Below the pieces are notes generated by a model. That model was not told the origin of the DNA and did no database searches. It saw nothing but the letters and a program-made list of their open reading frames with translations. Source: an uncultured Clostridia bacterium (GTDB lineage Bacteria > Bacillota > Limnochordia > Darwinibacteriales > Darwinibacteriaceae). From it: a stretch of DNA of 64,000 nt. Shown one piece after another: positions 1 to 64,000 of this stretch. The DNA lies in the NCBI GenBank assembly GCA_900018335.1, contig FIZK01000006.1, forward strand, positions 5,576 to 69,575, given 5' to 3'. Every line of letters starts with the position of its first letter. The first letter of the stretch is position 1. The position numbers were made by a program, and so were the translations under genes.

Positions 1-554
1 GCGATGAGGAGTTTGACTTTTACGATCTGAAGGGTATCCTGGAGATGCTCTTGCCCTGGTCTGAGCTGGAGTGGAGCAAGGGGCAGGATCCGTCATTCCA
101 TCCCGGGCGCCAGATGAGCCTGAACTATCAAGGCCAGGAAGTAGGAGTGTTCGGCGAGATCCATCCTCAGGTTTTGCGGAGCTACAAGATCCCGGGCAGG
201 GTGTACGCGGCCGAGCTGCGTATTGCAGAGGTTTTGCCCCTCTTCAAAAAGATACCTGAGTTTAGAGCCCTGCCGCGGTTTCCGGCAGTTGATCGCGACT
301 TGGCAGTGGTGGTGGACGCGGATCAGCCTGTAGGCGAAATGCTGGAGGCCCTCGAGGATCTGGCCGGTGAACTCCTGCAGGAAGTCGCGGTTTTCGACGT
401 GTATGCGGGCAAGCCCATCCCCGAAGGCAGGAAGAGTGTGGCCTTTGCCTTCCGCTTCCAGGGCGAACGCACCCTCACGGACGAGGAAATCAATGCCATC
501 ATGGACCGCTGCCGGGAAGGCTTGCGGCAGCGCTTCGGCGCGGAACTGCGCTAG
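1..554 (+). CDS. pheT: phenylalanine--tRNA ligase beta subunit, C-terminal part (5' end lies outside the window)
   Basis: Open frame from the window edge (DEEFDFYDLKGILEMLLP...) with no stop until 554. The FDX-ACB-like C-terminal domain is followed by zapA, as in Bacillus pheST-zapA synteny. Confidence 0.8.
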   Translation, partial: DEEFDFYDLKGILEMLLPWSELEWSKGQDPSFHPGRQMSLNYQGQEVGVFGEIHPQVLRSYKIPGRVYAAELRIAEVLPLFKKIPEFRALPRFPAVDRDLAVVVDADQPVGEMLEALEDLAGELLQEVAVFDVYAGKPIPEGRKSVAFAFRFQGERTLTDEEINAIMDRCREGLRQRFGAELR

Positions 555-602
555 AAGGAAATGGCTAAGTAGAGTAGAATTGAGAAGGGGGAGGGATGGG
601 TC

Positions 603-863
603 GTGAACGCGGAACAAGAGGTAAGATCAGTGCGGGTTCAAATTCTCGGCGAAGAGCATATTGTTAGGGGTCAGGCTTCGGAGGACTACATCAGGGCTCT
701 GGCCGCCTCGGTCAACGAGCGTTTGCTGGAAGTGCAGAGAAACAATCCCTTGCTTCCTCGTCACCGGGTGGCGATCTTGGTGGCCCTCAACCTTCTCAAC
801 GAGCTTGAGAAACTTAAGGCCGAGCATGGGGAGCTTCTGGCGCTGATGGAGGAGGCCAATTGA
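603..863 (+). CDS. zapA: cell division protein ZapA
   Basis: 86 aa with a ZapA-like N-terminal block (VRVQILGEEHIVRG...YIRALAASVNERL) and C-terminal coiled coil. GTG start preceded by a GGGGGAGGGA Shine-Dalgarno. Confidence 0.8.
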   Translation: MNAEQEVRSVRVQILGEEHIVRGQASEDYIRALAASVNERLLEVQRNNPLLPRHRVAILVALNLLNELEKLKAEHGELLALMEEAN

Positions 864-876
864 GTGGAGGGTCGGC

Positions 877-1410
877 ATGGTTGGTAAGTGGATTGACTTA
901 GTGGTCCTGGTGTTCCTGGCCCTAGGTCTGCTCAAGGGCTTTAAAAAAGGCCTTATTCGCGAGCTGTTTAGCTTGATGGGAGCTGTGCTGGCCATCATCA
1001 TTGCCTATCACAGCTATCAGAGCCTTGCCTTGGTGCTGCTGGACCACTATCAGCTGTCTACCTGGCAGGCCCAGACCATCTCTTTTGTGGCTCTGCTCTT
1101 AGGGATCAGTCTACTGGGAGCCTTCTTTGGCTATGTATGGTCGAAGGCCATCAGCTTTACCCCGTTTTCGGTGATTGATCACTTGGGAGGAGCGGTCTTC
1201 GGGGTGATCAAGGTAGTGGCGGTGGTGCTGATTGTGCTCATCGTCTCCAACGCCGTGAACATTGCTGTGCTCAGTACCATGCTGGCCGAATCGGTGGTGC
1301 TGCAGCAGATTGACCTGCTGCGGCCATATGTTTACGATTACTTAGATCAATACTGGCCGGAGGAGTTCCAGCGCCCTTCTTGGCTCCATCCGGCCGCTAA
1401 CTCGGCCTGA
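877..1410 (+). CDS. cvpA: CvpA family membrane protein (colicin V production protein-like)
   Basis: 177 aa, multiple TM helices, CvpA-like; follows zapA as yshB does in Bacillus. Confidence 0.7.
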   Translation: MVGKWIDLVVLVFLALGLLKGFKKGLIRELFSLMGAVLAIIIAYHSYQSLALVLLDHYQLSTWQAQTISFVALLLGISLLGAFFGYVWSKAISFTPFSVIDHLGGAVFGVIKVVAVVLIVLIVSNAVNIAVLSTMLAESVVLQQIDLLRPYVYDYLDQYWPEEFQRPSWLHPAANSA

Positions 1411-1418
1411 AATCGCTG

Positions 1419-1446
1419 GAACCCTGCGAGAGCAGGGTTTTCTTGG
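1419..1446 (+). terminator. rho-independent terminator after cvpA
   Basis: GAACCCTGC-gaga-GCAGGGTT hairpin followed by TTTCTT. Confidence 0.55.
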
Positions 1447-1544
1447 GCCATTTTGCGTTCCTTGGCAGCAGCACCTAGACTTGCCTAAAGGGAACGGGTC
1501 CCGCTGCTAGAAGAATTTCATAGTTCTAGCAGGGGGGTCCATCT

Positions 1545-2249
1545 GTGCGCAGGAGTATTGTTTTGTATTCCAATCTGTGGGCAACAGTGCTCATGTTGGC
1601 TTTATTTGTGGTTTCAAGTGTCACCGGTTCCCGCGCTCCTCAGATTGGCGGAGCCTTGGCGGGCCCACAATATCTGAGGGGAAAAGTGATCGTTTTGGAT
1701 CCGGGGCACGGTGGGGGAGACCCTGGAACAGTGGGTGTGGGCCCCACCACTGAGGCAGAGAATGTTTTGGCCATTGCCTGGGAGCTGAAGGGCATGCTGG
1801 AAAAGGCGGGAGCAGAGGTGATCATGACTAGACAGGGTGATCAGAGCCCTGCTCGAGGCACTGTTTTCGCGGCCCAGCAGAACGGGCAGCTGGCCTCTAG
1901 GGTGGCCATTGCCAACCGCAGTCCCGGGCAGGTTTTTATTTCGCTGCACAACGACTGGAACGATGACAGGAGTATTAAGGGGACCTCGGTTCATTACTAT
2001 AAGAGTCAGGACTTAGCTCTAGCCGAGGCTCTGCAGCGCTCCCTGGTTCGCGGGCTTGAGACGGTTGAATTGGGGGTACAGCGGAGCAGCTTCTACGTGC
2101 TGCGGAACACCACCATGCCCGCGGCCTTGGTCGAAATCGGTTTTTTGAGCAATGCCCAGGAGGCGGCTCGGCTAGCTCAGCCCACTTACCGGCTGGAAGT
2201 GGCCAGGGCACTGCTCATGGGCATCAACGATTACTTTGCGCAAATTTGA
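1545..2249 (+). CDS. cwlD: N-acetylmuramoyl-L-alanine amidase (Amidase_3), CwlD-like germination-specific amidase
   Basis: N-terminal TM followed by VIVLDPGHGGGDPG, EAENVLAIA and MTRQGD motifs typical of Amidase_3/CwlD; 234 aa. GTG start with AGGGGGG Shine-Dalgarno. Confidence 0.75.
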   Translation: MRRSIVLYSNLWATVLMLALFVVSSVTGSRAPQIGGALAGPQYLRGKVIVLDPGHGGGDPGTVGVGPTTEAENVLAIAWELKGMLEKAGAEVIMTRQGDQSPARGTVFAAQQNGQLASRVAIANRSPGQVFISLHNDWNDDRSIKGTSVHYYKSQDLALAEALQRSLVRGLETVELGVQRSSFYVLRNTTMPAALVEIGFLSNAQEAARLAQPTYRLEVARALLMGINDYFAQI

Positions 2250-2261
2250 GGGGGATCCTTA

Positions 2262-4382
2262 GTGGAATTACTGGCACCGGCGGGATCGTTTGCAGCTCTG
2301 CGTGCAGCTGTGGAAAACGGTGCAGATGCAGTATATTTGGGCGGCAAGATGTACAGTGCCCGGGCTTCTGCGGCCAACTTCAGTTCAGAGGAGCTGCAAG
2401 CTGCCCTGGATTACTGTCACATTCGCGGTGTCAAGGTCTACGTATCAGTGAACACTCTGCTGCGTGACGACGAGCTTGATGGCGCTTTGATGTACCTTGC
2501 GGATCTGTACCGCTGGGGGGCGGACGCAGTCATTGTCCAAGACCTGGGCCTAATCAAGAGGGCGCGCCAGGAACTTCCGGAATTGGAGCTGCACGGCAGT
2601 ACTCAGATGACCCTGCACAGCACCGGGGATGTCCAAGCAGCGGAAGATCTGGGCCTTAAGAGGGTTGTCCTCGCCCGTGAACTGGGCCTGGCCGCCATTG
2701 GGGAAATCAAAGCACACACCGCCCTGGAGTTGGAGGTCTTCGTCCACGGCGCCCTCTGCATCTGCTATTCGGGACAGTGTTTGATGAGCAGCCTGATCGG
2801 TGGACGCAGCGGCAACCGCGGCCGCTGCGCTCAGCCCTGCCGCCAGCCCTACCAGATGCTGGGGCTGGATGTGCCTGGACCGTATGTGCTCTCACCGCGG
2901 GATCTTTGCCTCATCCAACACCTGGATGGGCTGCGTCAGGCCGGTGCCGCTTCCCTGAAAATCGAGGGGCGTCTGAAAAGTCCGGATTATGTGGGGGTTG
3001 TGGTGCGCACATATCGGGCAGCTTTGGATGGCCAGCCCTATGAACCCCAGGAACTGAGCTCCGTGTTCAATCGGGGATTTACCACCGCCCATATTAGCGA
3101 TCAGCCGCCAACAGATCTCATAACTTATCTGCCGCCCGCCAGGGAAGAACGCACGGGAAGTGCCCGGGATACATACAGCTCACCCCGGGCCGTGCGGCGC
3201 GTGCGGGCCCATCTCTGGGCTAGACTGCGCCAGGGAGATAGCCTCGAATTGACCCTTGTTGACGAAGACGGGGTGCATGCCCAAGCGCGAGGCAGCATCG
3301 CCGCGGAACCGGCCAAGGGCAGTGGGATCAGCCCAGAGCTGCTCAGGGAGAAGCTGCTGAGGTTGGGCAACGATCCCCTGGAAATCGTGGAGTTCGAAGT
3401 AGAGTTGGAGCAGGGTGTACACCTGCCCGTAAGCGAGCTGAACAGGACCAGGCGCGAGCTGGTGACCCAGTGGGAGAAGCAGCGCTTAGCCGGCTACAAA
3501 CAGCGCGACCTCCCTCCCGGGAGCTCCGCCGTGCCCCTTCCGCCCAAGGCCAAGATGGGTGGTGTGCAAATCGCGGTCACCGTCTCTGATGTGGCTAGTA
3601 CGGAAGCGGCGGTGAAGGCTGGGGCCCACCTGATCTACTTCTCCGGCCAGGTTTACCGCAAGACGCCCCTGGACTGGCTGGCGGAGCTGACGCAGGCCTG
3701 GGAGATAGGCAGGCGCGCGGGAGTGCCGGTGTTCGTTCACCTGGAACGGATCACTGAAAACCACATGTTCCCAGAAATCGAGCGCGCTTTGCTGAGGCAC
3801 AGTTTCGACGGTGTGCTCCTGGGGAACTTCGGGACCTGGCGGCGAGTGAAAACCATGTTTCCCGACATTCCCGTGCACGCGGATTGGTCTTTTAACGTGT
3901 TTAACTCCTGGGCTGTCCAGCACCTGGCAGAGGAAGGAGCCGCTTTGATCACAGCTTCACTGGAGCTTAAGTTGAGTGATATTAAGGCAATCTGCGGGCG
4001 CTCTCCGCTGGATGTTGGTGTTGTGGCTCACGGGCCTTTGGAATCCATGGTCAGCAAGCACTGCTGGTTCAGGGATCAAGGGTGCCGCCTGCAGTGTCAG
4101 AGCCAAACAGTTCAGCTCAAAGATGAGAAGGGTTTTGTGTTTCCCGTTAGATTCGACCGCTGGTGCCGGATGCATATCTTCAATTCTCGGGAGCTTTCCC
4201 TTTTGAATCATCTAGAGCGACTTAAGGACAGTGGAATCAGTTTGTTGAGGGTTGAGGGGCGCACCAAGGATCCTAATTGGATCGGCCAGGTGGTAACGGC
4301 GTACAAACGAAGGCTTGCCGGGGAAGAAGTGCATCTGGCAGGAGAATTCACGAAGGGCCACTATTTTCGTGGTGTGCTGTAA
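2262..4382 (+). CDS. peptidase U32 family protein, long two-domain form (706 aa)
   Basis: N-terminal U32 TIM-barrel signature (LLAPAGS...GADAVYLG, Cys-rich CICYSGQC...CAQPC). A second, degenerate barrel and C-terminal extension follow. Confidence 0.75.
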   Translation: MELLAPAGSFAALRAAVENGADAVYLGGKMYSARASAANFSSEELQAALDYCHIRGVKVYVSVNTLLRDDELDGALMYLADLYRWGADAVIVQDLGLIKRARQELPELELHGSTQMTLHSTGDVQAAEDLGLKRVVLARELGLAAIGEIKAHTALELEVFVHGALCICYSGQCLMSSLIGGRSGNRGRCAQPCRQPYQMLGLDVPGPYVLSPRDLCLIQHLDGLRQAGAASLKIEGRLKSPDYVGVVVRTYRAALDGQPYEPQELSSVFNRGFTTAHISDQPPTDLITYLPPAREERTGSARDTYSSPRAVRRVRAHLWARLRQGDSLELTLVDEDGVHAQARGSIAAEPAKGSGISPELLREKLLRLGNDPLEIVEFEVELEQGVHLPVSELNRTRRELVTQWEKQRLAGYKQRDLPPGSSAVPLPPKAKMGGVQIAVTVSDVASTEAAVKAGAHLIYFSGQVYRKTPLDWLAELTQAWEIGRRAGVPVFVHLERITENHMFPEIERALLRHSFDGVLLGNFGTWRRVKTMFPDIPVHADWSFNVFNSWAVQHLAEEGAALITASLELKLSDIKAICGRSPLDVGVVAHGPLESMVSKHCWFRDQGCRLQCQSQTVQLKDEKGFVFPVRFDRWCRMHIFNSRELSLLNHLERLKDSGISLLRVEGRTKDPNWIGQVVTAYKRRLAGEEVHLAGEFTKGHYFRGVL

Positions 4383-4396
4383 GGTGGTGTGGCTAG

Positions 4397-6742
4397 ATGA
4401 ACGAGAAAAGTTTACGAGTGTTGGAATGGCCCAAGGTGCGGAAACTGGTGGCTGATCGTGCCAGTTTTTCCCTGAGCCGTGAGATGCTTAACGAACTTAT
4501 GCCCAAGACCGATTTGCACCAAGTGATGATGGATCTCTCCTTAACCACCGAAGGGGTACGCCTTTTGTGGAAGCACGGCGAGCCTCCCTTCGGAGGAGCA
4601 AGCGATATCAGGGCGGCGGTGGGGAGGGCCCGTTTGAGCGGCACTTTGGATCCCCAGCAGCTGCTGGCGGTGGCGGACTTTTTGTACTGCACTGCTCAGC
4701 TGAAGAAGTACCTGGAGGATGAAGAAGGGCCGCTGGCTGAGTTTCGCCAGGGGCTCGTTCCCTTGCAGGGGCTGCGGGAGGAGATTGAGCGCTGCCTAGA
4801 CCACGATGGAACGGTGCGGGATTGGGCATCCCCTGAGCTGGGGAGAATCCGCAGCAAGATGCGGACTCTGGCCAATAGGCTCAAGGACCGCCTAGAGAGT
4901 CTTATCCATTCCGCCTCCATGCAGAAGATTTTGCAGGAATCCATTATTACCGTGCGCAATGGCCGCTATGTGGTGCCTGTGAAAAGCGAGTACCGCGGCA
5001 AGTTCCAGGGCATCGTCCACGATCAATCGGGCAGCGGCGCCACGTTATTTATGGAACCGGCTTTTGCCGTGGAGTTGAACAACCAGCTCAGTTTGGCTGC
5101 CCAGGAAGAACAGGCTGAAGTGGAGCGGATCCTAAAGCGTCTAAGCGCGTCCGTGGGAGAGCATGCGCAGGAACTCTTGGGTAACTTGCAGGTCGTGACA
5201 GAATTGGATTGCATCTTTGCCAGGGCGCGCTACAGCCGCGCCATTGACGGTGTGGAGCCAGTAATCAACGGCGAAGGCAGGATTCACATTAAGCAGGGCA
5301 GGCATCCTCTACTCACCGGGAACGTGGTGCCCATTGACATTTGGCTGGGTGAGGATTTCCATGTTCTGGTCATCACCGGGCCGAATACGGGGGGCAAGAC
5401 GGTCACCCTGAAAACGGTGGGCTTGTTCTGCCTCATGGCCCAGGCGGGCCTGCATATCCCGGCAGCCCCAGGCTCCACACTGCCGGTGTTTCAAGGCATC
5501 TACGCGGATATCGGCGACGAGCAGAGCATTGAGCAGAGCCTCAGCACCTTCTCTTCCCACATGAGTACCATCGTGCAGATCCTCAGCGAGCTGCAAGAGG
5601 ATTCCCTGGTGCTGTTGGATGAACTGGGAGCAGGCACCGACCCCACTGAGGGGGCCGCCTTGGCCACGGCCATTTTGGATCATCTGCGCAGCCGCGGGAT
5701 CCACACGGTGGCCACCACCCATTATTCAGAGCTGAAAACCTACGCTTACAGTAATGATGGTGTGGAAAATGCCAGCGTGGAATTTGATTTGCAGACCCTG
5801 AAGCCCACTTACCGTTTGGCCATCGGCATTCCTGGCAAGAGTAATGCCTTTGCCATCTCCAGGCGGCTGGGGCTTGATCAGGAGATCGTGGACAGGGGCC
5901 AGGCCTTGCTGTCTTCCCATCACGTGCGGGTGGAAGATCTCATTGGGGAGATGGAGAGCAGCCGCCGCCAAGCTGAGCAGGACCGCTTGATCGCGGAGTC
6001 CATGCGCCGGGAACAGGAGGAGCTGAAAGCCGAGTACGAGAGGAAACTCCAGGCACTGACAGAGCGTCGGGAGGAGATGTTGGAGCAGGCCCGCCGGGAG
6101 GCGCTGGCGCTGCTGGAAGAGACCCACAGTGAGCTTAACCAGATCTTGGGAGCAGCCAGGCGCATGGGCAAGGACGAACTGGAAACGAGCGTGAAGGAGT
6201 ACCGCGAGCGCATTAAGACGCGCAGCGCCGAACTGCGCGCCCAAAGCCGGGAGCAGCCTAAGGTCCAGGGCCCCCAAGACCTCAAGCGCGGCGAGGCAGT
6301 GCGCATTAAGAGTCTCAGGCAGTCAGGCTTTGTTCTGGAGCCTCCCGGCCCAGACGAAGAGGTTCAGGTACAGGTTGGGATCATGAAAATCACTGTGCCG
6401 CTGGGGGATCTAGAGCGCGTGGAAACCTCCCCAGCGCGGGAACGCCGGGCAGGGGGTACAGTCCGCTCCCATTTGGCCAAGAGCGCCCAGATCCGCAGCG
6501 AACTGGACCTAAGGGGCAAAACGGTGGAGGAAGGACTGGCCTTAGTTGATAAGTACTTAGACGACGCCTTTCTGTCTTCCGTGGGCAGGGTGCGTTTGAT
6601 CCACGGCAAGGGGACCGGTGCCTTGGGCGAGGCCATTCAGGGCTATTTGGCCGGCCATCCCCACGTCAAGGGCTTTCGCTATGCCGACCCCAATCAGGGC
6701 GGGCGGGGCGTTACCGTAGTGGACATCCATCCACCCAACTGA
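4397..6742 (+). CDS. mutS2: endonuclease MutS2 (MutS domain plus C-terminal Smr)
   Basis: 781 aa with Walker A GPNTGGKT, a MutS ATPase core and a C-terminal Smr domain (LDLRGKTVEEGL...RLIHGKGTG). Confidence 0.9.
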   Translation: MNEKSLRVLEWPKVRKLVADRASFSLSREMLNELMPKTDLHQVMMDLSLTTEGVRLLWKHGEPPFGGASDIRAAVGRARLSGTLDPQQLLAVADFLYCTAQLKKYLEDEEGPLAEFRQGLVPLQGLREEIERCLDHDGTVRDWASPELGRIRSKMRTLANRLKDRLESLIHSASMQKILQESIITVRNGRYVVPVKSEYRGKFQGIVHDQSGSGATLFMEPAFAVELNNQLSLAAQEEQAEVERILKRLSASVGEHAQELLGNLQVVTELDCIFARARYSRAIDGVEPVINGEGRIHIKQGRHPLLTGNVVPIDIWLGEDFHVLVITGPNTGGKTVTLKTVGLFCLMAQAGLHIPAAPGSTLPVFQGIYADIGDEQSIEQSLSTFSSHMSTIVQILSELQEDSLVLLDELGAGTDPTEGAALATAILDHLRSRGIHTVATTHYSELKTYAYSNDGVENASVEFDLQTLKPTYRLAIGIPGKSNAFAISRRLGLDQEIVDRGQALLSSHHVRVEDLIGEMESSRRQAEQDRLIAESMRREQEELKAEYERKLQALTERREEMLEQARREALALLEETHSELNQILGAARRMGKDELETSVKEYRERIKTRSAELRAQSREQPKVQGPQDLKRGEAVRIKSLRQSGFVLEPPGPDEEVQVQVGIMKITVPLGDLERVETSPARERRAGGTVRSHLAKSAQIRSELDLRGKTVEEGLALVDKYLDDAFLSSVGRVRLIHGKGTGALGEAIQGYLAGHPHVKGFRYADPNQGGRGVTVVDIHPPN

Positions 6743-6754
6743 AACCCGATCCCA

Positions 6755-6787
6755 AAGAAAAAGGAAGCTCAGGGCTTCCTTTTTTGT
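6755..6787. terminator. bidirectional rho-independent terminator between convergent mutS2 and the PBP1A gene
   Basis: AAGGAAGC-tcag-GCTTCCTT hairpin flanked by an A-run on one side and a T-run on the other. Confidence 0.6.
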
Positions 6788-6795
6788 ATGCTCGC

Positions 6796-8820
6796 TTATT
6801 GATTGAGGAAAGGTATGTTCTGCCACCATGGCTGGGAACAGCGGGGAGAGTATTCCGTTGGTTCCGTCCCAGCGATAAAGATTTCCCTTCTGGTTTCTTC
6901 AGGTGGCAGATTGCAGTTGTCCCGAACCAGCAGACCGGTCTTGGTGTCGATGAGGATGCCTTCCACCAGGCCGCTGGGCTTCGGGAAGTCCCTCACCGGC
7001 GTGTTCTTCAGGGCTTCTTTCATGAAGTTGGCCCAAATCGTAGCCGCATTCCACGACCCGTAGATGACTCCTTGGTAAACCATGCGTTTTGGGGCATCTT
7101 CTCCGAACCAGACGCCCGCCACCAAATCAGGGGTGTAGCCCATGAACCAAGCGTCCTGATAGTCGGAATGCGTACCCGTTTTGCCCGCCGCGGGGCGGCC
7201 AATGTTAGCGTTGCGGCCGGTCCCCCGTTCGATTACTCCGCGGAGCAGATCAGTCATGATGTAACTGGTCGGTTCGCTGAGCACCACTTCATAGCGGGGC
7301 GTATGCTCGTAGAGGACATTGCCCTGGGAGTCGGTTACCCGCCAGATGGCAAAAGGCTCAGACTTGATGCCTTGGTTGGCCAGGACACCGTAGGCCGTTG
7401 CCAGCTCCAGAAGGGATACTCCCCTAGTCATACCGCCCAGCGCCAAGGGGGCCAGGCCAATATCGTTTACCCTTCCTTGTTCCACAAAGGTGGTAATACC
7501 CATCTTTTTGGCATAGTCAATTACAGTTTGCGGTCCTAGTTGATCCACCACTTGGGCAGCTACCACGTTGAGGGAATCTTCCAGGGCTTCCCGCACGGTG
7601 ATGGGCCCGGCAAAGGTTTCGTAGTAGTTGCGCGGGCTCCAGGTCTCCCCAGTGACCAGCTTAAATTCGGTGGGTTCGTCAACGTATACCGTGGCCGGCG
7701 TTATCCCCCTATCGATGGCCGCGGTATAGGCGAACACCTTAATGGCTGAACCTGGAGAACGCAGGGCCTGTACACTGCGGTTGAAGCTGTCTTCGCCCCG
7801 TCCGCCAACCATCACCCGGATCTCACCCGTCTGGGGCACCATGGCCAGCACAGCTCCCTGTGGTTGGGTCAAATCTCCCTCATGGGACCGGTTCACGGGC
7901 AGGCCTTCCAGCAAGGCTTTTTCTGCGGCCTTCTGCATATCCAAATCGAGGGTGGTATATACATGCAGCCCGCCGTTGAAGACCATGTCCTCACCGTACA
8001 TGTCAACGAGTTGGCCTGTCACATAGTCTACGAAGTAACGGGCCTGCACCACCCTGGACTGACGCTCGGCCAGAACCAAGGGCTCGGCTTTGGCTGCCGC
8101 TGCCTCCGCGGCCGTGATGAAGCCCACCTCCTGCATGCGGCTGAGCACGAAATTCCGCCTTTCCACGGCAATATCTGGATTGACGAAAGGCGAGTAGCGG
8201 GTGGGCCAGCGAATTACTCCGGCGATGAGTGCCGCTTCACTCAAGGTCAGATCCTTGGCTGATTTGCCGAAAAACGCCTTTGCTCCTGCTTCTATGCCAT
8301 AGAGACCGTGGTTGAGATAGAACTCGTTTAGGTAAGCCTCTAGAATCTCGTCTTTGGAGTATTTCCGCTCAATCTGCACTGCCCAAAGGAACTCTTCCAG
8401 CTTGCGCATGATGGTCTTCTTTTGGGTTAGAAACACGTTGCGGGCCAGCTGCATGGTGATGGTTCCGCCACCTTGGGCAAAAGACCACTCCTTCAGGTTC
8501 ACTAGGATGGCCCGTCCAAAGGCAATGAAGTTAATACCGTGGTGGTTGTAGAACTGGTCGTCCTCAATGGCGATCACGGCATTTTTTACATGATCGGGCA
8601 GTTCGTTGATGTTCACGGGGATGCGGTTCTGTGTGTATAGATCCGTGATTAATCGTCCGTTGATGTCATAGATGTAAGTAGTGAAGTTCTGGCGGATATT
8701 GACTTGGTCGAGGCTGGGAGCACTGCCCAAATAGGCTGAGACTATCCCTGCAAAGGCGCCCAACAAGGTGGATCCTAGAATTACTAGTATGTATATGGCT
8801 GCGGTCTTTTTTTTCACCAC
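6796..8820 (-). CDS. ponA: class A penicillin-binding protein 1A (transglycosylase/transpeptidase)
   Basis: 674 aa. N-terminal TM, a GT51 motif (EDDQFYNHHGINF; RKLEE), and transpeptidase motifs (SxxK as SAIK, and KTGT). Confidence 0.85.
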   Translation of the reverse strand: MVKKKTAAIYILVILGSTLLGAFAGIVSAYLGSAPSLDQVNIRQNFTTYIYDINGRLITDLYTQNRIPVNINELPDHVKNAVIAIEDDQFYNHHGINFIAFGRAILVNLKEWSFAQGGGTITMQLARNVFLTQKKTIMRKLEEFLWAVQIERKYSKDEILEAYLNEFYLNHGLYGIEAGAKAFFGKSAKDLTLSEAALIAGVIRWPTRYSPFVNPDIAVERRNFVLSRMQEVGFITAAEAAAAKAEPLVLAERQSRVVQARYFVDYVTGQLVDMYGEDMVFNGGLHVYTTLDLDMQKAAEKALLEGLPVNRSHEGDLTQPQGAVLAMVPQTGEIRVMVGGRGEDSFNRSVQALRSPGSAIKVFAYTAAIDRGITPATVYVDEPTEFKLVTGETWSPRNYYETFAGPITVREALEDSLNVVAAQVVDQLGPQTVIDYAKKMGITTFVEQGRVNDIGLAPLALGGMTRGVSLLELATAYGVLANQGIKSEPFAIWRVTDSQGNVLYEHTPRYEVVLSEPTSYIMTDLLRGVIERGTGRNANIGRPAAGKTGTHSDYQDAWFMGYTPDLVAGVWFGEDAPKRMVYQGVIYGSWNAATIWANFMKEALKNTPVRDFPKPSGLVEGILIDTKTGLLVRDNCNLPPEETRREIFIAGTEPTEYSPRCSQPWWQNIPFLNQ

Positions 8821-8936
8821 GACACACCCCCGCGGGATTATTCCAGGACTATTATAACATATATTTTCGCCACTTAATCCCTATCCCCTAGGGGTGCCGC
8901 AGGAAGTTTGCCGGCACTTGAGCGAGGTGAGTGTCC

Positions 8937-9623
8937 GTGATAAACTGGCAAGGGAAGGTAAAGCTGACCTGGCGCACCTATGCAGGGTTGATCCTTTTTG
9001 TCCTGGTCCTGTTTGCGGTGGTCGCCTTGATGATTGTGGAAGTCCGCTTGGCCCCGGTTCTGCATACCTGGGCCCACACCAAGGCCGTGGGCTTGGCCAC
9101 AACAGCCATCAATCTGGCTGTGGAGGAGGTCATGGCTGGCACGCTGGACAGCACCGCCCTGGCCAAGCTGATCCGGGATGGCGACGGCAGTCTGAAGGGT
9201 GTGCAGTACGACATGGGTGCAGTAAACCGCGTGAGCAGCCAGGCTTCCCAGTTGATCTTGAAGAACTTGGAGGATATGGGTCAGCAGGCTTTTGCCATTC
9301 CCCTGGGCCAGCTGACGGGGTTGCGTTTCCTGGCCGCCTGGGGCCCAGACATTCCCGTGCGGATGGTACCCGTAGGCGCCCTCACAGCCACGCCCATGGC
9401 CAGTTTTCAGAGCGCGGGTTTGAACCAGACCTGGCATCGGGTGCTTTTGGATATTGAGGTAATGATGCGGGTGGTGGTACCGCTTTTGGCGGAGGAAATC
9501 GCGGTGTCAGCCAGGGTCCCCATTGTGGAAGAGATTTTCATCGGTGATGTTCCCAGCTGGTACTTTGCCGGTCAGGAGAATCTCACCATCCAAGAGGGCC
9601 TCTTGGAGTTTCCGTTGAATTGA
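8937..9623 (+). CDS. yunB: sporulation protein YunB
   Basis: The ORF opens at GTG 8931; GTG 8937 has better Shine-Dalgarno spacing. N-terminal TM and YunB-family conservation; divergent from the PBP1A gene. Confidence 0.7.
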   Translation: MINWQGKVKLTWRTYAGLILFVLVLFAVVALMIVEVRLAPVLHTWAHTKAVGLATTAINLAVEEVMAGTLDSTALAKLIRDGDGSLKGVQYDMGAVNRVSSQASQLILKNLEDMGQQAFAIPLGQLTGLRFLAAWGPDIPVRMVPVGALTATPMASFQSAGLNQTWHRVLLDIEVMMRVVVPLLAEEIAVSARVPIVEEIFIGDVPSWYFAGQENLTIQEGLLEFPLN

Positions 9624-9632
9624 GGGTAGCCG

Positions 9633-10439
9633 ATGCTGCGTTACAATCACAGCTTAGTGGAACGAAAGTGGATAGAGTTCGTAAAGCAAGGACAACAAGC
9701 CGGTGAGGAGCTGCCCCGGGCATACACCGTACTGGTTCCTGGCGATGGGGACGGTGTGGACCTGGAAAACGCCAGGCTGTTGGTGCTCACCGACTTTTTT
9801 GCCGCTCTCGCTTGGGGGAGGGGCTTCGTCCACTGTTTTGCCGGGAGCGGAGATAGACTTGTCAGCGTCATGGCTCGCCTAGGAGTTGCGGCTGAGCCTG
9901 GCCAGATGGGCGGCAGCTGCCATTTGGCCGTGGTACCACGGGACTTCCCGCACCTGGGCAGGCATCTGGACTGCGGGCAGGTTATCTTCAGCGGCCGTCA
10001 TCTGGGGGGAATGGCGCTGGGTCCTCTGCTCGCCGATGTTGGCGGAGATGCCCTGCGCATCTACTTTCTTTTCCAGGGCCCCCCGGAGCGTGACTATGCG
10101 TTCAATTGGCACGGTCTGGTGAGCGCCCACCGTTTTGTGCAGCGAGTGTGGCGCCTGGCCCAGAACCTGCATGGGGGGCGTGTGAACCCCGTTGAGGAGA
10201 GCCGTTTGCAGGATTTGGCCGCAGAGGTTCAAAAGCGCGCGCTGCAGCGGAAGCCCCACACTGCCCTGGCAGCTATCATGGGCTATCTGAAAGTCAAAAT
10301 CGCCCTCTCCCCAGATGAGGTGAGGGCGTTGGCTCGGCTGCTTGAGCCGTTTGCTCCCTTTTTGAGCGCGGAGCTAGCTGATTTGCTGGCGTCGATCGAG
10401 AATGATGATGATGGGCAGGGTTACCAGGCAGATGGCTAA
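9633..10439 (+). CDS. degenerate leucyl-tRNA synthetase-derived ORF (268 aa); likely a leuS remnant or pseudogene lacking the catalytic core
   Basis: The N-terminus MLRYNHSLVERKW resembles the LeuRS start. The central block GGDALRIYFLFQGPPERDYAFNWHGLVSAHRFVQRVWRL matches the LeuRS block GADTLRLY..GP....W...G..GA.RFL.RVW. HTALAAIMGYL...LEPFAPFLSAEL matches the LeuRS anticodon-binding region. HIGH and KMSKS motifs are absent, and the tail runs 66 nt into convergent lgt. Confidence 0.5.
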   Translation: MLRYNHSLVERKWIEFVKQGQQAGEELPRAYTVLVPGDGDGVDLENARLLVLTDFFAALAWGRGFVHCFAGSGDRLVSVMARLGVAAEPGQMGGSCHLAVVPRDFPHLGRHLDCGQVIFSGRHLGGMALGPLLADVGGDALRIYFLFQGPPERDYAFNWHGLVSAHRFVQRVWRLAQNLHGGRVNPVEESRLQDLAAEVQKRALQRKPHTALAAIMGYLKVKIALSPDEVRALARLLEPFAPFLSAELADLLASIENDDDGQGYQADG

Positions 10440-11108
10440 GGCGATGATTTGGCTCAGTACAAAGGGGCCGTAGAGCTGGCTGTGCTGCCGCAGGAAATCA
10501 AGGAAAAACCGCACTAGGGAATGGATGAACAGCGTGCGGAAAAAGGCGTAACCGTGATACTTGGGTTTGGCGGCCCATCTCCAGGCAAAGGGCAGGATGA
10601 CCAGGGCCGCGGCTACTTCATAGAGCTGAGTGGGGTGTACAGGGCCCAGGCTGGCGGGGAATTCCACACCCCAGGGCAGATCGGCGGGCGGCCCGTATAG
10701 CTCGCCGTTGAGGAAGTTGCCCAGCCGGATGAAGATGTGGCCCACGGGCAGAATGGGTGCCCCCACATCCGCCAGCTGCCAGTAACGCAGCTTGTGCCGG
10801 CGCACATAGAAGATGCCGATCACCATAATGGTGATGATGGCCCCCTGCGAAGACATGCCGCCCCGGGAGAAGATCTCCACCGGATTCTCCAGGAAATAAC
10901 GCCAATTGGGCAAGACCGCCCCTAGACGGCTGCCCACAAGCCCAGAAAAAGCGCAGAGGAAGTACAGGTTTTCCACCAGCTGCCAGTCCAGGCCATGCAG
11001 TTTGCTGAAGTGACGGGCTATGTAATAGGCCGAGATAAAGGTGCAGGCCATCAGGATTCCATACCAATAAATGTCCAGTGAACCGATACTGAATGCTATT
11101 GGAGCCAC
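10374..11108 (-). CDS. lgt: prolipoprotein diacylglyceryl transferase
   Basis: Lgt signature (YWYGILMA...GNFLNGELYG...HPTQLYE). The ORF extends to a TTG at 11159, but GTG at 11108 with a GAGGTGG Shine-Dalgarno matches the Bacillus Lgt N-terminus (PIAF...). Confidence 0.8.
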   Translation of the reverse strand: MAPIAFSIGSLDIYWYGILMACTFISAYYIARHFSKLHGLDWQLVENLYFLCAFSGLVGSRLGAVLPNWRYFLENPVEIFSRGGMSSQGAIITIMVIGIFYVRRHKLRYWQLADVGAPILPVGHIFIRLGNFLNGELYGPPADLPWGVEFPASLGPVHPTQLYEVAAALVILPFAWRWAAKPKYHGYAFFRTLFIHSLVRFFLDFLRQHSQLYGPFVLSQIIALAICLVTLPIIIILDRRQQIS

Positions 11109-11186
11109 AGCGACCACCTCGCGAACTCTGATAGAGGCATATTCAACTCCCGTATCCAAAAACCTGCTCCCATGGGAGGATTAGAC

Positions 11187-12260
11187 ATGAAGAGAATTGT
11201 GTTAACCGGAGGCGGAACCGCGGGGCACGTTACGCCGAACCTAGCCCTAGTTCCTCGCCTGCAGTCAAAAGGATGGGAAATCCATTACATTGGCACCCAC
11301 GACGGCATTGAAAGGGAACTGATCGGCTCTGAGCTGCCCTATTACCCCATCAGCGCGGGGAAACTCAGGCGCTACTTCGACTTGAAGAACCTGAGCGATC
11401 CCCTGCGGGTTGTCAAGGGGATCTTTGATGCCTATGGCCATCTCAGGCGCATTAAGCCCGCCGTTGTGTTCAGTAAAGGGGGCTTCGTGGCGGTCCCCGT
11501 AACCTTGGCAGCCTGGCTTCTGCGTATCCCAGTCATCCTGCATGAGTCTGATCTGACTCCTGGCTTGGCCAACAAGCTGTGCGTGCCGTTTGCCAAAGTA
11601 CTGTGTGTAAACTTTCCAGATTCGGTTCAGTACCTGAAGGGTAAGGCCTCTGAAAAGGTAGTGGTGACGGGCACGCCCATTCGGGCCGAGCTGTTGGAGG
11701 GATCCCGGGAGCAGGGGTTGAAGATTTGCGGGTTTTCCAGCGGACTTCCCGTCCTTTTAGTCATGGGAGGTAGTTTAGGATCTGCGGTTTTGAACCAGAC
11801 TATAAGGGATAACCTGGCTGAACTGACCAGAAGCTATCAGATTGTCCATCTCTGCGGCACTGGCAATCTGGCCCCCGAGATCAACAACCACCGCTATTTC
11901 CAATTGGAATATGCCCGGGAGGAGCTGCCCCATCTGCTGGCGGCGGCAGATATGGTGCTGTCCAGGGCAGGAGCTAATGCCATCGTTGAGCTGGCCGCCC
12001 TAGCTAAGCCCAACATCCTGGTTCCCCTTTCAAGGCAGGCCAGCCGGGGAGATCAGATTCTCAATGCTGCTTCCTTCGCCCGCCAGGGATTCAGTCTGGT
12101 CATCCAGGAAGAGGACCTAAGCGGCCGGACTTTGATTGAGCACCTGGCTTTGCTGCAGAAGGAACGGCGCAGGTTCGTTGAGGCCATGCAAGGATCGCCC
12201 ATCAACGATGGGACTGGCAAGATCATGGCCCTCATTGAGGAAGCGGCCCGGCGAAAATAG
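11187..12260 (+). CDS. murG: undecaprenyldiphospho-muramoylpentapeptide beta-N-acetylglucosaminyltransferase (MurG, GT28)
   Basis: GGGTAGHVTPNLAL N-terminal G-loop and a C-terminal DQILNA motif typical of MurG. ATG 11187 follows a GGGAGGA Shine-Dalgarno. The gene lies outside the dcw cluster. Confidence 0.75.
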   Translation: MKRIVLTGGGTAGHVTPNLALVPRLQSKGWEIHYIGTHDGIERELIGSELPYYPISAGKLRRYFDLKNLSDPLRVVKGIFDAYGHLRRIKPAVVFSKGGFVAVPVTLAAWLLRIPVILHESDLTPGLANKLCVPFAKVLCVNFPDSVQYLKGKASEKVVVTGTPIRAELLEGSREQGLKICGFSSGLPVLLVMGGSLGSAVLNQTIRDNLAELTRSYQIVHLCGTGNLAPEINNHRYFQLEYAREELPHLLAAADMVLSRAGANAIVELAALAKPNILVPLSRQASRGDQILNAASFARQGFSLVIQEEDLSGRTLIEHLALLQKERRRFVEAMQGSPINDGTGKIMALIEEAARRK

Positions 12261-12320
12261 TTGCGGGCGCAAGCAAATTATGGTAAGATGGAAACACATC
12301 AGAAGATGGGAGTGACTCTC

Positions 12321-12932
12321 ATGTCCATTAAGCTTGCCGTGATCTATTACAGTTCCACTGGGACCAACTACCAACTGGCCCAATGGGCCAAAGAGGGTGC
12401 AGAGGAACTTGGTGCGGAAGTAAGAGTGCTCAAAGTGCCGGAGCTCGCTCCTCAAGCTGCTATTGATTCTAATCCCGCTTGGAAAGCGCATCACGATGCT
12501 ACCCAAAATATACCCGAAGTCTCCCTGGCCGATCTAGAATGGGCTGACGCCATCATCTTTAGCGTGCCCACCCGTTTTGGCAACATGGCTGCCCAGATGC
12601 GCCAATTCCTAGATACCACCGGTGGTTTGTGGTTCCGTGGCAAACTAGTGAACAAAGTGGTCAGCGCCATGACCTCTGCCCAGAACCCCCATGGAGGCCA
12701 AGAGGCCACCATCCTATCGCTCTACACCACCATGTACCATTGGGGTGCCATTGTGGTGGCGCCGGGCTATACTGACCAGTCCGTATATGTGGGCGGGGGC
12801 AACCCTTACGGTACCAGCGTTACGGTGGATCAGGAAGGAAAAATGGTGGAAGACGTGGAAGGTGCGGTGAAACACCAGGCTAGACGTACCATCACGGTGG
12901 CCAAGTGGCTTAAGCAGGGTAGAGGAGAATAG
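12321..12932 (+). CDS. wrbA: NAD(P)H:quinone oxidoreductase, WrbA-type flavodoxin-like protein
   Basis: MSIKLAVIYYSSTGTNYQLA flavodoxin-like N-terminus and WrbA conservation. ATG 12321 with GGGAG Shine-Dalgarno; the ORF caller's 12261 start is an upstream extension. Confidence 0.75.
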   Translation: MSIKLAVIYYSSTGTNYQLAQWAKEGAEELGAEVRVLKVPELAPQAAIDSNPAWKAHHDATQNIPEVSLADLEWADAIIFSVPTRFGNMAAQMRQFLDTTGGLWFRGKLVNKVVSAMTSAQNPHGGQEATILSLYTTMYHWGAIVVAPGYTDQSVYVGGGNPYGTSVTVDQEGKMVEDVEGAVKHQARRTITVAKWLKQGRGE

Positions 12933-12947
12933 TTCGAAGTAGACAGT

Positions 12948-12976
12948 GAAAAAGGGCAGGGTAACCTGCCCTTTGC
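12948..12976. terminator. bidirectional terminator between convergent wrbA and the SOR gene
   Basis: AAAGGGCAGG-gtaa-CCTGCCCTTT perfect hairpin. Confidence 0.6.
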
Positions 12977-12980
12977 GCAT

Positions 12981-13370
12981 TTACTCAACTGTAATAGCTT
13001 TGGAGCTCTCCCACAGCCCGTGGATATTGCAGTAGCTTAGTGCCAGAAGGGTGCCGCTCTCCTTGAGCCGCACTGTGACCGCCGCGGAGGGTTCAGTGTA
13101 GCAGGGTCCTTCAGCTGGCCCCTTCAAACCTTCGCCGTGGGCGGCAAACTGGACATCGGCCAGTTCGAACGTGAACCCTTCGTTGGGTTGGAAAAGCAGC
13201 TTGATCCAGCGAATGTGGTGTTCGGCGGTGTTGGGATGCGGTATCTCTTCTCCGATGCTTATCTTTATGTCCACGGGTTGGCCTGCCGCCACAGTGTCTG
13301 GAGCCTCAATGACCGGCACGTGTTTTTCGCTTTTCCAATCTCCACTGCGCAGTACATCACCGAGTTTCAT
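12981..13370 (-). CDS. superoxide reductase (1Fe-SOR, neelaredoxin/desulfoferrodoxin ferrous-iron domain)
   Basis: 129 aa with the EKHVPV motif, His ligands and C-terminal CNIHGLWE (Cys ligand). GGGAGGT Shine-Dalgarno upstream of the ATG. Confidence 0.8.
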   Translation of the reverse strand: MKLGDVLRSGDWKSEKHVPVIEAPDTVAAGQPVDIKISIGEEIPHPNTAEHHIRWIKLLFQPNEGFTFELADVQFAAHGEGLKGPAEGPCYTEPSAAVTVRLKESGTLLALSYCNIHGLWESSKAITVE

Positions 13371-13489
13371 AATCTACCTCCCTGCAGTATTATATTTCAA
13401 CTCATACTTCTCGAAATGGCTGATTTCTCCTGCGCAGTTTGCAGTCATAAACGCGAATCAGCGGAGCATGCTACTAGGGAGGTGAGTCT

Positions 13490-13660
13490 ATGCCCATATG
13501 TCCGTTTTGCAACCAACCCATGGAACGGGTAACCCCCGATGAGCAGGAGGCCTTCGCTGACTTGTTCCGCTGTGGGGCGTGCCAGGTGGAGCAGGCAGTT
13601 TATTGGGATACCGGTGAAAGGCTTTTGGCGTGGGATTATGATCCAAGTGATGAAATCTGA
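13490..13660 (+). CDS. small zinc-ribbon protein (56 aa, CxxC...CxxC); absent from the supplied ORF track
   Basis: ATG at 13490 preceded by a strong Shine-Dalgarno (GGGAGGTGA, 5-nt spacer). Translation: MPICPFCNQPMERVTPDEQEAFADLFRCGACQVEQAVYWDTGERLLAWDYDPSDEI. It ends 23 nt before the PrsW-like gene. Confidence 0.5.
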   Translation: MPICPFCNQPMERVTPDEQEAFADLFRCGACQVEQAVYWDTGERLLAWDYDPSDEI

Positions 13661-13683
13661 GCGGTGGATTCGTTGGTGCAGTA

Positions 13684-14328
13684 TTGGCGTCACTGATTCC
13701 GGGTCTGTTTTGGTTGTGGTATTTTAGGCGGTACGACGTTGGAGACAAGGAGCCTGCAGCAAGGCTGGTCCAGTGTCTCTTGTTTGGCGCACTGGCGGTC
13801 ATCCCCGCCTTGAGCTGGGAAGCGCCCTATCGGGATCTGCTGCAAGGCTCCAATTCTCTTCCCGTGCAGTTGGCGCTATCCTTTCTCGTTGTGGGCCTGG
13901 GCGAAGAGTTCTTCAAGCTCTTGGCCGTGTATCTGGCCGTAGGGCGGGCGGAGGAATTCAGCGAACCCATGGACGGTATTCTCTATGCCATTGCAGGCGG
14001 GATTGGTTTTTCGGTAGTGGAAAATGTCCTGTATATCTTGGCATTTGGGCTGGCGGCTGCGCCCCTGCGGGGCACAGCTGCCTCTTTGGCTCACATTGCC
14101 TTTTCGGGTCTGGCCGGGTATTACCTGGGCAGAGCCCGCTTCGGAACGAAACCGTTGCGCACTGCCGCCACGGGGTTGGCGGTGGCCGCCGGGGCCCACG
14201 GCCTTTACGATTTCCTGCTCATAACCCAAACGGTGTCTCCCCCAGTCGTGGTCCTGCTCATTGCCGGCCTGCAGTACTTGCTCTTTGCAGCCATCGGCAG
14301 GGCGGTCAGACTGCCGTCCCAGAGGTAA
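13684..14328 (+). CDS. PrsW-family intramembrane metalloprotease
   Basis: Multi-TM protein with a GLGEEFFK motif, GFSVVEN and HIAFSG motifs typical of the PrsW protease family. TTG start, so the start is uncertain. Confidence 0.6.
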   Translation: MASLIPGLFWLWYFRRYDVGDKEPAARLVQCLLFGALAVIPALSWEAPYRDLLQGSNSLPVQLALSFLVVGLGEEFFKLLAVYLAVGRAEEFSEPMDGILYAIAGGIGFSVVENVLYILAFGLAAAPLRGTAASLAHIAFSGLAGYYLGRARFGTKPLRTAATGLAVAAGAHGLYDFLLITQTVSPPVVVLLIAGLQYLLFAAIGRAVRLPSQR

Positions 14329-14383
14329 TTCTTGTCTGGGGTGGGTAGCTGTGCTACAATAGGGGAGGAAAGGAAGTGACACT

Positions 14384-15109
14384 ATGGCAGGCCATTCCAA
14401 GTGGGCCAACATCAAGCATAAAAAGGCCAAGGAAGATGCTAAGCGCGGGCAGATCTTTACCAAGTTGGGCAGGAAGATCACGGTAGCGGCTAAGGAGGGA
14501 GGGCCCGATCCCACCTCCAATGTGCGTCTGCGTTTGGCCATCGAAGAAGCCCGCTCGTTCAATATGCCCAATGATAACATCGAAAGGGCCATCCAGCGGG
14601 CCGTGGGGGGCCTGGAAGGTGTGACCTATTCAGAGGTCCTCTATGAAGGCTACGGCCCCAATGGTGTTGCCATTATGCTGCAGGCATTGACGGATAATCG
14701 CAATCGCACCGCGGGGGAAGTGCGCCATCGCTTTTCCAAGTACGGTGGAAACCTCGGTGAGAGCGGCTGCGTGGCTTGGATGTTTGAGCGCCGGGGCGTT
14801 TTGGTTGTGGAGCGCGGTGAAAACGTGGACGAGGATGAGGTCATGCTGCAGGCTTTGGACGCCGGCGCTGAAGACGTTGTGGCGGAAGGCGATGTTATTG
14901 AGATCCACACCGATCCCAGTGAGTTCATCCGCATTAAGGAGGAGTTGGAGGGTCACGGACTAACCTTCCTCGGAGCTGAGATCAGCTTCATTCCCCAGAA
15001 CACGGTTCAGATCGATCAGGAACAGGCAGAGAAGGTGGAGAAGCTTATCGAGCTTTTGGAGGAGCTGGACGAAGTACAAGAGGTATACGCCAACTACGAA
15101 GTGCAGTAA
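14384..15109 (+). CDS. yebC: YebC/PmpR family DNA-binding transcriptional regulator
   Basis: MAGHSKWANIKHKKAKEDAKRG canonical YebC N-terminus; 241 aa. Confidence 0.9.
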   Translation: MAGHSKWANIKHKKAKEDAKRGQIFTKLGRKITVAAKEGGPDPTSNVRLRLAIEEARSFNMPNDNIERAIQRAVGGLEGVTYSEVLYEGYGPNGVAIMLQALTDNRNRTAGEVRHRFSKYGGNLGESGCVAWMFERRGVLVVERGENVDEDEVMLQALDAGAEDVVAEGDVIEIHTDPSEFIRIKEELEGHGLTFLGAEISFIPQNTVQIDQEQAEKVEKLIELLEELDEVQEVYANYEVQ

Positions 15110-15166
15110 TTATTAGGGAATATTTTCTAAGCCCGGGGGCATACTTCTTCCCAAGGAGGGGGATGT

Positions 15167-15274
15167 ATGCGCAGGGCGGTGCTGTTGGTGGTGCTGGCAG
15201 TGGTCTTTTTTATCTTGGGCTTTCTGCTGTCCCGAAGGCTTTTTCCCTTGGTAGTGGCTGTTCTGGCAGCCTAG
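15167..15274 (+). CDS. putative small hydrophobic membrane peptide (35 aa); not in the ORF track
   Basis: AAGGAGGGGG Shine-Dalgarno 5 nt upstream of the ATG. Translation MRRAVLLVVLAVVFFILGFLLSRRLFPLVVAVLAA is a single TM helix. An intrinsic terminator follows immediately. Confidence 0.3.
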   Translation: MRRAVLLVVLAVVFFILGFLLSRRLFPLVVAVLAA

Positions 15275-15282
15275 CGAAGAGC

Positions 15283-15315
15283 AACCTCGGCCGCAAGGCT
15301 TGAGGTTCTTTTTTG
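15283..15315 (+). terminator. rho-independent terminator downstream of yebC and the small ORF
   Basis: AACCTC(GGCCGCAAGGCTT)GAGGTT hairpin followed by CTTTTTTG. Confidence 0.55.
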
Positions 15316-15377
15316 CGTGAAGCTGGGCAAGGACTTGCCGAGCTCCATGTCGAATAGAAGGGGCGGGGTGTGATGCG

Positions 15378-15869
15378 GTGATCATATTGGGAGTTGACCC
15401 CGGCATCGCCATTACCGGTTTTGGGGTGGTGCGGGTAGAACACAACCGCCATATTGCTCTGGGCTATGGTGCCATCCGCACCCCGGCCAAGGAGACAACT
15501 GCCCGGCGCTTGGAGGCTATCTACCGCGAGCTTACTCAGCTCATAACGGAGTTTAGGCCCGACTGTTTTGCCATCGAGGAGCTGTTCTTCAATAAGAATT
15601 CCGCCACGGCGCTGATTGTGGGACAAGCTAGGGGAGTTGCCATTTTAGCAGGTTCCCATGCTGGCCTGCCCGTCTTTGAGTACACGCCGCTGCAGGTGAA
15701 GACAGCGGTCACAGGTTATGGGCGCGCCGGCAAACAGCAGGTAGCTTATATGGTGCGTATGCTTTTGGGGCTGGAGAGTACTCCAGAGCCCGATGACGTG
15801 ACGGACGCCCTGGCTGTCTGCATCTGTCACGGCTTTAACGCCAACAATTGGGGGAGGCGAGGGGAATGA
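15378..15869 (+). CDS. ruvC: crossover junction endodeoxyribonuclease RuvC
   Basis: MIILGVDPGIAITGFGVV RuvC N-terminus; GTG start; 163 aa. Confidence 0.9.
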   Translation: MIILGVDPGIAITGFGVVRVEHNRHIALGYGAIRTPAKETTARRLEAIYRELTQLITEFRPDCFAIEELFFNKNSATALIVGQARGVAILAGSHAGLPVFEYTPLQVKTAVTGYGRAGKQQVAYMVRMLLGLESTPEPDDVTDALAVCICHGFNANNWGRRGE

Positions 15870-16498
15870 TCATCTCTTTACGGGGCAGGCTTGTGGAGGC
15901 CACTGAGAGCACGGTGATCCTGGAAGTGCAGGGTGTGGGCTTTGAGATCAATGCCTCAAGCTCCGTTTTGCGCTCTCTGCCTCCTTTCGGGCAGGACCTG
16001 CAGGTGTACACCTATCTGCAGGTGCGCGACGATGCACTGGCCCTCTATGGGTTTTCATCGTGGGATGAGCGGCGGCTCTTTGAGCGATTGATTGGGGTAG
16101 CGGGGATTGGGCCCAAGAGCGGTTTGGCCATCATCTCCAATATAGCGCCTGAGGACTTTATTCGCGCTGTGCAGAGCAAAGACCTCAAGACCCTCACCAA
16201 GCTGCCCGGCGTGGGCAAGAAGACGGGCGAACGGATCCTTTTGGAATTGAAAGACGCCTTCGCCCATGTATCCTTTCCCGACATCGAGGACGGGCATCCG
16301 GCTGTTCCCGAGGATATTCTGGACGATGCGGTGGAAGCCCTCATCGCCCTGGGCTACAGCCTCACTGAGGCTGAGCACATGGTCAACAAGGCACAGCCGC
16401 ATCTTCCAGAGGATTACGATCTCCAGGAGCTGCTGAAGGTGGCCTTGGCGCAGAACAGCCAGCAAAGGGGTGAACGTGTTTGGAGACGGAACGTATAG
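15866..16498 (+). CDS. ruvA: Holliday junction branch migration protein RuvA
   Basis: ATGA overlap with the ruvC stop; [11 protein letters not shown]...; HhH motifs ([19 protein letters not shown]). Confidence 0.9.
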
Positions 16499-17499
16499 TC
16501 AGTGCTTGGAAAAGGCCCGATGATTGGGACGTGGAGAAGTCCCTGCGGCCCAGGACCTTGGCTGAGTACATAGGGCAGGACAAGGTGAAAGAGCATTTGC
16601 GCATCTTTATCGCCGCAGCAAAGCAGCGCGGCGAGGCACTGGATCATGTTCTGCTTTACGGCCCCCCGGGCTTGGGAAAGACCAGTCTGGCCCATATCAT
16701 CGCCGCGGAGATGGGAGTAGGCATTCACACTACTTCAGGCCCCGCCATTGAGCGTCAAGGGGATTTGGTGGCCATCCTAACCAGCGTTCAAGCCAAGGAT
16801 GTACTGTTTATCGATGAGATACACCGCCTCAACCGGCAGGTGGAGGAAGTGCTCTATCCGGCCATGGAGGATGGAGCGGTCGACATTATTATTGGAAAGG
16901 GACCGGGCGCCAGGTCAGTGCGGATTGACCTGCCGCCGTTCACCCTAGTTGGCGCTACTACCAGGGTGGGTATGCTCACCTCGCCCCTGCGCGATCGGTT
17001 CGGCATGATCAGCCGTTTAGAGCTCTACGGTACAGAGGATCTCCAGGCCATCGTGCTCAGGGCGGCCCAGATCCTCAACATCGAGGTTGACGAGGAGGGG
17101 GCGAAGGAGATCGCCAAGCGGTCCCGGGGTACCCCGCGGGTGGCCAACCGCCTGCTGAAGAGGGTGCGGGACTATGCCCAGGTTAGGGCGGATAACCGCA
17201 TTTCCCATGAGGTGGCCCGGGAAGCACTGCGTCTGTTTGAGATCGATGATGATGGTCTTGACCAGATGGACCGCCGCATTCTGTCCACCGTGTACAGGGT
17301 GTTTGGCGGTGGACCGGTGGGAGTGGATAGCTTGAGTGCCGTAATCGGCGAAGAAGCAGCCACCATCGAGGATGTCTACGAGCCTTTCCTTCTGCAGCTG
17401 GGTCTGCTGCAGCGAACCGCTCGGGGACGCTGCCTCACCACATTGGGCTATGAATACCTTGGCGTTCAGCCTCCTGAGGCAGCGGGTGAAGACAGTTGA
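16480..17499 (+). CDS. ruvB: Holliday junction DNA helicase RuvB
   Basis: [12 protein letters not shown]; Walker [12 protein letters not shown]; 339 aa. TTG start overlaps the ruvA 3' end. Confidence 0.9.
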
Positions 17500-18248
17500 T
17501 GTGGAAAACGGAGGGGATTGTGCTGCGCGTCCGCAATCTTGGCGAGGCGGACCGCATTGTCACCGTCTATACCCAAGAAAGGGGCAAGCTGAATGCTGTG
17601 GCCAGGGGGGCGCGGCGCATCAGGAACCGCCTGCTCAGCCCCACGCAGCTCTTTACCCATGGGCTGTACCTCATTTTTCGGGGACAGGGGCTGCACAACC
17701 TCAGCCAGGCAGAGATCATCCAAAGCGGCCAAGAGCTGCGCGATGATCTGGAGAAGTTTGCCTATGCTTCTTACCTCACTGAGCTCTTGGATGCCTTAAC
17801 TGCCGAGGAAGATCCTGCTGAGAGCATTTTTTCGCTTTTGGCCAGCGCCCTTGCTCTGACGGCGAAGGGCCGTTTAGAACTGGCGGCACGGGCCTTTGAG
17901 ATCAGGCTCATGAGGGAACTGGGCTATGAACCTGAGCTCCATGCTTGCCTGAGCTGCCGGGAATCTGTGCGGGAAAACCTGTACTTCACGGAGCAAGGCG
18001 GAATCCTCTGTCAGAGGTGCGCTCCCCAGGTTCCCGACAGTATGCCCATCTCCAACGGCGCCTGGGAGCTGATGAAGAAGTTTTTGGAGTGGGATTTCAG
18101 CAAACTGACCGTACTGCATCCCGCGGGCAATCTCGAGGAGGAGCTGCGCCGGGTGATGCGTAAGTACCTGGATTTCAGGCTAGAATATCCTTTGAAGTCG
18201 CTGGATTTTTTGGAAACGCTGACGGCCGTGCCGCCGGCGTCTGATTGA
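17496..18248 (+). CDS. recO: DNA repair protein RecO
   Basis: N-terminal OB fold ([20 protein letters not shown]) and a C-terminal CxxC...CxxC zinc motif; precedes glyQS as in Bacillus. Confidence 0.85.
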
Positions 18249-18273
18249 CAATTTGTGGTGGATTTGGTATAAA
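18245..18273 (+). promoter_or_regulatory. sigma-A-type promoter for glyQS (TTGACA-17-TATAAA)
   Basis: Perfect -35 TTGACA (18245..18250), 17-nt spacer, -10 TATAAA(T) (18268..18273). The -35 overlaps the recO stop codon. Confidence 0.6.
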
Positions 18274-18381
18274 TTAAACGGAAAACGGCGCCTATCTTGG
18301 CGCCCAGATACAAGCCTCTGGAGAACCTTTCGTCCCTAGTCGTTGGGTGAAAGGTTTTCAAAATAAGAGAGGGGTGGCTGA

Positions 18382-19260
18382 GTGAATCTGCAAGAGATGA
18401 TCTTAAAGCTGCAGGCCTATTGGGCTGAGCAAGGGTGCATCATTTATCAGCCCTATGATCTAGAAGTCGGTGCTGGGACCATGTCGCCAGCAACTTTTTT
18501 GAAAGCGTTGGGGCCCGAGCCTTGGAATGTGGCTTACGTTCAGCCCAGCAGGCGTCCCACTGACGGCCGCTACGGCGAGAACCCCAACAGGGTGCAGCAC
18601 TACTATCAGTTTCAAGTGATTCTCAAGCCGTCACCCGATGATGTGCAGGACATTTATCTAAGGAGCCTGGAAGCGCTGGGCATAGATTTGCTCAAGCATG
18701 ATGTGCGCTTTGTGGAAGATGACTGGGAATCTCCCACCTTAGGGGCTTGGGGCCTGGGCTGGGAAGTATGGCTGGATGGCATGGAAATTACGCAGTTCAC
18801 CTATTTCCAGCAGGTGGGCGGCATAGATGTGAAGCCCGTGTCTGCCGAGATCACCTATGGTGTGGAAAGACTGGCCATGTTTATCCAAGGAGTGGATTCC
18901 ATCTTCGACTTAGTGTGGGTTGACGGGGTCACCTACGGCGATGTCTTCCTCCAAAACGAAGTGGAGTATTCCAAACACAACTTCGAGGCGGCGGACACTG
19001 AGAAGCTGTTTACCCTCTTCGATTTATACGAGGATGAAGCTAAGAGGCTGATCCAGCTTGGGCTGGTGCTTCCGGGGTACGATTATGTCCTTAAGTGCTC
19101 CCACACCTTTAACCTCTTGGACGCCCGGGGCGCCCTCAGCGTGAGTGAACGGACTCGCTTCATCGGCCGCGTCAGGGCCTTAGCCCGGCTGGCAGCCCAG
19201 GGCTATCTGGCTGAGCGGGAGAGGTTGGGCTTTCCACTTCTGAAGGGAGGAGCTGTCTAG
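18382..19260 (+). CDS. glyQ: glycine--tRNA ligase alpha subunit
   Basis: [19 protein letters not shown]...; highly conserved GlyQ; 292 aa; GTG start. Confidence 0.95.
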
Positions 19261-21324
19261 ATGCAGGATCTTTTGCTGGAACTAGGGTTTGAAGAACTGC
19301 CGGCTCGTTTTATTGAGCAGGCTCTCAAACAGCTCTCAGAAGCAATTACCGCTAAGCTGACCCAGGAGCGTTTAGCCTTTGGGCAGGTCAGCCAGTTCGG
19401 CACGCCCCGCCGTTTGGCTGTCCTGGTGGAACAGCTCCAGGAGCAGCAAGAAGATCTCGTGGAAGAGGTGAAGGGACCGCCCCTCAACCTGGCCCGGGAC
19501 GAACAGGGCAATTGGACCAAGGCGGGCTTGGGATTTTTGCGTTCGCAAGGAGCCGACGAGAAGGATGTGCTAATCAAATCGATCCAGGGCGCTGATTACA
19601 TGTTTATCAGGAAAGAAGTGCGGGGCCAAAAGACCTCCGCACTGCTCAAACCGCTGCTGGAAGAAGTCATCGCCAATCTGAGCTTTCCTAAGAACATGCG
19701 CTGGGGAGATTACGATCTGCGCTACGCTAGGCCGCTGAGGTGGATCGTGGCCCTGTTTGGCAGCGAGGTAATCCCCCTGGAGGTGGGACCGCTCACGGCC
19801 GGCCAGATCACCTTCGGGCACCGGCAGTTGAGTTCCGGCCCCGTGGTGATTGAGGCGCCCACGGCTTACGCCGCGTCTTTGGAGAAGCACTACGTTATTG
19901 TGGATGCCCAGGAGCGCCGCTCCGCGATCTGGCAGCAGATTCAGGATCTGGCACGCAGTCAAGGAGCTAATGTACAAGAAGATGAGCGTCTGCTCAAGGA
20001 AGTAACTAACCTTGTGGAATATCCCACCGCCTTCCAGGGCCATTTCTCGGAAGAGTATCTCGCCGTGCCCGCGGAGGTTTTGATTACTTCCATGAAAGAA
20101 CATCAGCGCTATTTCCCCCTCCACGATGCCGCTGGCAAGCTCAAGGCCAGTTTCATCGGGGTGCGCAATGGCGCCGATAATCATCTGGGTTTGGTGATTA
20201 AGGGCAATGAAAAGGTACTCGCGGCACGGCTGTCCGATGCCAAGTTCTTTTATGAAGAAGACTTGAAAACGAGGCTTGTGGATCACCTGCCCAAGCTGGA
20301 GCAGGTGGTGTTCCAAGAGCGCCTCGGGTCCATGGGCGACAAGGTGCGGCGTTTGGAAAGACTCACAGGTACGTTGGCGGAACTGTTGGGCCATGCAGAA
20401 CACAAACAGACTGCCCTGAGAACCGCCCGCTTGGCCAAATGCGACCTGGTAACTCAGATGGTTTATGAATTCCCAGAACTGCAGGGAATAATGGGCGAAA
20501 AGTATGCTTTGGCCCAGGGTGAAGAGCCGGCAGTGGCCGCAGGTATTAGGGAGCACTACCTGCCCCGTTTCGCGGGGGACGTACTGCCAGAAACAGTAGA
20601 AGGAACTCTGGTGAGCCTCGCGGACAAACTGGACAACTTAGTGGGTTATTTTGCTGTGGGTAAGATTCCCACTGGGTCTCAGGATCCCTTTGCCCTGCGC
20701 CGCCAGGCCCAAGGCGTCGTGCAGATTTTGCGCAGGGCAGGCTATGATCTAGCTCTGAGCGAGCTGATCAGCGCCGCCGCGGCGGGTTACTCCGAGCTGA
20801 GTTGGGAGGAAGCAACGGGCAGGGCACTGGTGGAGTTTCTCCTGGCCCGCTTGAGAGTGATTCTCCTGGAGCAGGATTACAGCTACGATACCATCGATGC
20901 GGTCCTGGCCGGGGATGACGAGCGCATCCCCAGCCTCGAAAGGAAGGTGCGGGCCCTTGCTGAGTTCCGCGAGGAAGAGATCTTTGCTGACTTGATCACC
21001 GGCTTTGAACGGGTGGCCAACCTGGCAGCCAAAGGGAGAGGAGCCCAGCTGGAACCCAGCGCGCTACAGCCTGCCGACGTACAGTTTCAGCAGGCCCTGC
21101 AGGAAGCAGAGCAGGACTGTCTGCCCTTGGCCTCTGAAGGCAACTATCGAGGGCTTTTGCACCGTCTCGCGGAGTTCCGCGCCCGGGTTGATCTCTTCTT
21201 TGAGCAGGTCATGATCATGGATGAGGATCCCACAGTGCGCGGCAATCGGCTGGCGCTGCTGAACCAAGCCCTGGACTTGTATGGATTGTGTGGTGATTTG
21301 CACCTAGTTGTTGTGAATAAGTAA
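19261..21324 (+). CDS. glyS: glycine--tRNA ligase beta subunit
   Basis: 687 aa starting immediately after the glyQ stop; GlyS conservation. Confidence 0.9.
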   Translation: MQDLLLELGFEELPARFIEQALKQLSEAITAKLTQERLAFGQVSQFGTPRRLAVLVEQLQEQQEDLVEEVKGPPLNLARDEQGNWTKAGLGFLRSQGADEKDVLIKSIQGADYMFIRKEVRGQKTSALLKPLLEEVIANLSFPKNMRWGDYDLRYARPLRWIVALFGSEVIPLEVGPLTAGQITFGHRQLSSGPVVIEAPTAYAASLEKHYVIVDAQERRSAIWQQIQDLARSQGANVQEDERLLKEVTNLVEYPTAFQGHFSEEYLAVPAEVLITSMKEHQRYFPLHDAAGKLKASFIGVRNGADNHLGLVIKGNEKVLAARLSDAKFFYEEDLKTRLVDHLPKLEQVVFQERLGSMGDKVRRLERLTGTLAELLGHAEHKQTALRTARLAKCDLVTQMVYEFPELQGIMGEKYALAQGEEPAVAAGIREHYLPRFAGDVLPETVEGTLVSLADKLDNLVGYFAVGKIPTGSQDPFALRRQAQGVVQILRRAGYDLALSELISAAAAGYSELSWEEATGRALVEFLLARLRVILLEQDYSYDTIDAVLAGDDERIPSLERKVRALAEFREEEIFADLITGFERVANLAAKGRGAQLEPSALQPADVQFQQALQEAEQDCLPLASEGNYRGLLHRLAEFRARVDLFFEQVMIMDEDPTVRGNRLALLNQALDLYGLCGDLHLVVVNK

Positions 21325-21461
21325 AGAAGCGGGGCATGGGAAGGAGAACACGACGGAATAAAGAATAAGTTCTGTTGGTTATTCAGCCAATTATTTCCGC
21401 ACTTTAAGACATGTTCCCCCCTGGGGAATCATAGAGTAAGAAACGTAGAAGGAGGATGCGA

Positions 21462-24092
21462 ATGAGCACCAAGTGGGTTTACTTCTTTGGCGATGGACAA
21501 ACAGAGGGCCAGCAGGGCAACAGGAACCTCGTTGGTGGTAAAGGCGCCAACTTGGCAGAAATGGTGTCCCTGGGAATTCCTGTACCCCCGGGATTTACCA
21601 TTACCACGGAAGCCTGCACCGCTTTTTATGCCAACAATGAACAGTGGGTAGAAGGCCTGGAAGAACAGGTAATGGAGAACCTCGCAAAACTAGAAAAGTC
21701 AATGGGGGCTAAGCTCGGCGACGCGGAGAATCCGCTGCTTGTTTCCGTACGTTCCGGGGCCCGGGTATCCATGCCTGGCATGATGGACACGGTTTTGAAC
21801 CTTGGCTTAAATGATGTCACCGTGGAAGCGCTGGCCAAGAAATCGGGGAACCCCCGTTTTGCTTGGGACTCGTACCGTCGTTTTATCCACATGTACGGTG
21901 ATGTGGTCATGGGTGTTGACCACGAGCTGTTTGAAGCAGCCATTGCCAAAAAACGCGCAGATGAGGGCGTAGAGCTGGACAATGAGTTGAGCGTGGAAGC
22001 CCTCAAGGATTTGGTTAAGGAGTATAAGGCAATTGTCCAAAAGTCCGTAGGGACTCTGTTCCCCGATGACCCCTATGAGCAGCTGCGGGGAGCCATTGAT
22101 GCGGTCTTCCGTTCCTGGAACGGTGCGCGGGCCATCCGCTACCGCCAGATCAACCACATCCCGCACGATTGGGGTACAGCTGTAAACGTCCAGGTTATGG
22201 TGTTCGGCAACATGGGCGACAATTCCGGTACAGGCGTAGCCTTCACCCGGGATCCTTCCACGGGAGAGAACGTATTCTACGGCGAGTACCTGATGAACGC
22301 CCAGGGCGAAGACGTTGTGGCGGGAATCCGTACGCCCAACCCCATCTCCGAGCTCAAGAAGGGTATGCCTGAGATCTACGCAGAGCTGGAGAGGATTTAC
22401 AAGCTCTTAGAAAACCACTATAAGGATATGCAGGATATCGAGTTCACCATCCAGGAGGGCAAACTGTACCTTCTGCAAACCCGCACAGGTAAGCGGACTG
22501 CCACGGCAGCCGTACGCATTGCCGTGGAAATGGTGGAAGAGGGACTTATTGACAAGCAGACCGCTGTACTGCGGGTCGAGCCCGAACAGCTGGATCAGCT
22601 TCTGCACCCCATGATCGATCCCAAGGCGAAGTACGATGTGATCGCCACTGGCTTGCCCGCTTCCCCGGGTGCAGCAGCAGGCCGCATTGTGTTCACTGCG
22701 GACGAGGCTGAGCGCTGGTATGAGCGGGGCGAGAAGGTGATCTTGGTCCGCAACGAGACCTCGCCAGAGGATATTGGCGGCATGGACGTGGCGGAAGGCA
22801 TTCTCACCGCCCGCGGCGGTATGACGTCCCACGCTGCAGTAGTTGCCCGCGGCATGGGTAAGTGCTGCGTAGCCGGATGCTCCGCTGCCCAAATCGATGA
22901 AGCGAAAAAGACCCTCACCTTTGGTGATACCGTGCTTAACGAAGGTGACTGGATCACCCTGAACGGTACGGCTGGAGAAGTGATTGTGGGTCAAGTGCCC
23001 ATGGTCGAGGCGCAGGTCAGCGGCAATTTGGACACGCTCCTCCACTGGGCTGATGAGTTCCGGGCGTTGGGGATCCGCACCAATGCAGATACTCCCCACG
23101 ACAGCCAGACCGCCCTGGACTTCGGTGCTGAAGGCATCGGACTGTGCAGAACTGAGCACATGTTCTTTGAAGGTGATCGCATCAGTGCCGTTCGCCAGAT
23201 GATTTTTGCGAAAGACCAAGCTGGCCGGGAAGCTGCCTTGACTAAGCTGCTGCCTTACCAGAAGGGCGACTTCAAGGAGATTTTCCGCACCATGCAGGGC
23301 AAACCTGTCACTGTCAGGTTGCTGGATCCGCCGCTGCATGAGTTTGTGCCCCAAGACGAGGCTACCATCACCAAGCTGGCCGGCGAGATGGGGATGACTG
23401 TGGAAGCCCTCAAGGCTCGCATTGAATCCCTGGAGGAGATCAACCCCATGCTGGGCCACCGCGGTGTGCGCCTTGGCGTGACCTATCCCGAGATCTACGC
23501 CATGCAGGCCCGGGCCATTTTTGAGGCCGCCGCCGAGCTCACCAAAGACGGCGTACAGGTCTTCCCAGAGGTTATGATTCCCCTGATCGGCACTCCTCAA
23601 GAGCTCAAGCTGATGAAGGATGTATGTGTAGAAGTGGCCGACGCGGTCCAGAAGGAGTTCGGCGTGGAGTTCCAGTACCTGGTGGGAACCATGATCGAGA
23701 TCCCCAGGGCCTGTGTTGTGGCTGATGAGATCGCTGCTGAGGCAGAGTTCTTCTCCTTCGGTACCAACGACCTCACGCAAATGTCCTTTGGTTACAGCCG
23801 AGACGATGCCGGCACCTTCCTGCCCCAGTACGTAGAGAAGGAAATCCTGGAGAGGGATCCCTTCCAGACCCTGGACCAGGTGGGTGTAGGGTACTTGGTA
23901 AAACTCGGCGTGGATAAGGGCCGTTCAGTAAAGCCGAACCTGAAGGTCGGTGTCTGCGGCGAACATGGTGGCGACCCGGCTTCCATCGACTTCTTCCACC
24001 GTGTTGGCCTTGATTACGTGAGCTGCTCGCCGTTCCGCGTGCCCATTGCCCGCTTGGCTGCAGCCCAGGCCAACATCCGCAATCCACGCTAA
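21462..24092 (+). CDS. ppdK: pyruvate, phosphate dikinase
   Basis: 878 aa with the PEP-utilizing catalytic His region GGMTSHAAVVARGMGKCCVAGC and PPDK-wide conservation. ATG 21462 sits 6 nt after GAAGGAGGA. Confidence 0.9.
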   Translation: MSTKWVYFFGDGQTEGQQGNRNLVGGKGANLAEMVSLGIPVPPGFTITTEACTAFYANNEQWVEGLEEQVMENLAKLEKSMGAKLGDAENPLLVSVRSGARVSMPGMMDTVLNLGLNDVTVEALAKKSGNPRFAWDSYRRFIHMYGDVVMGVDHELFEAAIAKKRADEGVELDNELSVEALKDLVKEYKAIVQKSVGTLFPDDPYEQLRGAIDAVFRSWNGARAIRYRQINHIPHDWGTAVNVQVMVFGNMGDNSGTGVAFTRDPSTGENVFYGEYLMNAQGEDVVAGIRTPNPISELKKGMPEIYAELERIYKLLENHYKDMQDIEFTIQEGKLYLLQTRTGKRTATAAVRIAVEMVEEGLIDKQTAVLRVEPEQLDQLLHPMIDPKAKYDVIATGLPASPGAAAGRIVFTADEAERWYERGEKVILVRNETSPEDIGGMDVAEGILTARGGMTSHAAVVARGMGKCCVAGCSAAQIDEAKKTLTFGDTVLNEGDWITLNGTAGEVIVGQVPMVEAQVSGNLDTLLHWADEFRALGIRTNADTPHDSQTALDFGAEGIGLCRTEHMFFEGDRISAVRQMIFAKDQAGREAALTKLLPYQKGDFKEIFRTMQGKPVTVRLLDPPLHEFVPQDEATITKLAGEMGMTVEALKARIESLEEINPMLGHRGVRLGVTYPEIYAMQARAIFEAAAELTKDGVQVFPEVMIPLIGTPQELKLMKDVCVEVADAVQKEFGVEFQYLVGTMIEIPRACVVADEIAAEAEFFSFGTNDLTQMSFGYSRDDAGTFLPQYVEKEILERDPFQTLDQVGVGYLVKLGVDKGRSVKPNLKVGVCGEHGGDPASIDFFHRVGLDYVSCSPFRVPIARLAAAQANIRNPR

Positions 24093-24197
24093 TCGTCCGA
24101 GCGAAACAGGGAAGGAAAACCTTATTGCGCGGGGAACCCATACTATATAGTGTGGGTTCCTGCGCGTTAACGAGGCAGGCAGCGGGAGGGGATAACG

Positions 24198-25205
24198 GTG
24201 AACTTCGTGGAGTCGATCCTAGAATGTGAGGAGCAGTATCTGGCTCCCTATGCGGCTAAAGCCAGACAGAGCAGAGGCAGAGCCTATCCCGAGGAGCCCT
24301 GTTCTTTTTCCACCTGCTTTCAGCAGGACCGGGAACGCATTGTGCACTCCAAGGCGTTTCGCCGTTTGAAGTCTAAGACCCAGGTGTTCATTGCCCCCAA
24401 GGGTGATCACTACCGCACCAGGCTGACCCATGTCCTGGAAGTCACGCAGATCGCCAGGAGTGTTTCCCGGGCTCTGCGCTTGAACGAAGATCTCACCGAG
24501 GCAATTGCCTTAGGCCATGATTTGGGCCATCCACCCTTTGGCCATGCCGGGGAGGCGGCACTGAACCGCTTGGTTGGCCATTTTAAGCACAACGAACACA
24601 GCCTGCGCGTGGTGGACGTCCTTGAGGAGTATGCTCAGGACTACCCTGGGCTGAACCTCACTTGGGAGGTGCGGGATGGCATACTCCATCACACCGGAGA
24701 TACACCTCCCCAGACCCTGGAGGGCCAGGTCGTGCGCATCTGCGATCGCATTGCCTATCTCAACCACGATGTGGAGGATGCGGTGCGAGCCGGCATCCTC
24801 AGCGAGGAAGACCTTCCTAAACAGGTCCTGGAGGTGCTGGGGCCCACCAGTCGAAAAAGGATCCGAACCATGATCACGGATATTCTGCACACCAGCTATG
24901 GCAAGAAAATGGTGGCCATGAGTCCGCCCATTGAGGAGGCTACCCATCTGCTGCGGAACTATCTGTTTGAGAACTTCTATGTCAATTCCGCTGCGAAGCA
25001 GGAGGAATCCAAGGTGTTTGGCATGATCAGCATGCTCTACAATTACTATTTGGAACATGGAGAGAGATTCCGCACAGCGCCTGATCCCAGGGGTGAAGTG
25101 GTTGACTACATTGCGGGGATGACTGACAGTTTCGCCGCTCAGGAGTTCCAACGGCTGTTCCTGCCACGGGGCTGGGGGGGTGATGGGGATCGCTCGCTTC
25201 TCTGA
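24198..25205 (+). CDS. dgt: dGTP triphosphohydrolase-like HD-domain phosphohydrolase
   Basis: HD motif (LTHVLEV...GHDLGHPPFGH); first gene of the conserved dgt-dnaG-sigA operon. Confidence 0.8.
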   Translation: MNFVESILECEEQYLAPYAAKARQSRGRAYPEEPCSFSTCFQQDRERIVHSKAFRRLKSKTQVFIAPKGDHYRTRLTHVLEVTQIARSVSRALRLNEDLTEAIALGHDLGHPPFGHAGEAALNRLVGHFKHNEHSLRVVDVLEEYAQDYPGLNLTWEVRDGILHHTGDTPPQTLEGQVVRICDRIAYLNHDVEDAVRAGILSEEDLPKQVLEVLGPTSRKRIRTMITDILHTSYGKKMVAMSPPIEEATHLLRNYLFENFYVNSAAKQEESKVFGMISMLYNYYLEHGERFRTAPDPRGEVVDYIAGMTDSFAAQEFQRLFLPRGWGGDGDRSLL

Positions 25206-26940
25206 GCAGTGGATTGAGCGGGTTAAGTCGTCGGCAGATATAGTTGAGGTAATCGGGCGCCGCGTGGAGTTGAGGCAGAGCGGGAAGAACTACGTGGGCC
25301 TGTGCCCGTTTCACAGCGAGAAGACTCCCTCGTTTACCGTGAACCCTGAAAAGCAGTTTTATCACTGCTTTGGCTGCGGCAAAGGGGGCAATGTGATCAA
25401 TTTTGTTATGGACACAGAAAACCTTGCCTTTCCGGAGGCCGTGGTCAAGCTGGCCCAGGAGAAAGGTATCCCTGTGCCCGCGGCCTCGCCTGGGGAGCAG
25501 AGAAGGGAGAAAGAACGAGAGCAGCTGCGCCAGGTGAATCAGTTGGCTGCCCGGTATTATTACCGCAACCTGCGCCTTCCCGCAGGCGCCCAGGCCCGGG
25601 CGTACCTCCAAGGAAGGGGTATAGGTCAGGAGCTGGCCAGGAGCTTTTTTCTGGGATTTGCTCTGGACGAGTGGGATGGGCTGCTGGCCTTCTTAACCGC
25701 CCAGGGTGTAGATCCGGCCATTGCCCAAGCAGCCGGTCTGGTTACCTCGAGCAAACGGGGGTTCATTGACCGCTTTCGCGGGCGGTTGATGTTTCCCATC
25801 TGCGATCATCTGGGGCGCTTTGTGGGATTTGGCGGACGGAGCATCGGCGATGCCCAGCCCAAGTATCTCAATACTGGGCAGACCCTCGTGTTCAACAAGG
25901 GCCAGATTCTGTATGGTCTGAACTGGTCAAAAGAGGATATCAAGGCGCAGGATCAAGTAGTCATTGTGGAAGGGTACACGGACTTGATCTCCCTGTTCGC
26001 GGTGGGGCAGCGCAATGTCGTGGCCTCGCTGGGAACTGCGTTTACATCGGCCCATGCCAGGCTTCTCAGACGGTTTTGCTCCCAGGCAGTAATCGCCTTT
26101 GATGGCGATACTGCGGGACAGAGGGCTGCGTGGCGGGGGATGGAGGTTCTACACGCATCAGGACTGCAGGTTCGGGTGGCAAGCCTCACGGGCGGTGAGG
26201 ACCCGGATACCTTCGCCCGCACACAGGGAGTGGAAGCGGTGCGGGTATGGCTGAATACTGCCCGGCCATTTCGGGAATACCAAATTGATAGAATTATTTC
26301 CCAACACGATGTAGAAACTAGAGAAGGAAAACTGGCCGCATCCACAGAACTTGTTACATTGCTAGCTCAGCTTACCAGCGCCGTTGAGCGGGATGAGTAC
26401 ATCCATTACGCGGCTGAACGCCTGGGCGTGCGGGAAGACTCCTTGGCCGCGGAAGTAGGGCGAAGGTTGGGCATAGCTGGAGTATCCCGGGTGCAGAATA
26501 GGCGTAACCACAGGCGTGGTACGAAGCGGCGGCGTGCCCTGGAACAGCCCATGGAGGCAGGAGAAGATCTGCGGGAACGGGAAGTCCTTCGTTATCTCCT
26601 CCAGGAGCCGGATCTGCTGAGAGAAGTGCAGGCAAGGGGCGTTACTGCCCAGGACTTCCAGGATCCCGATTACCGCCACGTGTTCATCTCCCTCAGCGAA
26701 AGTATCTCCGACGAGAGGGGAACGGCCATCGCCAGCAAGCTGCTGTCACTGCCGCCGCCAGGGGCGAGCTGGGAGGAGTGCTTGGAATCATTTCTTGCGG
26801 TTTTGAAGAGACGAAGATTGCGGAAGATAGAGGAAAAGCTTTCCCTCTTGGAGAATGATAGAGAAGGTTTTGATGTCCGTATGGAGTTATATCAATTACT
26901 CAAGGAATATTATGGCATTTGCAGAGATGATTCATACTAG
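25180..26940 (+). CDS. dnaG: DNA primase
   Basis: Zinc-binding [11 protein letters not shown]...CFGCGKGG motif, TOPRIM domain ([15 protein letters not shown]); 586 aa. Confidence 0.95.
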
Positions 26941-26966
26941 CAGAGCCGGACAGAAGGGGGGTATTC

Positions 26967-28100
26967 ATGTTGAACAAGAAGGAAGCAAGTACCGTTGCAG
27001 ACAACATCCAAGCTGTGAATGAGTTGATGGCGAGGGCGAAAAAGCGCGGCATGGTTACTTATCGCGAAATCATGGATAGTCTTCAGGATGTGGATCTCCA
27101 GCCTGAACAGATAGATGAGATTTATGAGAGCTTCTCTGCCATGGGTGTTGACGTGATTCCCCATTCCAGCGCCGAGCACGATGATGCGCCTGGCGATGCA
27201 GTCGTAGAGGATGATGAGGCTGACGACGTAGACCAGGATGAATATGATCTGTCCGTGCCCGAGGGCATCGGCCTTGATGATCCTGTCCGCATGTATCTAA
27301 AGGAGATCGGCAGGGTTCCTCTGCTCACGGCTGAGGAAGAAGTGGAGTTGGCGAAGCGCATTGAACAGGGCGATCAGGAAGCTGTTCGCAAGCTTGCCGA
27401 GGCAAATCTGCGCCTGGTTGTCAGCATAGCCAAACGTTATGTGGGTAGGGGAATGCAGCTGCTGGACCTGATCCAGGAGGGAAACCTGGGGCTGATCAAG
27501 GCTGTGGAGAAGTTTGATTACCGAAAAGGGTTTAAATTCAGCACTTATGCCACGTGGTGGATAAGGCAGGCCATTACTAGATCCATCGCTGATCAAGCGC
27601 GTACCATCCGCATCCCCGTGCATATGGTGGAGACCATTAACAAACTGACCAGGGTTTCCAGGCAGCTCCTCCAGGAGTTGGGCAGAGCTCCCACACCGGA
27701 AGAGATAGCGGAAGAGATGGACATGCCCCCTGAAAGGGTTCGGGAAATAATGAAGATAGCCCAAGAGCCGGTTTCTCTGGAGACACCCATTGGTGAAGAG
27801 GAAGACAGTCATCTTGGTGACTTTATTGAAGATCAGGAAGCCACCGCTCCCGCTGAAGCGGCAGCCTTTACCATGCTCCAGGAGCAGCTCGAAGAGGTGC
27901 TGGAGTCCCTGACCCCCAGGGAACAGCAGGTTCTCAAGCTGCGCTTTGGCTTGGAGGATGGACGGGGCCGGACTTTGGAAGAGGTTGGGCAGGTGTTCGG
28001 GGTGACCCGTGAACGCATCCGCCAGATCGAGGCCAAGGCCCTGCGCAAGCTGCGCCATCCAAGCCGCAGCAAGAAGCTGAAGGATTTCTTAGAGCAGTGA
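26967..28100 (+). CDS. sigA: RNA polymerase primary sigma factor SigA/RpoD
   Basis: Regions 1.2-4.2, including the RpoD box [39 protein letters not shown]; 377 aa. Confidence 0.95.
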
Positions 28101-28148
28101 CCAGGTTCTTGACATGAACCGGACGTTCCCATATAATTGATCTGTACT

Positions 28149-28224
<76 letters not shown>

Positions 28225-28233
28225 AGTTCCCCA

Positions 28234-28268
28234 GCCGTCTCATGACCTTTGAGACGGTGTATTTGTTT
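28234..28268 (+). terminator. rho-independent terminator after the tRNA
   Basis: GCCGTCTC-atgaccttt-GAGACGGT hairpin followed by a T-rich tract. Confidence 0.55.
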
Positions 28269-28276
28269 CCAGTGGT

Positions 28277-28304
28277 TTGAACTTGGAGCTGAACATGCTA
28301 TACT
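28277..28304 (+). promoter_or_regulatory. sigma-A-type promoter for rnpB (TTGAAC-16-TATACT)
   Basis: -35 TTGAAC at 28277..28282 and -10 TATACT at 28299..28304, about 7 nt before the RNase P RNA 5' end. Confidence 0.5.
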
Positions 28305-28310
28305 ATAGAT

Positions 28311-28669
28311 GACATGCTGAGTGAACCGGGTGATCGCGAAGGGTTGCCCTTTGAGGAAAGTCCGAGCTCCGCAGGGCAGGATGCTGGGTAACACCCAGTG
28401 GAGGCGACTCTAAGGCTAGTGCCACAGAAACATACCGCCCTGGTTGAGTTCTCTCTGCCAGGGTAAGGGTGAAACGGTGAGGTAAGAGCTCACCAGCGGT
28501 TAGGTGACTAATCGGCTAGGTAAACCCCATCCGGAGCAAGGTCAAATAGGAAAGGAGAGGCTGCCCGTCTCGTTTGACTTTCGGGTTGACCGCAGGAGGC
28601 TTTAGGCAACTAAAGTCCCAGATAGATGATCATCCACGACAGAACTCGGCTTATAGGTTCACTCAGACC
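28311..28669 (+). ncRNA. rnpB: RNase P RNA (type A bacterial)
   Basis: Universally conserved P4 strand GAGGAAAGTCCGAGCTCC, followed by GGGTAACACCCAGTGG, GGTGAAACGGTGAGGTAAGAGCTCACCAG, CCGGAGCAAGGTCAAATAGG and ACGACAGAACTCGGCTTATAGG. P1 pairs GCTGAGTGAACC with GGTTCACTCAG. Confidence 0.85.
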
Positions 28670-28676
28670 GCCTAAC

Positions 28677-28713
28677 AACCTGGATACCGTTGGTATCCAG
28701 GTTTTGCTTTTCG
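28677..28713 (+). terminator. rho-independent terminator after rnpB
   Basis: AACCTGGATACC-gttg-GGTATCCAGGTT perfect 12-bp stem followed by TTTGCTTTTC. Confidence 0.7.
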
Positions 28714-28772
28714 GGAAAAATTTCATTTCGGGGCAGGATTTTGCGAAAAACCACCGAATATGGTCAACAAAG

Positions 28773-28796
28773 TGGTGCGTCGTGGGGAAAAGTGGG
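28773..28796 (+). promoter_or_regulatory. MraZ operator-like triple direct repeat (GTGGT-n5-GTGGG-n5-GTGGG)
   Basis: Three GTGG(G/T) repeats with 5-nt spacers (10-bp periodicity) lie 26 nt upstream of the mraZ start, matching the known MraZ binding-site architecture. Confidence 0.5.
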
Positions 28797-28821
28797 GGAC
28801 GTCTTGGAGGGAGTGGTGAGC

Positions 28822-29253
28822 GTGTTCTTAGGCGAGTACCAGCACAGCCTTGACGCCAAGGGACGGCTTACTATTCCCGCGAAGTTCCGGGAAGATTTGG
28901 GAGAAGGGGCCATTGTCACCAGGGGATTGGATCACTGTCTGTTCCTGTTTCCCAACAGCGAATGGACGGAGTTGGAGGCCAAACTGAAAACCCTGCCCCT
29001 GACCAAACACGATGCCCGCCAGTTTGTACGCTTTCTCTTTTCCGGCGCCACCGAATGTGAGCTGGATAAGCAAGGGCGGATTATGCTGCCGCTGAACTTA
29101 AGGGAGTTCGCCGGCATCGACAAAGACGCGGTGGTAATCGGTGTTTCCAGCCGTATTGAGATCTGGAGTAAAGAAAAGTGGGAAACCTATGTGGAGGCGG
29201 CTGAGCAGTCCTTCGACCAAATTGCTGAGAACATAGTGGACCTTGGGATTTGA
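28822..29253 (+). CDS. mraZ: transcriptional regulator MraZ
   Basis: [19 protein letters not shown]... canonical MraZ start at GTG 28822 with a GGAGGGAG Shine-Dalgarno; 143 aa; two SpoVT/AbrB-like repeats. The caller's longer ORF (from 28690) runs into the rnpB terminator. Confidence 0.9.
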
Positions 29254-29268
29254 GCGAGGGGTGACAAG

Positions 29269-30201
29269 ATGCAGTTTGGCCACGAACCGGTTCTCCTCCA
29301 GGAGACAATTGATTCACTAGCCCTCAAGCCTGGTGAAGTGTATGTGGACTGTACCGTGGGAGCCGCGGGCCACAGTCTGGGCATGCTGGCCACCGAACCC
29401 GCTATTAAGCTCATAGGCATTGACCAAGATGCTGCGGCCTTGGAAAGAGCCCAATATCGTTTGGCCACCTTCGCCCGTCAGGTCACGCTGATCAAGGGCA
29501 ACTTCCGCCACCTGGAGAGCCTACTGCTAGAGCAGGGAGTGACCGAGGTGGCAGGCGTCCTCGTTGACCTTGGGGTATCTTCCCCCCAACTGGATGAGGG
29601 GGAGAGGGGTTTTAGCTACCATCAGGATGCGCGCCTCGATATGCGGATGGACCAAAGCTCTGAGCTTGACGCTTGGACTATCGTCAATACATACAGCGAG
29701 GGAGAACTGGCGAGAATCATCTCGCAGTACGGTGAGGAAAAGTGGGCTGCGAGAATCAGTAAGTTCATCGTTGCGGAACGGGACGAAAGGCCCATTGAAA
29801 CCACAGGGGATTTGGTAGACGTGATCAAAAAGGCTGTTCCCGCCGGAGCCCGGGCCAAAGGCCCGCACCCTGCCAGGCGCACGTTCCAGGCTCTGCGCAT
29901 CGCAGTAAATGATGAGCTGGGTGCGCTGAGGGAAGTTTTGAGGCAGGCAGTGGCCGTGCTAAAACCCAAGGGCCGGCTGGCAGTGATCACTTTCCATTCC
30001 CTTGAGGATCGTATCGTCAAAGACTATTTCCAAGAACTGCTGGGGAAGTGTACTTGCCCACCTGGACTTCCGGTTTGTGTCTGCGACCGCCAGCCCGTGG
30101 TGGAGCTGGTGAACCGCAAGCCCATAGTCCCTTCCCCGCGGGAAGTGCAGAACAATCCCAGGTCACGCAGTGCCAAGCTGCGCGTTGTGGAGAAAATTTG
30201 A
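29269..30201 (+). CDS. rsmH: 16S rRNA (cytosine1402-N4)-methyltransferase RsmH
   Basis: HEPVLLQE...YVDCTVGAAGHS SAM-binding motif; 310 aa. Confidence 0.95.
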   Translation: MQFGHEPVLLQETIDSLALKPGEVYVDCTVGAAGHSLGMLATEPAIKLIGIDQDAAALERAQYRLATFARQVTLIKGNFRHLESLLLEQGVTEVAGVLVDLGVSSPQLDEGERGFSYHQDARLDMRMDQSSELDAWTIVNTYSEGELARIISQYGEEKWAARISKFIVAERDERPIETTGDLVDVIKKAVPAGARAKGPHPARRTFQALRIAVNDELGALREVLRQAVAVLKPKGRLAVITFHSLEDRIVKDYFQELLGKCTCPPGLPVCVCDRQPVVELVNRKPIVPSPREVQNNPRSRSAKLRVVEKI

Positions 30202-30214
30202 GGAGGCTGAACCA

Positions 30215-30721
30215 ATGACTGCGGCCAGGAAGCTTGTGGACCACTATCCATCCTACGCAGAAGAGACGGTTTCGACTGTCAAGCGCGTACCGGCGCCTAA
30301 ACGCCGCCGCATTCCTGCTACGCTCAGAATCTGCCTCGTGGCCGCCGCCTGCGTGGTCATAGGGTTGCTGTACCTTCAGCAGCAGGTTACGTCATACTAC
30401 CTGAGTATGGAACTAATCCACCTGCAGGAGCAGGTAAAGACCATGGAACAGCGAAATAATCATCTGATGCTCTTCTTGGAGTCACAGCGTTCTCTGAAGC
30501 AGATCGAGCACATCGCCCGTACGCAGCTGGGCATGGTGGATCCGGAGTACACAGCTACCCTTGTGGTACCCCATCTGGCGGATCCTGTTCCGGACGTGGA
30601 ATCCCGCTGGCTGGCAGATCAGAGCGAGGCCCCCAGCGGCGGTTTTCTGGCTGCCTTAACCTCGGTGTTGAACAAGGTTTTGCCGTTAGGAGGAGTGGAA
30701 GCTGGCACGCTACAACGCTAA
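30215..30721 (+). CDS. ftsL: cell division protein FtsL-like (single TM plus coiled coil)
   Basis: Position between rsmH and the class B PBP; TM segment ICLVAAACVVIGLLYL followed by a coiled coil. ATG 30215 follows an AGGAGG Shine-Dalgarno. Confidence 0.65.
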   Translation: MTAARKLVDHYPSYAEETVSTVKRVPAPKRRRIPATLRICLVAAACVVIGLLYLQQQVTSYYLSMELIHLQEQVKTMEQRNNHLMLFLESQRSLKQIEHIARTQLGMVDPEYTATLVVPHLADPVPDVESRWLADQSEAPSGGFLAALTSVLNKVLPLGGVEAGTLQR

Positions 30722-30773
30722 GCGAGCGCGCGTTAGGCGAACTGTTTTTGTTTTCGGCCTATGGACCTTCTTC

Positions 30774-32777
30774 ATGCTGCTCTTGGTGGTCCGCTTAGCC
30801 TATCTCCAAATCTACCGCGGTGAAGAGCTGGCCCTGCGCGCCACGGCCCAGCGGATGAGGCCGCAAACCATCGACGCCCAGAGGGGCAGGATATTGGATC
30901 GGAACTACAAAACTTTGGCCGTTAGTGTGGGAGCCGATGCGGTGTACGCGTTACCCGAGAGCATTCGCGATGTGGTGGGGACGGCACGGCAGTTAGCTCC
31001 CTATTTGTCTGTATCTGAAGAAGAGCTGAGGAAGCTTTTGTCCAGTAAGAGCACCAGTGTTTGGCTGGCTCGTGGCCTCACGGTGGAAACGGCGGAGGCC
31101 ATTCGCAAGTTGGGCCTGCCTGGGATTCGCATTGTCCAGCGTCCGCAGCGCTACTATCCCCAGGGATCCCTGGCTGCTCACGTTGTGGGCATTGCCGGTA
31201 CGGATAACCAGGGCTTGGAGGGCATAGAGTATTTCTACGAAGAGATTCTGCGGGGCCGGCCGGGGCAGCAGGCCACTGAACGGGATGCGGCGCAGCGCAG
31301 CATTCCCGGTGGGGAGACCCAGTTTGTCCCTCCCGAACCTGGACACGATGTAGTGCTCACCATTGACACTGTGATCCAGTATATCGCCGAAACTCGCATC
31401 CAGCAGGCTGTGATCTCCAGTAAAAGTGAACGGGGCTTGGTTCTGGCAATGAACCCGAAAACGGGCGAGATCTTGGCGAACGCCATCTATCCCACCTTTG
31501 ATCCGAACTATTATCAAGAGGTCTCTGCGGAACGCCGTCGCAACGTGGCCGTCACGGATCAATATGAACCAGGTTCTACTTTCAAGTTTGTCACGGCTGC
31601 GGCTGCACTGGATTTGGGGATTACGGACTACAACCGCACCTTTGAGAGCGGCGTGGCCTGGGAAGTGGGTGGCGGAAAGGTGCGCAACCTCAACGGACAG
31701 TCCTTTGGCAGCCTCACTTTCCGAGAGGCCATAGAGCGGTCTGACAATATCACCTTTGCTAAACTGTCCGTGGAGATGGGGCCGCAGTCTTTCCACCGTT
31801 ACATCCAGAGCTTTGGTTTTGGGCGGCGCTTGGGGGTGGACTTTCCCGGTGAGATAGCCGGTACAGTGCTCTCCCCCAACCGCACAGGAGCAACTCTGCA
31901 GTGGGCGAACACGGGCTTTGGCCAGGGGATTGCCGTAACTCCGCTGCAGCTGCTTAGCGCCATGTCTGCGGTGGCTAACGGCGGCTCTTTGATGAAGCCC
32001 TATTTCGTGAAGGAAATACTCGACGCCCATGGCAAGCTGGTGCAAAAATCGCAACCTGAAGTGCTAGATACTCCCGTGGACACCGAGACCGCCCGGGCCG
32101 TAAGCGAGCTTCTGCGTTCCGTGGTGGCCAATGGTAACGGCAACAGGGCAGACATACCCGGCTACCACGTGGCGGGAAAAACTGGAACGGCTGAGGTGCC
32201 AGAAGGAGGGGCCTACGGGAATGACATTATCGCTTCCTTTGTGGGGTTTGCGCCCGTGGACGACCCTGCCCTAGCCATCCTGGTGGTCTTGTACAAACCC
32301 AAGGTGGAATCGGCCTACGGAGGTGTGCTGGCCGCTCCTGTGTTCAAGGAGATTATGGAAGAGAGCCTGGAGTATTTGGGCATCAAGAGGCGTGAGGAGG
32401 TCAGGCGCCGGTCATCATTGACCTCGGTGCCCAACGTGATCAACCTATCAAGGCAAGAGGCGCAAGCTAGGCTGGCTCAAGACGGCCTTTTCTGGACCAT
32501 GGAAGGAGAGGGAACGCTGGTGACCGATCAAACACCAAGGCCTGGCGTGCAAGTTCCTGCTCAGACCACGGTCCATCTTTATTTTGATCTAGGCGAACCG
32601 GAGGACGTGGAGGTTCCCTCGGTGCTTGGGCTGAGTATGTTTGACGCCTCAGCTAAGCTTTCCGCGGCCGGCCTAAGGGTGAGGGTGGTGGGCAGCGGCG
32701 TGGCGGCACAGCAGTCACCTGGTGCGGGTGCGCGGGTGCCCAAGGGTTCCCTGGTGGAAGTTCGGTTCGAGCTTTAG
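30774..32777 (+). CDS. spoVD: class B penicillin-binding protein (SpoVD/PBP2B-like) with a C-terminal PASTA domain
   Basis: Transpeptidase motifs (STFK, SDN, KTGT) and a C-terminal PASTA repeat. Only one in-frame ATG (30774) exists, giving an unusually short N-terminal TM; a non-canonical upstream start is possible. Confidence 0.8.
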   Translation: MLLLVVRLAYLQIYRGEELALRATAQRMRPQTIDAQRGRILDRNYKTLAVSVGADAVYALPESIRDVVGTARQLAPYLSVSEEELRKLLSSKSTSVWLARGLTVETAEAIRKLGLPGIRIVQRPQRYYPQGSLAAHVVGIAGTDNQGLEGIEYFYEEILRGRPGQQATERDAAQRSIPGGETQFVPPEPGHDVVLTIDTVIQYIAETRIQQAVISSKSERGLVLAMNPKTGEILANAIYPTFDPNYYQEVSAERRRNVAVTDQYEPGSTFKFVTAAAALDLGITDYNRTFESGVAWEVGGGKVRNLNGQSFGSLTFREAIERSDNITFAKLSVEMGPQSFHRYIQSFGFGRRLGVDFPGEIAGTVLSPNRTGATLQWANTGFGQGIAVTPLQLLSAMSAVANGGSLMKPYFVKEILDAHGKLVQKSQPEVLDTPVDTETARAVSELLRSVVANGNGNRADIPGYHVAGKTGTAEVPEGGAYGNDIIASFVGFAPVDDPALAILVVLYKPKVESAYGGVLAAPVFKEIMEESLEYLGIKRREEVRRRSSLTSVPNVINLSRQEAQARLAQDGLFWTMEGEGTLVTDQTPRPGVQVPAQTTVHLYFDLGEPEDVEVPSVLGLSMFDASAKLSAAGLRVRVVGSGVAAQQSPGAGARVPKGSLVEVRFEL

Positions 32778-32796
32778 CGGTTGAGGAGGATGGCCA

Positions 32797-34251
32797 GTGC
32801 GGCTAGATGCGGTGTTGGACGGACTAGAGTTTAAAGTTTATGGGGAGCCGCGCCCTCTCGGCGGTATCAGTTACGATTCGAGGGGAGTTAAGGCCGGAGA
32901 TCTTTTCGTGGCTGTTGTAGGGCACAAGGTGGACGGCCACGACTTTGTGCAAGAGGCCAAAAAGCTAGGGGCCGCGGCGGTCTTGGTGGAACGCTTGATT
33001 CCAGATCTTGACCTGACCCAAATTGTGGTGGAAGATACCCGGTACGCCATGGGCATTGCAGCCGCCAACTTTTACGGGCACCCCTCGCGCAAGCTGCGGG
33101 TTTTGGGAGTGACCGGCACAAATGGCAAAACCACAACCACCTATCTGACCAAATCCATTTTGGAACAGGCCGGGTACAAGGTGGGGCTCATCGGCACCAT
33201 CGAAATCCTGCTAGGCAGTGAGAGTTTGGAGTCGCAGCGGACCACCCCTGAGTCCCTGGATCTGCAGCGTCTGCTGGCCCAGATGGTGGCCGAAGATGTC
33301 CAGTTTGTGGTGATGGAAGTATCCTCCCATGCCCTGGAACTGCACCGCACGGCGGGGATGTGCTTCGCGGGTGCGGTGTTTACCAATCTGTCCCAGGATC
33401 ATCTGGACTTCCATCCAACCATGGAGGACTACTTCGCCGCCAAGGCCAAACTGTTCACTGGGCTGCAGGGCCCGGCGGCAATCAATGCGGACGATCCGTG
33501 GGGGGTAAGGTTGGCAGAACTGATCGCAAGCCCAGTGCTCACCTATGGCCTTGAGCAGGAAGCCCACTTCCGGGCTGGGAAGATCAAGTTGGAAAATACG
33601 GGCGTTTCCTATATACTTGAGAGTAAGGAAGAGCAGATAGGCATCGATTTGCAGGTCATGGGATTGTTCAATGTGTACAATTCCCTGGGTGCTGCCGCCC
33701 TCTGCGCAGGACAGGGAGTCTCGCTTGATCGGATCAAGCGGGGTTTGGAAAGTGTTCCCGGAGTTCCCGGCCGTTTTCAGCGCATTCCCAACCGGGTTGG
33801 GTTGAACGTGGTGGTGGATTACGCGCACACCCCCCACGGCCTGGAGAACATACTCCGCTCCGCTCGGCCGCTGGTGCCCAACGGCCGGATCATTGTGGTT
33901 TTTGGGGCTGGAGGTGATCGAGACAAGGGCAAACGGCCCCAAATGGGTGCCGTGGCAGCTGAACTGGCGGACTTTGTGATCATCACTTCTGACAATCCCC
34001 GGTCTGAGGATCCTGCAGAGATCTGCTCTAGCATCGAGAAAGGTCTGTTGATGACGAATCCTCATGTTCCTTACCAAATTGAGGTTGATCGGCGCAGAGC
34101 CATCCGCGAAGCCGTGGCCATGGCTGCACCAGCGGATTTGGTCATAGTTGCGGGCAAGGGCCATGAAACCTACCAGGAATTCGCCCACGGGCGGGTTCAA
34201 TTCGATGATGGGGAAGAAGTCAGGGCGGCCATTAAGGAGCTGAAGGAGTAA
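32797..34251 (+). CDS. murE: UDP-N-acetylmuramoyl-L-alanyl-D-glutamate--2,6-diaminopimelate ligase
   Basis: GVTGTNGKTTTTYL P-loop and Mur ligase domains; DNPR motif in DNPRSEDP consistent with meso-DAP specificity; 484 aa. Confidence 0.9.
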   Translation: MRLDAVLDGLEFKVYGEPRPLGGISYDSRGVKAGDLFVAVVGHKVDGHDFVQEAKKLGAAAVLVERLIPDLDLTQIVVEDTRYAMGIAAANFYGHPSRKLRVLGVTGTNGKTTTTYLTKSILEQAGYKVGLIGTIEILLGSESLESQRTTPESLDLQRLLAQMVAEDVQFVVMEVSSHALELHRTAGMCFAGAVFTNLSQDHLDFHPTMEDYFAAKAKLFTGLQGPAAINADDPWGVRLAELIASPVLTYGLEQEAHFRAGKIKLENTGVSYILESKEEQIGIDLQVMGLFNVYNSLGAAALCAGQGVSLDRIKRGLESVPGVPGRFQRIPNRVGLNVVVDYAHTPHGLENILRSARPLVPNGRIIVVFGAGGDRDKGKRPQMGAVAAELADFVIITSDNPRSEDPAEICSSIEKGLLMTNPHVPYQIEVDRRRAIREAVAMAAPADLVIVAGKGHETYQEFAHGRVQFDDGEEVRAAIKELKE

Positions 34252-35591
34252 TGCGTTCATTGTCACTTGCGCAGATCGCGGAGGTCACAGGCGGGCACGC
34301 CAGGGGTTCAGGAGAAGTGAACAACGTGGTCATTGACAGCCGCAAGGCGCGGCAGGGGAGTCTCTTTTTTGCCCTGCCAGGAGAGCGGGTGGACGGGCAC
34401 CAGTTTGTTGGCGATGTTCTTGCCCAGGGCGGCTGCGCGGTGGTGAAAGAAGGTACATGCAGCGAGCCGGGGGTAGTGGAAGTGCCAGATCCCTTTTCTG
34501 CACTCCAGGATTTGGCCCAGGCCTACCTGGCTGAGTTTCCCGTGCCGGTGGTGGCGGTGACAGGCAGTAACGGCAAGACATCCACCAAGGACATGATCGC
34601 CCAGGTACTCCGTTCCCGTTATTCCGTGCATGCCACGGAGGGCAACATGAACAATGAGATCGGTGTGCCCCTGACGGTGCTGGGATTGGACGAACACCAC
34701 GAGGTGTTGGTCGCGGAGATGGGTATGCGCGGTTTGGGCCAGATCAAACGGCTGACTGAAATCTGTCCGCCCAGTCTCGGCGTGATCACGAACATAGGCC
34801 CGGTGCATCTAGAGATCCTGGGAGGGATCAGCCAGGTAGCCCAGGCCAAAGGTGAGCTTTTGGACGCCATGGATGACACGGGCATTGCAGTTTTGAATGG
34901 TGATGACCCCACAGTGCGGGGCCAGGCCCGCTCCTTTAGGGGCAAGATCGTCTATTACGGGCTGGATGCAGCCAACCAGGTGGTGGCTAAGGGGATTAAG
35001 CTGGACAGCGAGGGTCGCCCCTCCTGCGTGGTTAGTTTTGGCGGAGAAGAGGTGGCGCTCCATCTGTCGGTACCTGGGGTACATAACGTGTGGAACGCCT
35101 GTGCTGCTCTGGCGGTGGGTTTGCAGTTCGATGTGGGCCTGAGGGAGGGCGCCAAAGCCTTGGAAAAGCTGGCGCTCAGCGCCATGCGCTTGGAAGTGCG
35201 CCGCAGTCCCCAGGGAGTGGTGGTGGTTGACGACAGCTACAATGCCAGTCCCGCTTCCATGAAGGGGGCCTTGGACACCCTGGCTCATATGTACTGTTCA
35301 GGGGAACGGGTGGCCGTCTTAGGCACCATGCTGGAACTGGGCGAAATCGCAGAAGAAGCTCACTTTGAAGTGGGGCGGCACGCCGGAGAGTGCGCCCAGC
35401 GCTTGTTTTTCATAGGTGAGTTCGCCGAAGTAATGCGCCAAGGTGCCGGCCGCGGGGATGTCTACCCGTCCGTGGAGGAGTTTCTGGCTAGCCTCCCCCG
35501 GTTCCGAGACGGTGATCTTGTCTTGGTGAAAGCATCGCGCGGCCTCCATTTCGAGAGAATCGCAGAACAACTGCTGAAGGGTGGCGTCTGA
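34251..35591 (+). CDS. murF: UDP-N-acetylmuramoyl-tripeptide--D-alanyl-D-alanine ligase
   Basis: VTGSNGKTSTKDM P-loop; MurF family; 446 aa; start overlaps the murE stop. Confidence 0.9.
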   Translation: MRSLSLAQIAEVTGGHARGSGEVNNVVIDSRKARQGSLFFALPGERVDGHQFVGDVLAQGGCAVVKEGTCSEPGVVEVPDPFSALQDLAQAYLAEFPVPVVAVTGSNGKTSTKDMIAQVLRSRYSVHATEGNMNNEIGVPLTVLGLDEHHEVLVAEMGMRGLGQIKRLTEICPPSLGVITNIGPVHLEILGGISQVAQAKGELLDAMDDTGIAVLNGDDPTVRGQARSFRGKIVYYGLDAANQVVAKGIKLDSEGRPSCVVSFGGEEVALHLSVPGVHNVWNACAALAVGLQFDVGLREGAKALEKLALSAMRLEVRRSPQGVVVVDDSYNASPASMKGALDTLAHMYCSGERVAVLGTMLELGEIAEEAHFEVGRHAGECAQRLFFIGEFAEVMRQGAGRGDVYPSVEEFLASLPRFRDGDLVLVKASRGLHFERIAEQLLKGGV

Positions 35592-35593
35592 CC

Positions 35594-36556
35594 ATGCCGG
35601 CATCATTTCTACCTGTGTTTAGTGCTCTTTTGGCCTTCGCCCTATCGCTCCTGTTGGGCCCGGTAGTCATCGGCCGCCTGCAGAAGTTGAGGGTGGGCCA
35701 GGTGATCCGTGCTGACGGGCCCAAGACGCACCAGGCAAAAGCGGGAGTCCCCACCATGGGCGGGATCCTCATTGTCCTCTGCACCTTGGCGGCCCAGGTT
35801 GTCGCTCGACCATGGACCGACAGCAGCATCATGATGCTCTTCTCCACGATTGGTTTTGGCATTATCGGCTTCCTCGACGATTACATCAAGGTGGTGGCCA
35901 GGCGCTCCTTGGGGCTCAGAGCCAGGGAGAAACTAGTCGCCCAATTCGGCGTGGCCGCCCTGGTCGCCCTCTACGCCTACGCCCGGGTAGGTACTGACCT
36001 GTTTGTCCCCTTTTGGCAGGGGACCATCACCCTGCCCGCGGTGATCTACATTCCTTTCACTATTTTTGTCCTGGTGGGCGTGGTGAACGCCGTGAACCTA
36101 TCCGACGGTTTAGATGGCCTCGCTGCGGGCAGCACAGCAATTGGAGCGGCGGCTTTCGCGGTCATCTTTGTGCTCCTGGGCCACAATGATTTGGGTGTGT
36201 TCAGTAGTGCGGTAACCGGCGCCTGTTTGGGTTTCATTTGGTTCAACGGCCCCCCTGCCCAGGTGATTATGGGTGATACAGGGTCTTTTGCCCTGGGGGC
36301 AGCTCTGGCCACGGGTGCTGTGCTCAGCAAGACCACCCTGTTTCTGCCCATTATTGGCGGGCTGTTTCTCCTGGAGACCGTCTCCGTCATCCTCCAGGTC
36401 CTCTATTTCCGAGCCACTAAGGGCCGCAGGTTGTTTCGCATGGCGCCCCTGCACCATCATTTTGAGCTACTAGGCTGGGCCGAGAGTAAGGTTATGATCC
36501 GCTTTGTGTTGCTGGCCCTTGTTTTCGCAGTTCTAGGGTTGTACGCCATCCTCTAG
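35594..36556 (+). CDS. mraY: phospho-N-acetylmuramoyl-pentapeptide-transferase
   Basis: Polytopic membrane protein with MraY motifs (NAVNLSDGLDGLA, IMGDTGS); 320 aa. Confidence 0.95.
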   Translation: MPASFLPVFSALLAFALSLLLGPVVIGRLQKLRVGQVIRADGPKTHQAKAGVPTMGGILIVLCTLAAQVVARPWTDSSIMMLFSTIGFGIIGFLDDYIKVVARRSLGLRAREKLVAQFGVAALVALYAYARVGTDLFVPFWQGTITLPAVIYIPFTIFVLVGVVNAVNLSDGLDGLAAGSTAIGAAAFAVIFVLLGHNDLGVFSSAVTGACLGFIWFNGPPAQVIMGDTGSFALGAALATGAVLSKTTLFLPIIGGLFLLETVSVILQVLYFRATKGRRLFRMAPLHHHFELLGWAESKVMIRFVLLALVFAVLGLYAIL

Positions 36557-36587
36557 AGGCATATAGATGAAGGAGGGGGCAGGACTT

Positions 36588-37682
36588 ATGTTTACCAAGG
36601 GCGGCAAACCAGATCTAGTCTTATTTCTGGCCGTGATCATCCTAGTGAGTCTAGGATTGGTGATGGTGTTCAGCGCTTCTTCCGTCATGGGCTTGGCCGA
36701 TGCCGGCAACCCCTATTATTACGTGCAGCGCCAGACCATTCTCGCGGTTGTGGGGCTGGTCATCCTTTTCATTTTGATGAAGGTGGATTACCACGTCTTC
36801 AAACCCTTAGCCCTGCCCGGTCTCGTCATTTCTTTGGCCCTGCTGGTACTGGTGCTGTTCATCGGTACAGGCACGGGTTCGGTCCATCGCTGGATCAGGA
36901 TCATGGGGTTCAATCTCCAGCCTTCGGAACTGGCTAAGCTGGTGATGGTGAACTACGTAGCCGTGTACCTGGCCAATAAGCGAGACGGAGCGCGCAAGTT
37001 CTTTACAGGGCTTCTGCCCATTTTGGTCATTACCGCCGTTCAGTTTGTCCTGATTATGCTGGAACCTGATTTCGGCACCGCAGTATCCCTGGTCTTCTCT
37101 GTTCTGGTTGTGCTTTTCGCAGGAGGAGTGCACCTCGGTCAGCTGGTCTTTGTCGGCATGTTGTCCGCACCCGTCTTGGCGTATCTGCTTATCATGAAGG
37201 AATACAGGATGAAGCGGATCTTCGCCTTTCTGGACCCCTGGTCGGATCCCACCGATACAGGCTGGAATGTGATCCAGTCCCTGTTAGCCATCGGATCTGG
37301 AGGGTTGTTTGGTCTTGGTTTGGGCAGAAGCAGACAGAAGTTCTCCTACCTGCCTGAGCACCACACGGACTTTATCTTTGCCATTTTATGTGAGGAACTG
37401 GGCTTTTTGGGCGGCGCCGCGGTGATTCTGCTCTTTTTTGTGCTGGCCTGGCGGGGCCTGCGCATTGCCATGCGGGCCCCGGACTTATATGGCACGCTGT
37501 TGGCCATTGGTATAACCTCCATGATCGCCTTCCAGGCTCTGCTCAACATAGGGGTGGTTACCGGGTCTCTGCCCGTTACCGGTATTCCCCTGCCATTTAT
37601 CAGTCACGGAGGCTCATCCTTACTGGTAAGCTTAACGGGGATTGGTGTTCTGCTCAACATTTCCCGCCAATGCCAGGACTAA
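36588..37682 (+). CDS. spoVE: SEDS family FtsW/SpoVE peptidoglycan polymerase
   Basis: 10-TM SEDS protein (FSASSV...PSELAKL...EHHTDFIF). ATG 36588 sits 8 nt after GAAGGAGGGGG; the ORF as listed opens 21 nt earlier. Confidence 0.85.
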   Translation: MFTKGGKPDLVLFLAVIILVSLGLVMVFSASSVMGLADAGNPYYYVQRQTILAVVGLVILFILMKVDYHVFKPLALPGLVISLALLVLVLFIGTGTGSVHRWIRIMGFNLQPSELAKLVMVNYVAVYLANKRDGARKFFTGLLPILVITAVQFVLIMLEPDFGTAVSLVFSVLVVLFAGGVHLGQLVFVGMLSAPVLAYLLIMKEYRMKRIFAFLDPWSDPTDTGWNVIQSLLAIGSGGLFGLGLGRSRQKFSYLPEHHTDFIFAILCEELGFLGGAAVILLFFVLAWRGLRIAMRAPDLYGTLLAIGITSMIAFQALLNIGVVTGSLPVTGIPLPFISHGGSSLLVSLTGIGVLLNISRQCQD

Positions 37683-37751
37683 GGGGCTAATTTTCACCCC
37701 TTACCCCTTACCGCATAAGATAAACGGTAATCCAGGGGTTGGGGTGATCAG

Positions 37752-39002
37752 ATGGGCGCTTTTCTGGTGGAGGGTCCGTGCCGCTTGCAGGGCGAAGTGC
37801 AGATCGGTGGAGCCAAGAATTCTGCTCTGAAACTTATGGTGGCAGCGCTCTTGGGGCAGGGCGCGTTCTGCTTGGAGAATGTACCGCACATCACCGATGT
37901 CTGCACCATGGCTGAGGTGCTGGAGTCTTTGGGGGCCCGCGTTCGTTTCAACGCCCAACGTATGGAAATCGAAGTTAATGCTCTTCAGGGCCGTACGCCT
38001 GAGCATCTGGTTAAGTCCATGCGGGCTTCGGTACAGGTGATGGGTCCTCTCCTGGCTCGTTTGGGATGGGTGGAAGTGGCCCTGCCAGGAGGGTGCGCCA
38101 TTGGTCGGCGCCCCCTGGATATTCATCTCTCTGGACTCCAGCAGATGGGTGCCTCCATCGCGCTGAACGGGGAGCGGCTCGTGGCCAGGGCTCCCCGGGG
38201 CTTGCGCGGAGCTGATATTACCTTTCGCTATCCCAGTGTGGGTGCTACGGAGAACATCATGATGGCCGCCGTCCTGGCTAAAGGAGAAACCGTGATCCGC
38301 AACGCGGCTCGGGAGCCTGAAATCGCGGATGTTCAAGCCTTCTTGAACGCCATGGGGGCACGTGTTACAGGCGCGGGGACCGAAGTGATTAGGATTGAGG
38401 GAGTCGGGGAGCTGGGCTGCGCGAATTTCGTGGTGATGCCCGACAGAATTGAGGCAGGTACCTATCTTCTGGCCCTGCTCACCACAGGCGGTGCTGGCAC
38501 CGTGTGCAGCGTTCGGCCGGAGCATCTTAGTCCTCTGCTCAACGCCGTGCGTTCCATGGGAGCCGAGATCGCCGTAGACGGGGACCGGATTTCGGTGGCC
38601 GCTCCCAAGAGGCTGCGGCCATTTGGGCTGGTGACCAGGCCCTATCCTGGTTTCCCCACCGATTTGCAGCCCCAAATGGTGGCAGCTGCCACCCAAGCCC
38701 ATGGGCGCAGTGAACTCAGGGAGACCGTGTTTGACCAGCGGTTTGGGTACCTAACCGAACTGAGAAAACTGGGTGCAGTGGCTAGGCAGAAGGGACAGGT
38801 GGTGGCCATTCACGGACCCACAAAACTGCACGGTACTCGGCTGGAAGCTGGTGATCTGAGGGCAGGGGCCGCTTTGGTTGTGGCCGCCTTGGCCGCCGAA
38901 GGACAATCACTCATCCATGGTTCCCAACACATCGATCGTGGCTATGAAGCATTGGAGCGAAAACTGAGTGGGCTGGGGGCCCGGATCCGCAGAGTGGAGT
39001 AG
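37752..39002 (+). CDS. murA: UDP-N-acetylglucosamine 1-carboxyvinyltransferase
   Basis: MGAFLVEGPCRLQGEVQIGGAKNSALKLM...; catalytic Cys in GGCAIGRRPLD; 416 aa. Confidence 0.95.
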   Translation: MGAFLVEGPCRLQGEVQIGGAKNSALKLMVAALLGQGAFCLENVPHITDVCTMAEVLESLGARVRFNAQRMEIEVNALQGRTPEHLVKSMRASVQVMGPLLARLGWVEVALPGGCAIGRRPLDIHLSGLQQMGASIALNGERLVARAPRGLRGADITFRYPSVGATENIMMAAVLAKGETVIRNAAREPEIADVQAFLNAMGARVTGAGTEVIRIEGVGELGCANFVVMPDRIEAGTYLLALLTTGGAGTVCSVRPEHLSPLLNAVRSMGAEIAVDGDRISVAAPKRLRPFGLVTRPYPGFPTDLQPQMVAAATQAHGRSELRETVFDQRFGYLTELRKLGAVARQKGQVVAIHGPTKLHGTRLEAGDLRAGAALVVAALAAEGQSLIHGSQHIDRGYEALERKLSGLGARIRRVE

Positions 39003-39016
39003 ATGGGAGGGTTAAC

Positions 39017-39703
39017 GTGCTCAATGAACTAGCAAGCGTCAAAAATGCTCTCTCCGTTTTGGTGTTGGCCCTCGTGTTGGCCCTGTACTTATTCGCTAAT
39101 TCTCCTTTTTTCGAAACGGACCATATTGAGTGGACAGGCCTTGTTAACCTCAGCTCCGAGCAGCTAGATGCCTATTTGAACCTGCCGGTGATCAATGTTT
39201 GGCGTTTGGATATGCGAGAACTCGTTGCGGTGCTGTCGAAGCATCCTTGGGTTGAAAGCGCCAAGGTTTCCTGGCGCTGGCCGAACCGCTTGATCGTGAA
39301 CGTTAAAGAGCGCATGCCTGTGGCCCAGATACCCACAGAGGGTGGCTGGGTGTACCTAGACCGGGAAGGCAGCATCCTCTCGCCAATCCAGCAGCACACG
39401 CTGGCTTCCCTGCCCATTGTCACCAATGTCAACCTGGAGGCTCCCGAGCAGCTGGTGTCCACTGCGCGGTTAATCACCCTCATTCCGCCAAGGTTGATGG
39501 GGGCCATTTCTGAGTGGAACGCCCAGGCGAGGGTTTTTGTCACCCGGTCAGGTGTGGAGATTTTCATGGGAGAACCGATGGAGCTGGAGGAGAAGTTTGC
39601 TCTGTTGGAGCAGATCCTGGACGATCTCCAGGCCCGTGGCGAACAGGCTGCACGTATCGATTTGGCGGTTCCCAAGACCCCGGTGGTGACGGTCGCTCGC
39701 TAG
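39017..39703 (+). CDS. divIB: cell division protein FtsQ/DivIB (POTRA)
   Basis: N-terminal TM followed by a POTRA domain; sits immediately upstream of ftsZ; 228 aa; GTG start with GGGAGGG Shine-Dalgarno. Confidence 0.75.
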   Translation: MLNELASVKNALSVLVLALVLALYLFANSPFFETDHIEWTGLVNLSSEQLDAYLNLPVINVWRLDMRELVAVLSKHPWVESAKVSWRWPNRLIVNVKERMPVAQIPTEGGWVYLDREGSILSPIQQHTLASLPIVTNVNLEAPEQLVSTARLITLIPPRLMGAISEWNAQARVFVTRSGVEIFMGEPMELEEKFALLEQILDDLQARGEQAARIDLAVPKTPVVTVAR

Positions 39704-39809
39704 GGATGTGGGGCTGATAGTTTTTTCCAAGGGGATAAAGGGAAAAGAGTGCTTGGTGTGGAAACTAACGTAATACAGTTGGAATTTGACGGTGAAGAAG
39801 GGGGACACC

Positions 39810-40859
39810 ATGTTCGAATTTGATCTCGATAACGTTCAATTTGCGGACATAAAAGTCGTCGGCTGCGGCGGCGGCGGCAGCAATGCGGTGAACCGCATGA
39901 TTGCCGCTGATCTAAAAGGGATAAATTTCATTGCCCTCAACACGGATGCCCAGGCTCTGCAGATGTCGGAAGCCCAGCAGAAGATCCAGATCGGTGAAAA
40001 ACTCACCAAAGGTTTGGGTGCGGGTTCTGATCCCACCATCGGCCAGCGCTCGGCTGAAGAGTCGCGGGAAGACATCGCCAGGGCCATAGACGGTGCGGAC
40101 ATGGTCTTCATTACCGCGGGCATGGGCGGTGGTACAGGTACTGGGGCTGCTCCCGTCGTGGCTGAAATCGCTAAAGAACTCAACGCACTAACAGTTGGAG
40201 TGGTGACCAAGCCCTTCTCTTTCGAGGGGAAACGGCGCAAGGAGCAGGCGGAGAAAGGTATCGAACAGTTAAAGGGCAAGGTGGATACCCTAATCGTCAT
40301 TCCCAACGACCGCCTGCTGCAGGTCGTGGAGAAGAGAACCTCCATGCTGGAAGCCTTTAGGGTAGCGGACGAGGTTCTGCTCCAGGGCGTACAGGGAATT
40401 TCGGATCTGATCACCGTGCCTGGTTTGATCAACCTGGACTTTGCCGATGTGAGGGCCATTATGACCGATGCTGGTTCAGCCCTCATGGGTATTGGTAAGG
40501 CTTCCGGCGAAGATCGGGCCCTTAAGGCTGCTCAGCAGGCCATCTCCAGTCCTCTGCTAGAGGCTTCCATTGAAGGAGCCAAAGGAATTCTGCTCAGCAT
40601 CGCCGGCAGTTCCGATCTAGGCCTCTTTGAAGTGAACGAAGCGGCCGAAACTGTGGCGCAAGCTGCAGCTTCTGATGCCAACATCATTTTCGGAGCGGTC
40701 ATTGATGAGAGCCTGGGTGAGAGTATTCGCGTTACGGTGATCGCCACCGGCTTCGACGCGCCCGCACCCAGGGACAATCTCCGCATCACCAAAGAACTGG
40801 ATGTTCGCCCCTTCACCGATGCGCCCATAGATATTCCTGCGTTCTTGCGGCGGAAGTAG
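39810..40859 (+). CDS. ftsZ: cell division GTPase FtsZ
   Basis: MFEFDL...[14 protein letters not shown], tubulin signature GGGTGTG, C-terminal DIPAFLRRK. The ORF opens at 39786, but the canonical N-terminus begins at ATG 39810. Confidence 0.95.
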
Positions 40860-40876
40860 TTGTGCTGGGGAAGTGG

Positions 40877-41602
40877 TTATTCCATCTTCTTCATTTCGCG
40901 TTTTAGCTTCTTTAGGATCTTTTTCTCCAAACGGGAGATGTAACTTTGGGAGATGCCCAGGAGGTCCGCGACTTCCCTTTGTGTGCGCTCCCTCTCGCAA
41001 TTGAGTCCAAATCTGAGTTCCATGATTTTCTTCTCACGCCCTGTGAGCTGCTGTAATGCGGCAGCAAGCAGGGCTTTGTCTACTTCTTTTTCGATGTGGC
41101 GCAGGATATCGCTTTCGCTGCCCACCACATCGGCCAACACCAGCTCATTGCCATCCCAATCCACGTTGAGGGGCTCATCAAAGGACACTTCTGCCTTCAG
41201 TTTGCTTGTTCTCCGCAGATACATGAGGATCTCGTTTTCGATGCAGCGGGACGCGTAGGTGGCCAGTTTGATGTTTTTGCCGGGATCAAAAGTGTTCACA
41301 GCCTTGATTAGGCCAATGGTCCCGATGGAAACCAAATCCTCAATGGAAATGCCGGTGTTCTCGAACTTGCGGGCTATGTAGACCACGAGGCGCAGATTAC
41401 GCTCGATGAGCGGAGTTCTTACCACCAAGTCTCCCGCCTGGAGGCGCGAAAGGAGCTCCTGCTCTTCTTCGCTGGAAAGGGGAGGCGGCAGAACCTCATT
41501 GCTGCCCACATAATGGACCTTGGGGCTCAGCCCAAGGCGGTGCAGAACCAGGATGAAGCGCAAACGGGCTTTAAGGCTGAAGATCTGAAGACGTCGTAGC
41601 AT
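40877..41602 (-). CDS. sigE: sporulation sigma factor SigE (pro-sigma-E)
   Basis: Near-identical blocks to B. subtilis SigE ([55 protein letters not shown]). Pro-sequence [18 protein letters not shown]... begins at ATG 41602; the ORF extends a further 14 codons upstream. Confidence 0.9.
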
Positions 41603-42533
41603 AGGCCTCGCCTCCTTCCACAACCTGCAGGGAGTTCTCCACAAGGTGAGGCGGTACTAGGGCGCTGTACTCACCGTGGGGGTCGAGACTATAGGGGTGG
41701 ATGGCGATGGTGGGCTGGAAGTCCCCAAGTAGACTGCGGGCCCCGATTTTCACCTCGTCGGGCCGAAAACCCAGCATCATGCCGTTAGTCCGCCCAATGG
41801 AGTTGAACGGAATGAGCCTAAGCCTCGTGCGCCAGGCTTTCAGCCTGGTGAGGCGTTCTAGTGCGTGGGGATCTCCTTCCTCTAAGGAAAGCATGATGGC
41901 GAACACGTCTGGTGGAAGCATGGTTTTTACGGCTTGGGACTCTACGATAATGACTGACTGCCTGCTGAGCGGGTCCTTGAGATGGTTACCCGTGTCGACC
42001 AAGGCAGTCATTTTGATTTTCTGCCCATCACAGGAGATCTCCACCGGAACCCGGTAGATGGCGCGCACCATCCGCTCGTGCACGATTCCCCAGCCCAGTT
42101 CAGCAATGAGCAAAATGGCTAGGATAGATACGAGGGTTCCCAGGGTAAAGGCGGGAGCGTTTGCAGATCCGAAGAGATATGCGCTGGCTAAGCCCATGCC
42201 AGCGGCGACGAAACCGATGGTGTAGAAGTAACCCGCGGCGATGAGCAGCCTTCGCCAAGCCATGGGGTAGAAGGCCGCGAAGAGCATGGCCACGGATATC
42301 AAAAGCACGACGGGGAAAAATCGAAGTAGACCGTACAGGGGAATGAGGCCGACGCTGGCTGCCAAGTAGAGGAGGTAATGGACAGTTCCGATCAAAGATC
42401 CAAGGATCAGGCGCATGCTGGTAGTCTGCGTACGTGTGATGGTGGCTGTGGCCCAAAGGAGGAGGTACTCAAAGATGAAGTTGCAGCCCAGTCGCAGGAG
42501 CCAAACATCAACGTACAGCGTGTATTCAAGCAT
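41571..42533 (-). CDS. spoIIGA: sigma-E processing peptidase SpoIIGA
   Basis: Polytopic N-terminal domain plus a C-terminal aspartic protease domain ([11 protein letters not shown]); directly upstream of and overlapping sigE; 320 aa. Confidence 0.85.
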
Positions 42534-42669
42534 ACGTTTTCCTCCCCGAAAAGGGTGTTTGCCTGAATATTAGAGGCAAAAGCGCAAAAGTCCTTCCTAA
42601 ACATACAAAAGCGAGGGAATTATCTTGTTTGGAGCCACCCCTGCCATTTACAGGTTCTCGGACAAAATG

Positions 42670-42699
42670 GAATAGATCTAGCCAGACGTGGCAATAATG
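42670..42699 (+). promoter_or_regulatory. candidate forespore (sigma-F/sigma-G-type) promoter upstream of sigG
   Basis: GAATA - 15 nt - GGCAATAATG resembles the sigma-F consensus (GYATA-15-GGnRAYAMTW) and the sigma-G -35 (GnATR); located about 35 nt upstream of sigG. Confidence 0.4.
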
Positions 42700-42734
42700 A
42701 ACTTTGTAATCGGCATTTTCAGGAGGGTGTGGAC

Positions 42735-43511
42735 ATGAACAAAGTGGAGATTTGCGGCGTAAACACCGCTAAGCTGCCCGTCTTGCCCAATGCCAAAATG
42801 CGTGAACTCCTGGCCAAGATCAAGGAGGGAGATCAAGCGGCCCGGGAAGAGATGGTTCAGGGCAACCTCCGTTTGGTGCTGAGTGTCATCCAGAGGTTCA
42901 ACAACCGGGGTGAATACGTAGATGACTTGTTCCAGGTGGGGTGTATCGGCCTGATGAAGGCCATTGACAACTTCGACCTGAGTCAAAACGTGAAATTCTC
43001 CACCTATGCCGTGCCCATGATCATCGGTGAGATCCGGCGATATCTGAGGGACAACAACCCCATCAGGGTAAGTCGGTCTCTGCGGGATATAGCCTACAAA
43101 GCCCTCCAGACCAGGGACAGCCTGGCCAACCGCTATTCCCAGGAGCCGTCCATTGGTCAGATTGCGGAAGAACTGCAGATCCCCAGGGAAGAGATTGTCT
43201 TTGCCTTAGATGCGATTCAAGAACCCATTTCACTCTTTGAGCCCATCTACAATGATGGAGGCGATCCCATCTTTGTATTGGATCAAATCAGCGACGAAAA
43301 GAACACGGAGCGGCGCCTGATCGAGGGGGTTAGCATTAAGGAGGGCATGGAGAACTTGGGTGAACGGGAACGTTTGATCCTGACCATGCGCTTCTATGAA
43401 GGAAGGACCCAAATGGAAGTCGCTGAAGAAATCGGGATTTCCCAGGCGCAGGTTTCCAGGCTGGAAAAGGCCGCCCTGCGGCATCTGCGCAAATATATGG
43501 CCACATCTTAA
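42735..43511 (+). CDS. sigG: sporulation sigma factor SigG
   Basis: MNKVEICGVNTAKLPVL... nearly identical in blocks to B. subtilis SigG (GNLRLVLSVIQRFNNRGEYVDDLFQVGCIGLMK...). ATG 42735 follows an AGGAGGG Shine-Dalgarno. Confidence 0.95.
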   Translation: MNKVEICGVNTAKLPVLPNAKMRELLAKIKEGDQAAREEMVQGNLRLVLSVIQRFNNRGEYVDDLFQVGCIGLMKAIDNFDLSQNVKFSTYAVPMIIGEIRRYLRDNNPIRVSRSLRDIAYKALQTRDSLANRYSQEPSIGQIAEELQIPREEIVFALDAIQEPISLFEPIYNDGGDPIFVLDQISDEKNTERRLIEGVSIKEGMENLGERERLILTMRFYEGRTQMEVAEEIGISQAQVSRLEKAALRHLRKYMATS

Positions 43512-43524
43512 AGGGGGAAAGCAT

Positions 43525-44202
43525 ATGTCGCGGGATTCTCTTGCTGCCCGTCTTTTGGTCTGTTTCGTGCTGCTGTGCACAGGCGCCTTTGCTTTTGGAC
43601 TTCTCTCCGCTTTGGAGCACGGTTTTCATAGTGATAAGGCTTTTGCGCAGGACTTGATTCGCCTTCATGTTATCGCCAACAGCAACCTGCCCCAAGACCA
43701 AGAGCTCAAGCTGAAGGTGCGGGATGCGGTCTTGCTGGAAACCAAGCGTATTCTAGGGGATATCACAGGGAAGGAACAGGCTTACACACTCCTGCAGCAC
43801 AATATCCAGGCACTAGAGCGCTGTGCGCAGGAGGAGGTCTTGGCCAACGGGTTTGACTATCCGGTGCAGATAAGAATGGGCAGTTACCTCTTTCCTGATC
43901 GTGATTATGGTGACCTGCTGCTGCCCGAGGGCCGCTACGATGCGGTGCGGGTGGAAATCGGTGCGGCTCAGGGTGATAACTGGTGGTGTATTCTTTTCCC
44001 ACCGCTCTGCCTGGCTGAATTGGAGGGAACTAGTTCCAACTTGGTCAAAGTTAATCAGAAGGAAAACACGGGTGAAGAAGCTGGTCGCAGTTTTGTTTTC
44101 CGCTCCAAGCTTTGGGAGCAGGTGGCACAGACCCGCTATGCGCGCCTGTTTCAAAGCTGGTGGCAGGCCTCGGCCGCAGGTCTTTCCGCCAGGGCGCGCT
44201 GA
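43525..44202 (+). CDS. spoIIR: stage II sporulation protein R (signal for pro-sigma-E processing)
   Basis: Signal/TM followed by the IRLHVIANSN SpoIIR motif; 225 aa from ATG 43525 (AAGGGGGA Shine-Dalgarno). The caller's N-terminal extension overlapping sigG is rejected. Confidence 0.8.
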   Translation: MSRDSLAARLLVCFVLLCTGAFAFGLLSALEHGFHSDKAFAQDLIRLHVIANSNLPQDQELKLKVRDAVLLETKRILGDITGKEQAYTLLQHNIQALERCAQEEVLANGFDYPVQIRMGSYLFPDRDYGDLLLPEGRYDAVRVEIGAAQGDNWWCILFPPLCLAELEGTSSNLVKVNQKENTGEEAGRSFVFRSKLWEQVAQTRYARLFQSWWQASAAGLSARAR

Positions 44203-44239
44203 ATCAGGGCAGTACAAGCCGAACAAGCACAGAAGGAAC

Positions 44240-44268
44240 GGCTCTTGGGCCGTTTCTTTTTTTGCTAG
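44240..44268 (+). terminator. rho-independent terminator after spoIIR
   Basis: GAACGGC-tcttgg-GCCGTTTC hairpin followed by TTTTTTTG. Confidence 0.55.
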
Positions 44269-44303
44269 GGGGCATATATTTGGTACCATAAGGGGGTGCG
44301 GCC

Positions 44304-44558
44304 GTGAAAGTGATCAGGACATCAGAGCTGCGCAGGCTTGATGTGATCAACGTGGAAGAGGGCCGGTACATGGGGAGCGTCTGCGATGTGGACTTGGATC
44401 CCGATACGGGGCGCATCAATGCTCTCATCGTGGACGAAGTGAAACCCCTCAGCTTCTTTTTCGGTGCCAGGCATACTGATGTGGAGATCCCCTGGCGGGA
44501 TATAGTATTGGTGGGAGAAGACGTGGTCTTGGTGAAAAACAGAACATGGAAAAGGTGA
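44304..44558 (+). CDS. ylmC: YlmC/YmxH family sporulation protein (PRC barrel)
   Basis: 84 aa: VIRTSELRRLDVINVEEGRYMGSVCDVDLDPDTGRINALIV; YlmC/YmxH family. Confidence 0.8.
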   Translation: MKVIRTSELRRLDVINVEEGRYMGSVCDVDLDPDTGRINALIVDEVKPLSFFFGARHTDVEIPWRDIVLVGEDVVLVKNRTWKR

Positions 44559-44567
44559 GCCTTTTAC

Positions 44568-44575
44568 TGTATAAT
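44568..44575 (+). promoter_or_regulatory. extended -10 promoter element (TGTATAAT) upstream of nrdR
   Basis: TGnTATAAT consensus match at 44568..44575, about 40 nt upstream of nrdR. Confidence 0.4.
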
Positions 44576-44614
44576 TGAATAAATACAATACGCGCAGAAC
44601 TGGGGGTTGGTTAG

Positions 44615-45070
44615 ATGCGCTGCCCGTTTTGTCTGCACTTGGACAGCAAGGTTCTAGATTCGAGGCAAACTGAGGAGGGCGGTTCCATCCGGCGCCGCAG
44701 GGAATGTACCGCCTGTCACAGGCGTTTTACTACATACGAACGCGTTGATGAAATGCCATTTTTGGTCGTGAAAAAGGATGGGCGCCGGGAACCTTTTTCC
44801 CGTACGAAGATCCTGAACGGAATAATGCGGGCCTGCGAGAAGAGGCCCATCTCTCTGGAGACCATCGAGCAGGCAGTGGATGAGATCGAAAGGGAAGTGC
44901 GCTCCAGCCTGGAGCGGGAGATCACCTCAACCTACATTGGTGAGCTGGTCATGGACAAGCTGCGTGCAATTGATGATGTGGCTTACGTGCGCTTTGCGTC
45001 TGTCTACAGGCAGTTCAAGGATGTTGATAGTTTCATCCAAGAAGTGCAGCAGCTGAGGAAAGATAGATAA
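44615..45070 (+). CDS. nrdR: transcriptional repressor NrdR
   Basis: [18 protein letters not shown]...[12 protein letters not shown] zinc ribbon plus ATP-cone; 151 aa. Confidence 0.95.
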
Positions 45071-45135
45071 TTGCCCGCCCATGGAGGTAGGGTTTGGCGT
45101 CGCTGCGTAGAACATGGAAGGGAAGGGGTGAAGAT

Positions 45136-47352
45136 GTGAGCAGAAAACCTCGAGAGCGCAAGGATAGCGGGGTGAGAGCCAGGGAAGTGGGGGGCATCCT
45201 GCTTTTGGCTTTCTCCGTCTTTTGTCTGCTTTCTTTATACGTAGATACCACCGGCTGGGTTGGCAGCCCCGTGCGGTCTGTCCTGCGCATGTGTTTCGGG
45301 GATTTGGCCGTGTTGTTCGTCCTGCTTTTTGCGGTCATGGCCATTCAGCTGTTCCTGGGAAAAGGCAGAGCACTGTCCTGGCAGTCCCAGGTGGGTCTGC
45401 TCCTGCTCATTTTCTCGGTCACCTTGATCTTTCACATGCTCTACTACCAGGGCTATCAGTTTCCCCCGAGCTTGCGGGAGGAAATCAGCTACGGTATGAA
45501 AGGCGAAGGAGCTGGAGTGTTGGGTGCGGTGATCTTGACCCTGAGCTACAACGCCTTCGGCATCCACGGCTCCTACGTTTTGGTGGGTACTGCCGTCCTG
45601 CTGGGGATCATGCTCTTTTTCGAGATCTCCTTGATCGATCTCCTTCGCGGGTTCTTTGGCCTGCTGCGACGGGCGTTAAGCAGCTGGTGGCATGGTGGTG
45701 AAAAAGAAGCTAAACGCAAGCAAAAGAAGGAGCGCAAGGTAGAGCGCAAAGAGCGCAGGCGGAGGCGGCCCAAGGTGCAGGAGCCGCCCACCGAGCTAGA
45801 GCCTGCTGCGGCGGCGTCTCCGCCGGAGGCGATGCCCAGGCCCGTAAAGGCCAAGAAAAAAGAGCAAGCCAAGGCCGAACCTGACCCGGAAGGACAGTTG
45901 GAGCAGCTGGTGTTGAATTTGCCCGCTGCGGAGGGACAGAGCGAACACCGCCTGCCCCCCACACACTTGCTGCGCCGCAGCAACAGCAGATCTCGGAAGA
46001 CCAGCGGACTGCAGCGGGAACTGCTGGAGGAAACGCTGGCCAACTTCGGTATCGAGGCTAGGGTTGTAAATGTATCCCAGGGCCCGGTGGTTACCCGCTA
46101 TGAACTGCAGCCTGCGCCGGGGATTAAGGTCTCCAGGATCACTTCCCTGGCGGATGATCTCGCCCTCGCTTTGGCCGCTGAGGATGTGCGCATCGAAGCT
46201 CCGGTGCCCGGCAAGCCGGTTGTGGGCATAGAGGTCCCCAACAAAGAGACGGAAATGGTCTTGTTGAGAGATGTCTTGGAGAGTCCCGAGTTCGCGGGCC
46301 ATCCTTCTCCAGTTGCCCTAGCTTTGGGGAAGGATATAGCCGGCCAGCCAGTCATTGCCGACCTGAAGAAGTGGCTGCATGTGCTCATTGCCGGCGCCAC
46401 CGGGTCGGGTAAGAGCGTCTGTTTGAACTGCATTATTGCCTCCCTTTTGTTCCGCACCACTCCCGACATGGTCAAACTGCTCTTAGTGGACCCGAAAAGG
46501 GTGGAACTGTCCGTCTACGACGGCATCCCCCATCTGATCAGCCCTGTGGTTACCGATCCCAAGAAAGCGGCCATCGCGCTGCGTTGGGCAGTAGGGGAGA
46601 TGGAGCGCCGCTACGAACTCTTCGCCGAAGCGGGGGTACGCAATATTGAGATGTACCACGAATGGTCTAAGGAGGCCGGGGAAGGCGAGGAGCGGCCGGA
46701 GCACCTTCCGTATATCGTCGTCATCGTGGACGAGCTGGCCGATTTGATGATGGTGGCCGCGGCTGAAGTGGAAGACGCCATCTGCCGCTTGGCCCAAATG
46801 GCCAGGGCGGCGGGGATGTACTTGATCATCGCAACGCAGAGGCCATCAGTGGATGTGATCACCGGCCTGATCAAGGCCAACGTGCCTTCTAGGGTTTCCT
46901 TTGCCGTATCCAGTCAGGTGGATTCCCGAACCATCCTGGACATGGGCGGAGCGGAACGGCTCATTGGTAAGGGGGACATGCTTTACTACCCAATCGGAGC
47001 ATCTAAGCCCGTGCGGGCTCAGGGGGCCTGGATTTCAGATAAGGAAGTGGAGGCTGTTGTAAAATATTGGAAGGACCAGGGTGAGCCGGAGTACAGGGAA
47101 GAGATCGTGGAGGACGCTCCAGAGCTAACCCTGCGTGACGACGAGGAAGATGAGCTCTTGGAGGATGCCATTCGCCTCGTGGTGGAGAACGGCCAGGCTT
47201 CCATATCCATGCTCCAGCGGAGGTTCCGCATTGGCTACAGCCGAGCTGCGCGGCTCATAGATATGATGGAAGTTCGGGGCATTGTCGGTGGCTATCAAGG
47301 CAGCAAGCCGCGGGAGGTCTTGGTGGATAAAGCAGTTCTAGAAGAAAGGTGA
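45136..47352 (+). CDS. ftsK: DNA translocase FtsK/SpoIIIE
   Basis: N-terminal TM helices; K/R/E- and Pro/Ala-rich linker; motor domain with Walker A GATGSGKS, Walker [10 protein letters not shown] and a gamma domain. Start is uncertain (TTG 45094 or GTG 45136). Confidence 0.9.
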
Positions 47353-47357
47353 GAAAG

Positions 47358-47753
47358 ATGCTGGAAGTGGGGAAGCTGTTAGAGAAGGCCAGGCTTGAAC
47401 AAGGCTTGACCATTGAGGAGATGTCGGAACGCACCAAGATCCGGCCCCAGTTTCTGCAGGCCATTGAGGAGGAGCAGTTACACTTACTGCCCGATCAGGC
47501 CTATGTGAGGCCGTTTATTCGCACTTATGCCAAGGCCCTGGGGGTAGAAGACCAAATTGAGGCGGAAGTAGAGCCCAGGGAGTCCACTTTGCGCGTGGAT
47601 GAGCTTACGGCCAGTATTCGCGAACGGAGGGAGCGGGCCCGCCGGGCGCGCCGCACCCGTTTTTTGCTGCGCTCTGCCGTGGTTATCCTGCTTCTGGCTG
47701 GGGCAGCATTGTTAGTGTACTGGTTTATGTTTAGGGGGAACGTCGTTGGGTAA
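47358..47753 (+). CDS. RodZ-like helix-turn-helix (XRE) membrane protein, short form
   Basis: N-terminal HTH (LEQGLTIEEMSERTKIRPQFLQAIEEEQ...LPDQAYVRPFIRTYAKALG) matches the RodZ N-domain, followed by a basic stretch and a single TM; 131 aa. Confidence 0.6.
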   Translation: MLEVGKLLEKARLEQGLTIEEMSERTKIRPQFLQAIEEEQLHLLPDQAYVRPFIRTYAKALGVEDQIEAEVEPRESTLRVDELTASIRERRERARRARRTRFLLRSAVVILLLAGAALLVYWFMFRGNVVG

Positions 47754-48645
47754 CAGAGATTATCTGGTCCGGGCAATGCTCGGAGCGAATCAAGCCAGGG
47801 TTATGGCCCTGAGAACTACGCAGGTGACAAAGGAAGCCCAGGAGGTGCACGGCACCACCCCGGTGGCCACCGCGGCCCTAGGGCGCACCTTGACCATGGG
47901 TCTTGTACTGGGTGCCATGCTGAAAGATGAGGAGACCATCACGATCCAGATCAAGGGAGACGGTCCTTTGAGGGGGATCGTGGTTTCTGCCAACTCCCGG
48001 GGGCAGGTCAAAGGGTATGTGGGCAATCCCCATGTGGTGTTACCCTTGAACTCCTCAGGTAAGCTGGCGGTTGGCCAGGCGGTGGGTAGCGGGCACCTGC
48101 ATGTGATTCGGGACATGGGCCTGAAAGAGCCCTATTACGGGACGGTGCCGCTGCAGAACGGGGAAATCGGAGAGGATTTCGCCTACTACTTCACCGTTTC
48201 GGAACAGACACCCTCCGCGGTTTTGGTGGGAGTCCTGGTGGGCACGGATGGCGTACCCTTGGGCAGCGGCGGAATTGTGGTGCAGCTCATGCCCGGGGCC
48301 GAAAATGACGAGGCTTTCATCGCGGGACTGGAGGAACGCCTGCAGGGAGTGACGCAAGTGAGTTCGCTGTTTGCAGGTGAGCAAAGCCCAGAGGAAATAG
48401 TGCAGGAAGTCTTTGCGGGTCTGGAGATGCGCTTCATCCATCGCCAAGAGGTAGCCTTTTCCTGCGATTGCTCCCGGGAGCGTTTTGAGCGAGGATTGGT
48501 CACTTTAGGCGCTGAAGAGCTGCGGGAAATGGTGGACAAGGGAGAGCCCATAGAAGTGGTCTGTCATTTCTGCAACAAGCGCTACGACTTCACGGTGGGC
48601 GAGTTAGACAAGCTTTTGCAGGAGCTTGGAAATACTAGAGCATAA
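47746..48645 (+). CDS. hslO: redox-regulated chaperone Hsp33
   Basis: DYLVRAM N-terminus and C-terminal zinc centre CDCSRERF...CHFCNKRY; 299 aa; putative TTG start. Confidence 0.85.
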   Translation: MGNRDYLVRAMLGANQARVMALRTTQVTKEAQEVHGTTPVATAALGRTLTMGLVLGAMLKDEETITIQIKGDGPLRGIVVSANSRGQVKGYVGNPHVVLPLNSSGKLAVGQAVGSGHLHVIRDMGLKEPYYGTVPLQNGEIGEDFAYYFTVSEQTPSAVLVGVLVGTDGVPLGSGGIVVQLMPGAENDEAFIAGLEERLQGVTQVSSLFAGEQSPEEIVQEVFAGLEMRFIHRQEVAFSCDCSRERFERGLVTLGAEELREMVDKGEPIEVVCHFCNKRYDFTVGELDKLLQELGNTRA

Positions 48646-48690
48646 ATGTGATCCCCTTCCGCATATAGTGTTGTGGAAGGGGGAATAGCG

Positions 48691-49473
48691 ATGGCTAGAG
48701 TGGGAAAAACTGAAAAGAATGGTCCTGGACTCTTATTTATTGTTGTTACGCTGATAGTGGTAGCTGTGGTGGGAGCGCGCTTCTTCGGTTTCATGCCTGG
48801 AGATAAGGAAGAAGAAACACCGCTTCCCCCAGTGGTCAACGTAGAGGATCCTCCGCCGCCCCAAGGAGAGCAGGTGGAGGAGGCGGTGCCCAAGGTGCTG
48901 GTCTTCCACAGCCACGCCTCGGAGAACTATCGCCCTAAGGAAAGCCATGCGCGCGGTGAAACGGGAGATGTGGTGGCGGTTGGCGAAGCCTTTGTGGCAG
49001 AGCTGGCTTCCTTGGGCATCAAGGCAATTCACGACCAGACCATCCACGATCAGCCGCGCTACAGTGAAGCCTTCATCAATTCTGAGAAAAAGGTGAGCGA
49101 GCTTTTGGCCGCGAATCCAACGGTGCAGGTGGTTTTGGATCTACACCGCGACGGATTGCAGGACAAACCGGACGACTATACTAAAGCACGTGCGAATGGT
49201 ATGGACGTGGCTAAGATTCTCTTTGTGGTCGGCGATAAAGACAACGACTTGCTGGAGGAGAACCTTCGCTTTGCCCAGAAGCTCAGTGATGCCCTAGAGC
49301 AGCAGTACCCCGGAGTGACTAGAGGGGTGCGGGTTTTCAAATCTGATTACAGCGGAGAACTTCATCCCAACAGCATCATGGTCTTGATCGGAGACTGGCG
49401 GGGAAATACCGTGGAGGAGGCCGTAGCTTCGGCCCGTCTTCTGGCCAGGGTATTACTGCCTTTTGTGGAGTGA
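48691..49473 (+). CDS. spoIIP: stage II sporulation protein P (SpoIIP family cell-wall hydrolase)
   Basis: N-terminal TM followed by a VLVFHSHASENY motif and DLHRD. ATG 48691 sits 5 nt after GGAAGGGGGA. Confidence 0.75.
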   Translation: MARVGKTEKNGPGLLFIVVTLIVVAVVGARFFGFMPGDKEEETPLPPVVNVEDPPPPQGEQVEEAVPKVLVFHSHASENYRPKESHARGETGDVVAVGEAFVAELASLGIKAIHDQTIHDQPRYSEAFINSEKKVSELLAANPTVQVVLDLHRDGLQDKPDDYTKARANGMDVAKILFVVGDKDNDLLEENLRFAQKLSDALEQQYPGVTRGVRVFKSDYSGELHPNSIMVLIGDWRGNTVEEAVASARLLARVLLPFVE

Positions 49474-49503
49474 TCTGGCAAGTAGTCATTGGGAGTGACA
49501 TGA

Positions 49504-50856
49504 ATGAACCAGCACATACACCTTATTGGTATCGGTGGGACGGGCATGGGCCCGCTAGCCAAGGTCTTTTTGGAGATGGGTCACAAAGTTAGTGGTTCTG
49601 ATCTTCAACCTTCAGAGACCACCGATTATTTAATGAAACTAGGAGCGACAGTATACTTCAACCATTCCGCCGCGAATGTAAACGGAGCTACGCGAGTTAT
49701 CTACTCCAGTGCCATTCCCGTACAGAATCCGGAAATGGTTGCGGCCCGTCAAAAAGGCATTGACGTGCTGCATCGCTCTGAGGTCCTGGCGCAGCTGCTG
49801 AACAGCCGCAGGGGAATAGCTGTGAGCGGTGCCCACGGGAAGACCACCGTAACGTCCATGATTGCCCTCTGTCTAGAGATGGCAGGCACAGATCCTACTG
49901 TGCTTATTGGCGCGCATTTCGCGCCCTTTGGTCCGGGGGCCAAGTATGGGCGCGGCGATTTTGTGGTCGCGGAAGCCGATGAGAGTGATGGTTCTTTCCT
50001 GCGCTATCGTCCAGAGGTATCTGTGGTGACCAGCATTGAAGCGGATCATCTCGAGAACTACAACGGGACTTTTGAGTCTCTGATCGCCAGCTATCGGCGG
50101 TTTCTGAGCAACTTGAAGCCCGGTGGTCTGCGCTTGATCGGAATAGACCATCCCGTGGCAGCTTCCATCAGCCAGGAGTATGAATGCGTCACATATGGTT
50201 TTTCGCCAGATGCGCAGTGGCGCGCTGAAGTACTCCATTTGGAGCAGGAAAGATCTGCCTTTAGAGTGTTCCGGCACGGGGAGTTCTACGCCGATTTCGT
50301 GCTCAACGTTCCCGGGCGCCACAACATATCCAATGCCCTAGCCTGCATCATTGTGTGCCATCATGCGGGATTGACTGTGCAGGAGATGCAGCAGGCTCTC
50401 CGCCGTTTCACCGGGGCCAAGCGGCGGTTTGAAATCTTGGGTACGAGCCACGGGGCGTTGGTGGTGGATGACTACGCCCATCATCCCACGGAGGTTGCCG
50501 CTGTGATCAAGGCGGCCAAAGAAGGATGGCCTTCCAGGCGTATAGTGGCGGTTTTTCAGCCCCACCGCTACTCCAGGACGAAACTTCTGTTTGAGGAGTT
50601 TGTACAGGCATTTCGCGAAGCAGATGTGGTGATCATTACCGACATCTACGCTCCGCCTCCTGAAAAGCCCATTGCTAACGTGAGCGCAGCTGTCTTGGCT
50701 GAGCGTGTCCGTGAATGCAACGCTCCTAAGAATGTGTACCACATTCCTCGGCAGGAGGATGTGGTGCCCTTTTTGCGGGACTGGCTCACGGCGCGGGATC
50801 TGGTCTTGGTGATGGGCGCAGGGCCCATCTCACGGGTTGCCCATGAGTTAGTTTAG
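49504..50856 (+). CDS. murC: UDP-N-acetylmuramate--L-alanine ligase
   Basis: IHLIGIGGTGMGPLA Rossmann motif and GAHGKTTVTSM P-loop; 450 aa; located away from the dcw cluster. Confidence 0.9.
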   Translation: MNQHIHLIGIGGTGMGPLAKVFLEMGHKVSGSDLQPSETTDYLMKLGATVYFNHSAANVNGATRVIYSSAIPVQNPEMVAARQKGIDVLHRSEVLAQLLNSRRGIAVSGAHGKTTVTSMIALCLEMAGTDPTVLIGAHFAPFGPGAKYGRGDFVVAEADESDGSFLRYRPEVSVVTSIEADHLENYNGTFESLIASYRRFLSNLKPGGLRLIGIDHPVAASISQEYECVTYGFSPDAQWRAEVLHLEQERSAFRVFRHGEFYADFVLNVPGRHNISNALACIIVCHHAGLTVQEMQQALRRFTGAKRRFEILGTSHGALVVDDYAHHPTEVAAVIKAAKEGWPSRRIVAVFQPHRYSRTKLLFEEFVQAFREADVVIITDIYAPPPEKPIANVSAAVLAERVRECNAPKNVYHIPRQEDVVPFLRDWLTARDLVLVMGAGPISRVAHELV

Positions 50857-51714
50857 CTCACTCAGGTTGGCGATGGGGTCGTAGCTTAAGGTCTTAGTTC
50901 GCTCACGGCCTTGGGCGCCTACAACCACAAGGCGGTAGCGAAAAAGGGGGACGTAAAGTAGAGCCCCCCTCAGCGCGCTAATGGACAAAACGGGCTTCAG
51001 TCTTCTGTGCAGCTCTTGGCGCTTGGCCTCGAACTCCTGCGCAGAGGGTTTCCCCTGGAAGAACGATTGGAGCTTGGTTTCTTCCTGAGCGATCTTTTCC
51101 AGGGCCTGCTCTGCCCAGGATTGCTCTTGTTGGGCGAACGCCTGACTGATGTGCGCGGCAGCGTTGAGGTAAGCTGCCTTCAGGCTACACTTCCGCCTGG
51201 TAATCAGGTTCGATTCCACGCCTCCCCCTTGCAGAAGGTGGGTGGGGAAGGGGAACTTCAAAACCTCGCCAGAAGAGAGATTCACCACCACAGAGTGGAG
51301 AGTCTCTTTTTTTTGCAGTCCTTTGGCTGCGGCCGCAAGCTCGAGCTGCAGGTACTGCCCAAAAAGGTAAGAACTGGTGAGCACGTAAGCCCGCTCTCCT
51401 GGTTCAAAACTAGTGAGGATCCGCCTGCGTATGGAAGGTTCGTGAAAGAAGTGGTGGGGGATGTGGGCATGGCTGAGGACGCCCTGCCTGCGGATGAGCT
51501 GCAGGATGCTGTTCAGCCGATAGCTGCCTGGACTGATCAAGTCGGCTCCGTAGGCGGCAGCCAGGTCTTCCTCAAAGGTGAACTGCAGCAGACGGCCTTG
51601 GGCGCGCCAGCCGTCAAGTTCCTTCATGAGGGCATCGTCTGCCCTGACCTGCCAGACGCCCCGGCGGATTTCCACCGGCACCAGTCCGCAGAGTCTAAAG
51701 AAGTCAAACACCAA
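50848..51714 (-). CDS. hypothetical protein co-transcribed with an SNF2 helicase (possibly YqhG-like)
   Basis: 288-aa ORF starting 5 nt after the helicase stop; no recognisable catalytic motifs. Bacillus pairs the YqhH SNF2 helicase with YqhG. Confidence 0.4.
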   Translation of the reverse strand: MVFDFFRLCGLVPVEIRRGVWQVRADDALMKELDGWRAQGRLLQFTFEEDLAAAYGADLISPGSYRLNSILQLIRRQGVLSHAHIPHHFFHEPSIRRRILTSFEPGERAYVLTSSYLFGQYLQLELAAAAKGLQKKETLHSVVVNLSSGEVLKFPFPTHLLQGGGVESNLITRRKCSLKAAYLNAAAHISQAFAQQEQSWAEQALEKIAQEETKLQSFFQGKPSAQEFEAKRQELHRRLKPVLSISALRGALLYVPLFRYRLVVVGAQGRERTKTLSYDPIANLSELN

Positions 51715-51719
51715 GCGCT

Positions 51720-53408
51720 CTATAGCAATCCCTCCCAGGAGGACGCCCTGAGTTCTTCCCGCCCCTGCAGAATCTTCTGGGCCAGTTCATCCAAGTCTTT
51801 TTGGATTTTCTCCGTCTCTTCATGGGCCAAGAAAATCTTCATGATCTCGCTTTCGAAGGATTTACCCAGATTGAGGTGGAGTAGGATGGCGTCGAGTTCG
51901 CCGATGATGGATTCAAACATGTTGATCTTCTGATGCAGTAGGTACATGATATGTTCTTCCACCGTGCCCTTGGTAATAAGGTTATAAATGTGGACATCTC
52001 GGGTCTGGCCCAGTCGGTGCACCCGGCCAATACGCTGCTCCAGGCGCATGGGGTTCCAGGGCAGATCGAAGTTGACCACCTGGTTGCAGAACTGGAAGTT
52101 GAGCCCTTCTCCCCCAGACTCAGTGCTGACCAGGAACTGGGCATCCTGTTGAAACAGGTGGCGGACCCACTGCTTTTTGCCCCTGGAGAGGCTGCCGTCG
52201 AAGGCCAAGGTTCGGTAACCAGCCTTTTCCAGCCTGTAGCGGATGTATTCTTGTGACGCTCTGTATTCGGTGAAAATGATGGCCTTGTCTTGGAACTGGG
52301 AAACAAGGCGTTCCAAAGCATCACATTTGCTGTTCTGCTTCACTTTCGCGAGATCTTTGAGCAGAGTCGCGGCGCGCTCCAAATCGGGCCGCGGTAGGCC
52401 AGCCATCATCTTTTCCAGTGTTAAGGCCACGGCGAGGAACGATGAGCAAACTTCGCGCTGGAGGGTGATCAGGGGAAGCATATTGCTCAGACCGGACCTC
52501 CTGCCCTGGGCCTTGATAAACTCTGTCACCCGGTCGTAGATTTCCTGTTCTTTGGGGCCTAGAGTGACGATGATGGGGTGGACGATGCGCTCCGTGAATC
52601 TGACCTGTCCTTCCTCGCGCCGATTGCGGATCATCACTTCCTTCAGCAATGTCTTGAGCTCACTGGGGTTTTTCGGAGTCCGTTTGTCTGCCATAAAGCG
52701 GCTTTTGAAGGATTGATAGCTGCCCAGTTGACCGGGTTTGATCAACCCAATGAGGTTGTAGAGCTCCTTCAGGTCATTTTGCACGGGCGTCGCTGTGAGC
52801 ATTAGGCAGTACTTCTTCTGAATGGCGTTCACCAAACGGTAGCTGGCCGTGGAGCTGTTCTTGAGTTTATGGGCTTCGTCAACGATAAGCAAGTCATAGA
52901 CAATACTGGTGACTATGGAGGAGTGGGGCTCGCGTTTGGCGGTGTCGATGGAGGCGATCAGAACATCCGCAAAGTTCCAATCCCATTGAGTGCGCTGTAT
53001 GCCCGCTGCTATCCCGAACTTTTCATAGAGCTCTTGGTACCACTGCCAGACCAGGTTCGCGGGGGTGAGGATCAATACCTTTTTGGCCAGTCCCCGCAGC
53101 ATGTACTCTTTCAGAATAAGGCCGGCCTCGATTGTTTTGCCCAAACCCACTTCATCGGCTAAGATGGCCTGTCCGTGCATTTCGTGGATCACTCTCTCCG
53201 CTGTTCGAATCTGGTGCTCATAGGGCACTACTCCCACCTGTGACCAGCGTTCCCTTAAATTTTCCAGGGCGATCAACCCCGAAGCCTGGTTTTGAACAGC
53301 AGCGAGCTCGTCGGCGCGTCGTGCCAATTGATACCAATCCCAGGTGTCGAATCGGCTGGCGCGCAACTCAGCGATGATGTGTCTATACCCGTCAGCCAGG
53401 ACTTCCAC
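51720..53408 (-). CDS. SNF2/RapA-family DEAD-like helicase (YqhH-like)
   Basis: Motifs I (LADEVGLGKT), II (DEAH in LLIVDEAHKLKN), III, and C-terminal helicase motifs (GGEGLNFQ, RIGRVHRLGQTRDV). The ORF extends to ATG 53687, but the first ~93 codons are low-complexity and not helicase-like; GTG 53408 gives about 562 aa, the size of Bacillus YqhH. Confidence 0.75.
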   Translation of the reverse strand: MEVLADGYRHIIAELRASRFDTWDWYQLARRADELAAVQNQASGLIALENLRERWSQVGVVPYEHQIRTAERVIHEMHGQAILADEVGLGKTIEAGLILKEYMLRGLAKKVLILTPANLVWQWYQELYEKFGIAAGIQRTQWDWNFADVLIASIDTAKREPHSSIVTSIVYDLLIVDEAHKLKNSSTASYRLVNAIQKKYCLMLTATPVQNDLKELYNLIGLIKPGQLGSYQSFKSRFMADKRTPKNPSELKTLLKEVMIRNRREEGQVRFTERIVHPIIVTLGPKEQEIYDRVTEFIKAQGRRSGLSNMLPLITLQREVCSSFLAVALTLEKMMAGLPRPDLERAATLLKDLAKVKQNSKCDALERLVSQFQDKAIIFTEYRASQEYIRYRLEKAGYRTLAFDGSLSRGKKQWVRHLFQQDAQFLVSTESGGEGLNFQFCNQVVNFDLPWNPMRLEQRIGRVHRLGQTRDVHIYNLITKGTVEEHIMYLLHQKINMFESIIGELDAILLHLNLGKSFESEIMKIFLAHEETEKIQKDLDELAQKILQGREELRASSWEGLL

Positions 53409-53681
53409 ATGGAAGCGTTCACAGGGAAACTCTCGCAGGATTGCTGAACCGTCTTTTCGTGACCAAGGACCGGACGTGTGGGCGAAAAACGGAAGCAAAT
53501 GGCCACCCCCTCTACACGATCCTTCCCTGTGTGCCCCATTCCTATGAGAATAAGTAGTGATGGTCAGTTTTGCTCCATAGCAGGATTTTTCGTCTTTAAC
53601 TAGAATAGTAGTTGAGACGTCTGGCAGACTCCAGAAGCGTCGCCCGGATATTTCTGGGTAATTGAGGAGGTAGAAGGTGTA

Positions 53682-54650
53682 ATGCATCGATATATCTTAC
53701 GGAGACTTATCTATGTCATTCCAATGCTTCTGGGTATCTCGTCGCTCAGCTTCTTCATCATGCAGCTAGCTCCCGGCGATGCCCTGACAACGATGGCTCT
53801 CAGTCCCGACGTTACTGAAGAGATCATGGAAGCGATGAGGGCCCGTTTCTGGCTGGATCAGCCTCCGTATAAACAGTTCTTCCGCTGGATCACCCAATTG
53901 CTCAGGGGCGATATGGGTCACTCATTCCTATGGCATGCCCCGGTGACCTGGGTAATCAAGCAGCGCGTGTTCAACAGTATGCTGTTGACAGTTGTTTCGC
54001 TGATCGTTGCCTGGGCGCTGGCAATTCCCATCGGGATACACTCTGCTGTTAACCAGTATTCCTGGAGCGACAAGCTGCTCACCTTTTTTGCCTTCATTGG
54101 CGTTTCTATCCCCAACTGGTTTTTGGGTCTGCTGCTCTTGTACTTGAACCTGACCAGGGGATGGGGACTGCCCATAGGCGGCATGACCAGCATCGATTTC
54201 GCGGAGTTCACGTTCTGGGAAAAAGCGGTGGACTTGGCCAGGCACATGGTTCTGCCGGTGATCGTGCTCAGTACCGGTACACTGGCCAGCCTCATGCGCT
54301 ATATGCGTTCCAATCTCTTGGACGTTCTGCGCCAGGACTATGTAACCACTGCCCGGGCGAAAGGTCTGGCTGAACGGGTCGTGATTTACAAGCACGCCGT
54401 GCGCAACGCCATCAATCCCCTCATTACCATTTTTGGGTTTCAGCTGGGGGGAATTCTAGGCGGAGCATCGCTTACCGAGATTGTCATGAACTGGCCGGGG
54501 ATTGGCAGTTTGATGCTCAATGCGGTACAGGGTCAAGACTACTATCTGGTCATGGGCAACTTGGTGATCGGCGCAATCATGCTCATCATAGGCAACCTTA
54601 CAGCTGACCTTTTACTAGCTGCGAGCGATCCGCGGATCCGGTACGAGTGA
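53682..54650 (+). CDS. ABC transporter permease, OppB/DppB family
   Basis: 6-TM permease with the EAA-like loop (YVTTARAKGLAERVVIYKHAVRNA); 322 aa. Confidence 0.85.
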   Translation: MHRYILRRLIYVIPMLLGISSLSFFIMQLAPGDALTTMALSPDVTEEIMEAMRARFWLDQPPYKQFFRWITQLLRGDMGHSFLWHAPVTWVIKQRVFNSMLLTVVSLIVAWALAIPIGIHSAVNQYSWSDKLLTFFAFIGVSIPNWFLGLLLLYLNLTRGWGLPIGGMTSIDFAEFTFWEKAVDLARHMVLPVIVLSTGTLASLMRYMRSNLLDVLRQDYVTTARAKGLAERVVIYKHAVRNAINPLITIFGFQLGGILGGASLTEIVMNWPGIGSLMLNAVQGQDYYLVMGNLVIGAIMLIIGNLTADLLLAASDPRIRYE

Positions 54651-54663
54651 GGGGGATAGTACA

Positions 54664-55782
54664 ATGGCTAAGACCAATCTAGAAAACAATCAAGCAGAAT
54701 TTGGCGGCAATGGCGGCGCGCTTCGTTCACCCTGGAAAATGGCCTGGCGCAAACTGCGGCGGCATAGACTGGCGCTGGCCGGCATGTGGGTGCTCATATT
54801 CCTTCATATTTTCGCCATCTTCGCAGACTTTTTCGCGCCCTACAGCGAGGTTACGACGGATCGCAGGCGGACCTATCATCCGCCCACCAAGATTCACATT
54901 TTCCACGAAGGCAAACTGGTGAGACCCTTCGTCTACGCCTACAATCGAGTTGATACACTGCGCAACATCTATGAAGAAGATACGTCCACCATGTATCCCA
55001 TCCGCTTCTTCGTCCGTGGTGATAAGTACAACTTCTTGGGGATCGAGTCTGATCTTCGTCTGTTCGGGGTCGACGCACCCGCCAAGATTTACCTGTTCGG
55101 TGCAGACCGTTACGGCCGGGACATTTTCTCCCGCTTGGCCTATGGGGGCAGGCGTTCGCTGTTCATCGGGATTATCGGCCTCGTGATCAGTATGTCCATC
55201 GGCCTGATCTACGGAGGTGTTTCCGGTTACTTCGGAGGTTGGGTTGATAACATTATGATGCGGATCGCGGAGATCATCATCTCCATACCCAGCTTCTACC
55301 TACTCTTGGCGTTAAGTGCAGTGCTTCCGCCCAACATACCTTCGGACACGCGGTTTATGCTGATCACTGCTATCCTGGGGTTCATCGGTTGGGCAGGGCT
55401 AGCCAGGGTAATCAGGGGCATGGTTCTTTCCATCGCCAAAAGTGAGTTTGTGGCCGGGGCAGAGGCCATAGGCGCATCTCAGCCGCGCATCATCATCAGG
55501 CACATTTTGCCCAATACCATGAGCTACGTGATTGTCAACGCGACCCTGTCCATTCCAGGATTTATCCTCTCAGAATCGGGGTTGAGTTTCATCGGGGTTG
55601 GTATTCAGCATCCGGTGGCCAGTTGGGGCAACATGCTTTCCGAAGCATTGAACTTGTCTTCACTGACCCGCTACCCATGGCTTTTAGTTCCAGGCTTCTT
55701 CATCTTCATCACCGTGCTGTGTTACAGCTTCTTCGGCGACGGAGTGAGGGACGCGCTGGATCCCAGAAGCCGAACTGTATAG
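54664..55782 (+). CDS. ABC transporter permease, OppC/DppC family
   Basis: OppC-type N-terminal extension and a permease core; 372 aa. Confidence 0.85.
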   Translation: MAKTNLENNQAEFGGNGGALRSPWKMAWRKLRRHRLALAGMWVLIFLHIFAIFADFFAPYSEVTTDRRRTYHPPTKIHIFHEGKLVRPFVYAYNRVDTLRNIYEEDTSTMYPIRFFVRGDKYNFLGIESDLRLFGVDAPAKIYLFGADRYGRDIFSRLAYGGRRSLFIGIIGLVISMSIGLIYGGVSGYFGGWVDNIMMRIAEIIISIPSFYLLLALSAVLPPNIPSDTRFMLITAILGFIGWAGLARVIRGMVLSIAKSEFVAGAEAIGASQPRIIIRHILPNTMSYVIVNATLSIPGFILSESGLSFIGVGIQHPVASWGNMLSEALNLSSLTRYPWLLVPGFFIFITVLCYSFFGDGVRDALDPRSRTV

Positions 55783-55800
55783 CATGCCTGAAGCGCTGCG

Positions 55801-55830
55801 GGGTGGGATTCCGATTCCACCCTATTTTAC
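55801..55830 (+). terminator. terminator-like hairpin between the permease genes and the binding-protein gene
   Basis: GGGTGGGATTCCGATTCCACCC stem-loop followed by TATTTTAC; sits at the start of an unusually long 300-bp intergenic gap. Confidence 0.3.
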
Positions 55831-56083
55831 CTGGTGGGTGTTGTGTCGTGTAGGTAAAAGGGGTTAATTCCCGGTTTCAGCCAATAAAGTATCAGTTCTT
55901 TAGCAGGACAAAGGGCTTCTCGGTCGTATTATACTAAATATCTCGGCTCGACGATTTTGGCAGCTTGAGCTGAAAATCTCATTGAATTTCGTAGGGAAGG
56001 AGTAGTGATATCGCTCAAAGAGGGGAGGTACACCATCAGTCGCTTTTTTTAGAAATCATTAAGAGGGGGAATAGGACAAAACC

Positions 56084-57814
56084 ATGAAGAGACACATTTT
56101 CGTCTGGACGCTGCTTTTGGCACTGGTCGTCAGTGCTGGAGTAGCAAGCGCTGTGGAGTTGTTGGATCCGAGGATTATGAACCTCGAAAGTGACTTTGGC
56201 ATGGTTGTGGGTCAGTACGGCGGTACCATGACCGTTCACGGCGGCGCGAGCGGTCCCAAGACCTTCAACCCGCACCGTGCAGCTGAGACTTCCAGTACCG
56301 ACGTAACCGATCGCCTTTTTGAGGGTCTCGTTACCCTGCACCGCGATTCAGGTTTGGTCATGCCCAAGCTGGCGCGGGACTATGAGATCAGTGAAGATGG
56401 TACCGAAGTAACATTCTATCTGCGCCGCGGAGTGCAGTGGCATGACGGTACTGAGTTCACCGCCGACGACGTCATCTTCACCTTCGACGTAGTCTATGAC
56501 CCGGCAGTGGGCTCCAACTCCAGAACTGGTCTGCTCATCGACGGTCAGCCCATGACCTATGAGAAGATCGACAAGTATACGGTGAAGTTCACCCTGCCTC
56601 GTCCGCATGCTCCAATTATGTTCAGCATCGGAACCCCCATCGTTCCTGTGCATCTGTTAGGTGAGGCTCACAAAGAAGGCCGCTACCACGAGATGTGGGG
56701 TCTGGAGACTCCCCTCGAGGAGATCGTAGGTACCGGTGCCTGGAGGATTTCGTCTTACCGCATCGACCAAGAGCTCATCCTGGTCAGGAACGACAACTAC
56801 TACGAGTTTGACGAAGCTGGCAACCGCCTGCCTTACTTGAACAGGGTTATCTTCCGCTACTATCCAAGCTCGGATACGGCGACCCTGGCGTTCTTCAACG
56901 GTGAGTTTGACTACATCGGCATTCCGGCCAACCAGTATCCTGAGTATGTGGATCGGGAGCCCTTCAGCCGCTGGAGCATCCTCACGGCAGGTCCTAACCC
57001 TGGCACAAGCTTCATCGTGCTGAACCAGAACCCCAACGCTGTGCCTGAGCCCAAGCTGTCCTGGTTCACCGATAAGAACTTCCGTCAGGCCATTGCCCAC
57101 GCAGTGGACAAAGAGACCATCCTCGACATGGCCATGAACGGTATGGGCTACATCCAAGACAGCCCCATCAACATGCGGAACGAGTTCTTCTTGAAGAAGG
57201 ATCTCAAGACCTATCCGTATGATCTGGACGCTGCCCATGAGAAACTGGAAGCTGCCGGCTACAAGCTCGGTGCTGACGGTGTCCGCCGTGACCCGCAGGG
57301 TAACCCCATTGAGTTTGACCTGATCACCAACCCAGGTGTACCCATCAGGCAGATCGTGGGCGAGCTCTTCCAGGAAGACCTTGCGGCTCTGGGCATCAAG
57401 GTGAACTTCTACCAGATCGACTTCAACGTCGTGGTTGAGAAGTTGACCGACACCTTTGAATGGGATGCTATCATCATCGGCCTCACCGGCACCTTCGATC
57501 CTAACGGCGGTTCCAACGTATGGCTCTCCAGCGGTAACCTGCACATGTGGTATCCGTATCAAGAGACGCCAGCCACGGATTGGGAAGCCCGCATTGACGA
57601 AGTCTGGCGCGAAGCTCAAAGAGCTATGGATCCAGAGGTTCGCCGTCAATGGTACTTCGAGTTCCAGGACATCGTAGCTGAGAACGTACCGCTCTTCTAC
57701 ACCGTAACTTCCGAGAATATGGTTGCGGTACGTGATCACCTGATCAACGCTATTCCGGACGGCGTAGGCGGTTCGGTTGGCAGCGCTTGGAACTACATCT
57801 GGATCGACAGGTAG
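56084..57814 (+). CDS. ABC transporter substrate-binding protein, family 5 (oligopeptide/nickel type)
   Basis: Signal peptide MKRHIFVWTLLLALVVSAGVASA; SBP_bac_5 conservation; 576 aa. Confidence 0.85.
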   Translation: MKRHIFVWTLLLALVVSAGVASAVELLDPRIMNLESDFGMVVGQYGGTMTVHGGASGPKTFNPHRAAETSSTDVTDRLFEGLVTLHRDSGLVMPKLARDYEISEDGTEVTFYLRRGVQWHDGTEFTADDVIFTFDVVYDPAVGSNSRTGLLIDGQPMTYEKIDKYTVKFTLPRPHAPIMFSIGTPIVPVHLLGEAHKEGRYHEMWGLETPLEEIVGTGAWRISSYRIDQELILVRNDNYYEFDEAGNRLPYLNRVIFRYYPSSDTATLAFFNGEFDYIGIPANQYPEYVDREPFSRWSILTAGPNPGTSFIVLNQNPNAVPEPKLSWFTDKNFRQAIAHAVDKETILDMAMNGMGYIQDSPINMRNEFFLKKDLKTYPYDLDAAHEKLEAAGYKLGADGVRRDPQGNPIEFDLITNPGVPIRQIVGELFQEDLAALGIKVNFYQIDFNVVVEKLTDTFEWDAIIIGLTGTFDPNGGSNVWLSSGNLHMWYPYQETPATDWEARIDEVWREAQRAMDPEVRRQWYFEFQDIVAENVPLFYTVTSENMVAVRDHLINAIPDGVGGSVGSAWNYIWIDR

Positions 57815-57850
57815 TCCCAAGACAAAGAGTGCAAAAACAGAATAACTGAC

Positions 57851-57879
57851 GAGGCACCCCTTGGGGTGCCTCGTTTTTT
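57851..57879. terminator. bidirectional terminator between the convergent substrate-binding-protein gene and atpH
   Basis: GAGGCACCCC-ttgg-GGTGCCTC perfect hairpin followed by GTTTTTTG; A-rich on the opposite strand. Confidence 0.65.
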
Positions 57880-57961
57880 GGCTAAGAACGCCGCATGGGG
57901 CAGTTTCTATGTGCACAGAAAAAGCCCTGGTTTTCACCGGGGCTTTGCCTTCGTTTAGGGA

Positions 57962-58495
57962 CTAGCTGCTTAAGCTGTGGACAAACGTGTTCAGGCGATG
58001 TTTGACGCTGGCATCGAGAACCTTGCCATCCACCTGGATGATCAGCCCACCGCCAATGCCGGGGTCCACCTGGGTGCGCAGGAGCACTTTCTTTCCAGTA
58101 AGCTCGCTCAACTTATGCTGAAGTTGGACCTGCTCTTCCTGACTGAGCTCCAGGGCAGAGGTGACCTGGGCGATGGTGGTATTCTGGTCCTGCAAGACCA
58201 GACGCTCAAAGTCACGGTGCATGAGGGGGAGCAGCCCTTCTCGCCCCTTCTCCACAACCAGGAGGAGAAAGCTTTCCAGCAAATCCGAGAGCCCCATGAG
58301 GCGGACTAGCTCAACTTTGCGCTGCTGAGACGTGCGGGGATGGTAAAAAACCTTGTTGATGACAGGGTCCTGCAAAACAGTCAAGACTCCACTTAACTCT
58401 TTATGCAGTTCCGCGTGCCTTCCCCCTGCGGCCAAAAACAGCGCCTTGGCGTATCGGTTGGCGATCTGGGAATTCCTAGTAGTGTTCATGCTCAT
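57962..58495 (-). CDS. atpH: F0F1 ATP synthase subunit delta (OSCP)
   Basis: 177 aa, OSCP family (IANRYAKALF..., C-terminal GGLIIQVDGKVLDASV); overlaps atpF by 4 nt. Confidence 0.85.
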   Translation of the reverse strand: MSMNTTRNSQIANRYAKALFLAAGGRHAELHKELSGVLTVLQDPVINKVFYHPRTSQQRKVELVRLMGLSDLLESFLLLVVEKGREGLLPLMHRDFERLVLQDQNTTIAQVTSALELSQEEQVQLQHKLSELTGKKVLLRTQVDPGIGGGLIIQVDGKVLDASVKHRLNTFVHSLSS

Positions 58496-58989
58496 TGCAG
58501 ATGTCCTTTGTCCAGGTTATCCAGTTGACTGATGGTATCGGCAATCAGGCGCCGATGCTGCGCTGCATCAAGGGAATCATCGATGACCTTTGCAGCTAGC
58601 TGCACAGACAGCTCGCCCACCTGCTGTTTCAGCTCTGACCAGGCCTTGTCTTTTTCCAGTTGGATTTCCTTCTGAGCTCTGTCCAAAAGGGTCTTGGCCT
58701 CGGCCTTTGCTTCGGCCAGCAGTTTGGCTTGAGCCTGCTCAGCACGCTTAGTGGCTTCGTCGATGATTTGCCGCGCCTGCTGTCGGCTTTCCTGAGCCTG
58801 CTGTTCGAGCTTAAGGCGCAGGGCCTCTGCTGCCTTTTGGTTCTCTTCAGCGGTGCGGATCTGCTTCTCAATCTCAGCCGTGCGCTGATCCATGAAGCTG
58901 CGCACCGGTTTGTACAGCAGCTTGTAGAGGAGCAGCATCAGTAAGATGAAGTTGATGGTCTGAGCCACCAACAGGTTTTGGTCAATCAA
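58492..58989 (-). CDS. atpF: F0F1 ATP synthase subunit b
   Basis: N-terminal TM (TINFILLMLLLYKLL) followed by a long charged helix; 165 aa. Confidence 0.85.
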   Translation of the reverse strand: MIDQNLLVAQTINFILLMLLLYKLLYKPVRSFMDQRTAEIEKQIRTAEENQKAAEALRLKLEQQAQESRQQARQIIDEATKRAEQAQAKLLAEAKAEAKTLLDRAQKEIQLEKDKAWSELKQQVGELSVQLAAKVIDDSLDAAQHRRLIADTISQLDNLDKGHLQ

Positions 58990-59074
58990 CTTCAGTCACC
59001 CTTTGCAGCAAATCTGAACGTAAAAGGGAGGGTGCCTGAAAACGTAATCAGCGTTTTCCAGCACACCCCAGGTT

Positions 59075-60018
<944 letters not shown>

Positions 60019-60029
<11 letters not shown>

Positions 60030-60399
60030 CTTTGATCCTCCCTTGCAGCATGTGGTAGACAATGGCCAGCCTGGGCATGAGCAGTCCAAAAAAGGCAGCC
60101 AAGTAGTTCAAATGGGGACTTGCCGCCGCCGCCCCAAGGGTGGCAGCGTAAAGGGCGCAGCGTTTGAGAAAAGACTTCCTGTTGAAGCGGGATACATCGC
60201 GCTTGGAGAGCCTTACAGTTCGAGCTAGCTGCAGCAGTCGCGTAGCATCGATAATCATCAACCTCAGCGTCAGCACACTCATGAGCCCTCCCAAAAGGAG
60301 GCCCAGTGCCGCCTGCGGCTTAACGACCGCGATTCCTGCCGCCAGCAGGAAGGTGAGGACTGCCGTGGTACGAACAACGTCAACTTCGTTAAACATCAT
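60019..60399 (-). CDS. atpI: ATP synthase protein I (AtpI)
   Basis: 126-aa hydrophobic protein in the canonical position upstream of atpB. Confidence 0.65.
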
Positions 60400-60617
60400 T
60401 TGCGCTCCGAATTGCTGGGCAACGCGTTCACGATGAGCTTATAGGCGCTCCAGATGGAGGTAAAACAGCCAATAAGCAAAAAAACTAAGGTGAATATCGC
60501 CCGTGTCTTGAGCAAGCGGTCGATGTATAGCCCCAAAGCGGTAAAAAGGCCGACACTCACTGCGACGGTCACGCCCACTTGAGTTACCAAAGAAATGTAC
60601 TTCAGGCTATTTTTCAT
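60396..60617 (-). CDS. atpZ: AtpZ/Atp1-like small membrane protein (ATPase_gene1 family)
   Basis: 73-aa protein with two TM helices, overlapping atpI by 4 nt, in the first position of the atp operon as AtpZ is in Bacillus. Confidence 0.5.
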   Translation of the reverse strand: MKNSLKYISLVTQVGVTVAVSVGLFTALGLYIDRLLKTRAIFTLVFLLIGCFTSIWSAYKLIVNALPSNSERK

Positions 60618-60842
60618 CGCTGTTCCTTTCGTTTTGGAAAGCCCCTATACATGTTCAACATGTTCGATCGTTTTCCTTCTCCTGTAAGCAAATAGCCGCT
60701 TTGAACAAGCTCCGTATGTATGATAACATATCAAGTAAGGGATATCCAAGCCTAGGGATAAAAGGCAATTTCCCAGGCCCCATGGATACTCCCAGCGCAC
60801 GCAAGTGCGCAAGCCATTACCTGCAATGATGGGAGATGCTGG

Positions 60843-62174
60843 ATGAAGATTGGAGTCGCGTCTTTAGGTTGTGCCAAGAATCTCGTGGACACCGAGATCG
60901 TACTTGGCTTTTTGGCGGAGTCGGGGCATGAGATTGTCAGCGATCCCCGCGATGCTGAGATTATTATCGTCAACACCTGCGGATTTATCACTGAGGCTAA
61001 AGAAGAGTCCATCCAAGCCATCCTGGAGATGGCGGAGTTCAAGGAATCCGGTTCCTGCCGAGGATTAGTGGTCATGGGGTGCCTGTCCCAGCGCTACGCT
61101 GGGGAGCTGTGGGAAGAGATCCCGGAGATCGATGCCATGCTGGGCACCAACGAGCTAGACTTGGTCCCCGAAGTGATCCAGCGTGTTGCCGGCGGCGAGC
61201 GGGTGTTGGAGAGGCGCAGCAGTTATTTTGATTACAATAAGCCCTATGCCCGGCTGTCCACCACCGGATCCCACTTGGCATACCTGAAGATCGCGGAGGG
61301 CTGTTCCCATCGCTGCGCTTTTTGTGTGATTCCCCACATTAGGGGTGAATACCGCAGCCGCACCATGGAATCCATCTTGCGCGAAGCAGAGACGCTCCAG
61401 CTTTCCGGTGTCAAGGAACTGTGCGTGATCGCGCAAGACAGCACGGCCTATGGGAAGGATCTGGGCACTAGCATTGTGGAGCTGCTGCAACGGCTGGCGG
61501 GGTTGGAGATTCCTTGGATTCGCCTGCTCTATACCTATCCCACGTCCATTAGCGATGATCTGCTGGATCTCATGGCCAGGGAACAGAATTTGGTGAAGTA
61601 CGTCGATTTGCCCCTGCAGCACGTTTCCCAGAGCGTTCTCCGGCGCATGAAGAGGCCGGGTGGTTTCGACTCAACGAAGGCGTTGATCGAGAAAATCCGC
61701 GACCGTATCCCCGGGGTAGTTATCCGCAGTTCATTCATTGTTGGTTTTCCAGGTGAAACCGAGGAGGATTTTCAGGAACTGCTGAGGTTTTTGGACACCA
61801 TGCGCCTGGATCATGTGGGGATCTTCAGATATTCCCGGGAAGAAAACTCAGCCGCGTATCATTATGAGGGGCAGGTGGACGAGGAAATAAAAGAACGACG
61901 TTACCATGAGGCCATGGCGGTGCAGCAGCAGGTGTCCGCTTCCCTCAATAGGAAGCTGGTGGGGAGGAAGATGAAGGTTCTTCTGGAATATCCATCTGAG
62001 GAATCGGATTTGGTGATGGTAGGTAGACACAGCGGGCAAGCTCCGGATGTGGATGGTGTGGTTTACTTAGGCAGAGATGCTCTGCAGCCCGGAGAACTGG
62101 TTACGGTGCGCATCACGGAAGCCCATGCCTATGACTTAGTTGGAGAGGTGGTGGAGGGCAGTGAACCTGCCTAA
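60843..62174 (+). CDS. rimO: ribosomal protein S12 methylthiotransferase RimO (radical SAM MTTase)
   Basis: N-terminal MTTase domain (MKIGVASLGCAKN...VNTCGF), radical-SAM CSHRCAFC and a C-terminal TRAM domain; 443 aa; followed by pgsA as with Bacillus yqeV. Confidence 0.8.
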   Translation: MKIGVASLGCAKNLVDTEIVLGFLAESGHEIVSDPRDAEIIIVNTCGFITEAKEESIQAILEMAEFKESGSCRGLVVMGCLSQRYAGELWEEIPEIDAMLGTNELDLVPEVIQRVAGGERVLERRSSYFDYNKPYARLSTTGSHLAYLKIAEGCSHRCAFCVIPHIRGEYRSRTMESILREAETLQLSGVKELCVIAQDSTAYGKDLGTSIVELLQRLAGLEIPWIRLLYTYPTSISDDLLDLMAREQNLVKYVDLPLQHVSQSVLRRMKRPGGFDSTKALIEKIRDRIPGVVIRSSFIVGFPGETEEDFQELLRFLDTMRLDHVGIFRYSREENSAAYHYEGQVDEEIKERRYHEAMAVQQQVSASLNRKLVGRKMKVLLEYPSEESDLVMVGRHSGQAPDVDGVVYLGRDALQPGELVTVRITEAHAYDLVGEVVEGSEPA

Positions 62175-62682
62175 CTTGGTTACTTCGCTCCGCATTTTGC
62201 TTGTGCCGCTGTTTGTGTACCTGTATCTGACCAATCCGGGGCAGATGAACCTCCCAGCAGCCTTTGTGTTTTTGCTGGCGTCCGTCACTGACGCCCTGGA
62301 TGGATATCTAGCCCGCAGTCGTAAGGAGGTCACCCGCTTTGGGCAGCTCATTGACCCCATCGCGGACAAACTCCTCATCACCGCGGCTCTGCTCACTTTG
62401 GTCCAGGCCGGGTCCATAAACACGTGGGAGGCCTTAATCATCCTAGGACGGGAGTTTGCCGTTTCGGGCTTGAGGATCTTAGCTGCGGCGGAGGGGAAGG
62501 TAATCGCGGCTTCGTTGTGGGGGAAGATCAAGACGGTTACTCAAATCGCAGCAGTTATGGCGTTTTTCCTGGGCATTTCCTGGGCTCGCCAGCTCATGTG
62601 GGTGGCCATTGTGGCTACCGTGTTGTCGGGCGTTAGGTACTTCCAGAAGGCCCAGGATGTACTAAAAAGCTCGATGGAATAG
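62161..62682 (+). CDS. pgsA: CDP-diacylglycerol--glycerol-3-phosphate 3-phosphatidyltransferase
   Basis: NLPNLVTSLRI N-terminus and CDP-alcohol phosphotransferase motif DALDGYLAR...G...DPIADK. GTG 62161 follows a GGAGG Shine-Dalgarno; the ORF as listed opens at 62140. Confidence 0.85.
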   Translation: MNLPNLVTSLRILLVPLFVYLYLTNPGQMNLPAAFVFLLASVTDALDGYLARSRKEVTRFGQLIDPIADKLLITAALLTLVQAGSINTWEALIILGREFAVSGLRILAAAEGKVIAASLWGKIKTVTQIAAVMAFFLGISWARQLMWVAIVATVLSGVRYFQKAQDVLKSSME

Positions 62683-62698
62683 TGTGTTATAATACTTA

Positions 62699-62730
62699 GT
62701 GTCAGCAATCAACGCTGACACTTTTTTTGT
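62699..62730 (+). terminator. rho-independent terminator after pgsA
   Basis: GTGTCAGC-aatcaac-GCTGACAC perfect 8-bp stem followed by TTTTTTTGTTTG. Confidence 0.75.
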
Positions 62731-62760
62731 TTGCAAGAATATGGGCGGGAGGAAGTACCC

Positions 62761-63327
62761 TTGAATTATCGCGGCTTTCATCTGCCGGCAGCCTTTCTGG
62801 TTTTTATCCTGGTAATTGCTGGCGGTTTGTTGGGAAAACATGTATACGAACGGACTCAGGTGATGACTCCGCTGGAGGCCAGGCTTGAGGAGGCGTCCGG
62901 CGTACAGAGAGTGGTCTTCCAGCGCGGACCTGGAGGGAAAACCGTGGTCTATCTCGAGCTGGATCCAGCGGTCACGCTGTCCTCGGCGTTTAGCCAGGTG
63001 CGGGAAATCGCAGCCAGTTCCAGGGCAGACTTGGCCATCTACGTGGTGGACTCGGCCAGCCAGGAGCTGTTGCACTTGTTTGAGCGGGTGAGGATCGCCG
63101 CGGAAGAGGCCATCATTACCGGCCAGTTCACCCTGCTGGAGGAGCGGGTTAGGGATCTGGCATTGGCGCAGGGGGTAACTTGGGAGCTCTCTGTGGATCG
63201 AGATTACATCTATGTGTCGCTGGCCGATGGTGAAAGTGTTTTGCGGCGGGTGATCAGCCGCGCTCCCCATGGGGGCGATCTGGAAGTGTATGCGGGAGGA
63301 GGTGCTGCGCCGTGGAGAAATGGGTGA
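62761..63327 (+). CDS. hypothetical membrane-anchored protein (N-terminal TM plus soluble domain), translationally coupled to the downstream FtsH-like gene
   Basis: TTG 62761 sits 5 nt after GGGAGGAAG; TM segment LPAAFLVFILVIAGGLL; no recognisable motifs. Its stop TGA overlaps the GTG start of the next gene (GTGA). Confidence 0.45.
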   Translation: MNYRGFHLPAAFLVFILVIAGGLLGKHVYERTQVMTPLEARLEEASGVQRVVFQRGPGGKTVVYLELDPAVTLSSAFSQVREIAASSRADLAIYVVDSASQELLHLFERVRIAAEEAIITGQFTLLEERVRDLALAQGVTWELSVDRDYIYVSLADGESVLRRVISRAPHGGDLEVYAGGGAAPWRNG

Positions 63328-64000
63328 AGGAGATCGCCCTGGGCGGCGCGGTGGCCGCGTTGGTTTTAGCTGTGATCTTTGGGTTTGACCTAAGCCTACT
63401 CTTGTTTCCCTTGAGCATGCTGGCTTTGGGCGCCATGTTCATCAGCGGACGTGGTGGACTCGCCGGGCGTTTCAGTCCCGCCCGCCTGGGGGGTGGGGAA
63501 GAGAGCACGGTTCCTGCGGTCACCTTTTCCCAGGTTGGGGGCCAGGAAATGGCGAAGAGAGAACTTTTGGAAGCGCTTACTTTTCTGAAGGAGAGCTCTC
63601 GCACAAGGCAGCTGGGGATTCGGCCCCTGAAGGGCGTTCTCCTTGTGGGGCCGCCAGGAACGGGCAAGACGCTCATGGCCAAAGCGGCTGCCAATTACAC
63701 CGCATCCGTCTTTTTGGCCGCTTCAGGTTCACAGTTCGTACAGATGTACGCCGGGGTGGGTGCCAGCCGGGTACGTCAGCTTTTCAAGGAGGCCCGTACA
63801 CAGGCACAACGGGCGAAGAAGGCCAGTGCCATTATCTTCATCGATGAGATCGACGTCTTAGGGCCAAAACGGGGGAAGAACGTCAGCCATCTGGAGTATG
63901 ACCAAACCTTGAATGAGCTGCTTACCCAAATGGATGGAGTAGACAGTGAACAAGACGTCCAGATCCTGGTGGTGGGCGCGACCAATCGTGCCGACCTGCT
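63324..64000 (+). CDS. FtsH-like AAA+ ATPase (3' end outside the window); two N-terminal TM helices with almost no extracytoplasmic domain
   Basis: TM1/TM2 within the first 45 aa, then an FtsH-type AAA module: VTFSQVGGQEMAKRELLEALTFLK, Walker A GPPGTGKT, FVQMYAGVGASRVRQLF, Walker B IIFIDEID and sensor-1 VVGATNRADLL. Open to the window end. Confidence 0.7.
   Translation, partial: MKEIALGGAVAALVLAVIFGFDLSLLLFPLSMLALGAMFISGRGGLAGRFSPARLGGGEESTVPAVTFSQVGGQEMAKRELLEALTFLKESSRTRQLGIRPLKGVLLVGPPGTGKTLMAKAAANYTASVFLAASGSQFVQMYAGVGASRVRQLFKEARTQAQRAKKASAIIFIDEIDVLGPKRGKNVSHLEYDQTLNELLTQMDGVDSEQDVQILVVGATNRADL

What the first reader, a model, noticed from the sequence alone, without database searches (positions are those of the whole stretch)
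9633..10439. Degenerate leucyl-tRNA synthetase-derived ORF wedged between yunB and lgt
The 268-aa ORF keeps recognisable LeuRS segments: the N-terminal MLRYNHSLVERKW; the block GGDALRIYFLFQGPPERDYAFNWHGLVSAHRFVQRVWRL; and the anticodon-binding-region block HTALAAIMGYL...LEPFAPFLSAEL. About 540 residues are missing, including the HIGH and KMSKS motifs; KMSKS is replaced by SGRHL. The frame stays open, there is a good Shine-Dalgarno (GAGGG, 6-nt spacer), and the tail runs 66 nt into convergent lgt. It is either a decaying leuS paralogue or a domesticated LeuRS-fold fragment. The same mechanism could have produced other remnants elsewhere in the genome.
Basis: partly seen in the sequence, partly recalled or inferred. 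Interest (0 to 1): 0.6.

Follow-up and report, generated by a model that had tools for sequence, protein, structure and literature searches.

The report
Shrunken leuS relic kept as gene
This 268-aa gene is what remains of the leucyl-tRNA synthetase gene that once sat at this spot; it has lost about two thirds of its length and all its catalytic motifs, yet every sampled species of one group of biogas-reactor bacteria still keeps it as an intact, folded protein, so it probably has a new, unknown job.

Summary

It is not a lone decaying pseudogene. The same 248-269-aa ORF sits at the same position in at least 24 related genomes (Ca. Darwinibacteriales/MBA03). It is always intact, with dN/dS 0.10-0.28 and a confident AlphaFold model (pLDDT 88.6).

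Sister lineages with the same gene order carry a full-length leuS (798-805 aa) exactly here, mostly behind a T-box leader. The ORF is therefore the in-situ remnant of the ancestral leuS, not an inserted copy. The T-box is gone and the ORF starts 9-17 nt after yunB.

Relative to yunB, its amino-acid rate is 1.7-9x, against 0.4-0.55x for the intact leuS. Constraint is much relaxed but not neutral.

The function is unknown. My best reading is a non-aminoacylating pseudo-synthetase co-expressed with the sporulation gene yunB. I could not locate the working leuS of these genomes. No LeuRS-derived mini-protein is listed in the 2022 review I consulted.

The parts
8931..9623 (+). yunB (sporulation protein YunB). 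It is the upstream gene, and the mini-ORF is tightly coupled to it.
   Evidence: TIGR02832 E 4.9e-44, above cutoff. The gap to the mini-ORF is 9-17 nt in all family loci.
9622..9626 (+). Shine-Dalgarno GAGGG, overlapping the yunB stop codon (9621-9623), 6 nt before the ATG.
   Evidence: Read directly from the sequence. Equivalent GAGG/GGAGG motifs occur upstream of the ORF in the other loci.
9633..10439 (+). The mini-LeuRS ORF (268 aa), the in-situ relic of the ancestral leuS.
   Evidence: The orthologous position holds full-length leuS in sister lineages.
9642..9827 (+). Residues 4-65: remnant of the LeuRS N-terminal helix, first Rossmann strand and HIGH helix.
   Evidence: blastp to syntenic LeuRS L064 residues 4-71, E 1e-4. 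hhalign E 1.5e-4. Family-HMM N-terminal domain hits on LeuRS.
9759..9770 (+). D43-L44-E45-N46 at the position of the HIGH (HVGH) signature. E45 and N46 are invariant in the 33-sequence family alignment.
   Evidence: Alignments; invariants.
9984..10010 (+). Residues 118-126 (IFSGRHLGG): the position of the KMSKS loop, shortened and without lysines. G121 and R122 are invariant.
   Evidence: the register differs by a few residues between them; invariants.
9924..10433 (+). Residues 98-267: the last Rossmann strands, the stem-contact fold and the first helices of the anticodon-binding domain. These correspond to LeuRS about 553-729.
   Evidence: blastp to L064 LeuRS, E 6e-16, 31% identity. hhalign E 7e-19. 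TIGR00396.
10374..10439 (+). C-terminal tail read antisense through the 3' end of lgt. It is disordered in the model and variable in length between species.
   Evidence: Overlap. pLDDT is below 50 for residues 263-268. ORF ends vary from 248 to 269 aa. In L073 the full-length leuS stops 16 nt before lgt.
10374..11159 (-). lgt (prolipoprotein diacylglyceryl transferase), the convergent neighbour.
   Evidence: TIGR00544 E 3.2e-42, above cutoff.

Best explanation
The ORF is the in-situ remnant of the leuS gene that ancestrally lay between yunB and lgt.

In the stem lineage of Ca. Darwinibacteriales (MBA03/DTU010), leucyl-tRNA synthesis must have passed to another gene. This step is inferred; that gene was not located. 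The resident leuS then lost several things. It lost its T-box leader. It lost about 450-480 internal residues (CP1 editing, zinc and leucine-specific modules). It lost the C-terminal tRNA-binding domain of about 70-85 residues, together with the original stop codon, so the frame now runs into antisense lgt. It also lost the HIGH, KMSKS and FPYPSG leucine-pocket motifs.

What remains is a 250-270-aa protein. It still folds as the LeuRS Rossmann core plus stem-contact fold plus the first anticodon-domain helices. This is shown by prediction only.

It has been kept intact under purifying selection across the whole group. It is translationally coupled to, and presumably co-transcribed with, the sporulation gene yunB (inferred from spacing).

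It cannot work as a canonical synthetase. The most likely mode of action (inferred, about 0.3-0.4) is as a non-catalytic pseudo-synthetase. It would bind a partner, whether RNA, protein or small ligand, through the remodelled former active-site face. That is where the family-specific invariant polar residues sit in the sequence: E45/N46, R103/D104 and G121/R122.
For: LeuRS homology by sequence and fold:
- TIGR00396 E 7e-12.
- hhalign E 1.7e-17 and 7e-19.
- Foldseek: the top 47 hits are all LeuRS.
- AF2 pLDDT 88.6, pTM 0.87.

In-situ origin:
- Collinear sister loci (U32 peptidase-mutS2-PBP1A-yunB-leuS-...-lgt-...-murG-desulfoferrodoxin) carry a full-length leuS at this position.
- In L073 the order is yunB, 27 nt, leuS (805 aa), 16 nt, lgt.
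- The family HMM scores syntenic LeuRS at 87-99 bits, against 66-76 bits for LeuRS of other phyla.
- T-box leaders precede leuS in L064 and L065. None is found in the window, and 9-17 nt leaves no room for one.

Retention:
- The ORF is intact at the same position in 21 species-level genomes.
- It is also present in 3 loci sampled through YunB rather than through the ORF.
- dN/dS is 0.10-0.28.
- 23 family-alignment columns are invariant.
- A stop-free frame arises in 1.5e-4 of shuffles.
- The ORF DNA is identical in 4 independent assemblies, and the exact protein occurs in 212 collection blocks.

Loss of synthetase features.
Against: - There are no expression data (RNA or peptide).
- The protein evolves 1.7-9x faster than yunB, whereas intact leuS evolves 0.4-0.55x as fast as yunB. 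Constraint is weak.
- dS is near saturation for most pairs.
- Three database variants carry frameshifts (P0022, P0036, P0187). These could reflect strain-level loss or assembly errors.
- The working leuS of these genomes was not found.
- pI ranges from 5.2 to 9.4 across the family, which gives no consistent support for nucleic-acid binding.
- The location of the invariant residues in 3D was inferred from sequence position and secondary structure, not from coordinates.
- No sporulation-type promoter could be identified.
Confidence: 0.75

Rival explanations
1. Neutral decaying pseudogene: a leuS remnant on its way to deletion, open only by chance or recency.
For: It evolves faster than all its neighbours. 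All catalytic motifs are gone. A few frameshifted variants exist in databases.
Against: The ORF is open, 248-269 aa, in all 24 related genomes, even though neighbour proteins have diverged to 59-72% identity. A stop-free frame is expected in 1.5e-4 of shuffles per genome. dN/dS is 0.10-0.28. The same motifs are invariant across the family. The AF2 fold is confident.
Confidence: 0.04
2. The ORF is kept for reasons other than its product's activity. Its translation may be needed for expression or stability of the yunB message. It may shield or regulate the convergent, overlapping lgt 3' end. Sequence constraint would then only reflect selection against a misfolding or toxic expressed product.
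For: There is tight translational coupling to yunB. A 3'-3' overlap with lgt is conserved in all loci. The protein evolves fast. Tang & Carter propose that deletion of CP1/ABD from motif-mutated LeuRS is selected because it reduces toxicity.
Against: A clean deletion would remove any toxicity and would be expected in at least some of 24 lineages. The invariant polar residues (E45, N46, R103, R122, D154) are not what fold maintenance alone predicts. In L073 yunB, leuS and lgt sit equally close without any overlap.
Confidence: 0.12
3. It is still a minimal, urzyme-like enzyme that activates leucine or another substrate, or acylates tRNA or a minihelix.
For: The Rossmann core is retained. Engineered and in-vivo-deleted LeuRS cores lacking CP1 and the ABD are reported active even with AVGA/AMSAS signatures (PMC9026127 listed). 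Family-specific invariant residues lie at the ends of the core strands.
Against: Both signatures are replaced, not just mutated: DLEN for HVGH, and a shortened lysine-free loop for KMSKS. The FPYPSG leucine-pocket motif is gone apart from one Pro. The C-terminal tRNA-binding domain is absent. No aaRS Pfam model reaches threshold in any of 33 members.
Confidence: 0.07
4. Sequencing or assembly artefact: a frameshifted or collapsed full-length leuS.
For: None was found.
Against: Only 807 nt lie between yunB and lgt. tblastn with full LeuRS finds nothing else in any frame. The ORF DNA is identical in four independent assemblies. The same architecture occurs in 24 genomes from different projects.
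Confidence: 0.01

Closest known systems
Canonical bacterial LeuRS (TIGR00396), specifically the yunB-linked leuS of the sister lineages (L064, L065, L068, L070, L073)
   Same: It occupies the same genomic position. It shares the N-terminal YNHxxxExKW helix, the Rossmann core, the DFG/YGADALR-GPPE stem-contact segment, and the NTA/HTA and PFAPH/PFAPF helices. Identity is 31-34% over the C-terminal half.
   Different: The mini-ORF lacks HIGH, KMSKS, FPYPSG, CP1 editing, the leucine-specific module, the C-terminal domain and the T-box leader. It is 268 aa rather than 798-805 aa, and scores 44 bits against a cutoff of 548.
LeuAC urzyme and the in-vivo LeuRS deletion variants (Tang & Carter, bioRxiv 10.1101/2025.04.05.647346; PMC9026127)
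   Same: CP1 is excised from a LeuRS whose two signature motifs are no longer wild type, leaving a small Rossmann-core protein. In the laboratory the deletions arise only when both signatures are mutated.
   Different: The urzymes are about 130 aa, also delete the whole anticodon-binding domain, keep recognisable signature positions (AVGA/AMSAS) and are reported catalytically active. The natural protein keeps the stem-contact fold and half of the ABD, has no recognisable signatures, and is a long-lived chromosomal gene family.
Non-aminoacylating or weakly active LeuRS duplicates: LeuRS-I of Sulfolobaceae and LeuRS2 of Natrialba magadii (review PMC9437257; PMC4005665)
   Same: These are LeuRS-derived proteins retained alongside a working LeuRS, with a suspected role outside translation.
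   Different: They are full-length duplicates. LeuRS-I still makes Leu-AMP and binds tRNA(Leu). Here the protein is one third of the length, lacks the motifs, and is the original locus copy rather than a duplicate.
Truncated aaRS paralogues with new functions (YadB/GluQRS, HisZ, PoxA; review PMC9437257)
   Same: These are free-standing aaRS-core proteins lacking tRNA anticodon recognition. They are conserved as separate genes.
   Different: They derive from GluRS, HisRS and LysRS. Except for HisZ they keep catalytic motifs and activate an amino acid. The review's table lists no such protein for LeuRS.
Mycoplasma mobile LeuRS (PDB 3ziu), a natural CP1-less LeuRS
   Different: M. mobile LeuRS is an active enzyme with HIGH/KMSKS and tRNA-binding domains (its structure contains Leu-AMS).

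Membership tests
Bacterial leucyl-tRNA synthetase (TIGR00396 / class Ia aaRS) | Whole-protein score above the curated family cutoff | tested here: not met
   44.2 bits against a cutoff of 548.4. No Pfam aaRS domain reaches its gathering score in any of 33 family members.
Bacterial leucyl-tRNA synthetase (TIGR00396 / class Ia aaRS) | HIGH (HxGH) signature | tested here: not met
   D43-L44-E45-N46 aligns to HVGH. The family consensus is xLEN.
Bacterial leucyl-tRNA synthetase (TIGR00396 / class Ia aaRS) | KMSKS signature loop | tested here: not met
   The loop is shortened by 3-7 residues and has no lysine. The consensus is CGRLL.
Bacterial leucyl-tRNA synthetase (TIGR00396 / class Ia aaRS) | CP1 editing domain (PF13603) and leucine-specific insertion | tested here: not met
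   LeuRS residues about 72-552 have no counterpart beyond a roughly 30-residue linker. PF13603 is present in the syntenic LeuRS and absent here.
Bacterial leucyl-tRNA synthetase (TIGR00396 / class Ia aaRS) | C-terminal tRNA-binding domain | tested here: not met
   The alignment ends at LeuRS residue about 729 of 798. The remaining tail is antisense lgt.
Bacterial leucyl-tRNA synthetase (TIGR00396 / class Ia aaRS) | Class I Rossmann core plus stem-contact fold plus helical anticodon-domain architecture | tested here: met
Bacterial leucyl-tRNA synthetase (TIGR00396 / class Ia aaRS) | Leucylation of tRNA(Leu) | not testable with these tools
   Needs biochemistry. The motif losses make it very unlikely.
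aaRS-derived pseudo-synthetase / aaRS-like paralogue (loose class: HisZ, LeuRS-I, etc.) | Homologous to an aaRS catalytic core but lacking the aminoacylation motifs | tested here: met
aaRS-derived pseudo-synthetase / aaRS-like paralogue (loose class: HisZ, LeuRS-I, etc.) | Conserved as an intact gene under purifying selection across species | tested here: met
   24 genomes with an intact ORF at the same locus; dN/dS 0.10-0.28.
aaRS-derived pseudo-synthetase / aaRS-like paralogue (loose class: HisZ, LeuRS-I, etc.) | Coexists with a canonical synthetase for the same amino acid in the same genome | not testable with these tools
   No leuS lies in the 64-kb window. No Darwinibacter-attributable LeuRS appears among the 120 best relatives of the syntenic LeuRS. 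Coexistence is expected from the essentiality of LeuRS.
LeuRS urzyme (LeuAC)-like minimal synthetase | CP1 removed, joining the two halves of the Rossmann fold | tested here: met
LeuRS urzyme (LeuAC)-like minimal synthetase | Anticodon-binding domain removed; about 130 aa; both signature segments retained; catalytically active | tested here: not met
   The protein is 268 aa and keeps the stem-contact fold and ABD helices (residues 129-260). The signatures are not retained. Activity was not tested.
Split (alpha/beta) LeuRS of the Aquifex type | Two genes that together supply a complete LeuRS with HIGH on one piece and KMSKS on the other | tested here: not met
   This single ORF contains remnants of both ends of LeuRS and neither motif. 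The description of the Aquifex enzyme is from my own knowledge.

The most novel reading that the evidence does not exclude
After the resident, essential leuS was functionally displaced (possibly by a xenologous LeuRS), it was whittled down in place to a CP1-less, motif-less LeuRS core. That core was recruited as a new yunB-coupled, sporulation-associated protein. This would be a natural, order-wide 'deconstruction' of a class I synthetase, parallel to the engineered LeuAC urzyme, with a new binding or sensing function, for example for tRNA(Leu), leucine-related ligands or a protein partner.
Probability: 0.4. Interest if true: 0.7.

Novelty: new variant of a known kind. Interest (0 to 1): 0.55.

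Why it matters
aaRS-derived proteins with new roles are known for several synthetases. The 2022 review I consulted (PMC9437257) lists none derived from LeuRS by truncation.

This case is also unusually well documented by comparative genomics. The full-length precursor sits at the orthologous position in sister lineages, so one can read off what was deleted (T-box, CP1, C-terminal domain, signature motifs) and what selection kept.

It is a natural counterpart to the laboratory finding that cells delete CP1 from LeuRS genes whose signatures are inactivated. It also shows that the class I core plus stem-contact fold can persist as a stable protein for a long evolutionary time, which bears on the urzyme model of synthetase origins.

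It implies a replacement of the essential leuS in Ca. Darwinibacteriales, an abundant but uncultured biogas-reactor lineage. It also gives a 'hypothetical protein' with no Pfam domain a defined ancestry.

Tried and rejected
- Pfam on the ORF and on all 33 family members: nothing above threshold.
- AFDB50 fold search: library unavailable.
- Within-species pN/pS: cluster variants differ by only 1-2 residues, and the ORF DNA is identical in four assemblies, so the test is uninformative.
- Promoter/terminator scan of 8700-11300: counts were close to shuffled expectation (1 promoter-like site against 1.2 expected; 5 terminator-like sites against 2.6 +/- 1.3). A hairpin at 9589-9607 inside the yunB 3' end has a poor T-run.
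- Search for a conserved sporulation-type promoter upstream of yunB: the strongest conserved element (TATTATAACATA) reads as a minus-strand extended -10 (TGtTATAAT), probably for the divergent PBP1A. The promoter type therefore stays unresolved.
- Charge/pI as a hint of RNA binding: pI 5.2-9.4, median about 7, not informative.
- Looking for the working leuS:
  - There is none in the window.
  - The 120 best relatives of the syntenic LeuRS include no entry named Darwinibacter or Limnochordia and none with the very high contig counts typical of this abundant organism. The five I looked up are all yunB-linked sister-clade genes.
  - The Darwinibacteriales paper has no held supplements and does not mention tRNA or sporulation.
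- Split-LeuRS and immunity-decoy ideas were considered and dropped, because both the motifs and the Leu-AMP pocket are absent.
Full report
**1. The observation**

GAGGG lies at 9622-9626, six bases before the ATG, and overlaps the TGA of the upstream gene.

The neighbours were identified with NCBIfam:
- PBP1A, 6796-8820 (-)
- yunB, 8931-9623 (+)
- lgt, 10374-11159 (-)
- murG, 11172-12260 (+)
- wrbA, 12261-12932 (+)

The ORF and lgt overlap tail to tail by 66 nt.

**2. Is it LeuRS-derived?**

Yes, by several independent measures.
- Pfam finds only a sub-threshold Anticodon_1 match (E 0.08).
- TIGR00396 (bacterial leuS) matches residues 132-254 to profile positions 619-760 with E 7.2e-12. The score is 44 bits, far below the family cutoff of 548.
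- phmmer against PDB sequences finds T. thermophilus, N. gonorrhoeae and E. coli LeuRS, with E 1e-5 to 8e-4.
- Profile-profile comparison of the family with a LeuRS alignment gives E 1.7e-17 for residues 131-256 and E 7e-19 for residues 85-268.
- The N-terminal third also aligns collinearly with the LeuRS N-terminus: hhalign E 1.5e-4, probability 51%, and blastp E 1e-4 to a syntenic LeuRS.

In these alignments D43-L44-E45-N46 stands where HVGH stands. Only one proline of FPYPSG survives. The KMSKS loop is shorter and lysine-free.

An AlphaFold2 model built on 33 homologues is confident (pLDDT 88.6, pTM 0.87).
- Foldseek's first 47 PDB hits are all LeuRS.

The whole protein is therefore a LeuRS core: N-terminal helix, Rossmann sheet, stem-contact fold and the first helices of the anticodon-binding domain.

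**3. Not a lone pseudogene**

A search of 5.8 billion proteins returned 35 full-length homologues of 249-272 aa at 41-64% identity. They are unnamed or annotated 'hypothetical', and none has a Pfam domain.

An exhaustive HMM search of 1.84 billion representatives found 23 proteins at E<=1e-30. After that the scores drop sharply to ordinary LeuRS C-terminal matches at about 1e-19. The family is small and sharply bounded.

The window protein is identical to NCBI MAG proteins labelled Limnochordia bacterium. It is one residue (V77A) from WP_461366043.1 of Candidatus Darwinibacter acetoxidans. That organism belongs to the MBA03/DTU010 lineage, which is abundant in anaerobic digesters (PMC12663870).

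A scan of one genome per GTDB species found 21 loci with the ORF.
- 19 of the 21 loci contain both flanks. All 19 share the order PBP1A(-)/yunB/ORF/lgt(-), with mutS2 upstream and murG downstream wherever the fetched DNA extends that far.
- The two short contigs, L016 and L017, begin inside or just before the ORF and show only ORF/lgt/murG.
- 20 of the 21 ORFs are complete and stop-free, at 248-268 aa. In L017 the contig starts at residue 83.
- In every locus that contains yunB, the ORF starts 9-17 nt after the yunB stop and is preceded by a Shine-Dalgarno sequence.

Those loci were found through the ORF itself. I therefore also sampled two divergent YunB homologues independently of the ORF. 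Both have the same 268-269-aa ORF, scoring 211-214 bits against the family HMM.

**4. Selection**

Pairwise NG86 dN/dS for the ORF is 0.10-0.28. In the least saturated pair (L006/L007, dS 0.81) the values are:

| Gene | dN/dS |
|---|---|
| mini-ORF | 0.25 |
| yunB | 0.04 |
| lgt | 0.06 |
| murG | 0.07 |
| PBP1A | 0.03 |

In the sister clade, intact leuS changes at 0.41-0.55 times the amino-acid rate of yunB. Here the ORF changes at 1.7-9 times that rate. Constraint has been strongly relaxed but not abolished.

Shuffles of the ORF contain 8.9 stops on average and are stop-free in 1.5e-4 of cases. The ORF DNA is identical in four independent assemblies, and the exact protein is recorded in 212 collection blocks.

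**5. Origin: the decisive comparison**

YunB homologues at 57% identity or less come from lineages in which the gene right after yunB is a bona fide, full-length leuS.

| Locus | What follows yunB |
|---|---|
| L062 | leuS cut by the contig end, yet 647 bits on TIGR00396 (cutoff 548) |
| L064, L065, L068, L070 | leuS, 798 aa |
| L073 | leuS, 805 aa |

L068 is collinear with the window over more than 15 kb: U32 peptidase, mutS2, PBP1A, yunB, leuS, BTAD regulator, lgt, two further genes, murG, desulfoferrodoxin.

In L073 the arrangement is yunB, 27 nt, leuS, 16 nt, convergent lgt. This is the exact precursor geometry.

L064 and L065 carry a T-box leader in front of leuS. The window has none, and there is no room for one.

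The family HMM scores these syntenic LeuRS proteins at 87-99 bits, against 66-76 bits for LeuRS from other phyla. Both an N-terminal and a C-terminal domain hit appear, in collinear order.

The ORF is therefore the positional descendant of the resident leuS, not a copy inserted here. Mapping to L064 LeuRS shows residues 4-65 matching 4-71 and residues 98-267 matching 553-729.
- About 450-480 internal residues are gone (CP1 and associated modules).
- The last roughly 70 residues (the tRNA-binding C-terminal domain) are gone, along with the original stop codon.
- This explains why the frame now runs into antisense lgt. The tail is disordered in the model and variable in length between species.

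**6. What it does**

*Shown:*
- It is a LeuRS-core protein family.
- It lacks every feature needed for canonical leucylation.
- It is kept intact under purifying selection.
- It sits immediately behind yunB.

*Inferred:*
- Co-transcription with yunB. This rests on spacing only. The consensus scans are at background level, and the conserved intergenic element looks like the divergent PBP1A promoter.
- A working LeuRS encoded elsewhere. This rests on the essentiality of LeuRS.

The 120 best relatives of the syntenic LeuRS contain nothing attributable to Darwinibacter. All five that I looked up are yunB-linked sister-clade genes. This hints that the working enzyme is not a close paralogue and could be a xenologue, but it does not prove it.

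The family-specific invariant polar residues lie where HIGH, the ends of the last core strands and the KMSKS loop used to be. They are E45/N46, R103/D104 and G121/R122. R153/D154/Y155 is invariant or nearly so in most members, but becomes KDL/RDL in the deepest branch. This suggests a remodelled, still-used face rather than random decay.

I commit to a non-catalytic pseudo-synthetase that acts by binding a partner and is expressed with yunB. The specific mechanism has a probability of only about 0.3-0.4. pI varies from 5.2 to 9.4, so RNA binding is not specifically supported.

The rivals are:
- retention for reasons unrelated to product activity, such as translation coupling, the lgt overlap or avoidance of a toxic product (0.12);
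- residual urzyme-like catalysis (0.07);
- neutral decay (0.04);
- artefact (0.01).

**7. Comparison with what is known**

The review of aaRS duplications (PMC9437257) lists LeuRS-I of Sulfolobaceae and LeuRS2 of Halobacteria. Both are full-length duplicates. It has no entry under LeuRS-like truncated proteins.

The nearest conceptual analogues are the engineered LeuAC urzyme and the report that E. coli deletes CP1 and the ABD from a plasmid LeuRS gene only when both signatures are mutated. The natural protein differs in three ways: it retains the stem-contact fold and half the ABD, it has no recognisable signatures, and it is a long-lived chromosomal family.

It fails the membership tests for LeuRS, urzyme and split LeuRS. 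It fits the loose class of aaRS-derived pseudo-synthetases.

**8. Verdict**

- Novelty: a new variant of a known kind.
- Interest is moderate (0.55). It is a clean natural experiment in synthetase deconstruction, with a probable leuS displacement behind it. There are no functional data, and the family is narrowly distributed in an uncultured lineage.

Noticed in passing
window 10374-10439, and the equivalent positions in L001-L021 and L075-L077: The convergent 3'-3' overlap between the mini-ORF and lgt (about 28-66 nt) is present in every family locus and leaves no intergenic space for terminators. In the precursor-like locus L073, leuS and lgt are 16 nt apart, with a hairpin spanning the lgt stop.
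   Followed up: partly
L064:4452-4673 and L064:4717-5943; L061:4578-5813: Some sister lineages carry tyrS, with its own T-box leader in L064, between PBP1A and yunB. yunB is there flanked by two synthetase genes. The window has no tyrS at that place.
   Followed up: partly
L073:4973-5001: In this sister lineage the full-length leuS starts only 27 nt after yunB, with no room for a T-box leader. This contrasts with L064 and L065, where a T-box is found. T-box loss can therefore precede, or occur independently of, gene reduction. L073 itself was not scanned with Rfam.
   Followed up: partly
window 8821-8930 (PBP1A-yunB intergenic region): Several elements are strongly conserved across about 20 genomes. 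ACACCCCCG is probably the PBP1A Shine-Dalgarno on the minus strand. TATTATAACATA reads as TGtTATAAT, an extended -10, on the minus strand. There is also a palindrome, CCCTAGGG. No yunB promoter could be assigned.
   Followed up: partly
window 12261-12932 compared with L068, L075 and L077: wrbA (NAD(P)H:quinone oxidoreductase) follows murG in the window and its close relatives. It is absent from the deep-branch family loci L075-L077 and from the sister clade. Conversely, a BTAD regulator, a radical-SAM (LAM_C) gene and an unknown 471-484-aa gene found near lgt in the sister clade are absent from all mini-ORF loci.
   Followed up: no
proteins P0022, P0036, P0187: Three database variants of the family carry apparent frameshifts, with an altered N- or C-terminal part. 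They may be assembly errors or strain-level pseudogenisation.
   Followed up: no
window 28149-28221 and 28318-28669: A tRNA gene and a class A bacterial RNase P RNA (307 bits) lie next to each other. They are the only Rfam matches above gathering score in the window.
   Followed up: no
window 9589-9607: A terminator-like hairpin (8-bp stem, TCCAAGAGGGCCTCTTGGA) lies inside the 3' end of yunB, just upstream of the mini-ORF start. Its T-run is poor. I did not check whether it is conserved or attenuates read-through into the ORF.
   Followed up: no
window 18382-21324, 21456-24092, 45094-47352: In this window I identified glyS (19261-21324; the adjacent 18382-19260 ORF is presumably glyQ but was not tested), pyruvate phosphate dikinase and FtsK. 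tblastn with a full LeuRS found no other LeuRS-like sequence anywhere in the window, and no scan for remnants of other synthetases was run.
   Followed up: partly

Follow-up and report, generated by a model that had tools for sequence, protein, structure and literature searches.

In Bacillus subtilis, the protease PrsW cleaves the zinc-binding anti-sigma factor RsiW. How site-1 proteases of this type are kept inactive and are then activated is, to our knowledge, unresolved even in Bacillus. In the spoIVFA-spoIVFB/BofA system of the same genus, an intramembrane protease is controlled by a co-encoded inhibitor, and other regulators, RsrA and Hsp33 among them, are known to work as thiol-zinc switches. 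A literature search combining PrsW and zinc ribbons returned nothing relevant, and no dedicated partner protein of PrsW was found in it. The locus described here lies in a stretch of 64,000 nucleotides from an uncultured Clostridia bacterium, called the window below, in which a gene of the PrsW family directly follows a short open reading frame, here named ZR. The explanation that we favour, tentatively, is that ZR encodes an accessory or regulatory partner of this protease, the adjacency of the two genes being the main evidence. As judged from sequence comparison, ZR belongs to no described family, and an operon in which a dedicated zinc-ribbon gene leads prsW would be a new arrangement. The features of the locus are collected in the table.

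Table. Features of the ZR-PrsW locus (positions in the window)
Feature	Position	Strand	Remarks
1Fe superoxide reductase (SOR, neelaredoxin-type) gene, divergent neighbour	12981..13370	-	PF01880, E=1.4e-33
Divergent intergenic region, putative control region	13371..13476	.	Conserved blocks in an alignment of 15 relatives
Shine-Dalgarno (SD) site GGGAGGTGA	13477..13485	+	4 nt 5' of the ZR ATG
ZR, small zinc-ribbon protein gene	13490..13660	+	ORF; 56 aa, pI ~4.05
First zinc knuckle, CPFC (Cys4, Cys7)	13499..13510	+	ZR residues 4-7
Second zinc knuckle, CGAC (Cys28, Cys31)	13571..13582	+	ZR residues 28-31; invariant Asp24 before the knuckle
Acidic C-terminal tail of ZR	13607..13657	+	Residues 40-56, low confidence; W..GER conserved at the tail start, end variable
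ZR-PrsW spacer	13661..13683	+	PrsW frame open throughout; GGTG the sole SD-like element, weak
PrsW-family glutamic-type intramembrane protease gene	13684..14328	+	214 aa from TTG; true start uncertain
Sigma-70-like promoter TTGTCT-17-TACAAT (with TG) ahead of yebC	14332..14360	+	Consensus match only

ZR as a gene and as a protein

The initial annotation of this region had described a 56-aa reading frame opening at ATG 13490 behind the ribosome-binding site GGGAGGTGA. Both the frame and the site were found, the spacer between them being GTCT, that is 4 nt and not the five originally counted. This ATG is the sole possible start because an in-frame TAG lies four codons 5' of it. The translation, MPICPFCNQPMERVTPDEQEAFADLFRCGACQVEQAVYWDTGERLLAWDYDPSDEI, which would yield the tryptic peptide VTPDEQEAFADLFR, contains 12 acidic residues, and its two knuckles are separated by exactly 20 residues (CPFC-x20-CGAC), as had been annotated. 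The frame had also been called unlisted. This holds for the six-frame track only, since public gene callers have already called homologues of it, one of them deposited at NCBI as 'hypothetical protein WBI99_06405 [Limnochordia bacterium]'.

A search with the single ZR sequence returned 10 homologues, and a profile search returned 45 clusters, each of 35-78 aa, devoid of any Pfam domain and named 'hypothetical protein' where they are named at all; one of these clusters (P0001) is present on 676 contigs. When 1.84 billion representatives were scanned exhaustively with HMMER, only 18 matches were obtained. Two of the database entries, P0009 and P0010, are gene calls of ZR itself, frameshifted. 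Five large entries from the search of the representatives (P0093, P0096, P0097, P0099 and P0101) match in several repeated stretches restricted to profile positions 15-52 (33-51 for P0093). These matches were not counted as homologous, since they probably reflect a YD-repeat-like resemblance to the YWDxGERL hairpin. At the level of loci, 80 species-representative loci were retrieved via the PrsW protein and their six-frame translations were scanned with the ZR HMM; together with the loci retrieved from ZR proteins, these provided 30 distinct ZR ORFs. A GGAGG-type SD site is present 4-9 nt 5' of an ATG, GTG or TTG start in all 30 of them, and the four cysteines are invariant across the 30 locus sequences. 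Residues C4 and P5 are invariant, as are C28 and C31 (alignments A4 and A6), and C7 is invariant in the locus sequences and conserved in at least 90% of 34 database sequences. The database members in which a cysteine is missing, P0005 (C28G, C31F) and P0116 (C7S), are treated as likely assembly errors or decayed copies because they come from short ENA contigs.

The pattern of substitution is that of a coding sequence. Between ZR and its closest relatives, pN amounts to 0.05-0.10 and pS to 0.46-0.75, and dN/dS is 0.045-0.078 in the comparisons where dS is unsaturated, which denotes strong purifying selection. The differences from the closest relative (L014) are distributed 3/3/25 over codon positions 1/2/3, and the corresponding counts of variable sites among ten close relatives are 20/14/44 of 49. 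The conserved core of the protein reads CP[FLV]CNQ.M-x(17-20)-D.[FY].CG.CQ.EQA..W..GER and is followed by a variable acidic tail, which differs in length and sequence among homologues and ends on various residues (I, V, L, S, G, Q, T, N, E, R and others); the pI lies between 4.05 and 4.6 in 27 of the 30 homologues. An absence of conservation in related genomes had been named beforehand as a result that would speak against the ORF. What is observed is the reverse, synonymous changes being dominant and the SD site and four cysteines being kept in 30 homologues, and ZR is almost certainly a genuine protein-coding gene for a zinc-ribbon protein.

The expected features of a zinc ribbon are two CxxC knuckles about 15-30 residues apart and a three-stranded antiparallel beta-sheet bearing them. 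The knuckles are present in ZR, and the sheet is predicted by AlphaFold2: its three strands span residues 10-14, 23-28 and 34-38 and bear both knuckles. Two runs (8 and 34 sequences) gave a mean pLDDT of 73 in both, with a pLDDT of 52-59 over residues 41-56 of the tail. Compared by Foldseek with the PDB, the model resembled Rpb9/TFIIS-type ribbons, the NrdR N-terminal ribbon, Trm112, Elf1 and the haloarchaeal HVO_0758; the scores were weak, as expected from only 40 ordered residues, and no rubredoxin appeared in either result list. At the sequence level, no significant match to the family was found in Pfam and NCBIfam. The sub-threshold Pfam matches of 29 members are to zinc-ribbon families, namely Lar (14), recombinase ribbon (9), Elf1 (8) and TFIIB (5), and the best matches in a profile search of PDB sequences, both non-significant, were Trm112 (E=0.06) and LysW (E=0.07).

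Several identities were considered and rejected. The earlier proposal of a four-cysteine module, either zinc ribbon or rubredoxin-like, is upheld for its first half by the knuckles and the fold prediction. The second half is abandoned: PF00301 was matched neither by the window's ZR at E<=1 nor by the 29 members at E<=0.1, hhalign gave a probability of 2% against a Clostridium pasteurianum rubredoxin sequence, and rubredoxin was absent from the fold matches. A carrier of the LysW type was discarded on the non-conserved C-terminus and a PDB profile match reaching only E=0.07, and no lysine or arginine biosynthesis genes were seen near ZR in the related loci inspected. The CsfB/Gin anti-sigma-G family (PF10764) matched one of the 29 members, at 22 bits versus a cut-off of 27 and with no domain passing. 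A ZAS anti-sigma factor was rejected as well. The motif HxxxCxxC is absent, no His being found 4 residues before either CxxC and position -4 of the second knuckle being occupied by the invariant Asp24; the predicted structure is all-beta, unlike the helical anti-sigma domain; and no hydrophobic stretch or transmembrane segment was found in the 56-aa sequence.

We conclude from sequence and model that ZR is, in all likelihood, a micro-protein of the cytoplasm with a classical zinc ribbon, and that it represents a new sequence family limited to one lineage; we infer its Cys4 site to bind metal, presumably zinc. Its pI of about 4 argues for the binding of protein and against that of nucleic acid. 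The family is confined to one clade of the Limnochordia, which comprises Candidatus Darwinibacteriales and related anaerobic-digester bacteria. Its hosts are uncultured; Candidatus Darwinibacter acetoxidans (L032) is one of them and Candidatus Wallacebacter cryptica (P0117) another. Anaerobic digesters contain Candidatus Darwinibacteriales (formerly MBA03) and related Limnochordia in abundance (PMC12663870).

The neighbouring genes and the ZR-PrsW junction

The gene downstream of ZR had been attributed to the PrsW family, and its product indeed matches Pfam PrsW-protease PF13367 with 113.3 bits against a cut-off of 23.5 (E=1.4e-32). The score against the PrsW equivalog NF033739 is 109 bits, under the cut-off of 225. 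The sequence places the protein in the family, an assignment that does not extend to demonstrated functional equivalence with B. subtilis PrsW. Residues E74, E75 and K78 (EExxK), H137, and H172 and D176 (HxxxD) are invariant in 13 PrsW orthologues. The distance of 23 nt given earlier between ZR and the PrsW gene is exact when counted to the first canonical in-frame start (TTG 13684). The PrsW frame is open already from 13654, and a PrsW protein 99% identical to that of the window (P0011) begins MVGAVLAS, corresponding to codon 13669, five codons before this TTG.

In most relatives, AGGGGTGAT precedes the PrsW start, a GTG or TTG that lies 10-22 nt past the ZR stop. Stop and start overlap as ATGA in L042 and in a GTGA-type arrangement in L035 and L039, and the separation of the two cistrons ranges from about -14 to +60 nt. 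Because the SD site of PrsW is usually located at or just past the ZR stop, ZR and PrsW are taken to be translated in a coupled fashion. In the sub-clade of the window (the window itself, L001/L015 and L018), the SD site and start of PrsW are eroded: the window retains GGTG-N5-TTG only, and L018 has no ATG, GTG or TTG ahead of the conserved first membrane helix of PrsW. Given this erosion, PrsW in the sub-clade probably relies for its translation on ribosomes that have reached the ZR stop. The idea of a single frameshifted ZR-PrsW gene was rejected on account of the clean stop, SD site and GTG or TTG start between the two ORFs in relatives, and no fused ZR-PrsW protein of the ZR family was found among the 1.84 billion representatives.

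On the other side of ZR, the divergent neighbour had been annotated as a 1Fe-SOR. This identity is confirmed by TIGR00332 (98 bits versus a cut-off of 61.9), the desulfoferrodoxin equivalog dfx_rbo remaining below its cut-off. A gene for a WrbA-like flavoprotein (flavodoxin-like/FMN reductase) lies upstream in the SOR neighbourhood, and the window yielded no gene for a rubredoxin. The conserved blocks of the divergent intergenic region comprise a TTCTAGAA-type palindrome, ATTTCTCCTGC, GT[CA]ATAAA and GCACATnCTA. A consensus promoter scan for ZR yielded weak matches only, an Rfam scan of 12900-15500 gave nothing near a gathering score, and a terminator scan detected none between SOR and yebC. 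The sigma-70-like match ahead of yebC suggests that this gene could be transcribed separately.

Conservation of the gene pair and its possible meanings

The context of ZR was followed in 49 species-level Bacillota/Limnochordia loci sharing PrsW-YebC(-RuvC). In 26 of them ZR is the gene directly 5' of PrsW, in the same orientation; 22 have no ZR, and one (L038) retains a degenerate copy without the cysteines. When the loci were retrieved from ZR proteins instead, PrsW was immediately downstream in 7/7, a route that avoids the bias of fetching by PrsW. The pairing of small ORF and PrsW in related genomes, proposed in the initial annotation as a check, is therefore conserved by both approaches. 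An adjoining SOR is seen in 22 of the 26 ZR-positive loci, and SOR is next to PrsW in most relatives, not all. The ZR-PrsW pair is kept without adjacent SOR in L029, L032, L036 and L052, and SOR-PrsW is kept without ZR in L023, L026, L027, L043, L044, L047 and L061. The pattern of presence and absence, the strand and the coupling thus link ZR to PrsW and not to SOR. ZR is nonetheless dispensable, since PrsW looks unchanged in the close relatives that lack it, and a comparison of ZR-positive and ZR-less relatives revealed no obvious PrsW residues tracking its presence. Furthermore, the entire region is syntenic in the clade (YunB-Lgt-MurG-WrbA-SOR-ZR-PrsW-YebC-RuvCAB-RecO), PrsW-YebC adjacency being as conserved as that of ZR and PrsW, so that adjacency argues only weakly for a functional relation. 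Mirror-tree and partial Mantel analyses were uninformative, none of the correlations being significant (ZR~PrsW r=0.12, p ~0.2; ZR~SOR r=-0.07, p ~0.7). Reading the raw ORF translations of 11000-17000 by eye brought up no sigma-factor gene, and none is among the called genes of the related loci retrieved from ZR (the related loci were searched for six marker proteins only). Two distant PrsW paralogues, L090 and L093, carry at their N-terminus a fused CPDCG-x10-CPNCG ribbon and, behind it, an additional membrane helix, and in L092 a Zn_Ribbon_1 protein adjoins PrsW, which suggests a recurrent association of zinc ribbons with PrsW.

The partnership that we tentatively prefer can be formulated as follows. 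ZR (about 50-66 aa, acidic, cytoplasmic) would be the first cistron of a two-gene unit with the PrsW protease; its ribbon or its acidic tail would dock from the cytoplasmic side, either with the protease or with the substrate of the latter, and this docking would control PrsW activity, stability or substrate choice. A physical interaction between the two proteins, and any regulatory role, are what we infer from the gene pair. The initial annotation had left ZR as either substrate or partner of PrsW. Partner is, tentatively, the best reading, and substrate is given up for want of a membrane segment and of a ZAS motif. A rather unlikely alternative disconnects ZR from PrsW altogether: it would bind a different protein of the cytoplasm, in the manner of Trm112, LysW or YacG, for example, having arisen or inserted in the SOR-PrsW intergenic region and standing there through frozen gene order. 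An order of about ten genes kept throughout the clade agrees with this, as do the loss of ZR in L023, L026 and L027 or its decay in L038 with no visible change in PrsW, the non-significant co-evolution signal with PrsW, and the fact that Trm112 and LysW head the non-significant PDB matches. It accounts less readily for ZR never being seen apart from PrsW in the seven look-ups that started from ZR, for the tight and conserved geometry of translational coupling, and for a PrsW without good initiation signals of its own in the window's sub-clade; in its LysW-like form it also meets a variable C-terminus, unlike the carrier Glu of LysW. Improbable, yet a special case of partnership, is a redox/zinc switch, in which exposure to O2 would oxidize the Cys4 site, zinc would be released and the hold of ZR on PrsW would change, thereby tying the WrbA/SOR oxidative-stress island to regulated intramembrane proteolysis. 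The Cys4 site is invariant, and ZR sits between SOR/WrbA and PrsW beside a shared divergent region with conserved palindromic blocks. However, the ZR-PrsW pair is found without SOR too, zinc ribbons are mostly structural, and gene context alone speaks for the switch. It would be a long shot to see in ZR the first dedicated cytoplasmic regulator of the PrsW family, a thiol-zinc O2/oxidant switch gating proteolysis in strict anaerobes.

The remaining explanations carry even less weight. The suggestion that ZR might serve as a rubredoxin-like donor for the adjacent SOR, as an Fe(Cys)4 carrier possibly fed by the WrbA-like flavoprotein, is quite improbable, even if a small, acidic, four-cysteine protein next to SOR and a flavodoxin-like/FMN reductase gene, in a window with no rubredoxin gene and in a lineage where SOR so frequently adjoins ZR, invites it. 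The rubredoxin profile and the hhalign comparison described above argue against this function, and ZR and SOR occur independently of each other, four genomes having ZR-PrsW without an adjacent SOR and seven SOR-PrsW without ZR. It is very unlikely indeed that ZR corresponds to RsiW, whether as a PrsW substrate or as an anti-sigma-like factor. The B. subtilis precedent and the sub-threshold Gin match of a single member point that way; this match is confined to that one member, and ZR cannot present an extracytoplasmic site-1 cleavage site because it has no hydrophobic segment. The zinc-binding anti-sigma-type substrate put forward originally is thus dismissed, there being no transmembrane segment, no HxxxCxxC, a beta and not a helical prediction, and no sigma-factor gene seen by eye in the flanking 6 kb. 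Finally, the ORF could be a mere leader cistron bringing ribosomes to a weakly initiating prsW, the peptide itself being irrelevant. The prsW start, which is TTG, GTG or non-canonical and overlaps or abuts the ZR stop, would suit such a role, but the strong purifying selection on the peptide, its four invariant cysteines and the good prsW SD site of most relatives make it scarcely credible.

If ZR, apparently co-translated with a PrsW orthologue, acts on it as the partner reading supposes, it would be a concrete candidate regulator as well as a new family of bacterial micro-proteins. If the pairing reflects inherited gene order only, ZR is one more lineage-specific hypothetical micro-protein. 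As the hosts are abundant in anaerobic digesters, metatranscriptomic and metaproteomic data bearing on ZR expression probably already exist.

Comparison with known systems

The closest described system is PrsW/RsiW/sigma-W of Bacillus subtilis. The protease of the window shares with B. subtilis PrsW its Pfam family and the EExxK and HxxxD motif residues, but it scores well below the NCBIfam equivalog (109 versus 225 bits), and no ECF sigma or anti-sigma gene was seen beside it in the ORFs read by eye. Moreover, RsiW has a membrane-anchored, helical ZAS domain, whereas ZR is a predicted soluble beta protein of 56 aa with a Cys4 site. The spoIVFA-spoIVFB/BofA system is comparable in logic only, an accessory protein being encoded just 5' of an intramembrane protease in one operon. 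Its protease is an S2P metalloprotease and its regulators are membrane proteins, while ZR is predicted to be soluble and shares no homology with them.

In pairs of rubredoxin and SOR, too, the gene of a small acidic Cys4 protein stands next to that of a superoxide reductase. ZR differs from these by the absence of rubredoxin signatures, HMM match and fold match, by its location on the strand opposite to SOR and by a presence that follows PrsW and not SOR. The PrsW paralogues L090 and L093, from Bacillota MAGs, resemble the present pair in associating a cytoplasmic Cys4 ribbon with a PrsW domain. In their case, however, a short CxxC-x10-CxxC ribbon with no sequence relation to ZR is fused via an extra transmembrane helix to a PrsW domain that is only about 32% identical. 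As a protein, ZR is most similar to Trm112, LysW, HVO_0758, ZifS and the N-terminal ribbon of NrdR, with which it shares its size, the two CxxC knuckles, the three-stranded ribbon and, often, the acidic character; these are its top structural and profile matches, below significance. Such small zinc-ribbon micro-proteins act through the binding of a partner.

Loss of the zinc-ribbon gene and initiation of PrsW

The gene of the small zinc-ribbon protein (ZR), which directly precedes the PrsW-family protease gene, is not retained in all related genomes. In a Limnochordia MAG (locus L038, 2812-2946), a decayed ZR remnant lies 5' of PrsW, with its cysteines gone and an HMM E-value of 0.024. In three other loci (L023, L026 and L027), ZR is cleanly missing although PrsW is 67-73% identical. 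The ZR gene has therefore been lost repeatedly. In one sub-clade, it is the SD site and the canonical start codon of the PrsW gene that are gone (L018 2958-3010 and window 13654-13686). In the L018 PrsW frame, ATG, GTG and TTG are all missing from the stretch that precedes the conserved first helix, where there are just CTG codons. The absence of both signals suggests that PrsW of this sub-clade is produced by non-canonical initiation, or by termination-reinitiation after the small ORF.

Elements surrounding the ZR-PrsW pair

The coordinates of the neighboring elements are collected in the table.

Features surrounding the ZR and PrsW genes
Feature	Window position	Strand	Description
WrbA/flavodoxin-like FMN reductase gene	12261-12932	+	PF03358, PF00258
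SOR/ZR divergent intergenic region	13371-13476		Conserved blocks, common to 15 relatives
Sigma-70-like promoter	14332-14360	+	TTGTCT-17-TACAAT with extended TG; between prsW stop and yebC
Second small ORF absent from the six-frame track	15167-15274	+	35 aa, MRRAVLLVVLAVVFFILGFLLSRRLFPLVVAVLAA; between yebC and ruvC

One conserved block of the SOR/ZR intergenic region is the palindrome TTCTAGAA, found in the window as TTCTCGAA at about 13408-13415. The other blocks kept across the 15 relatives are ATTTCTCCTGC, GT[CA]ATAAA and GCACATnCTA, the last of which is located directly 5' of the SD site. These blocks are possible operator or promoter elements; a search for Rfam matches in this region returned none. 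The WrbA/flavodoxin-like gene, which many but not all of the relatives have, lies just upstream of the SOR gene and is convergent with it; its product could plausibly supply SOR with electrons.

The ORF located between yebC and ruvC is predicted to encode one membrane helix. At least 11 related loci have it conserved in the same place, and in L011-L013 it is annotated as a called gene of 33 aa. In L094 and L096, the same interval holds a BofC_C gene.

Zinc ribbons associated with distant PrsW paralogues

In distant PrsW paralogues of 388-390 aa (L090 2731-3897 and L093 2734-3906), a CxxC-x10-CxxC zinc ribbon is fused at the N-terminus, and these proteins also have an extra membrane helix. In L092 (3564-4481), a gene encoding a Zn_Ribbon_1-domain protein adjoins PrsW.

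What the first reader, a model, noticed from the sequence alone, without database searches (positions are those of the whole stretch)
40877..44202. Rearranged pro-sigma-E activation locus: spoIIGA-sigE inverted and divergent from a sigG-spoIIR pair
In Bacillus and many Clostridia, spoIIGA-sigE-sigG lie co-directionally downstream of ftsZ, and spoIIR is elsewhere. Here spoIIGA-sigE are on the opposite strand to both ftsZ and sigG. sigG is followed 14 nt later by spoIIR, the forespore signal that activates SpoIIGA. All three components of the sigma-E activation pathway (protease, substrate, trans-compartment signal) plus sigma-G therefore sit within 3.4 kb. The sigma-A read-through from spoIIG into sigG known in B. 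subtilis is impossible here. spoIIR would be co-transcribed with sigG from the forespore-type promoter found in the 195-bp divergent intergenic region.
Basis: partly seen in the sequence, partly recalled or inferred. Interest (0 to 1): 0.55.

Follow-up and report, generated by a model that had tools for sequence, protein, structure and literature searches.

The report
Inverted spoIIGA-sigE beside sigG-spoIIR operon
The genes that switch on the mother-cell sporulation factor sigma-E are really arranged as described, and the flipped spoIIGA-sigE pair is a fixed trait of a Limnochordia-like group of bacteria, but the sigG-spoIIR pairing is old and widespread, so this is a modest gene-order variant of a well-known system.

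Summary
Profile searches identify sigE (40877-41602, -), spoIIGA (41571-42533, -), sigG (42735-43511, +) and spoIIR (43525-44202, +), lying just after ftsZ. It is not an assembly artefact: eight independent assemblies, with SpoIIR 40-76% and SpoIIGA down to 38% identical, show the same inverted layout. These relatives are annotated as Limnochordia MAGs.

Only the inversion is specific to this clade. Neomoorella thermoacetica, Thermanaeromonas toyohensis, Sporomusa silvacetica and several MAGs have ftsA-ftsZ-spoIIGA-sigE-sigG-spoIIR all on one strand. The sigG-spoIIR linkage therefore looks ancestral rather than part of the rearrangement. It is rare in gut Clostridia (4 of 74 informative loci).

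A sigma-F-type promoter, GAATA-N15-GGCAATAATG, sits about 35 nt upstream of sigG and is conserved in all 13 loci compared. The sigG-spoIIR gap is 13 nt, and a strong terminator follows spoIIR. Together these support a forespore-expressed sigG-spoIIR bicistron.

Most co-directional relatives have a terminator after sigE. In this clade, gene orientation does that insulating job instead.

The spoIIGA promoter type is unresolved; no Spo0A box was found.

Verdict: a new variant of a known kind, of modest interest.

The parts
39810..40859 (+). ftsZ, the last gene of the dcw block. It converges on sigE with a 17-nt gap.
   Evidence: TIGR00065 scores 447 bits. The ORF starts at 39786. The ATG at 39810 gives 349 aa, matching the relatives.
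40877..41602 (-). sigE, encoding pro-sigma-E (241 aa). The ATG at 41602 follows a GGAAGGAGG Shine-Dalgarno sequence.
   Evidence: NF006158 scores 389 bits and TIGR02835 scores 383 bits, both above their cut-offs. The start region is shown. Relatives are called at 241-242 aa.
41571..42533 (-). spoIIGA, the pro-sigma-E processing aspartic protease (320 aa). It overlaps sigE by 32 nt.
   Evidence: PF03419 scores 224 bits over the full length. TIGR02854 scores 176 bits, below its equivalog cut-off of 209.55. D180-T-G-N is invariant in 13 homologues.
42567..42598 (-). Conserved putative spoIIGA promoter blocks: a -10-like TAATAT (42567-42572) and an upstream AGGAAGGA (42591-42598). The promoter type is unresolved.
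   Evidence: These columns are invariant in a 7-locus alignment. No Spo0A box and no TTGACA-like -35 were found.
42670..42699 (+). Sigma-F-type (forespore) promoter of sigG-spoIIR: GAATA, a 15-nt spacer, then GGCAATAATG.
   Evidence: The -10 matches GGnnAnAHTR exactly, and GAATA is a known -35 variant (consensus from PMC11599450). The motif is conserved at the same distance from the ATG in all 8 inverted and 5 co-directional loci. The chance expectation is 0.06 per window.
42735..43511 (+). sigG, the forespore late sigma factor (258 aa from the ATG).
   Evidence: TIGR02850 scores 487 bits against a cut-off of 457. The ribosome-binding site and ATG are shown.
43525..44202 (+). spoIIR, the forespore signal protein that activates SpoIIGA. 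It starts 13 nt after the sigG stop.
   Evidence: TIGR02837 scores 155.8 bits against a cut-off of 151.9. PF09551 scores 153 bits. 34 columns are invariant, including the NWWC..FPP.C motif.
44231..44265 (+). Intrinsic terminator that ends the sigG-spoIIR unit: a 13-bp stem followed by a U-run.
   Evidence: The fold gives -32.7 kcal/mol with z = -4.26, and none of 200 shuffles folds as well.
44304..44558 (+). ylmC/ymxH-family sporulation PRC-barrel gene. It is the conserved downstream neighbour in both inverted and co-directional relatives.
   Evidence: TIGR02888 scores 70.5 bits. Synteny is shown.

Best explanation
This is the ordinary pro-sigma-E activation system in a gene order specific to one lineage.

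**Inferred history.** The ancestral clostridial cluster was ftsA-ftsZ-spoIIGA-sigE-sigG-spoIIR-ylmC, all on one strand. In a Limnochordia-like clade, the cassette made of the spoIIG promoter, spoIIGA and sigE was inverted in place and the inversion became fixed. The ancestral order is inferred from the outgroups.

**Resulting layout.** Two independent, back-to-back transcription units share a control region of about 160-300 bp.
- Leftward: spoIIGA-sigE. The two ORFs overlap by 32 nt, which suggests translational coupling. They are read from a promoter with a conserved TAATAT -10 and a conserved AGGARGGA element upstream. I presume this promoter acts before division or in the mother cell and depends on an activator.
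- Rightward: a sigG-spoIIR bicistron. It is read from a conserved sigma-F-type promoter with the optimal 15-nt spacer and ends at a strong intrinsic terminator.

**Inferred mechanism.** This follows the B. subtilis pathway. Sigma-F in the forespore transcribes sigG-spoIIR. SpoIIR is exported across the septum and activates membrane-bound SpoIIGA. [quoted passage not shown]

**Consequences of the geometry.**
- No transcript that starts at the spoIIG promoter can reach sigG or spoIIR. Orientation therefore replaces the terminator that co-directional relatives carry after sigE.
- spoIIR and sigG are necessarily made together. Any delay in sigma-G activity must be post-transcriptional.
- spoIIR and spoIIGA-sigE are 1 kb apart. 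They cannot sit at different chromosomal positions, as they do in B. subtilis.
For: **Shown by tool results**
- Gene identities.
- The inverted layout in 8 independent assemblies, spanning 38-100% SpoIIGA identity.
- The co-directional layout, with ftsA, in outgroups L090-L093, L095 (Neomoorella thermoacetica), L007 (Sporomusa), L028 and L076.
- The sigma-F-type promoter conserved in all 13 loci compared, with no such motif inside sigG or in the sigG-spoIIR gap. Its chance expectation is 0.06 per window.
- A sigG-spoIIR gap of 11-28 nt in 7 of the 8 inverted loci, holding only a ribosome-binding site.
- The terminator after spoIIR, with z = -4.3.
- A hairpin plus T-run after sigE in 7 of 8 co-directional outgroups.
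- The sigE Shine-Dalgarno and ATG lying inside the spoIIGA 3' end.

**From the literature**
- The sigma-F consensus is GYATA / GGnnAnAHTR, and GAATA occurs in genuine sigma-F promoters (PMC11599450).
- A 15-nt spacer is optimal for sigma-F. Bacilli use a weakening 14-nt spacer and a non-ATG start codon for sigG, whereas Clostridia mostly do not (PMC5942855).
- Read-through from spoIIG into sigG exists in B. subtilis (PMC5942855).
Against: - No transcript data exist for any member of the clade. Promoter assignments rest on sequence consensus and conservation only.
- The spoIIGA promoter has no recognisable -35 and no Spo0A box, so its regulator is unknown.
- SpoIIGA scores below the NCBIfam equivalog cut-off (176 against 209.55 bits), although Pfam and the catalytic motif are clear.
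- L094, the most divergent inverted locus, has a 95-nt sigG-spoIIR gap. Tight coupling is therefore not universal in the clade.
- The direction of evolution is inferred from outgroups, not from a rooted species tree.
- Only 64 kb was examined, so a second spoIIR copy elsewhere in the genome cannot be excluded.
Confidence: 0.75

Rival explanations
1. The inversion was selected as hard insulation. spoIIR is fused to sigG by a 13-nt gap. Any read-through from the spoIIG promoter, which acts before division and in the mother cell, would therefore make SpoIIR in the wrong cell. That would trigger pro-sigma-E processing independently of the compartment. Flipping spoIIGA-sigE removes this risk.
For: Seven of 8 co-directional relatives carry a terminator-like hairpin between sigE and the sigG promoter, so insulation at this junction appears to be under selection. 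The orientation is retained across deep divergence, down to 38% SpoIIGA identity. Read-through at this junction is documented in B. subtilis, where a hairpin blocks its translation (PMC5942855).
Against: Terminators evidently suffice in Neomoorella, Thermanaeromonas and other relatives that also have tight sigG-spoIIR gaps. L095 has a 25-nt gap. A single neutral inversion, once fixed, would be inherited in the same way. There is no experimental evidence.
Confidence: 0.25
2. spoIIR has its own promoter inside the 3' part of sigG and is regulated independently of sigG.
For: Internal promoters are common. In more distant relatives (L092, L090, L094) the sigG-spoIIR gap is 82-123 nt, which leaves room for one.
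Against: No sigma-F-type motif, even in relaxed form, was found within sigG or the gap in any of the 13 loci. The 13-nt gap holds only a ribosome-binding site. The only strong terminator lies after spoIIR.
Confidence: 0.1
3. The spoIIGA-sigE segment is a reversible, recombinase-driven invertible element, that is, a phase-variable sporulation switch.
For: An 11-nt inverted repeat (40878-40888 and 42664-42674) lies at both junctions.
Against: One arm of the repeat is the conserved sigE C-terminal codons ATGGAATAA and the other is the conserved sigG -35 region, so it is explained by function. Only repeats of 14 nt or less are present. No recombinase gene lies nearby. All 8 assemblies show one orientation.
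Confidence: 0.02
4. The inversion is an assembly artefact in this contig.
Against: The same junctions were assembled independently in GCA_029776155.1, JGI 3300022212, ENA ERZ922851, ERZ27283060 and ERZ27280805, Logan SRR30803359 and SRR8272536, and GCA_040436515.1. These come from diverged organisms.
Confidence: 0.01

Closest known systems
Bacillus subtilis spoIIG (spoIIGA-sigE)-sigG locus with an unlinked, origin-proximal spoIIR
   Same: It has the same four proteins and, by inference, the same pathway: sigma-F, then SpoIIR, then SpoIIGA, then cleavage of pro-sigma-E. sigG has a sigma-F/sigma-G-type promoter. The locus lies downstream of ftsZ.
   Different: - In B. subtilis, sigG is co-directional with spoIIGA-sigE and receives untranslated read-through transcripts (PMC5942855).
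- spoIIR is unlinked and origin-proximal, and that position matters for timing (Khvorova 2000, via PMC5034851).
- The sigG promoter has a weakening 14-nt spacer and a GTG start codon.
- In the window, spoIIGA-sigE is inverted, spoIIR is fused behind sigG, the spacer is 15 nt, and the start codon is ATG.
Neomoorella thermoacetica / Thermanaeromonas toyohensis / Sporomusa silvacetica cluster: ftsA-ftsZ-spoIIGA-sigE-sigG-spoIIR-ylmC
   Same: It has the same gene set and the same sigG-spoIIR-ylmC order. The same sigma-F-type promoter lies upstream of sigG (GTATA-N15-GGCAATAATT in Neomoorella). The sigG-spoIIR gap is short, 25 nt in L095.
   Different: - All genes are co-directional.
- A terminator-like hairpin separates sigE from the sigG promoter.
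- ftsA is present.
- spoIIGA and sigE do not overlap.
- SpoIIGA lacks the C-terminal tail.
Clostridium / Clostridioides spoIIGA-sigE-sigG cluster with spoIIR elsewhere
   Same: It has the same core components and sigma-F-dependent spoIIR.
   Different: spoIIR is unlinked. In a sample of Clostridia spoIIR loci, 70 of 74 with enough upstream sequence have no sigG next to spoIIR. The three sigma-cluster genes are co-directional.

Membership tests
SpoIIR (stage II sporulation protein R) | Profile match above the curated cut-off (TIGR02837 / PF09551) | tested here: met
   TIGR02837 scores 155.8 bits against a cut-off of 151.9, a narrow margin. PF09551 scores 152.6 bits against 25.
SpoIIR (stage II sporulation protein R) | Conserved core residues and an N-terminal hydrophobic export segment | tested here: met
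   34 columns are invariant across 14 homologues, including RLHV.A.S and NWWC..FPP.C. The N-terminus LLVCFVLLCTGAFAFGLL is hydrophobic.
SpoIIR (stage II sporulation protein R) | Sigma-F-dependent expression in the forespore | not testable with these tools
   Only a conserved sigma-F-type promoter upstream of the sigG-spoIIR unit supports this.
SpoIIGA (peptidase U4/A36, sigma-E processing protease) | Full-length profile match | tested here: inconclusive
   Pfam PF03419 scores 223.8 bits, covering profile positions 2-283 of 284. The NCBIfam equivalog TIGR02854 scores 176.2 bits, below its cut-off of 209.55. It is the only family hit.
SpoIIGA (peptidase U4/A36, sigma-E processing protease) | Catalytic aspartate in a D-[ST]-G motif | tested here: met
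   D180-T181-G182-N183 is invariant in 13 sequences, including Neomoorella and Pelotomaculum. The assignment of the catalytic role rests on my own knowledge of the B. subtilis enzyme.
SigE (pro-sigma-E) | Equivalog profile match above the cut-off, plus an N-terminal pro-sequence | tested here: met
   NF006158 scores 389.3 bits against 339. TIGR02835 scores 382.7 bits against 348.6. From the 41602 ATG, about 30 residues ([30 protein letters not shown]) precede the conserved [12 protein letters not shown]. Cleavage itself was not testable.
SigG | Equivalog profile match above the cut-off that separates it from SigF | tested here: met
   TIGR02850 scores 487 bits against 457. NF006071 scores 474 bits against 372. 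The SigF model TIGR02885 scores 302 bits, below its cut-off of 321.
Canonical spoIIG-sigG cluster (ftsZ > spoIIGA > sigE > sigG, co-directional) | spoIIGA-sigE on the same strand as ftsZ and sigG | tested here: not met
   spoIIGA-sigE lie on the minus strand, between ftsZ and sigG on the plus strand. The inversion is conserved in 8 assemblies.
Sigma-F-dependent promoter | -35 GYATA, a spacer of about 15 nt, and -10 GGnnAnAHTR | tested here: met
   The site is GAATA-N15-GGCAATAATG at 42670-42699. The -10 match is exact. The -35 is the GAATA variant reported in genuine sigma-F promoters (PMC11599450). Function was not tested.

The most novel reading that the evidence does not exclude
In this clade, and in the co-directional Moorella- and Sporomusa-type relatives, the whole criss-cross signalling module is one compact cassette. 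The signal gene spoIIR is obligatorily co-expressed with sigG and sits 1 kb from its target operon. The gene-position timing that B. subtilis relies on (spoIIR near the origin, spoIIG far from it) therefore cannot operate.

Suppose the dcw-linked cluster is origin-distal. It lies at about 31% of the Neomoorella record and about 36% of the Sporomusa record, assuming both records start near oriC. In that case spoIIR would enter the forespore only after substantial DNA translocation. Sigma-E activation would then be gated by chromosome translocation. The inversion would be an adaptive way to stop pre-divisional read-through from making SpoIIR in the wrong cell.
Probability: 0.2. Interest if true: 0.5.

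Novelty: new variant of a known kind. Interest (0 to 1): 0.3.

Why it matters
**For annotation and phylogeny.** The inverted spoIIGA-sigE cassette travels with two other changes: loss of ftsA from the ftsQ-ftsZ junction, and a SpoIIGA tail that overlaps sigE. Together they make a clean synteny marker for a Limnochordia-like clade that is known mostly from MAGs.

**For sporulation biology.** The broader pattern is more useful than the inversion itself. A sigma-F-driven sigG-spoIIR operon beside spoIIGA-sigE appears to be the ancestral clostridial state. Three features of B. subtilis then look derived:
- an unlinked, origin-proximal spoIIR;
- a deliberately weakened sigG promoter;
- read-through from spoIIG into sigG.

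This gives a concrete, testable contrast for how the timing of sigma-E and sigma-G activation evolved. It does not reveal a new mechanism.

Tried and rejected
- **Spo0A boxes.** I searched the divergent spacer of 8 clade members for TGNCGAA, exact or with one mismatch to TGTCGAA. None appears in the window, and only weak hits appear in L087 and L094. A Spo0A-box-based assignment of the spoIIG promoter could not be made.
- **Sigma-H reading of the AGGARGGA block.** The -10 lacks GAAT, so I rejected it.
- **Generic sigma-70 and terminator scan.** It gave nothing above the shuffle expectation and missed the real terminator after spoIIR. Folding recovered that terminator.
- **Inverted repeats as inversion scars.** Only repeats of 14 nt or less were found. 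The pair at the junctions is explained by the conserved sigE C-terminal codons and the sigG -35 element.
- **Second strict sigma-F pattern hit (48683-48712).** It overlaps the spoIIP ribosome-binding site and ATG, so it is a chance match.
- **RBS-sequestering hairpin in the sigG leader.** It is no better than shuffled sequence, with z = -0.35.
- **Limnochorda pilosa.** It did not appear by name in either protein search. Whether the type species shares the inversion is untested.
- **Literature.** Searches found no paper describing a sigG-spoIIR operon or this inversion. The library is incomplete, so this is weak evidence of novelty.
Full report

Yes. The ORF table and the profile scans give this order:
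- ftsZ (39810-40859, +);
- sigE (40877-41602, -);
- spoIIGA (41571-42533, -);
- sigG (42735-43511, +);
- spoIIR (43525-44202, +);
- a ylmC/ymxH-family gene (44304-44558, +);
- nrdR (44615-45070, +);
- ftsK (45094-47352, +).

SigE, SigG and SpoIIR all exceed their NCBIfam equivalog cut-offs. SpoIIR does so narrowly, at 155.8 against 151.9 bits. SpoIIGA is a full-length Pfam Peptidase_U4 match (224 bits) but falls below the stricter NCBIfam cut-off (176 against 209.55 bits). Its D-T-G-N motif is invariant across 13 homologues, including Neomoorella and Pelotomaculum.

The sigG stop and the spoIIR ATG are separated by 13 nt that hold only an AGGGGGA ribosome-binding site. ftsZ and sigE converge with 17 nt between their stop codons. 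tblastn finds no second spoIIR in the 64 kb.

**2. Is it an assembly artefact?**

No. SpoIIR and SpoIIGA homologues, several labelled Limnochordia bacterium MAGs, were traced to their contigs. The layout ftsQ > ftsZ > < sigE < spoIIGA | sigG > spoIIR > PRC-barrel gene is found in:
- L081 (GCA_029776155.1);
- L084 (JGI 3300022212);
- L085 and L086 (two ENA assemblies);
- L087, L088 and L089 (GCA_040436515.1);
- L094.

nrdR and ftsK follow in most of these loci, some with an extra gene between them. These loci span SpoIIR identities of 76% down to 40% and SpoIIGA identity down to 38%. The inversion is therefore an old, fixed feature of the clade.

**3. What is specific to the clade, and what is not?**

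The sigG-spoIIR adjacency is not specific. Co-directional clusters of ftsA > ftsZ > spoIIGA > sigE > sigG > spoIIR > PRC occur in:
- L090, L091 and L093 (metagenomic contigs);
- L092 (Thermanaeromonas toyohensis);
- L095 (Neomoorella thermoacetica CP136551.1, at 783-796 kb of 2.54 Mb);
- L007 (Sporomusa silvacetica, at 2.19 of 6.05 Mb);
- L028 and L076.

A broad sample of 80 Clostridia spoIIR loci, mostly from gut MAGs, shows the adjacency in only 4 of the 74 with enough upstream sequence. The linkage itself looks ancestral and is retained in several thermophilic or deep-branching lineages.

Three features are specific to the clade:
- the inversion of spoIIGA-sigE;
- the absence of ftsA between ftsQ and ftsZ;
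- a C-terminal tail of about 20 residues on SpoIIGA that runs 26-32 nt into sigE.

The conserved GGE in that tail is simply the sigE Shine-Dalgarno sequence, GGAGG, read in frame.

**4. Regulatory anatomy**

*Conserved blocks.* An alignment of the divergent spacer from seven clade members shows two conserved blocks in otherwise variable sequence.

*The sigG promoter.* Next to sigG lies GAATAG-N14-TGGCAATA(A/C)TGA. In the window this is GAATA, a 15-nt spacer, then GGCAATAATG at 42670-42699, ending 35 nt before the ATG.
- The -10 matches the sigma-F consensus GGnnAnAHTR exactly.
- GAATA is a -35 variant reported in genuine sigma-F promoters (PMC11599450).
- The same element, at the same distance, is present in all 8 inverted and 5 co-directional loci examined.
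- The strict pattern is expected 0.06 times per 64 kb by chance.

*Spacer length.* The 15-nt spacer and ATG start contrast with B. subtilis. There, a 14-nt spacer and a GTG start deliberately weaken early sigG expression. That feature is reported to be typical of Bacilli and not of Clostridia (PMC5942855). An optimal sigma-F promoter makes sense if the same transcript must also deliver the early signal SpoIIR.

*A single transcription unit.* No sigma-F-type motif occurs inside sigG or in the gap before spoIIR in any locus. A 13-bp-stem terminator follows spoIIR, at -32.7 kcal/mol with z = -4.3. I conclude that sigG-spoIIR is a bicistronic unit expressed in the forespore. This is an inference from sequence and has not been shown by transcript data.

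*The spoIIGA promoter.* Next to spoIIGA, CTAATATTC is invariant on the sense strand; it contains a -10-like TAATAT at 42567-42572. About 18 nt upstream, AGGARGGA is invariant (42591-42598). There is no TTGACA-like -35 and no Spo0A box, and the -10 lacks the GAAT of sigma-H promoters. The promoter type is unresolved. One co-directional outgroup (L090) has a similar AGGAAGGAAT ... TATAAT arrangement, which suggests the promoter moved with the cassette.

**5. Mechanism and consequences**

By homology with B. subtilis, the pathway is as follows. This rests on established knowledge summarised in PMC5034851 and PMC5942855.
- Sigma-F transcribes spoIIR in the forespore.
- SpoIIR activates SpoIIGA at the septum.
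- SpoIIGA cleaves pro-sigma-E.

The geometry has three consequences.

*Read-through is impossible.* No transcript from the spoIIG promoter can reach sigG or spoIIR. In co-directional relatives, insulation at this point appears to come from an intrinsic terminator after sigE, present in 7 of 8 outgroups. B. subtilis tolerates the read-through and blocks its translation with a hairpin.

*sigG and spoIIR mRNA are made together.* Sigma-G activity must therefore be delayed after transcription.

*The signal gene and its target operon are 1 kb apart.* The B. subtilis arrangement, with spoIIR near the origin and spoIIG distant from it, cannot apply. In B. subtilis that arrangement matters for timing (Khvorova 2000, via PMC5034851).

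Whether the inversion was selected for insulation or is a neutral fixed event cannot be decided here. I rate the adaptive reading at about 0.25.

**6. Rivals**

- An invertible switch is unlikely. All assemblies show one orientation, no recombinase gene lies nearby, and only short inverted repeats are present. The 11-nt pair at the junctions is made of the conserved sigE C-terminal codons and the sigG -35 region.
- An independent spoIIR promoter is not supported.
- An assembly artefact is excluded.

**7. Novelty and score**

The components and the pathway are textbook. The sigG-spoIIR operon is widespread outside the model organisms, though I found no paper that describes it. The inversion is a clade-level synteny variant. 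I class the finding as a new variant of a known kind, with interest 0.3.

The most novel reading still open has a probability of about 0.2. It is that linkage of spoIIR to an origin-distal dcw cluster makes sigma-E activation depend on chromosome translocation, with the inversion as adaptive insulation.

Noticed in passing
window 39017-40859; L081, L084-L089 compared with L090-L093 and L095: ftsA is absent between ftsQ and ftsZ in the window and in every inverted-clade locus. No FtsA-like sequence occurs anywhere in the 64 kb. All co-directional outgroups have ftsA at that position. Absence from the whole genome was not tested.
   Followed up: partly
window 41571-41640 (- strand): SpoIIGA in this clade has a C-terminal tail of about 20 residues that outgroups lack, and it overlaps sigE by 26-32 nt. 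The conserved GGE in the tail is the sigE Shine-Dalgarno sequence GGAGG read in frame. The tail probably arose when the ancestral stop codon was lost.
   Followed up: yes
window 40860-40876; L081, L084, L085, L087, L088, L089 ftsZ/sigE junctions: Six relatives have a strong GC-rich hairpin flanked by A- and T-runs between the convergent ftsZ and sigE genes, which looks like a bidirectional terminator. The window has only a 17-nt gap and a weak G.U-rich hairpin over the sigE stop codon, and L094 has an 8-nt gap. ftsZ transcription may therefore run antisense into sigE in this organism.
   Followed up: partly
window 48640-48669, upstream of spoIIP (48691-49473): A sigma-E-type motif, GCATAAAT-N14-CATATAGT, is conserved upstream of spoIIP in the window and in five relatives. 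This fits a functional mother-cell sigma-E regulon.
   Followed up: partly
window 48683-48712: This is the second exact match to the strict sigma-F pattern. It overlaps the spoIIP ribosome-binding site and start codon, so it is probably a chance match produced by coding and RBS constraints.
   Followed up: yes
window 42591-42598 and 42565-42573: The blocks AGGARGGA and CTAATATTC upstream of spoIIGA are invariant, but they fit no sigma-A -35, Spo0A-box or sigma-H -10 consensus. The regulator of spoIIGA-sigE in this clade is unknown.
   Followed up: partly
L007 4763-9160 (Sporomusa silvacetica): About 4.4 kb is inserted between sigE and sigG in Sporomusa, while the sigG-spoIIR adjacency is kept.
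   Followed up: no
window 28149-28224 and 28318-28669: tRNA-Met and a class A bacterial RNase P RNA lie between the dnaG/sigma-70 region and the dcw cluster.
   Followed up: no
window 37752-39002: A murA-type enolpyruvyl transferase gene sits inside the dcw cluster, between ftsW/spoVE and ftsQ. It is conserved in the relatives and the outgroups.
   Followed up: no
window 50848-53687 (- strand): A YqhG-family gene and an SNF2-family helicase lie on the minus strand. The helicase has weak similarity to DISARM DrmD, far below that model's cut-off. The pair is conserved next to the cluster in close relatives.
   Followed up: no

Follow-up and report, generated by a model that had tools for sequence, protein, structure and literature searches.

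FtsH is a universal membrane-anchored AAA+ protease, which carries out ATP-dependent proteolysis as a membrane hexamer. In canonical FtsH (T. maritima, T. thermophilus, E. coli; MEROPS M41; TIGR01241; PF06480, PF00004 and PF01434), the two N-terminal transmembrane (TM) helices are separated by an extracytoplasmic domain of about 70–100 aa. What this periplasmic domain contributes, and by which route substrates in the membrane get to the pore, are still open questions. The closest functional analogy to the arrangement described below is FtsH with HflK and HflC, bitopic partners with N-terminal TM anchors and large extracytoplasmic domains that modulate the access of membrane substrates. HflKC contacts the FtsH periplasmic domain, a domain that the FtsH described here is without. 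An N-terminally reduced AAA/M41 protease is the mitochondrial i-AAA Yme1, which has one TM helix. Moreover, a Firmicutes-restricted, uncharacterised FtsH paralogue, FtsH(P2), has been described (Garcia et al. 2021, Mol Biol Evol, PMC8136486).

Gene organization of the partner–ftsH locus

The window analysed here, i.e., the whole stretch of DNA of 64,000 nt, ends with a gene for a small membrane protein, termed the partner below, and the first part of a gene for a short FtsH-type protein. Their features and those of the upstream region are as follows.

60843–62174: rimO (TIGR01125, 518 bits versus a cut-off of 357); overlaps pgsA
62161–62682, + strand: pgsA, CDP-diacylglycerol--glycerol-3-phosphate 3-phosphatidyltransferase (TIGR00560, 162 bits versus a cut-off of 109; PF01066); stop codon TAG at 62680–62682
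62685–62693, + strand: extended −10 element TGTTATAAT (TGnTATAAT), predicted promoter of the partner–ftsH operon, from matches in the window and family conservation
62698–62729, + strand: intrinsic pgsA terminator; 9-bp stem and 7-nt loop (62698–62722) followed by U7 (62723–62729)
62748–62752, + strand: Shine-Dalgarno sequence GGAGG of the partner gene, read from the sequence, 8 nt before the TTG at 62761
62761 (TTG)–63327, + strand: partner gene, 188 aa, bitopic membrane protein; an exact copy is found in public assemblies
63295–63302, + strand: Shine-Dalgarno sequence of ftsH (GGAGGAGG), GGAGG-rich, inside the 3′ end of the partner gene and 9 nt before the GTG at 63312
63312–64000, + strand, running past the window end: gene of an ectodomain-less FtsH-family AAA+/M41 protease, from the sequence and an identical contig
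63333–63386: FtsH TM1, residues 8–25
between TM1 and TM2: outer loop of three residues, D26-L27-S28
63396–63443: FtsH TM2, residues 29–44
63648–63671: Walker A GPPGTGKT, residues 113–120
63744–63755: pore loop MYAG
63831–63854: Walker B IIFIDEID, with DE at residues 178–179
beyond the window: SRH, AAA_lid_3 and M41 domain with H340-E-V-G-H344 and D415

The GTG at 63312 is the ftsH start picked by the gene callers in all four identical assemblies. At this position three sister species carry ATG, TTG and TTG, and at the position of 63324 they carry GTA, GCG and TTA. The first-pass annotation had placed the start, and with it the coupling of the two genes, in a GTGA; this motif is present at 63324–63327 but is not the start of the gene. 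With the start at 63312, partner and ftsH overlap by 16 nt. Because of this overlap and the Shine-Dalgarno sequence inside the partner gene, translational coupling is probable.

A short FtsH with a tight membrane hairpin and intact catalytic motifs

A public contig of Ca. Darwinibacter acetoxidans, which is 100% identical over 1401 nt, completes the FtsH-type gene and gives a full product of 500 aa (positions 10552–12054 of L001). Extending the sequence in this way uncovered an M41 domain, so that the protein can no longer be read as a bare unfoldase. Walker A, the DE at residues 178–179 and TNR...RPGRFDR with the SRH arginines are invariant in an alignment of ten sequences (A4), and so are H340-E-V-G-H344, E401/E402 and D415 of the protease domain. 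The intact Walker A and B motifs, SRH, HEVGH and Asp415 indicate a complete AAA+/M41 protease. The product matches PF00004 with 133 bits as well as AAA_lid_3, and PF01434 (Peptidase_M41) with 113 bits over profile positions 2–115 of 191 only. Residues 54–496 align with solved FtsH cytoplasmic regions, to residue 496 in the case of T. thermophilus FtsH.

The short FtsH has the cytoplasmic machine of canonical FtsH in common, i.e., Walker A and B, SRH, an aromatic pore loop, the lid and the M41 HExxH with its Asp ligand, together with two N-terminal TM helices. We compared it to control FtsH, which are mostly canonical FtsH among the matches listed from a genome scan with an FtsH alignment. Over the catalytic region it is 39–45% identical to most of them, and up to 55% identical in three of the 80 loci listed. 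In contrast to canonical FtsH, its TM helices are connected by a loop of only ~3 residues and no match to PF06480 (FtsH_ext) was detected in the protein, which agrees with the initial description of two N-terminal TM helices with few residues in between and no periplasmic domain. The difference is also seen in length (500 aa, compared to at least 606 aa for almost all control FtsH listed) and in the position of Walker A, which is 99–123 residues away from the N-terminus for nearly all short forms and at least 193 residues away for nearly all control FtsH listed. Furthermore, the pore loop reads MYAG instead of the canonical MFVG, and the short FtsH carries the signature EYDQTLN where canonical FtsH has its own segment. 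Within the short family, the TM hairpin includes positions that are conserved to 85–96%.

Four family members scored 452 (the window protein), 476, 475 and 446 bits with TIGR01241. All of these scores are below the cut-off of 600, which explains the PGAP name “AAA family ATPase” under which the short FtsH appears in public databases; the partner is labelled “hypothetical protein”. No second FtsH gene is present within the 64-kb window. PADLOC returned only generic AAA matches for the short FtsH (IetA, TRIP13), and no defence-system match for either protein.

The partner represents a large protein family

The partner had been noted as a membrane-anchored 188-aa ORF with no recognisable motifs, and it indeed matches no Pfam or NCBIfam model and has a single TM helix, near its N-terminus. 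A short basic N-terminus is followed by the TM helix at residues ~8–25 (nt 62782–62835), a helical stalk that extends up to residue 44, and then an alpha/beta domain, acidic and ~125 residues long, with the order beta-beta-alpha-beta-alpha-alpha-beta-beta-beta. The AF2 model has a pLDDT of 90.8 and a pTM of 0.81. The ORF founds a large protein family without a Pfam or NCBIfam model, comprising 617 clusters at 50% identity (E≤1e-3) with a typical length of about 165–200 aa, and length and fold are kept throughout the family. Scans of the partner and 53 relatives with Pfam, NCBIfam and PADLOC gave no model match; this includes Band_7/SPFH (PF01145), in spite of the N-terminal anchor. Compared to HflKC, the partner is much smaller (~180 aa), and it is encoded ahead of the protease gene and overlaps it.

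The net charge of the TM flanks (+1.4 plus the amino terminus on the N side, +0.57 on the C side) favours an N-in/C-out (type II) topology, though the difference is modest and K+R counts alone are ambiguous. A profile search of PDB sequences yielded weak summed matches only, all to porter subdomains that RND pumps have in the periplasm (MdtB, summed E = 2e-4); we count this likeness to periplasmic subdomains as support for a C-out orientation. The first subdomain shares the pattern of post-TM helix, “GV”, beta-hairpin and helix with RND porter subdomains and with alpha-beta-beta-alpha-beta modules of the CDF C-terminal and EscJ type, although these matches are weak; Foldseek gave probabilities of 0.85–0.99 at TM-scores of ~0.3, which is not significant. 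As a separate candidate, the partner domain was considered as a PF06480 homologue acting in trans. An hhalign comparison of the alignment A3 with 48 standard-length FtsH N-terminal regions gave a probability of 22% over 31 columns and was not significant, so that homology to FtsH_ext was dropped and only a functional analogy retained.

Strict co-location of partner and short FtsH

In all 11 lineages examined, the partner gene lies directly upstream of the short FtsH gene, with both genes on one strand and their order unchanged; the partner HMM matches directly upstream in L001, L005–L012 and L090–L092. Among evaluable metagenome loci the partner was found upstream in 87 of 89, and both exceptions are forms without the TM hairpin. 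Next to control FtsH, in contrast, it was found at none of the 77 loci among the matches listed, nearly all of which are of standard length. Counted from the partner stop codon, Walker A lies at a median distance of 319 nt (5–95%: 299–354), indicating that the two genes overlap or sit a few nt apart. Seemingly long N-termini, which could have been partner–FtsH fusions, were rejected as open-frame artefacts of start-codon assignment.

This co-occurrence across genomes supports the upstream ORF being a conserved partner dedicated to a minimal FtsH-type protein, as the first-pass annotation had supposed. Its alternative, a standard FtsH downstream of a poorly conserved ORF, fits neither gene: the enzyme has 500 aa, no ectodomain and a TIGR01241 score of 452 instead of 600 bits, and the ORF is well conserved. 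The two-gene module is widespread in Bacillota, yet unannotated, and a literature search retrieved no paper that describes an FtsH lacking its ectodomain together with a partner encoded upstream.

A conserved extended −10 element next to the pgsA terminator

TGNTATAAT occurs only twice in the 64-kb window, compared to 0.45 expected occurrences, and one of the two is the TGTTATAAT site upstream of the partner gene. The element had been recognised before, at 62684–62692; it is real and conserved but lies one base further downstream, at 62685–62693. No recognisable −35 box accompanies it. TGTTATAAT is invariant in four Darwinibacterales species, and 48 of 76 (63%) partner genes have a perfect TGnTATAAT in the 200 nt ahead of them, compared to 0.85% of control windows. 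Counting near-perfect sigma-A-type elements, an extended −10 is present in 69 of the 76 family loci, and it was seen in seven of eight independent lineages. Judged by this conservation, TGTTATAAT is a real, conserved promoter element, and its type points to transcription of partner–ftsH by the housekeeping sigma rather than a sporulation sigma factor. Such a near-consensus, conserved extended −10 is a handy marker promoter for uncultured Bacillota.

As originally described, the 188-aa ORF follows the pgsA terminator, whose 9-bp hairpin and U7 come after the pgsA stop codon. The 56-nt stretch with the hairpin folds with an MFE of −16.9 kcal/mol (z = −3.1), and in the four Darwinibacterales species stem and U-tract are invariant while the loop is variable. 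Only 4 nt separate TGTTATAAT from the hairpin, so that transcription is predicted to start (+1 at about 62698–62701, assuming the usual distance from the −10) at the 5′ foot of the stem. The 5′-terminal structure of the partner–ftsH mRNA would thus be this hairpin, i.e., in Darwinibacterales the pgsA terminator hairpin would stand at the very start of the transcript. An Rfam scan of 62500–63400 matched no family, indicating that this hairpin does not belong to a known class of riboswitches or leaders. The unusual position of the promoter in front of a terminator, which had been pointed out earlier, is real; its conservation is limited to Darwinibacterales and a few other lineages. The idea that a hairpin directly behind the −10 is a family-wide trait was rejected, as the MFE there is on average not below that of controls.

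A candidate two-subunit membrane protease

The constant position of the partner next to an ectodomain-less FtsH suggests an obligate, so far undescribed two-subunit membrane protease. Based on the gene arrangement and the protein sequences, we think that the two gene products are probably subunits of a single zinc protease, membrane-bound and ATP-dependent, to which the partner would contribute the sole extracytoplasmic domain. The large subunit would be the FtsH-family enzyme, its N-terminus cut down to a tight TM hairpin and its AAA+ motor and M41 chamber predicted to be catalytically complete; the small subunit would be a type II single-pass protein made from the same mRNA. In the physical complex that we infer, the partner TM helix would pack on the TM hairpin of the protease with its conserved E7, G11, G24 and P29, and the acidic alpha/beta domain would be the only part outside the cytoplasm. 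There it may take over the role of the canonical built-in periplasmic domain or of HflKC-like partners, i.e., stabilise the ring and gate or select membrane-protein substrates. With its own strong sigma-A-type extended −10, the operon would be expressed in growing cells. A more specific version, a “split FtsH”, is put forward tentatively as a possibility: much of the Bacillota would have the extracytoplasmic module as a separate polypeptide of an undescribed fold family, which would assemble 6:6 with the protease via TM packing and control the extraction and degradation of membrane proteins.

In this natural variant of the protease, the enzyme has lost its ectodomain, and a dedicated bitopic protein is co-inherited with it in hundreds of lineages. 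If the complex forms, it would offer a clean test of the purpose of the FtsH ectodomain, a new protein family, and the right annotation for a common gene pair of Bacillota, including abundant anaerobic-digester organisms. If the “split FtsH” proposal is true, it would represent a new architecture of AAA+ membrane proteases and a natural system that separates the roles of ectodomain and motor.

Instead of a structural subunit, the partner could regulate the protease as a dedicated factor or serve as its sacrificial substrate, i.e., be an inhibitor or a degradation-controlled signal transducer, which we regard as unlikely. Here, the outer domain would sense an external or membrane cue, the partner would be degraded and the protease activity freed, similar to anti-sigma or YccA/SpoVM-type FtsH relationships. 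Co-location and co-transcription are equally compatible with such a role. Moreover, sequence divergence is much faster in the partner than in the protease (48–59% versus 74–82% identity between sister species; mean column identity in the family alignments 30% versus 66%), and the short conserved basic cytoplasmic N-terminus of the partner could act as an initiation tag. However, no sigma factor, transcription factor or other output partner is conserved beside the pair, and the near-universal overlap or abutment of the genes suggests production in fixed proportions over regulated antagonism. Adjacency by inherited synteny, with an unrelated small membrane protein lying between pgsA and the protease gene, was already disfavoured and is highly improbable. 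A rimO-pgsA ... cinA-recA backbone is common to many loci, but besides the pgsA-cinA region the pair is also intact in a lon/clp cluster (L005), 3′ of rsgA-rpe (L009) and in Alicyclobacillus (L011); pgsA is found upstream in only 19 of 65 loci versus 87 of 89 for the partner, and the genes overlap.

The first-pass annotation had also raised an association with sporulation, and an adaptor with an FtsH-like machine in the mother cell or forespore membrane would be one form of it. The named hosts, Limnochorda pilosa, Alicyclobacillus acidiphilus, Anoxybacter fermentans and Moorellaceae, are putative spore-formers; L. pilosa belongs to a spore-forming lineage, and so, presumably, do the other three. 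The Foldseek likeness of the first partner subdomain to EscJ-type modules, although weak and not significant, recalls SpoIIIAG/AH. In addition, Garcia et al. 2021 (PMC8136486) report that the distribution of FtsH(P2) tracks SpoIID and propose a sporulation protease. Phyletic evidence of this kind is confounded, as most of the deep lineages of Bacillota form spores. The promoters argue against sporulation control, since a sigma-A-type extended −10 is found in 69 of 76 loci and a CATA-type sigma E/K/G −10 in none of the eight loci read by eye, and no sporulation gene is among the conserved neighbours. As the analysis gave no positive evidence for sporulation and a conserved sigma-A-type extended −10 instead of a sigma E/F/G/K-type promoter, we consider this explanation quite improbable.

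Relation to other FtsH variants

FtsH(P2) and the short FtsH may be one protein family; the text of the FtsH(P2) paper (PMC8136486) is silent on a missing ectodomain or an upstream partner, and the promoters analysed here lend no support to the sporulation role proposed for FtsH(P2). Other reduced forms indicate that the AAA+/M41 core tolerates loss or replacement of the N-terminal ectodomain: Yme1, single-TM short FtsH variants of Thermoleophilia (L033, L034), and L103, in which a soluble N-domain is fused to an EYDQTLN-type core. None of them has the two-helix hairpin or a partner gene. As the Thermoleophilia variants are without such a partner, ectodomain loss alone need not require one. 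L103 has neither TM hairpin nor partner and, as a single case, fits a linkage of the partner with the TM hairpin.

A membrane protein gene lies directly upstream of an ectodomain-less FtsH

Over its final 1.4 kb, the window matches a 312-kb contig of GCA_040364275.1 (L001) with 100% identity, and the sequence past the window end was taken from this contig (window position = L001 position + 52760). NCBI assigns the encoded 188-aa protein, as a hypothetical protein, to 'Candidatus Darwinibacter acetoxidans', an uncultured anaerobic-digester bacterium from Bacillota (MBA03/DTU010 group; ~59% G+C), whose nearest cultured relative is Anoxybacter fermentans (PMC12663870). This protein, here called the partner, is encoded ahead of a short FtsH, and no canonical ftsH was found within the 64-kb window. 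The anatomy described in the first-pass annotation, a single-TM ORF followed by an FtsH-type gene with two near-joined TM helices, is borne out by our ORF and helix reading.

Features of the locus
60843-62174, +, rimO (curated model)
62161-62682, +, pgsA (curated model), stop codon 62680-62682
62685-62693, +, extended −10 TGTTATAAT, ending 4 nt ahead of the terminator stem
62698-62722, +, intrinsic terminator of pgsA, a textbook hairpin of 9-bp stem and 7-nt loop, then seven U
62761-63327, +, partner ORF, TTG to TGA, GGAGG 8 nt upstream; 188 aa, one N-terminal TM helix
63295-63302, +, GGAGG-rich Shine-Dalgarno (SD) sequence of the short ftsH, spacer 9 nt
63312 to window end, +, short ftsH, start codon GTG

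The start of the short ftsH had been placed at the GTGA of 63324-63327. The SD spacing, the choice of the gene callers and the codons of three sister species (ATG, TTG and TTG at the position equivalent to 63312; GTA, GCG and TTA at that of 63324) place it at GTG 63312 instead. This gives the two genes a 16-nt overlap; in one sister species, with an earlier partner stop, it shrinks to 4 nt.

The pairing of these genes is our main result, and in the literature we found no description of an FtsH that lacks the ectodomain and has a dedicated partner encoded upstream. Approached from the protease, the upstream neighbour belongs to the partner family (HMM E-values 1e-35 to 1e-52) in Anoxybacter fermentans, Alicyclobacillus acidiphilus, two Limnochordia-type contigs and MAGs of Clostridia, Bacillota and Thermosediminibacteraceae; approached from the partner, a short FtsH follows directly in 5/5 lineages looked up (that of the window and four related ones). 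Scanning metagenome contigs with a DNA pattern encoding EYDQTLN[EQ][LF], a signature of the short-FtsH branch, returned 119 loci, 89 of them with room upstream, and the partner lies directly upstream in 87 of these 89. A genome scan supplied 77 control FtsH loci, nearly all of standard length, and none of them has a partner-family ORF within 4 kb. The spacing between the partner stop codon and Walker A varies very little (median 319 nt; 320 nt in the window), and therefore the genes overlap or abut nearly everywhere.

Both exceptions are non-TM-hairpin forms. Locus L103 (1975-4170) encodes a ~720-aa protein in which a soluble N-domain of ~290 aa that lacks any obvious TM segment replaces the hairpin before an EYDQTLN-type AAA+M41 core; it has no partner gene upstream and is possibly a cytosolic offshoot of the branch. 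The other, L162 (1-2823), is an actinobacterial-type ORF of >940 aa with three tandem AAA modules and then M41 with HEAGH, caught solely because its last AAA module contains EYDQTLNQL.

The short FtsH is a complete protease of a distinct branch

The short FtsH begins with hydrophobic helices 8-25 and 29-44, joined by D-L-S, and continues through a linker into an FtsH-like AAA module. A protease domain, which could not be seen at the window end, does follow in the identical contig: the complete protein has 500 aa with AAA, AAA_lid_3 and Peptidase_M41 domains, contains HEVGH, an EEIIFG...NDIEQA segment and Asp415, and aligns with solved FtsH cytoplasmic regions as far as residue 496. Walker A/B, the arginines of the second region of homology, HExxH and Asp415 are invariant across a 10-sequence alignment, with a pore loop M-Y-A-G. 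The hairpin is also constrained (E7 85%, G11 96%, G24 88% and P29 92% among 109 distinct N-termini). Walker A comes 99-123 residues after the start in almost every short form, compared with at least 193 in nearly all of the 77 control loci.

The best 120 relatives are almost all 490-515 aa long and 55-100% identical, come from Bacillota (Limnochordia, Clostridia, Anoxybacter) and carry the PGAP name 'AAA family ATPase'. The short FtsH forms a separate and well-populated branch within the FtsH family. It is predicted to work as FtsH does and is a member of the M41/AAA family, but misses two defining features of the FtsH equivalog, the ectodomain and the curated score: four members reach 446-476 bits with TIGR01241, below the cut-off of 600, and FtsH_ext matched none of the four.

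A different short type occurs in Thermoleophilia, where FtsH homologues of Baekduia sp. (L033) and Gaiellaceae (L034) have one hydrophobic segment and lack a periplasmic domain. Their Walker A is at residue 97-136, they total 510-561 aa, and no partner-family gene is nearby. These look like an independent route to ectodomain loss.

The partner is a member of no described family

A word-based search with the partner found four clusters only; an exhaustive profile search found 617 clusters (50% identity) at E<=1e-3 and 231 at E<=1e-10. Members among the matches listed are typically about 165-200 aa, and the named ones are all 'hypothetical protein' and all from Bacillota, with Limnochorda pilosa (A0A0K2SKP8) and Moorellaceae among them. 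The upstream ORF had been described as free of recognisable motifs, and indeed none of 53 family members matched Pfam, NCBIfam or PADLOC models. An AlphaFold model from these 53 aligned sequences is confident (pLDDT 90.8, pTM 0.81), with a 37-residue helix (TM plus stalk) followed by beta-beta-alpha-beta-alpha-alpha-beta-beta-beta. A profile search of the PDB gave a weak summed match alone, to periplasmic porter subdomains of RND pumps, and comparison with N-terminal regions of canonical FtsH was non-significant (probability 22%). The TM flanks differ in charge (net +1.4 plus the amino group on the N side, +0.57 after the helix), from which the charge-difference rule predicts a cytoplasmic N-terminus. 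The soluble domain, nearly free of Cys, has an acidic net charge of −5. The partner would thus be N-in/C-out with its globular domain outside the cell membrane.

A conserved promoter precedes the pair

A TATAAT-type −10 lies upstream of the partner gene in 8/8 independent lineages read by eye, with a TGn extension in 7/8. Among 76 metagenome loci long enough on the upstream side, TGnTATAAT occurs without mismatch within 200 nt in 48 (63%), compared with 0.85% of control windows, and 69 (91%) have TGnTA[TC][AG][AC]T, at a median of 45 nt to the start codon. By its motif, the predicted promoter bears the signature of the housekeeping sigma factor. In B. subtilis, the sporulation −10 consensus is CATA-type for sigma E/K/G, with a separate one for sigma F; the conserved −10 fits neither.

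In the window, the extended −10 reported ahead of the pgsA terminator is present, one base to the right of where it had been placed, and its odd position is real: the block TGTGTTATAAT-N4-stem-loop-stem-U7 hardly differs between four Darwinibacterales species, variation being confined to the loop and all sequence past the U-tract. A similar order is found in one comparison locus (L007); the arrangement is lineage-specific, not family-wide, and Rfam holds no family matching this leader. With the usual 6-7 nt from −10 to +1, transcription would begin on the first bases of the stem, and the pgsA terminator may double as the 5′-terminal stem-loop of the partner-ftsH mRNA, a kind of structure that stabilises mRNA against 5′-end-dependent decay in Firmicutes.

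In Anoxybacter fermentans (L006 5290-5449), TGCTATAAT is followed after ~27 nt by a terminator-like hairpin with a U-run, then 60 nt to the partner SD; this hairpin may belong to a leader or an attenuator, or may be what is left of a terminator beside IS fragments (rve) just upstream. The extended −10 motif occurs twice in the whole 64 kb. The only other perfect TGNTATAAT (8851-8859, −) is located at the 5′ boundary of a 694-aa ORF (6799-8880, −), narrowly within the stop-to-stop frame, and is probably its promoter if the real start codon is further in.

A candidate two-subunit membrane protease

We consider the pair to be, probably, a two-subunit membrane protease. The short FtsH would form an ATP-driven unfolding and degradation chamber beneath the membrane, and the partner, produced in fixed proportion from a single message, would bind the conserved hairpin through its TM helix and contribute the sole extracytoplasmic domain of the complex. 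Judged by what the built-in periplasmic domain and HflKC do for canonical FtsH, this domain may give the ring stability and/or act as a gate or selector for membrane substrates.

The main rival, in which the partner regulates the short FtsH or is sacrificed to it as a substrate, seems to us rather unlikely. A sporulation-linked module is more doubtful still, with indirect support: the hosts come from spore-forming lineages, and an FtsH paralogue, 'FtsH(P2)', which may belong to the present family, is co-distributed with SpoIID (PMC8136486), but the sigma-A-type −10 speaks against it. That the adjacency is mere synteny is very unlikely. The pair most commonly sits between (rimO-)pgsA and cinA-recA (cinA downstream in 36/64 loci, pgsA upstream in 19/65), elsewhere within a tig-clpP-clpX-lonB/lonA cluster or after rsgA-rpe, and no third gene consistently accompanies it in neighbourhoods of ~64-65 loci.

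Neighbouring genes

In 4/64 loci, a lineage-specific insertion of DUF441, DUF212 and a conserved 323-aa ORF separates the protease gene from cinA; this ORF (L001 13097-14068, −), ~3 kb past the window end between the DUF212 gene and cinA, has no match in Pfam or NCBIfam. On the minus strand, atpZ, atpI, atpB, atpE, atpF and atpH cluster together at 57962-60617, ending with atpH (delta/OSCP; 57962-58495, −). It is followed by a plus-strand gene for an ABC peptide-binding protein (SBP_bac_5; 56075-57811, +), so that atpA, atpG, atpD and atpC are not adjacent and the ATP synthase operon appears split, a layout shared by the sister species.
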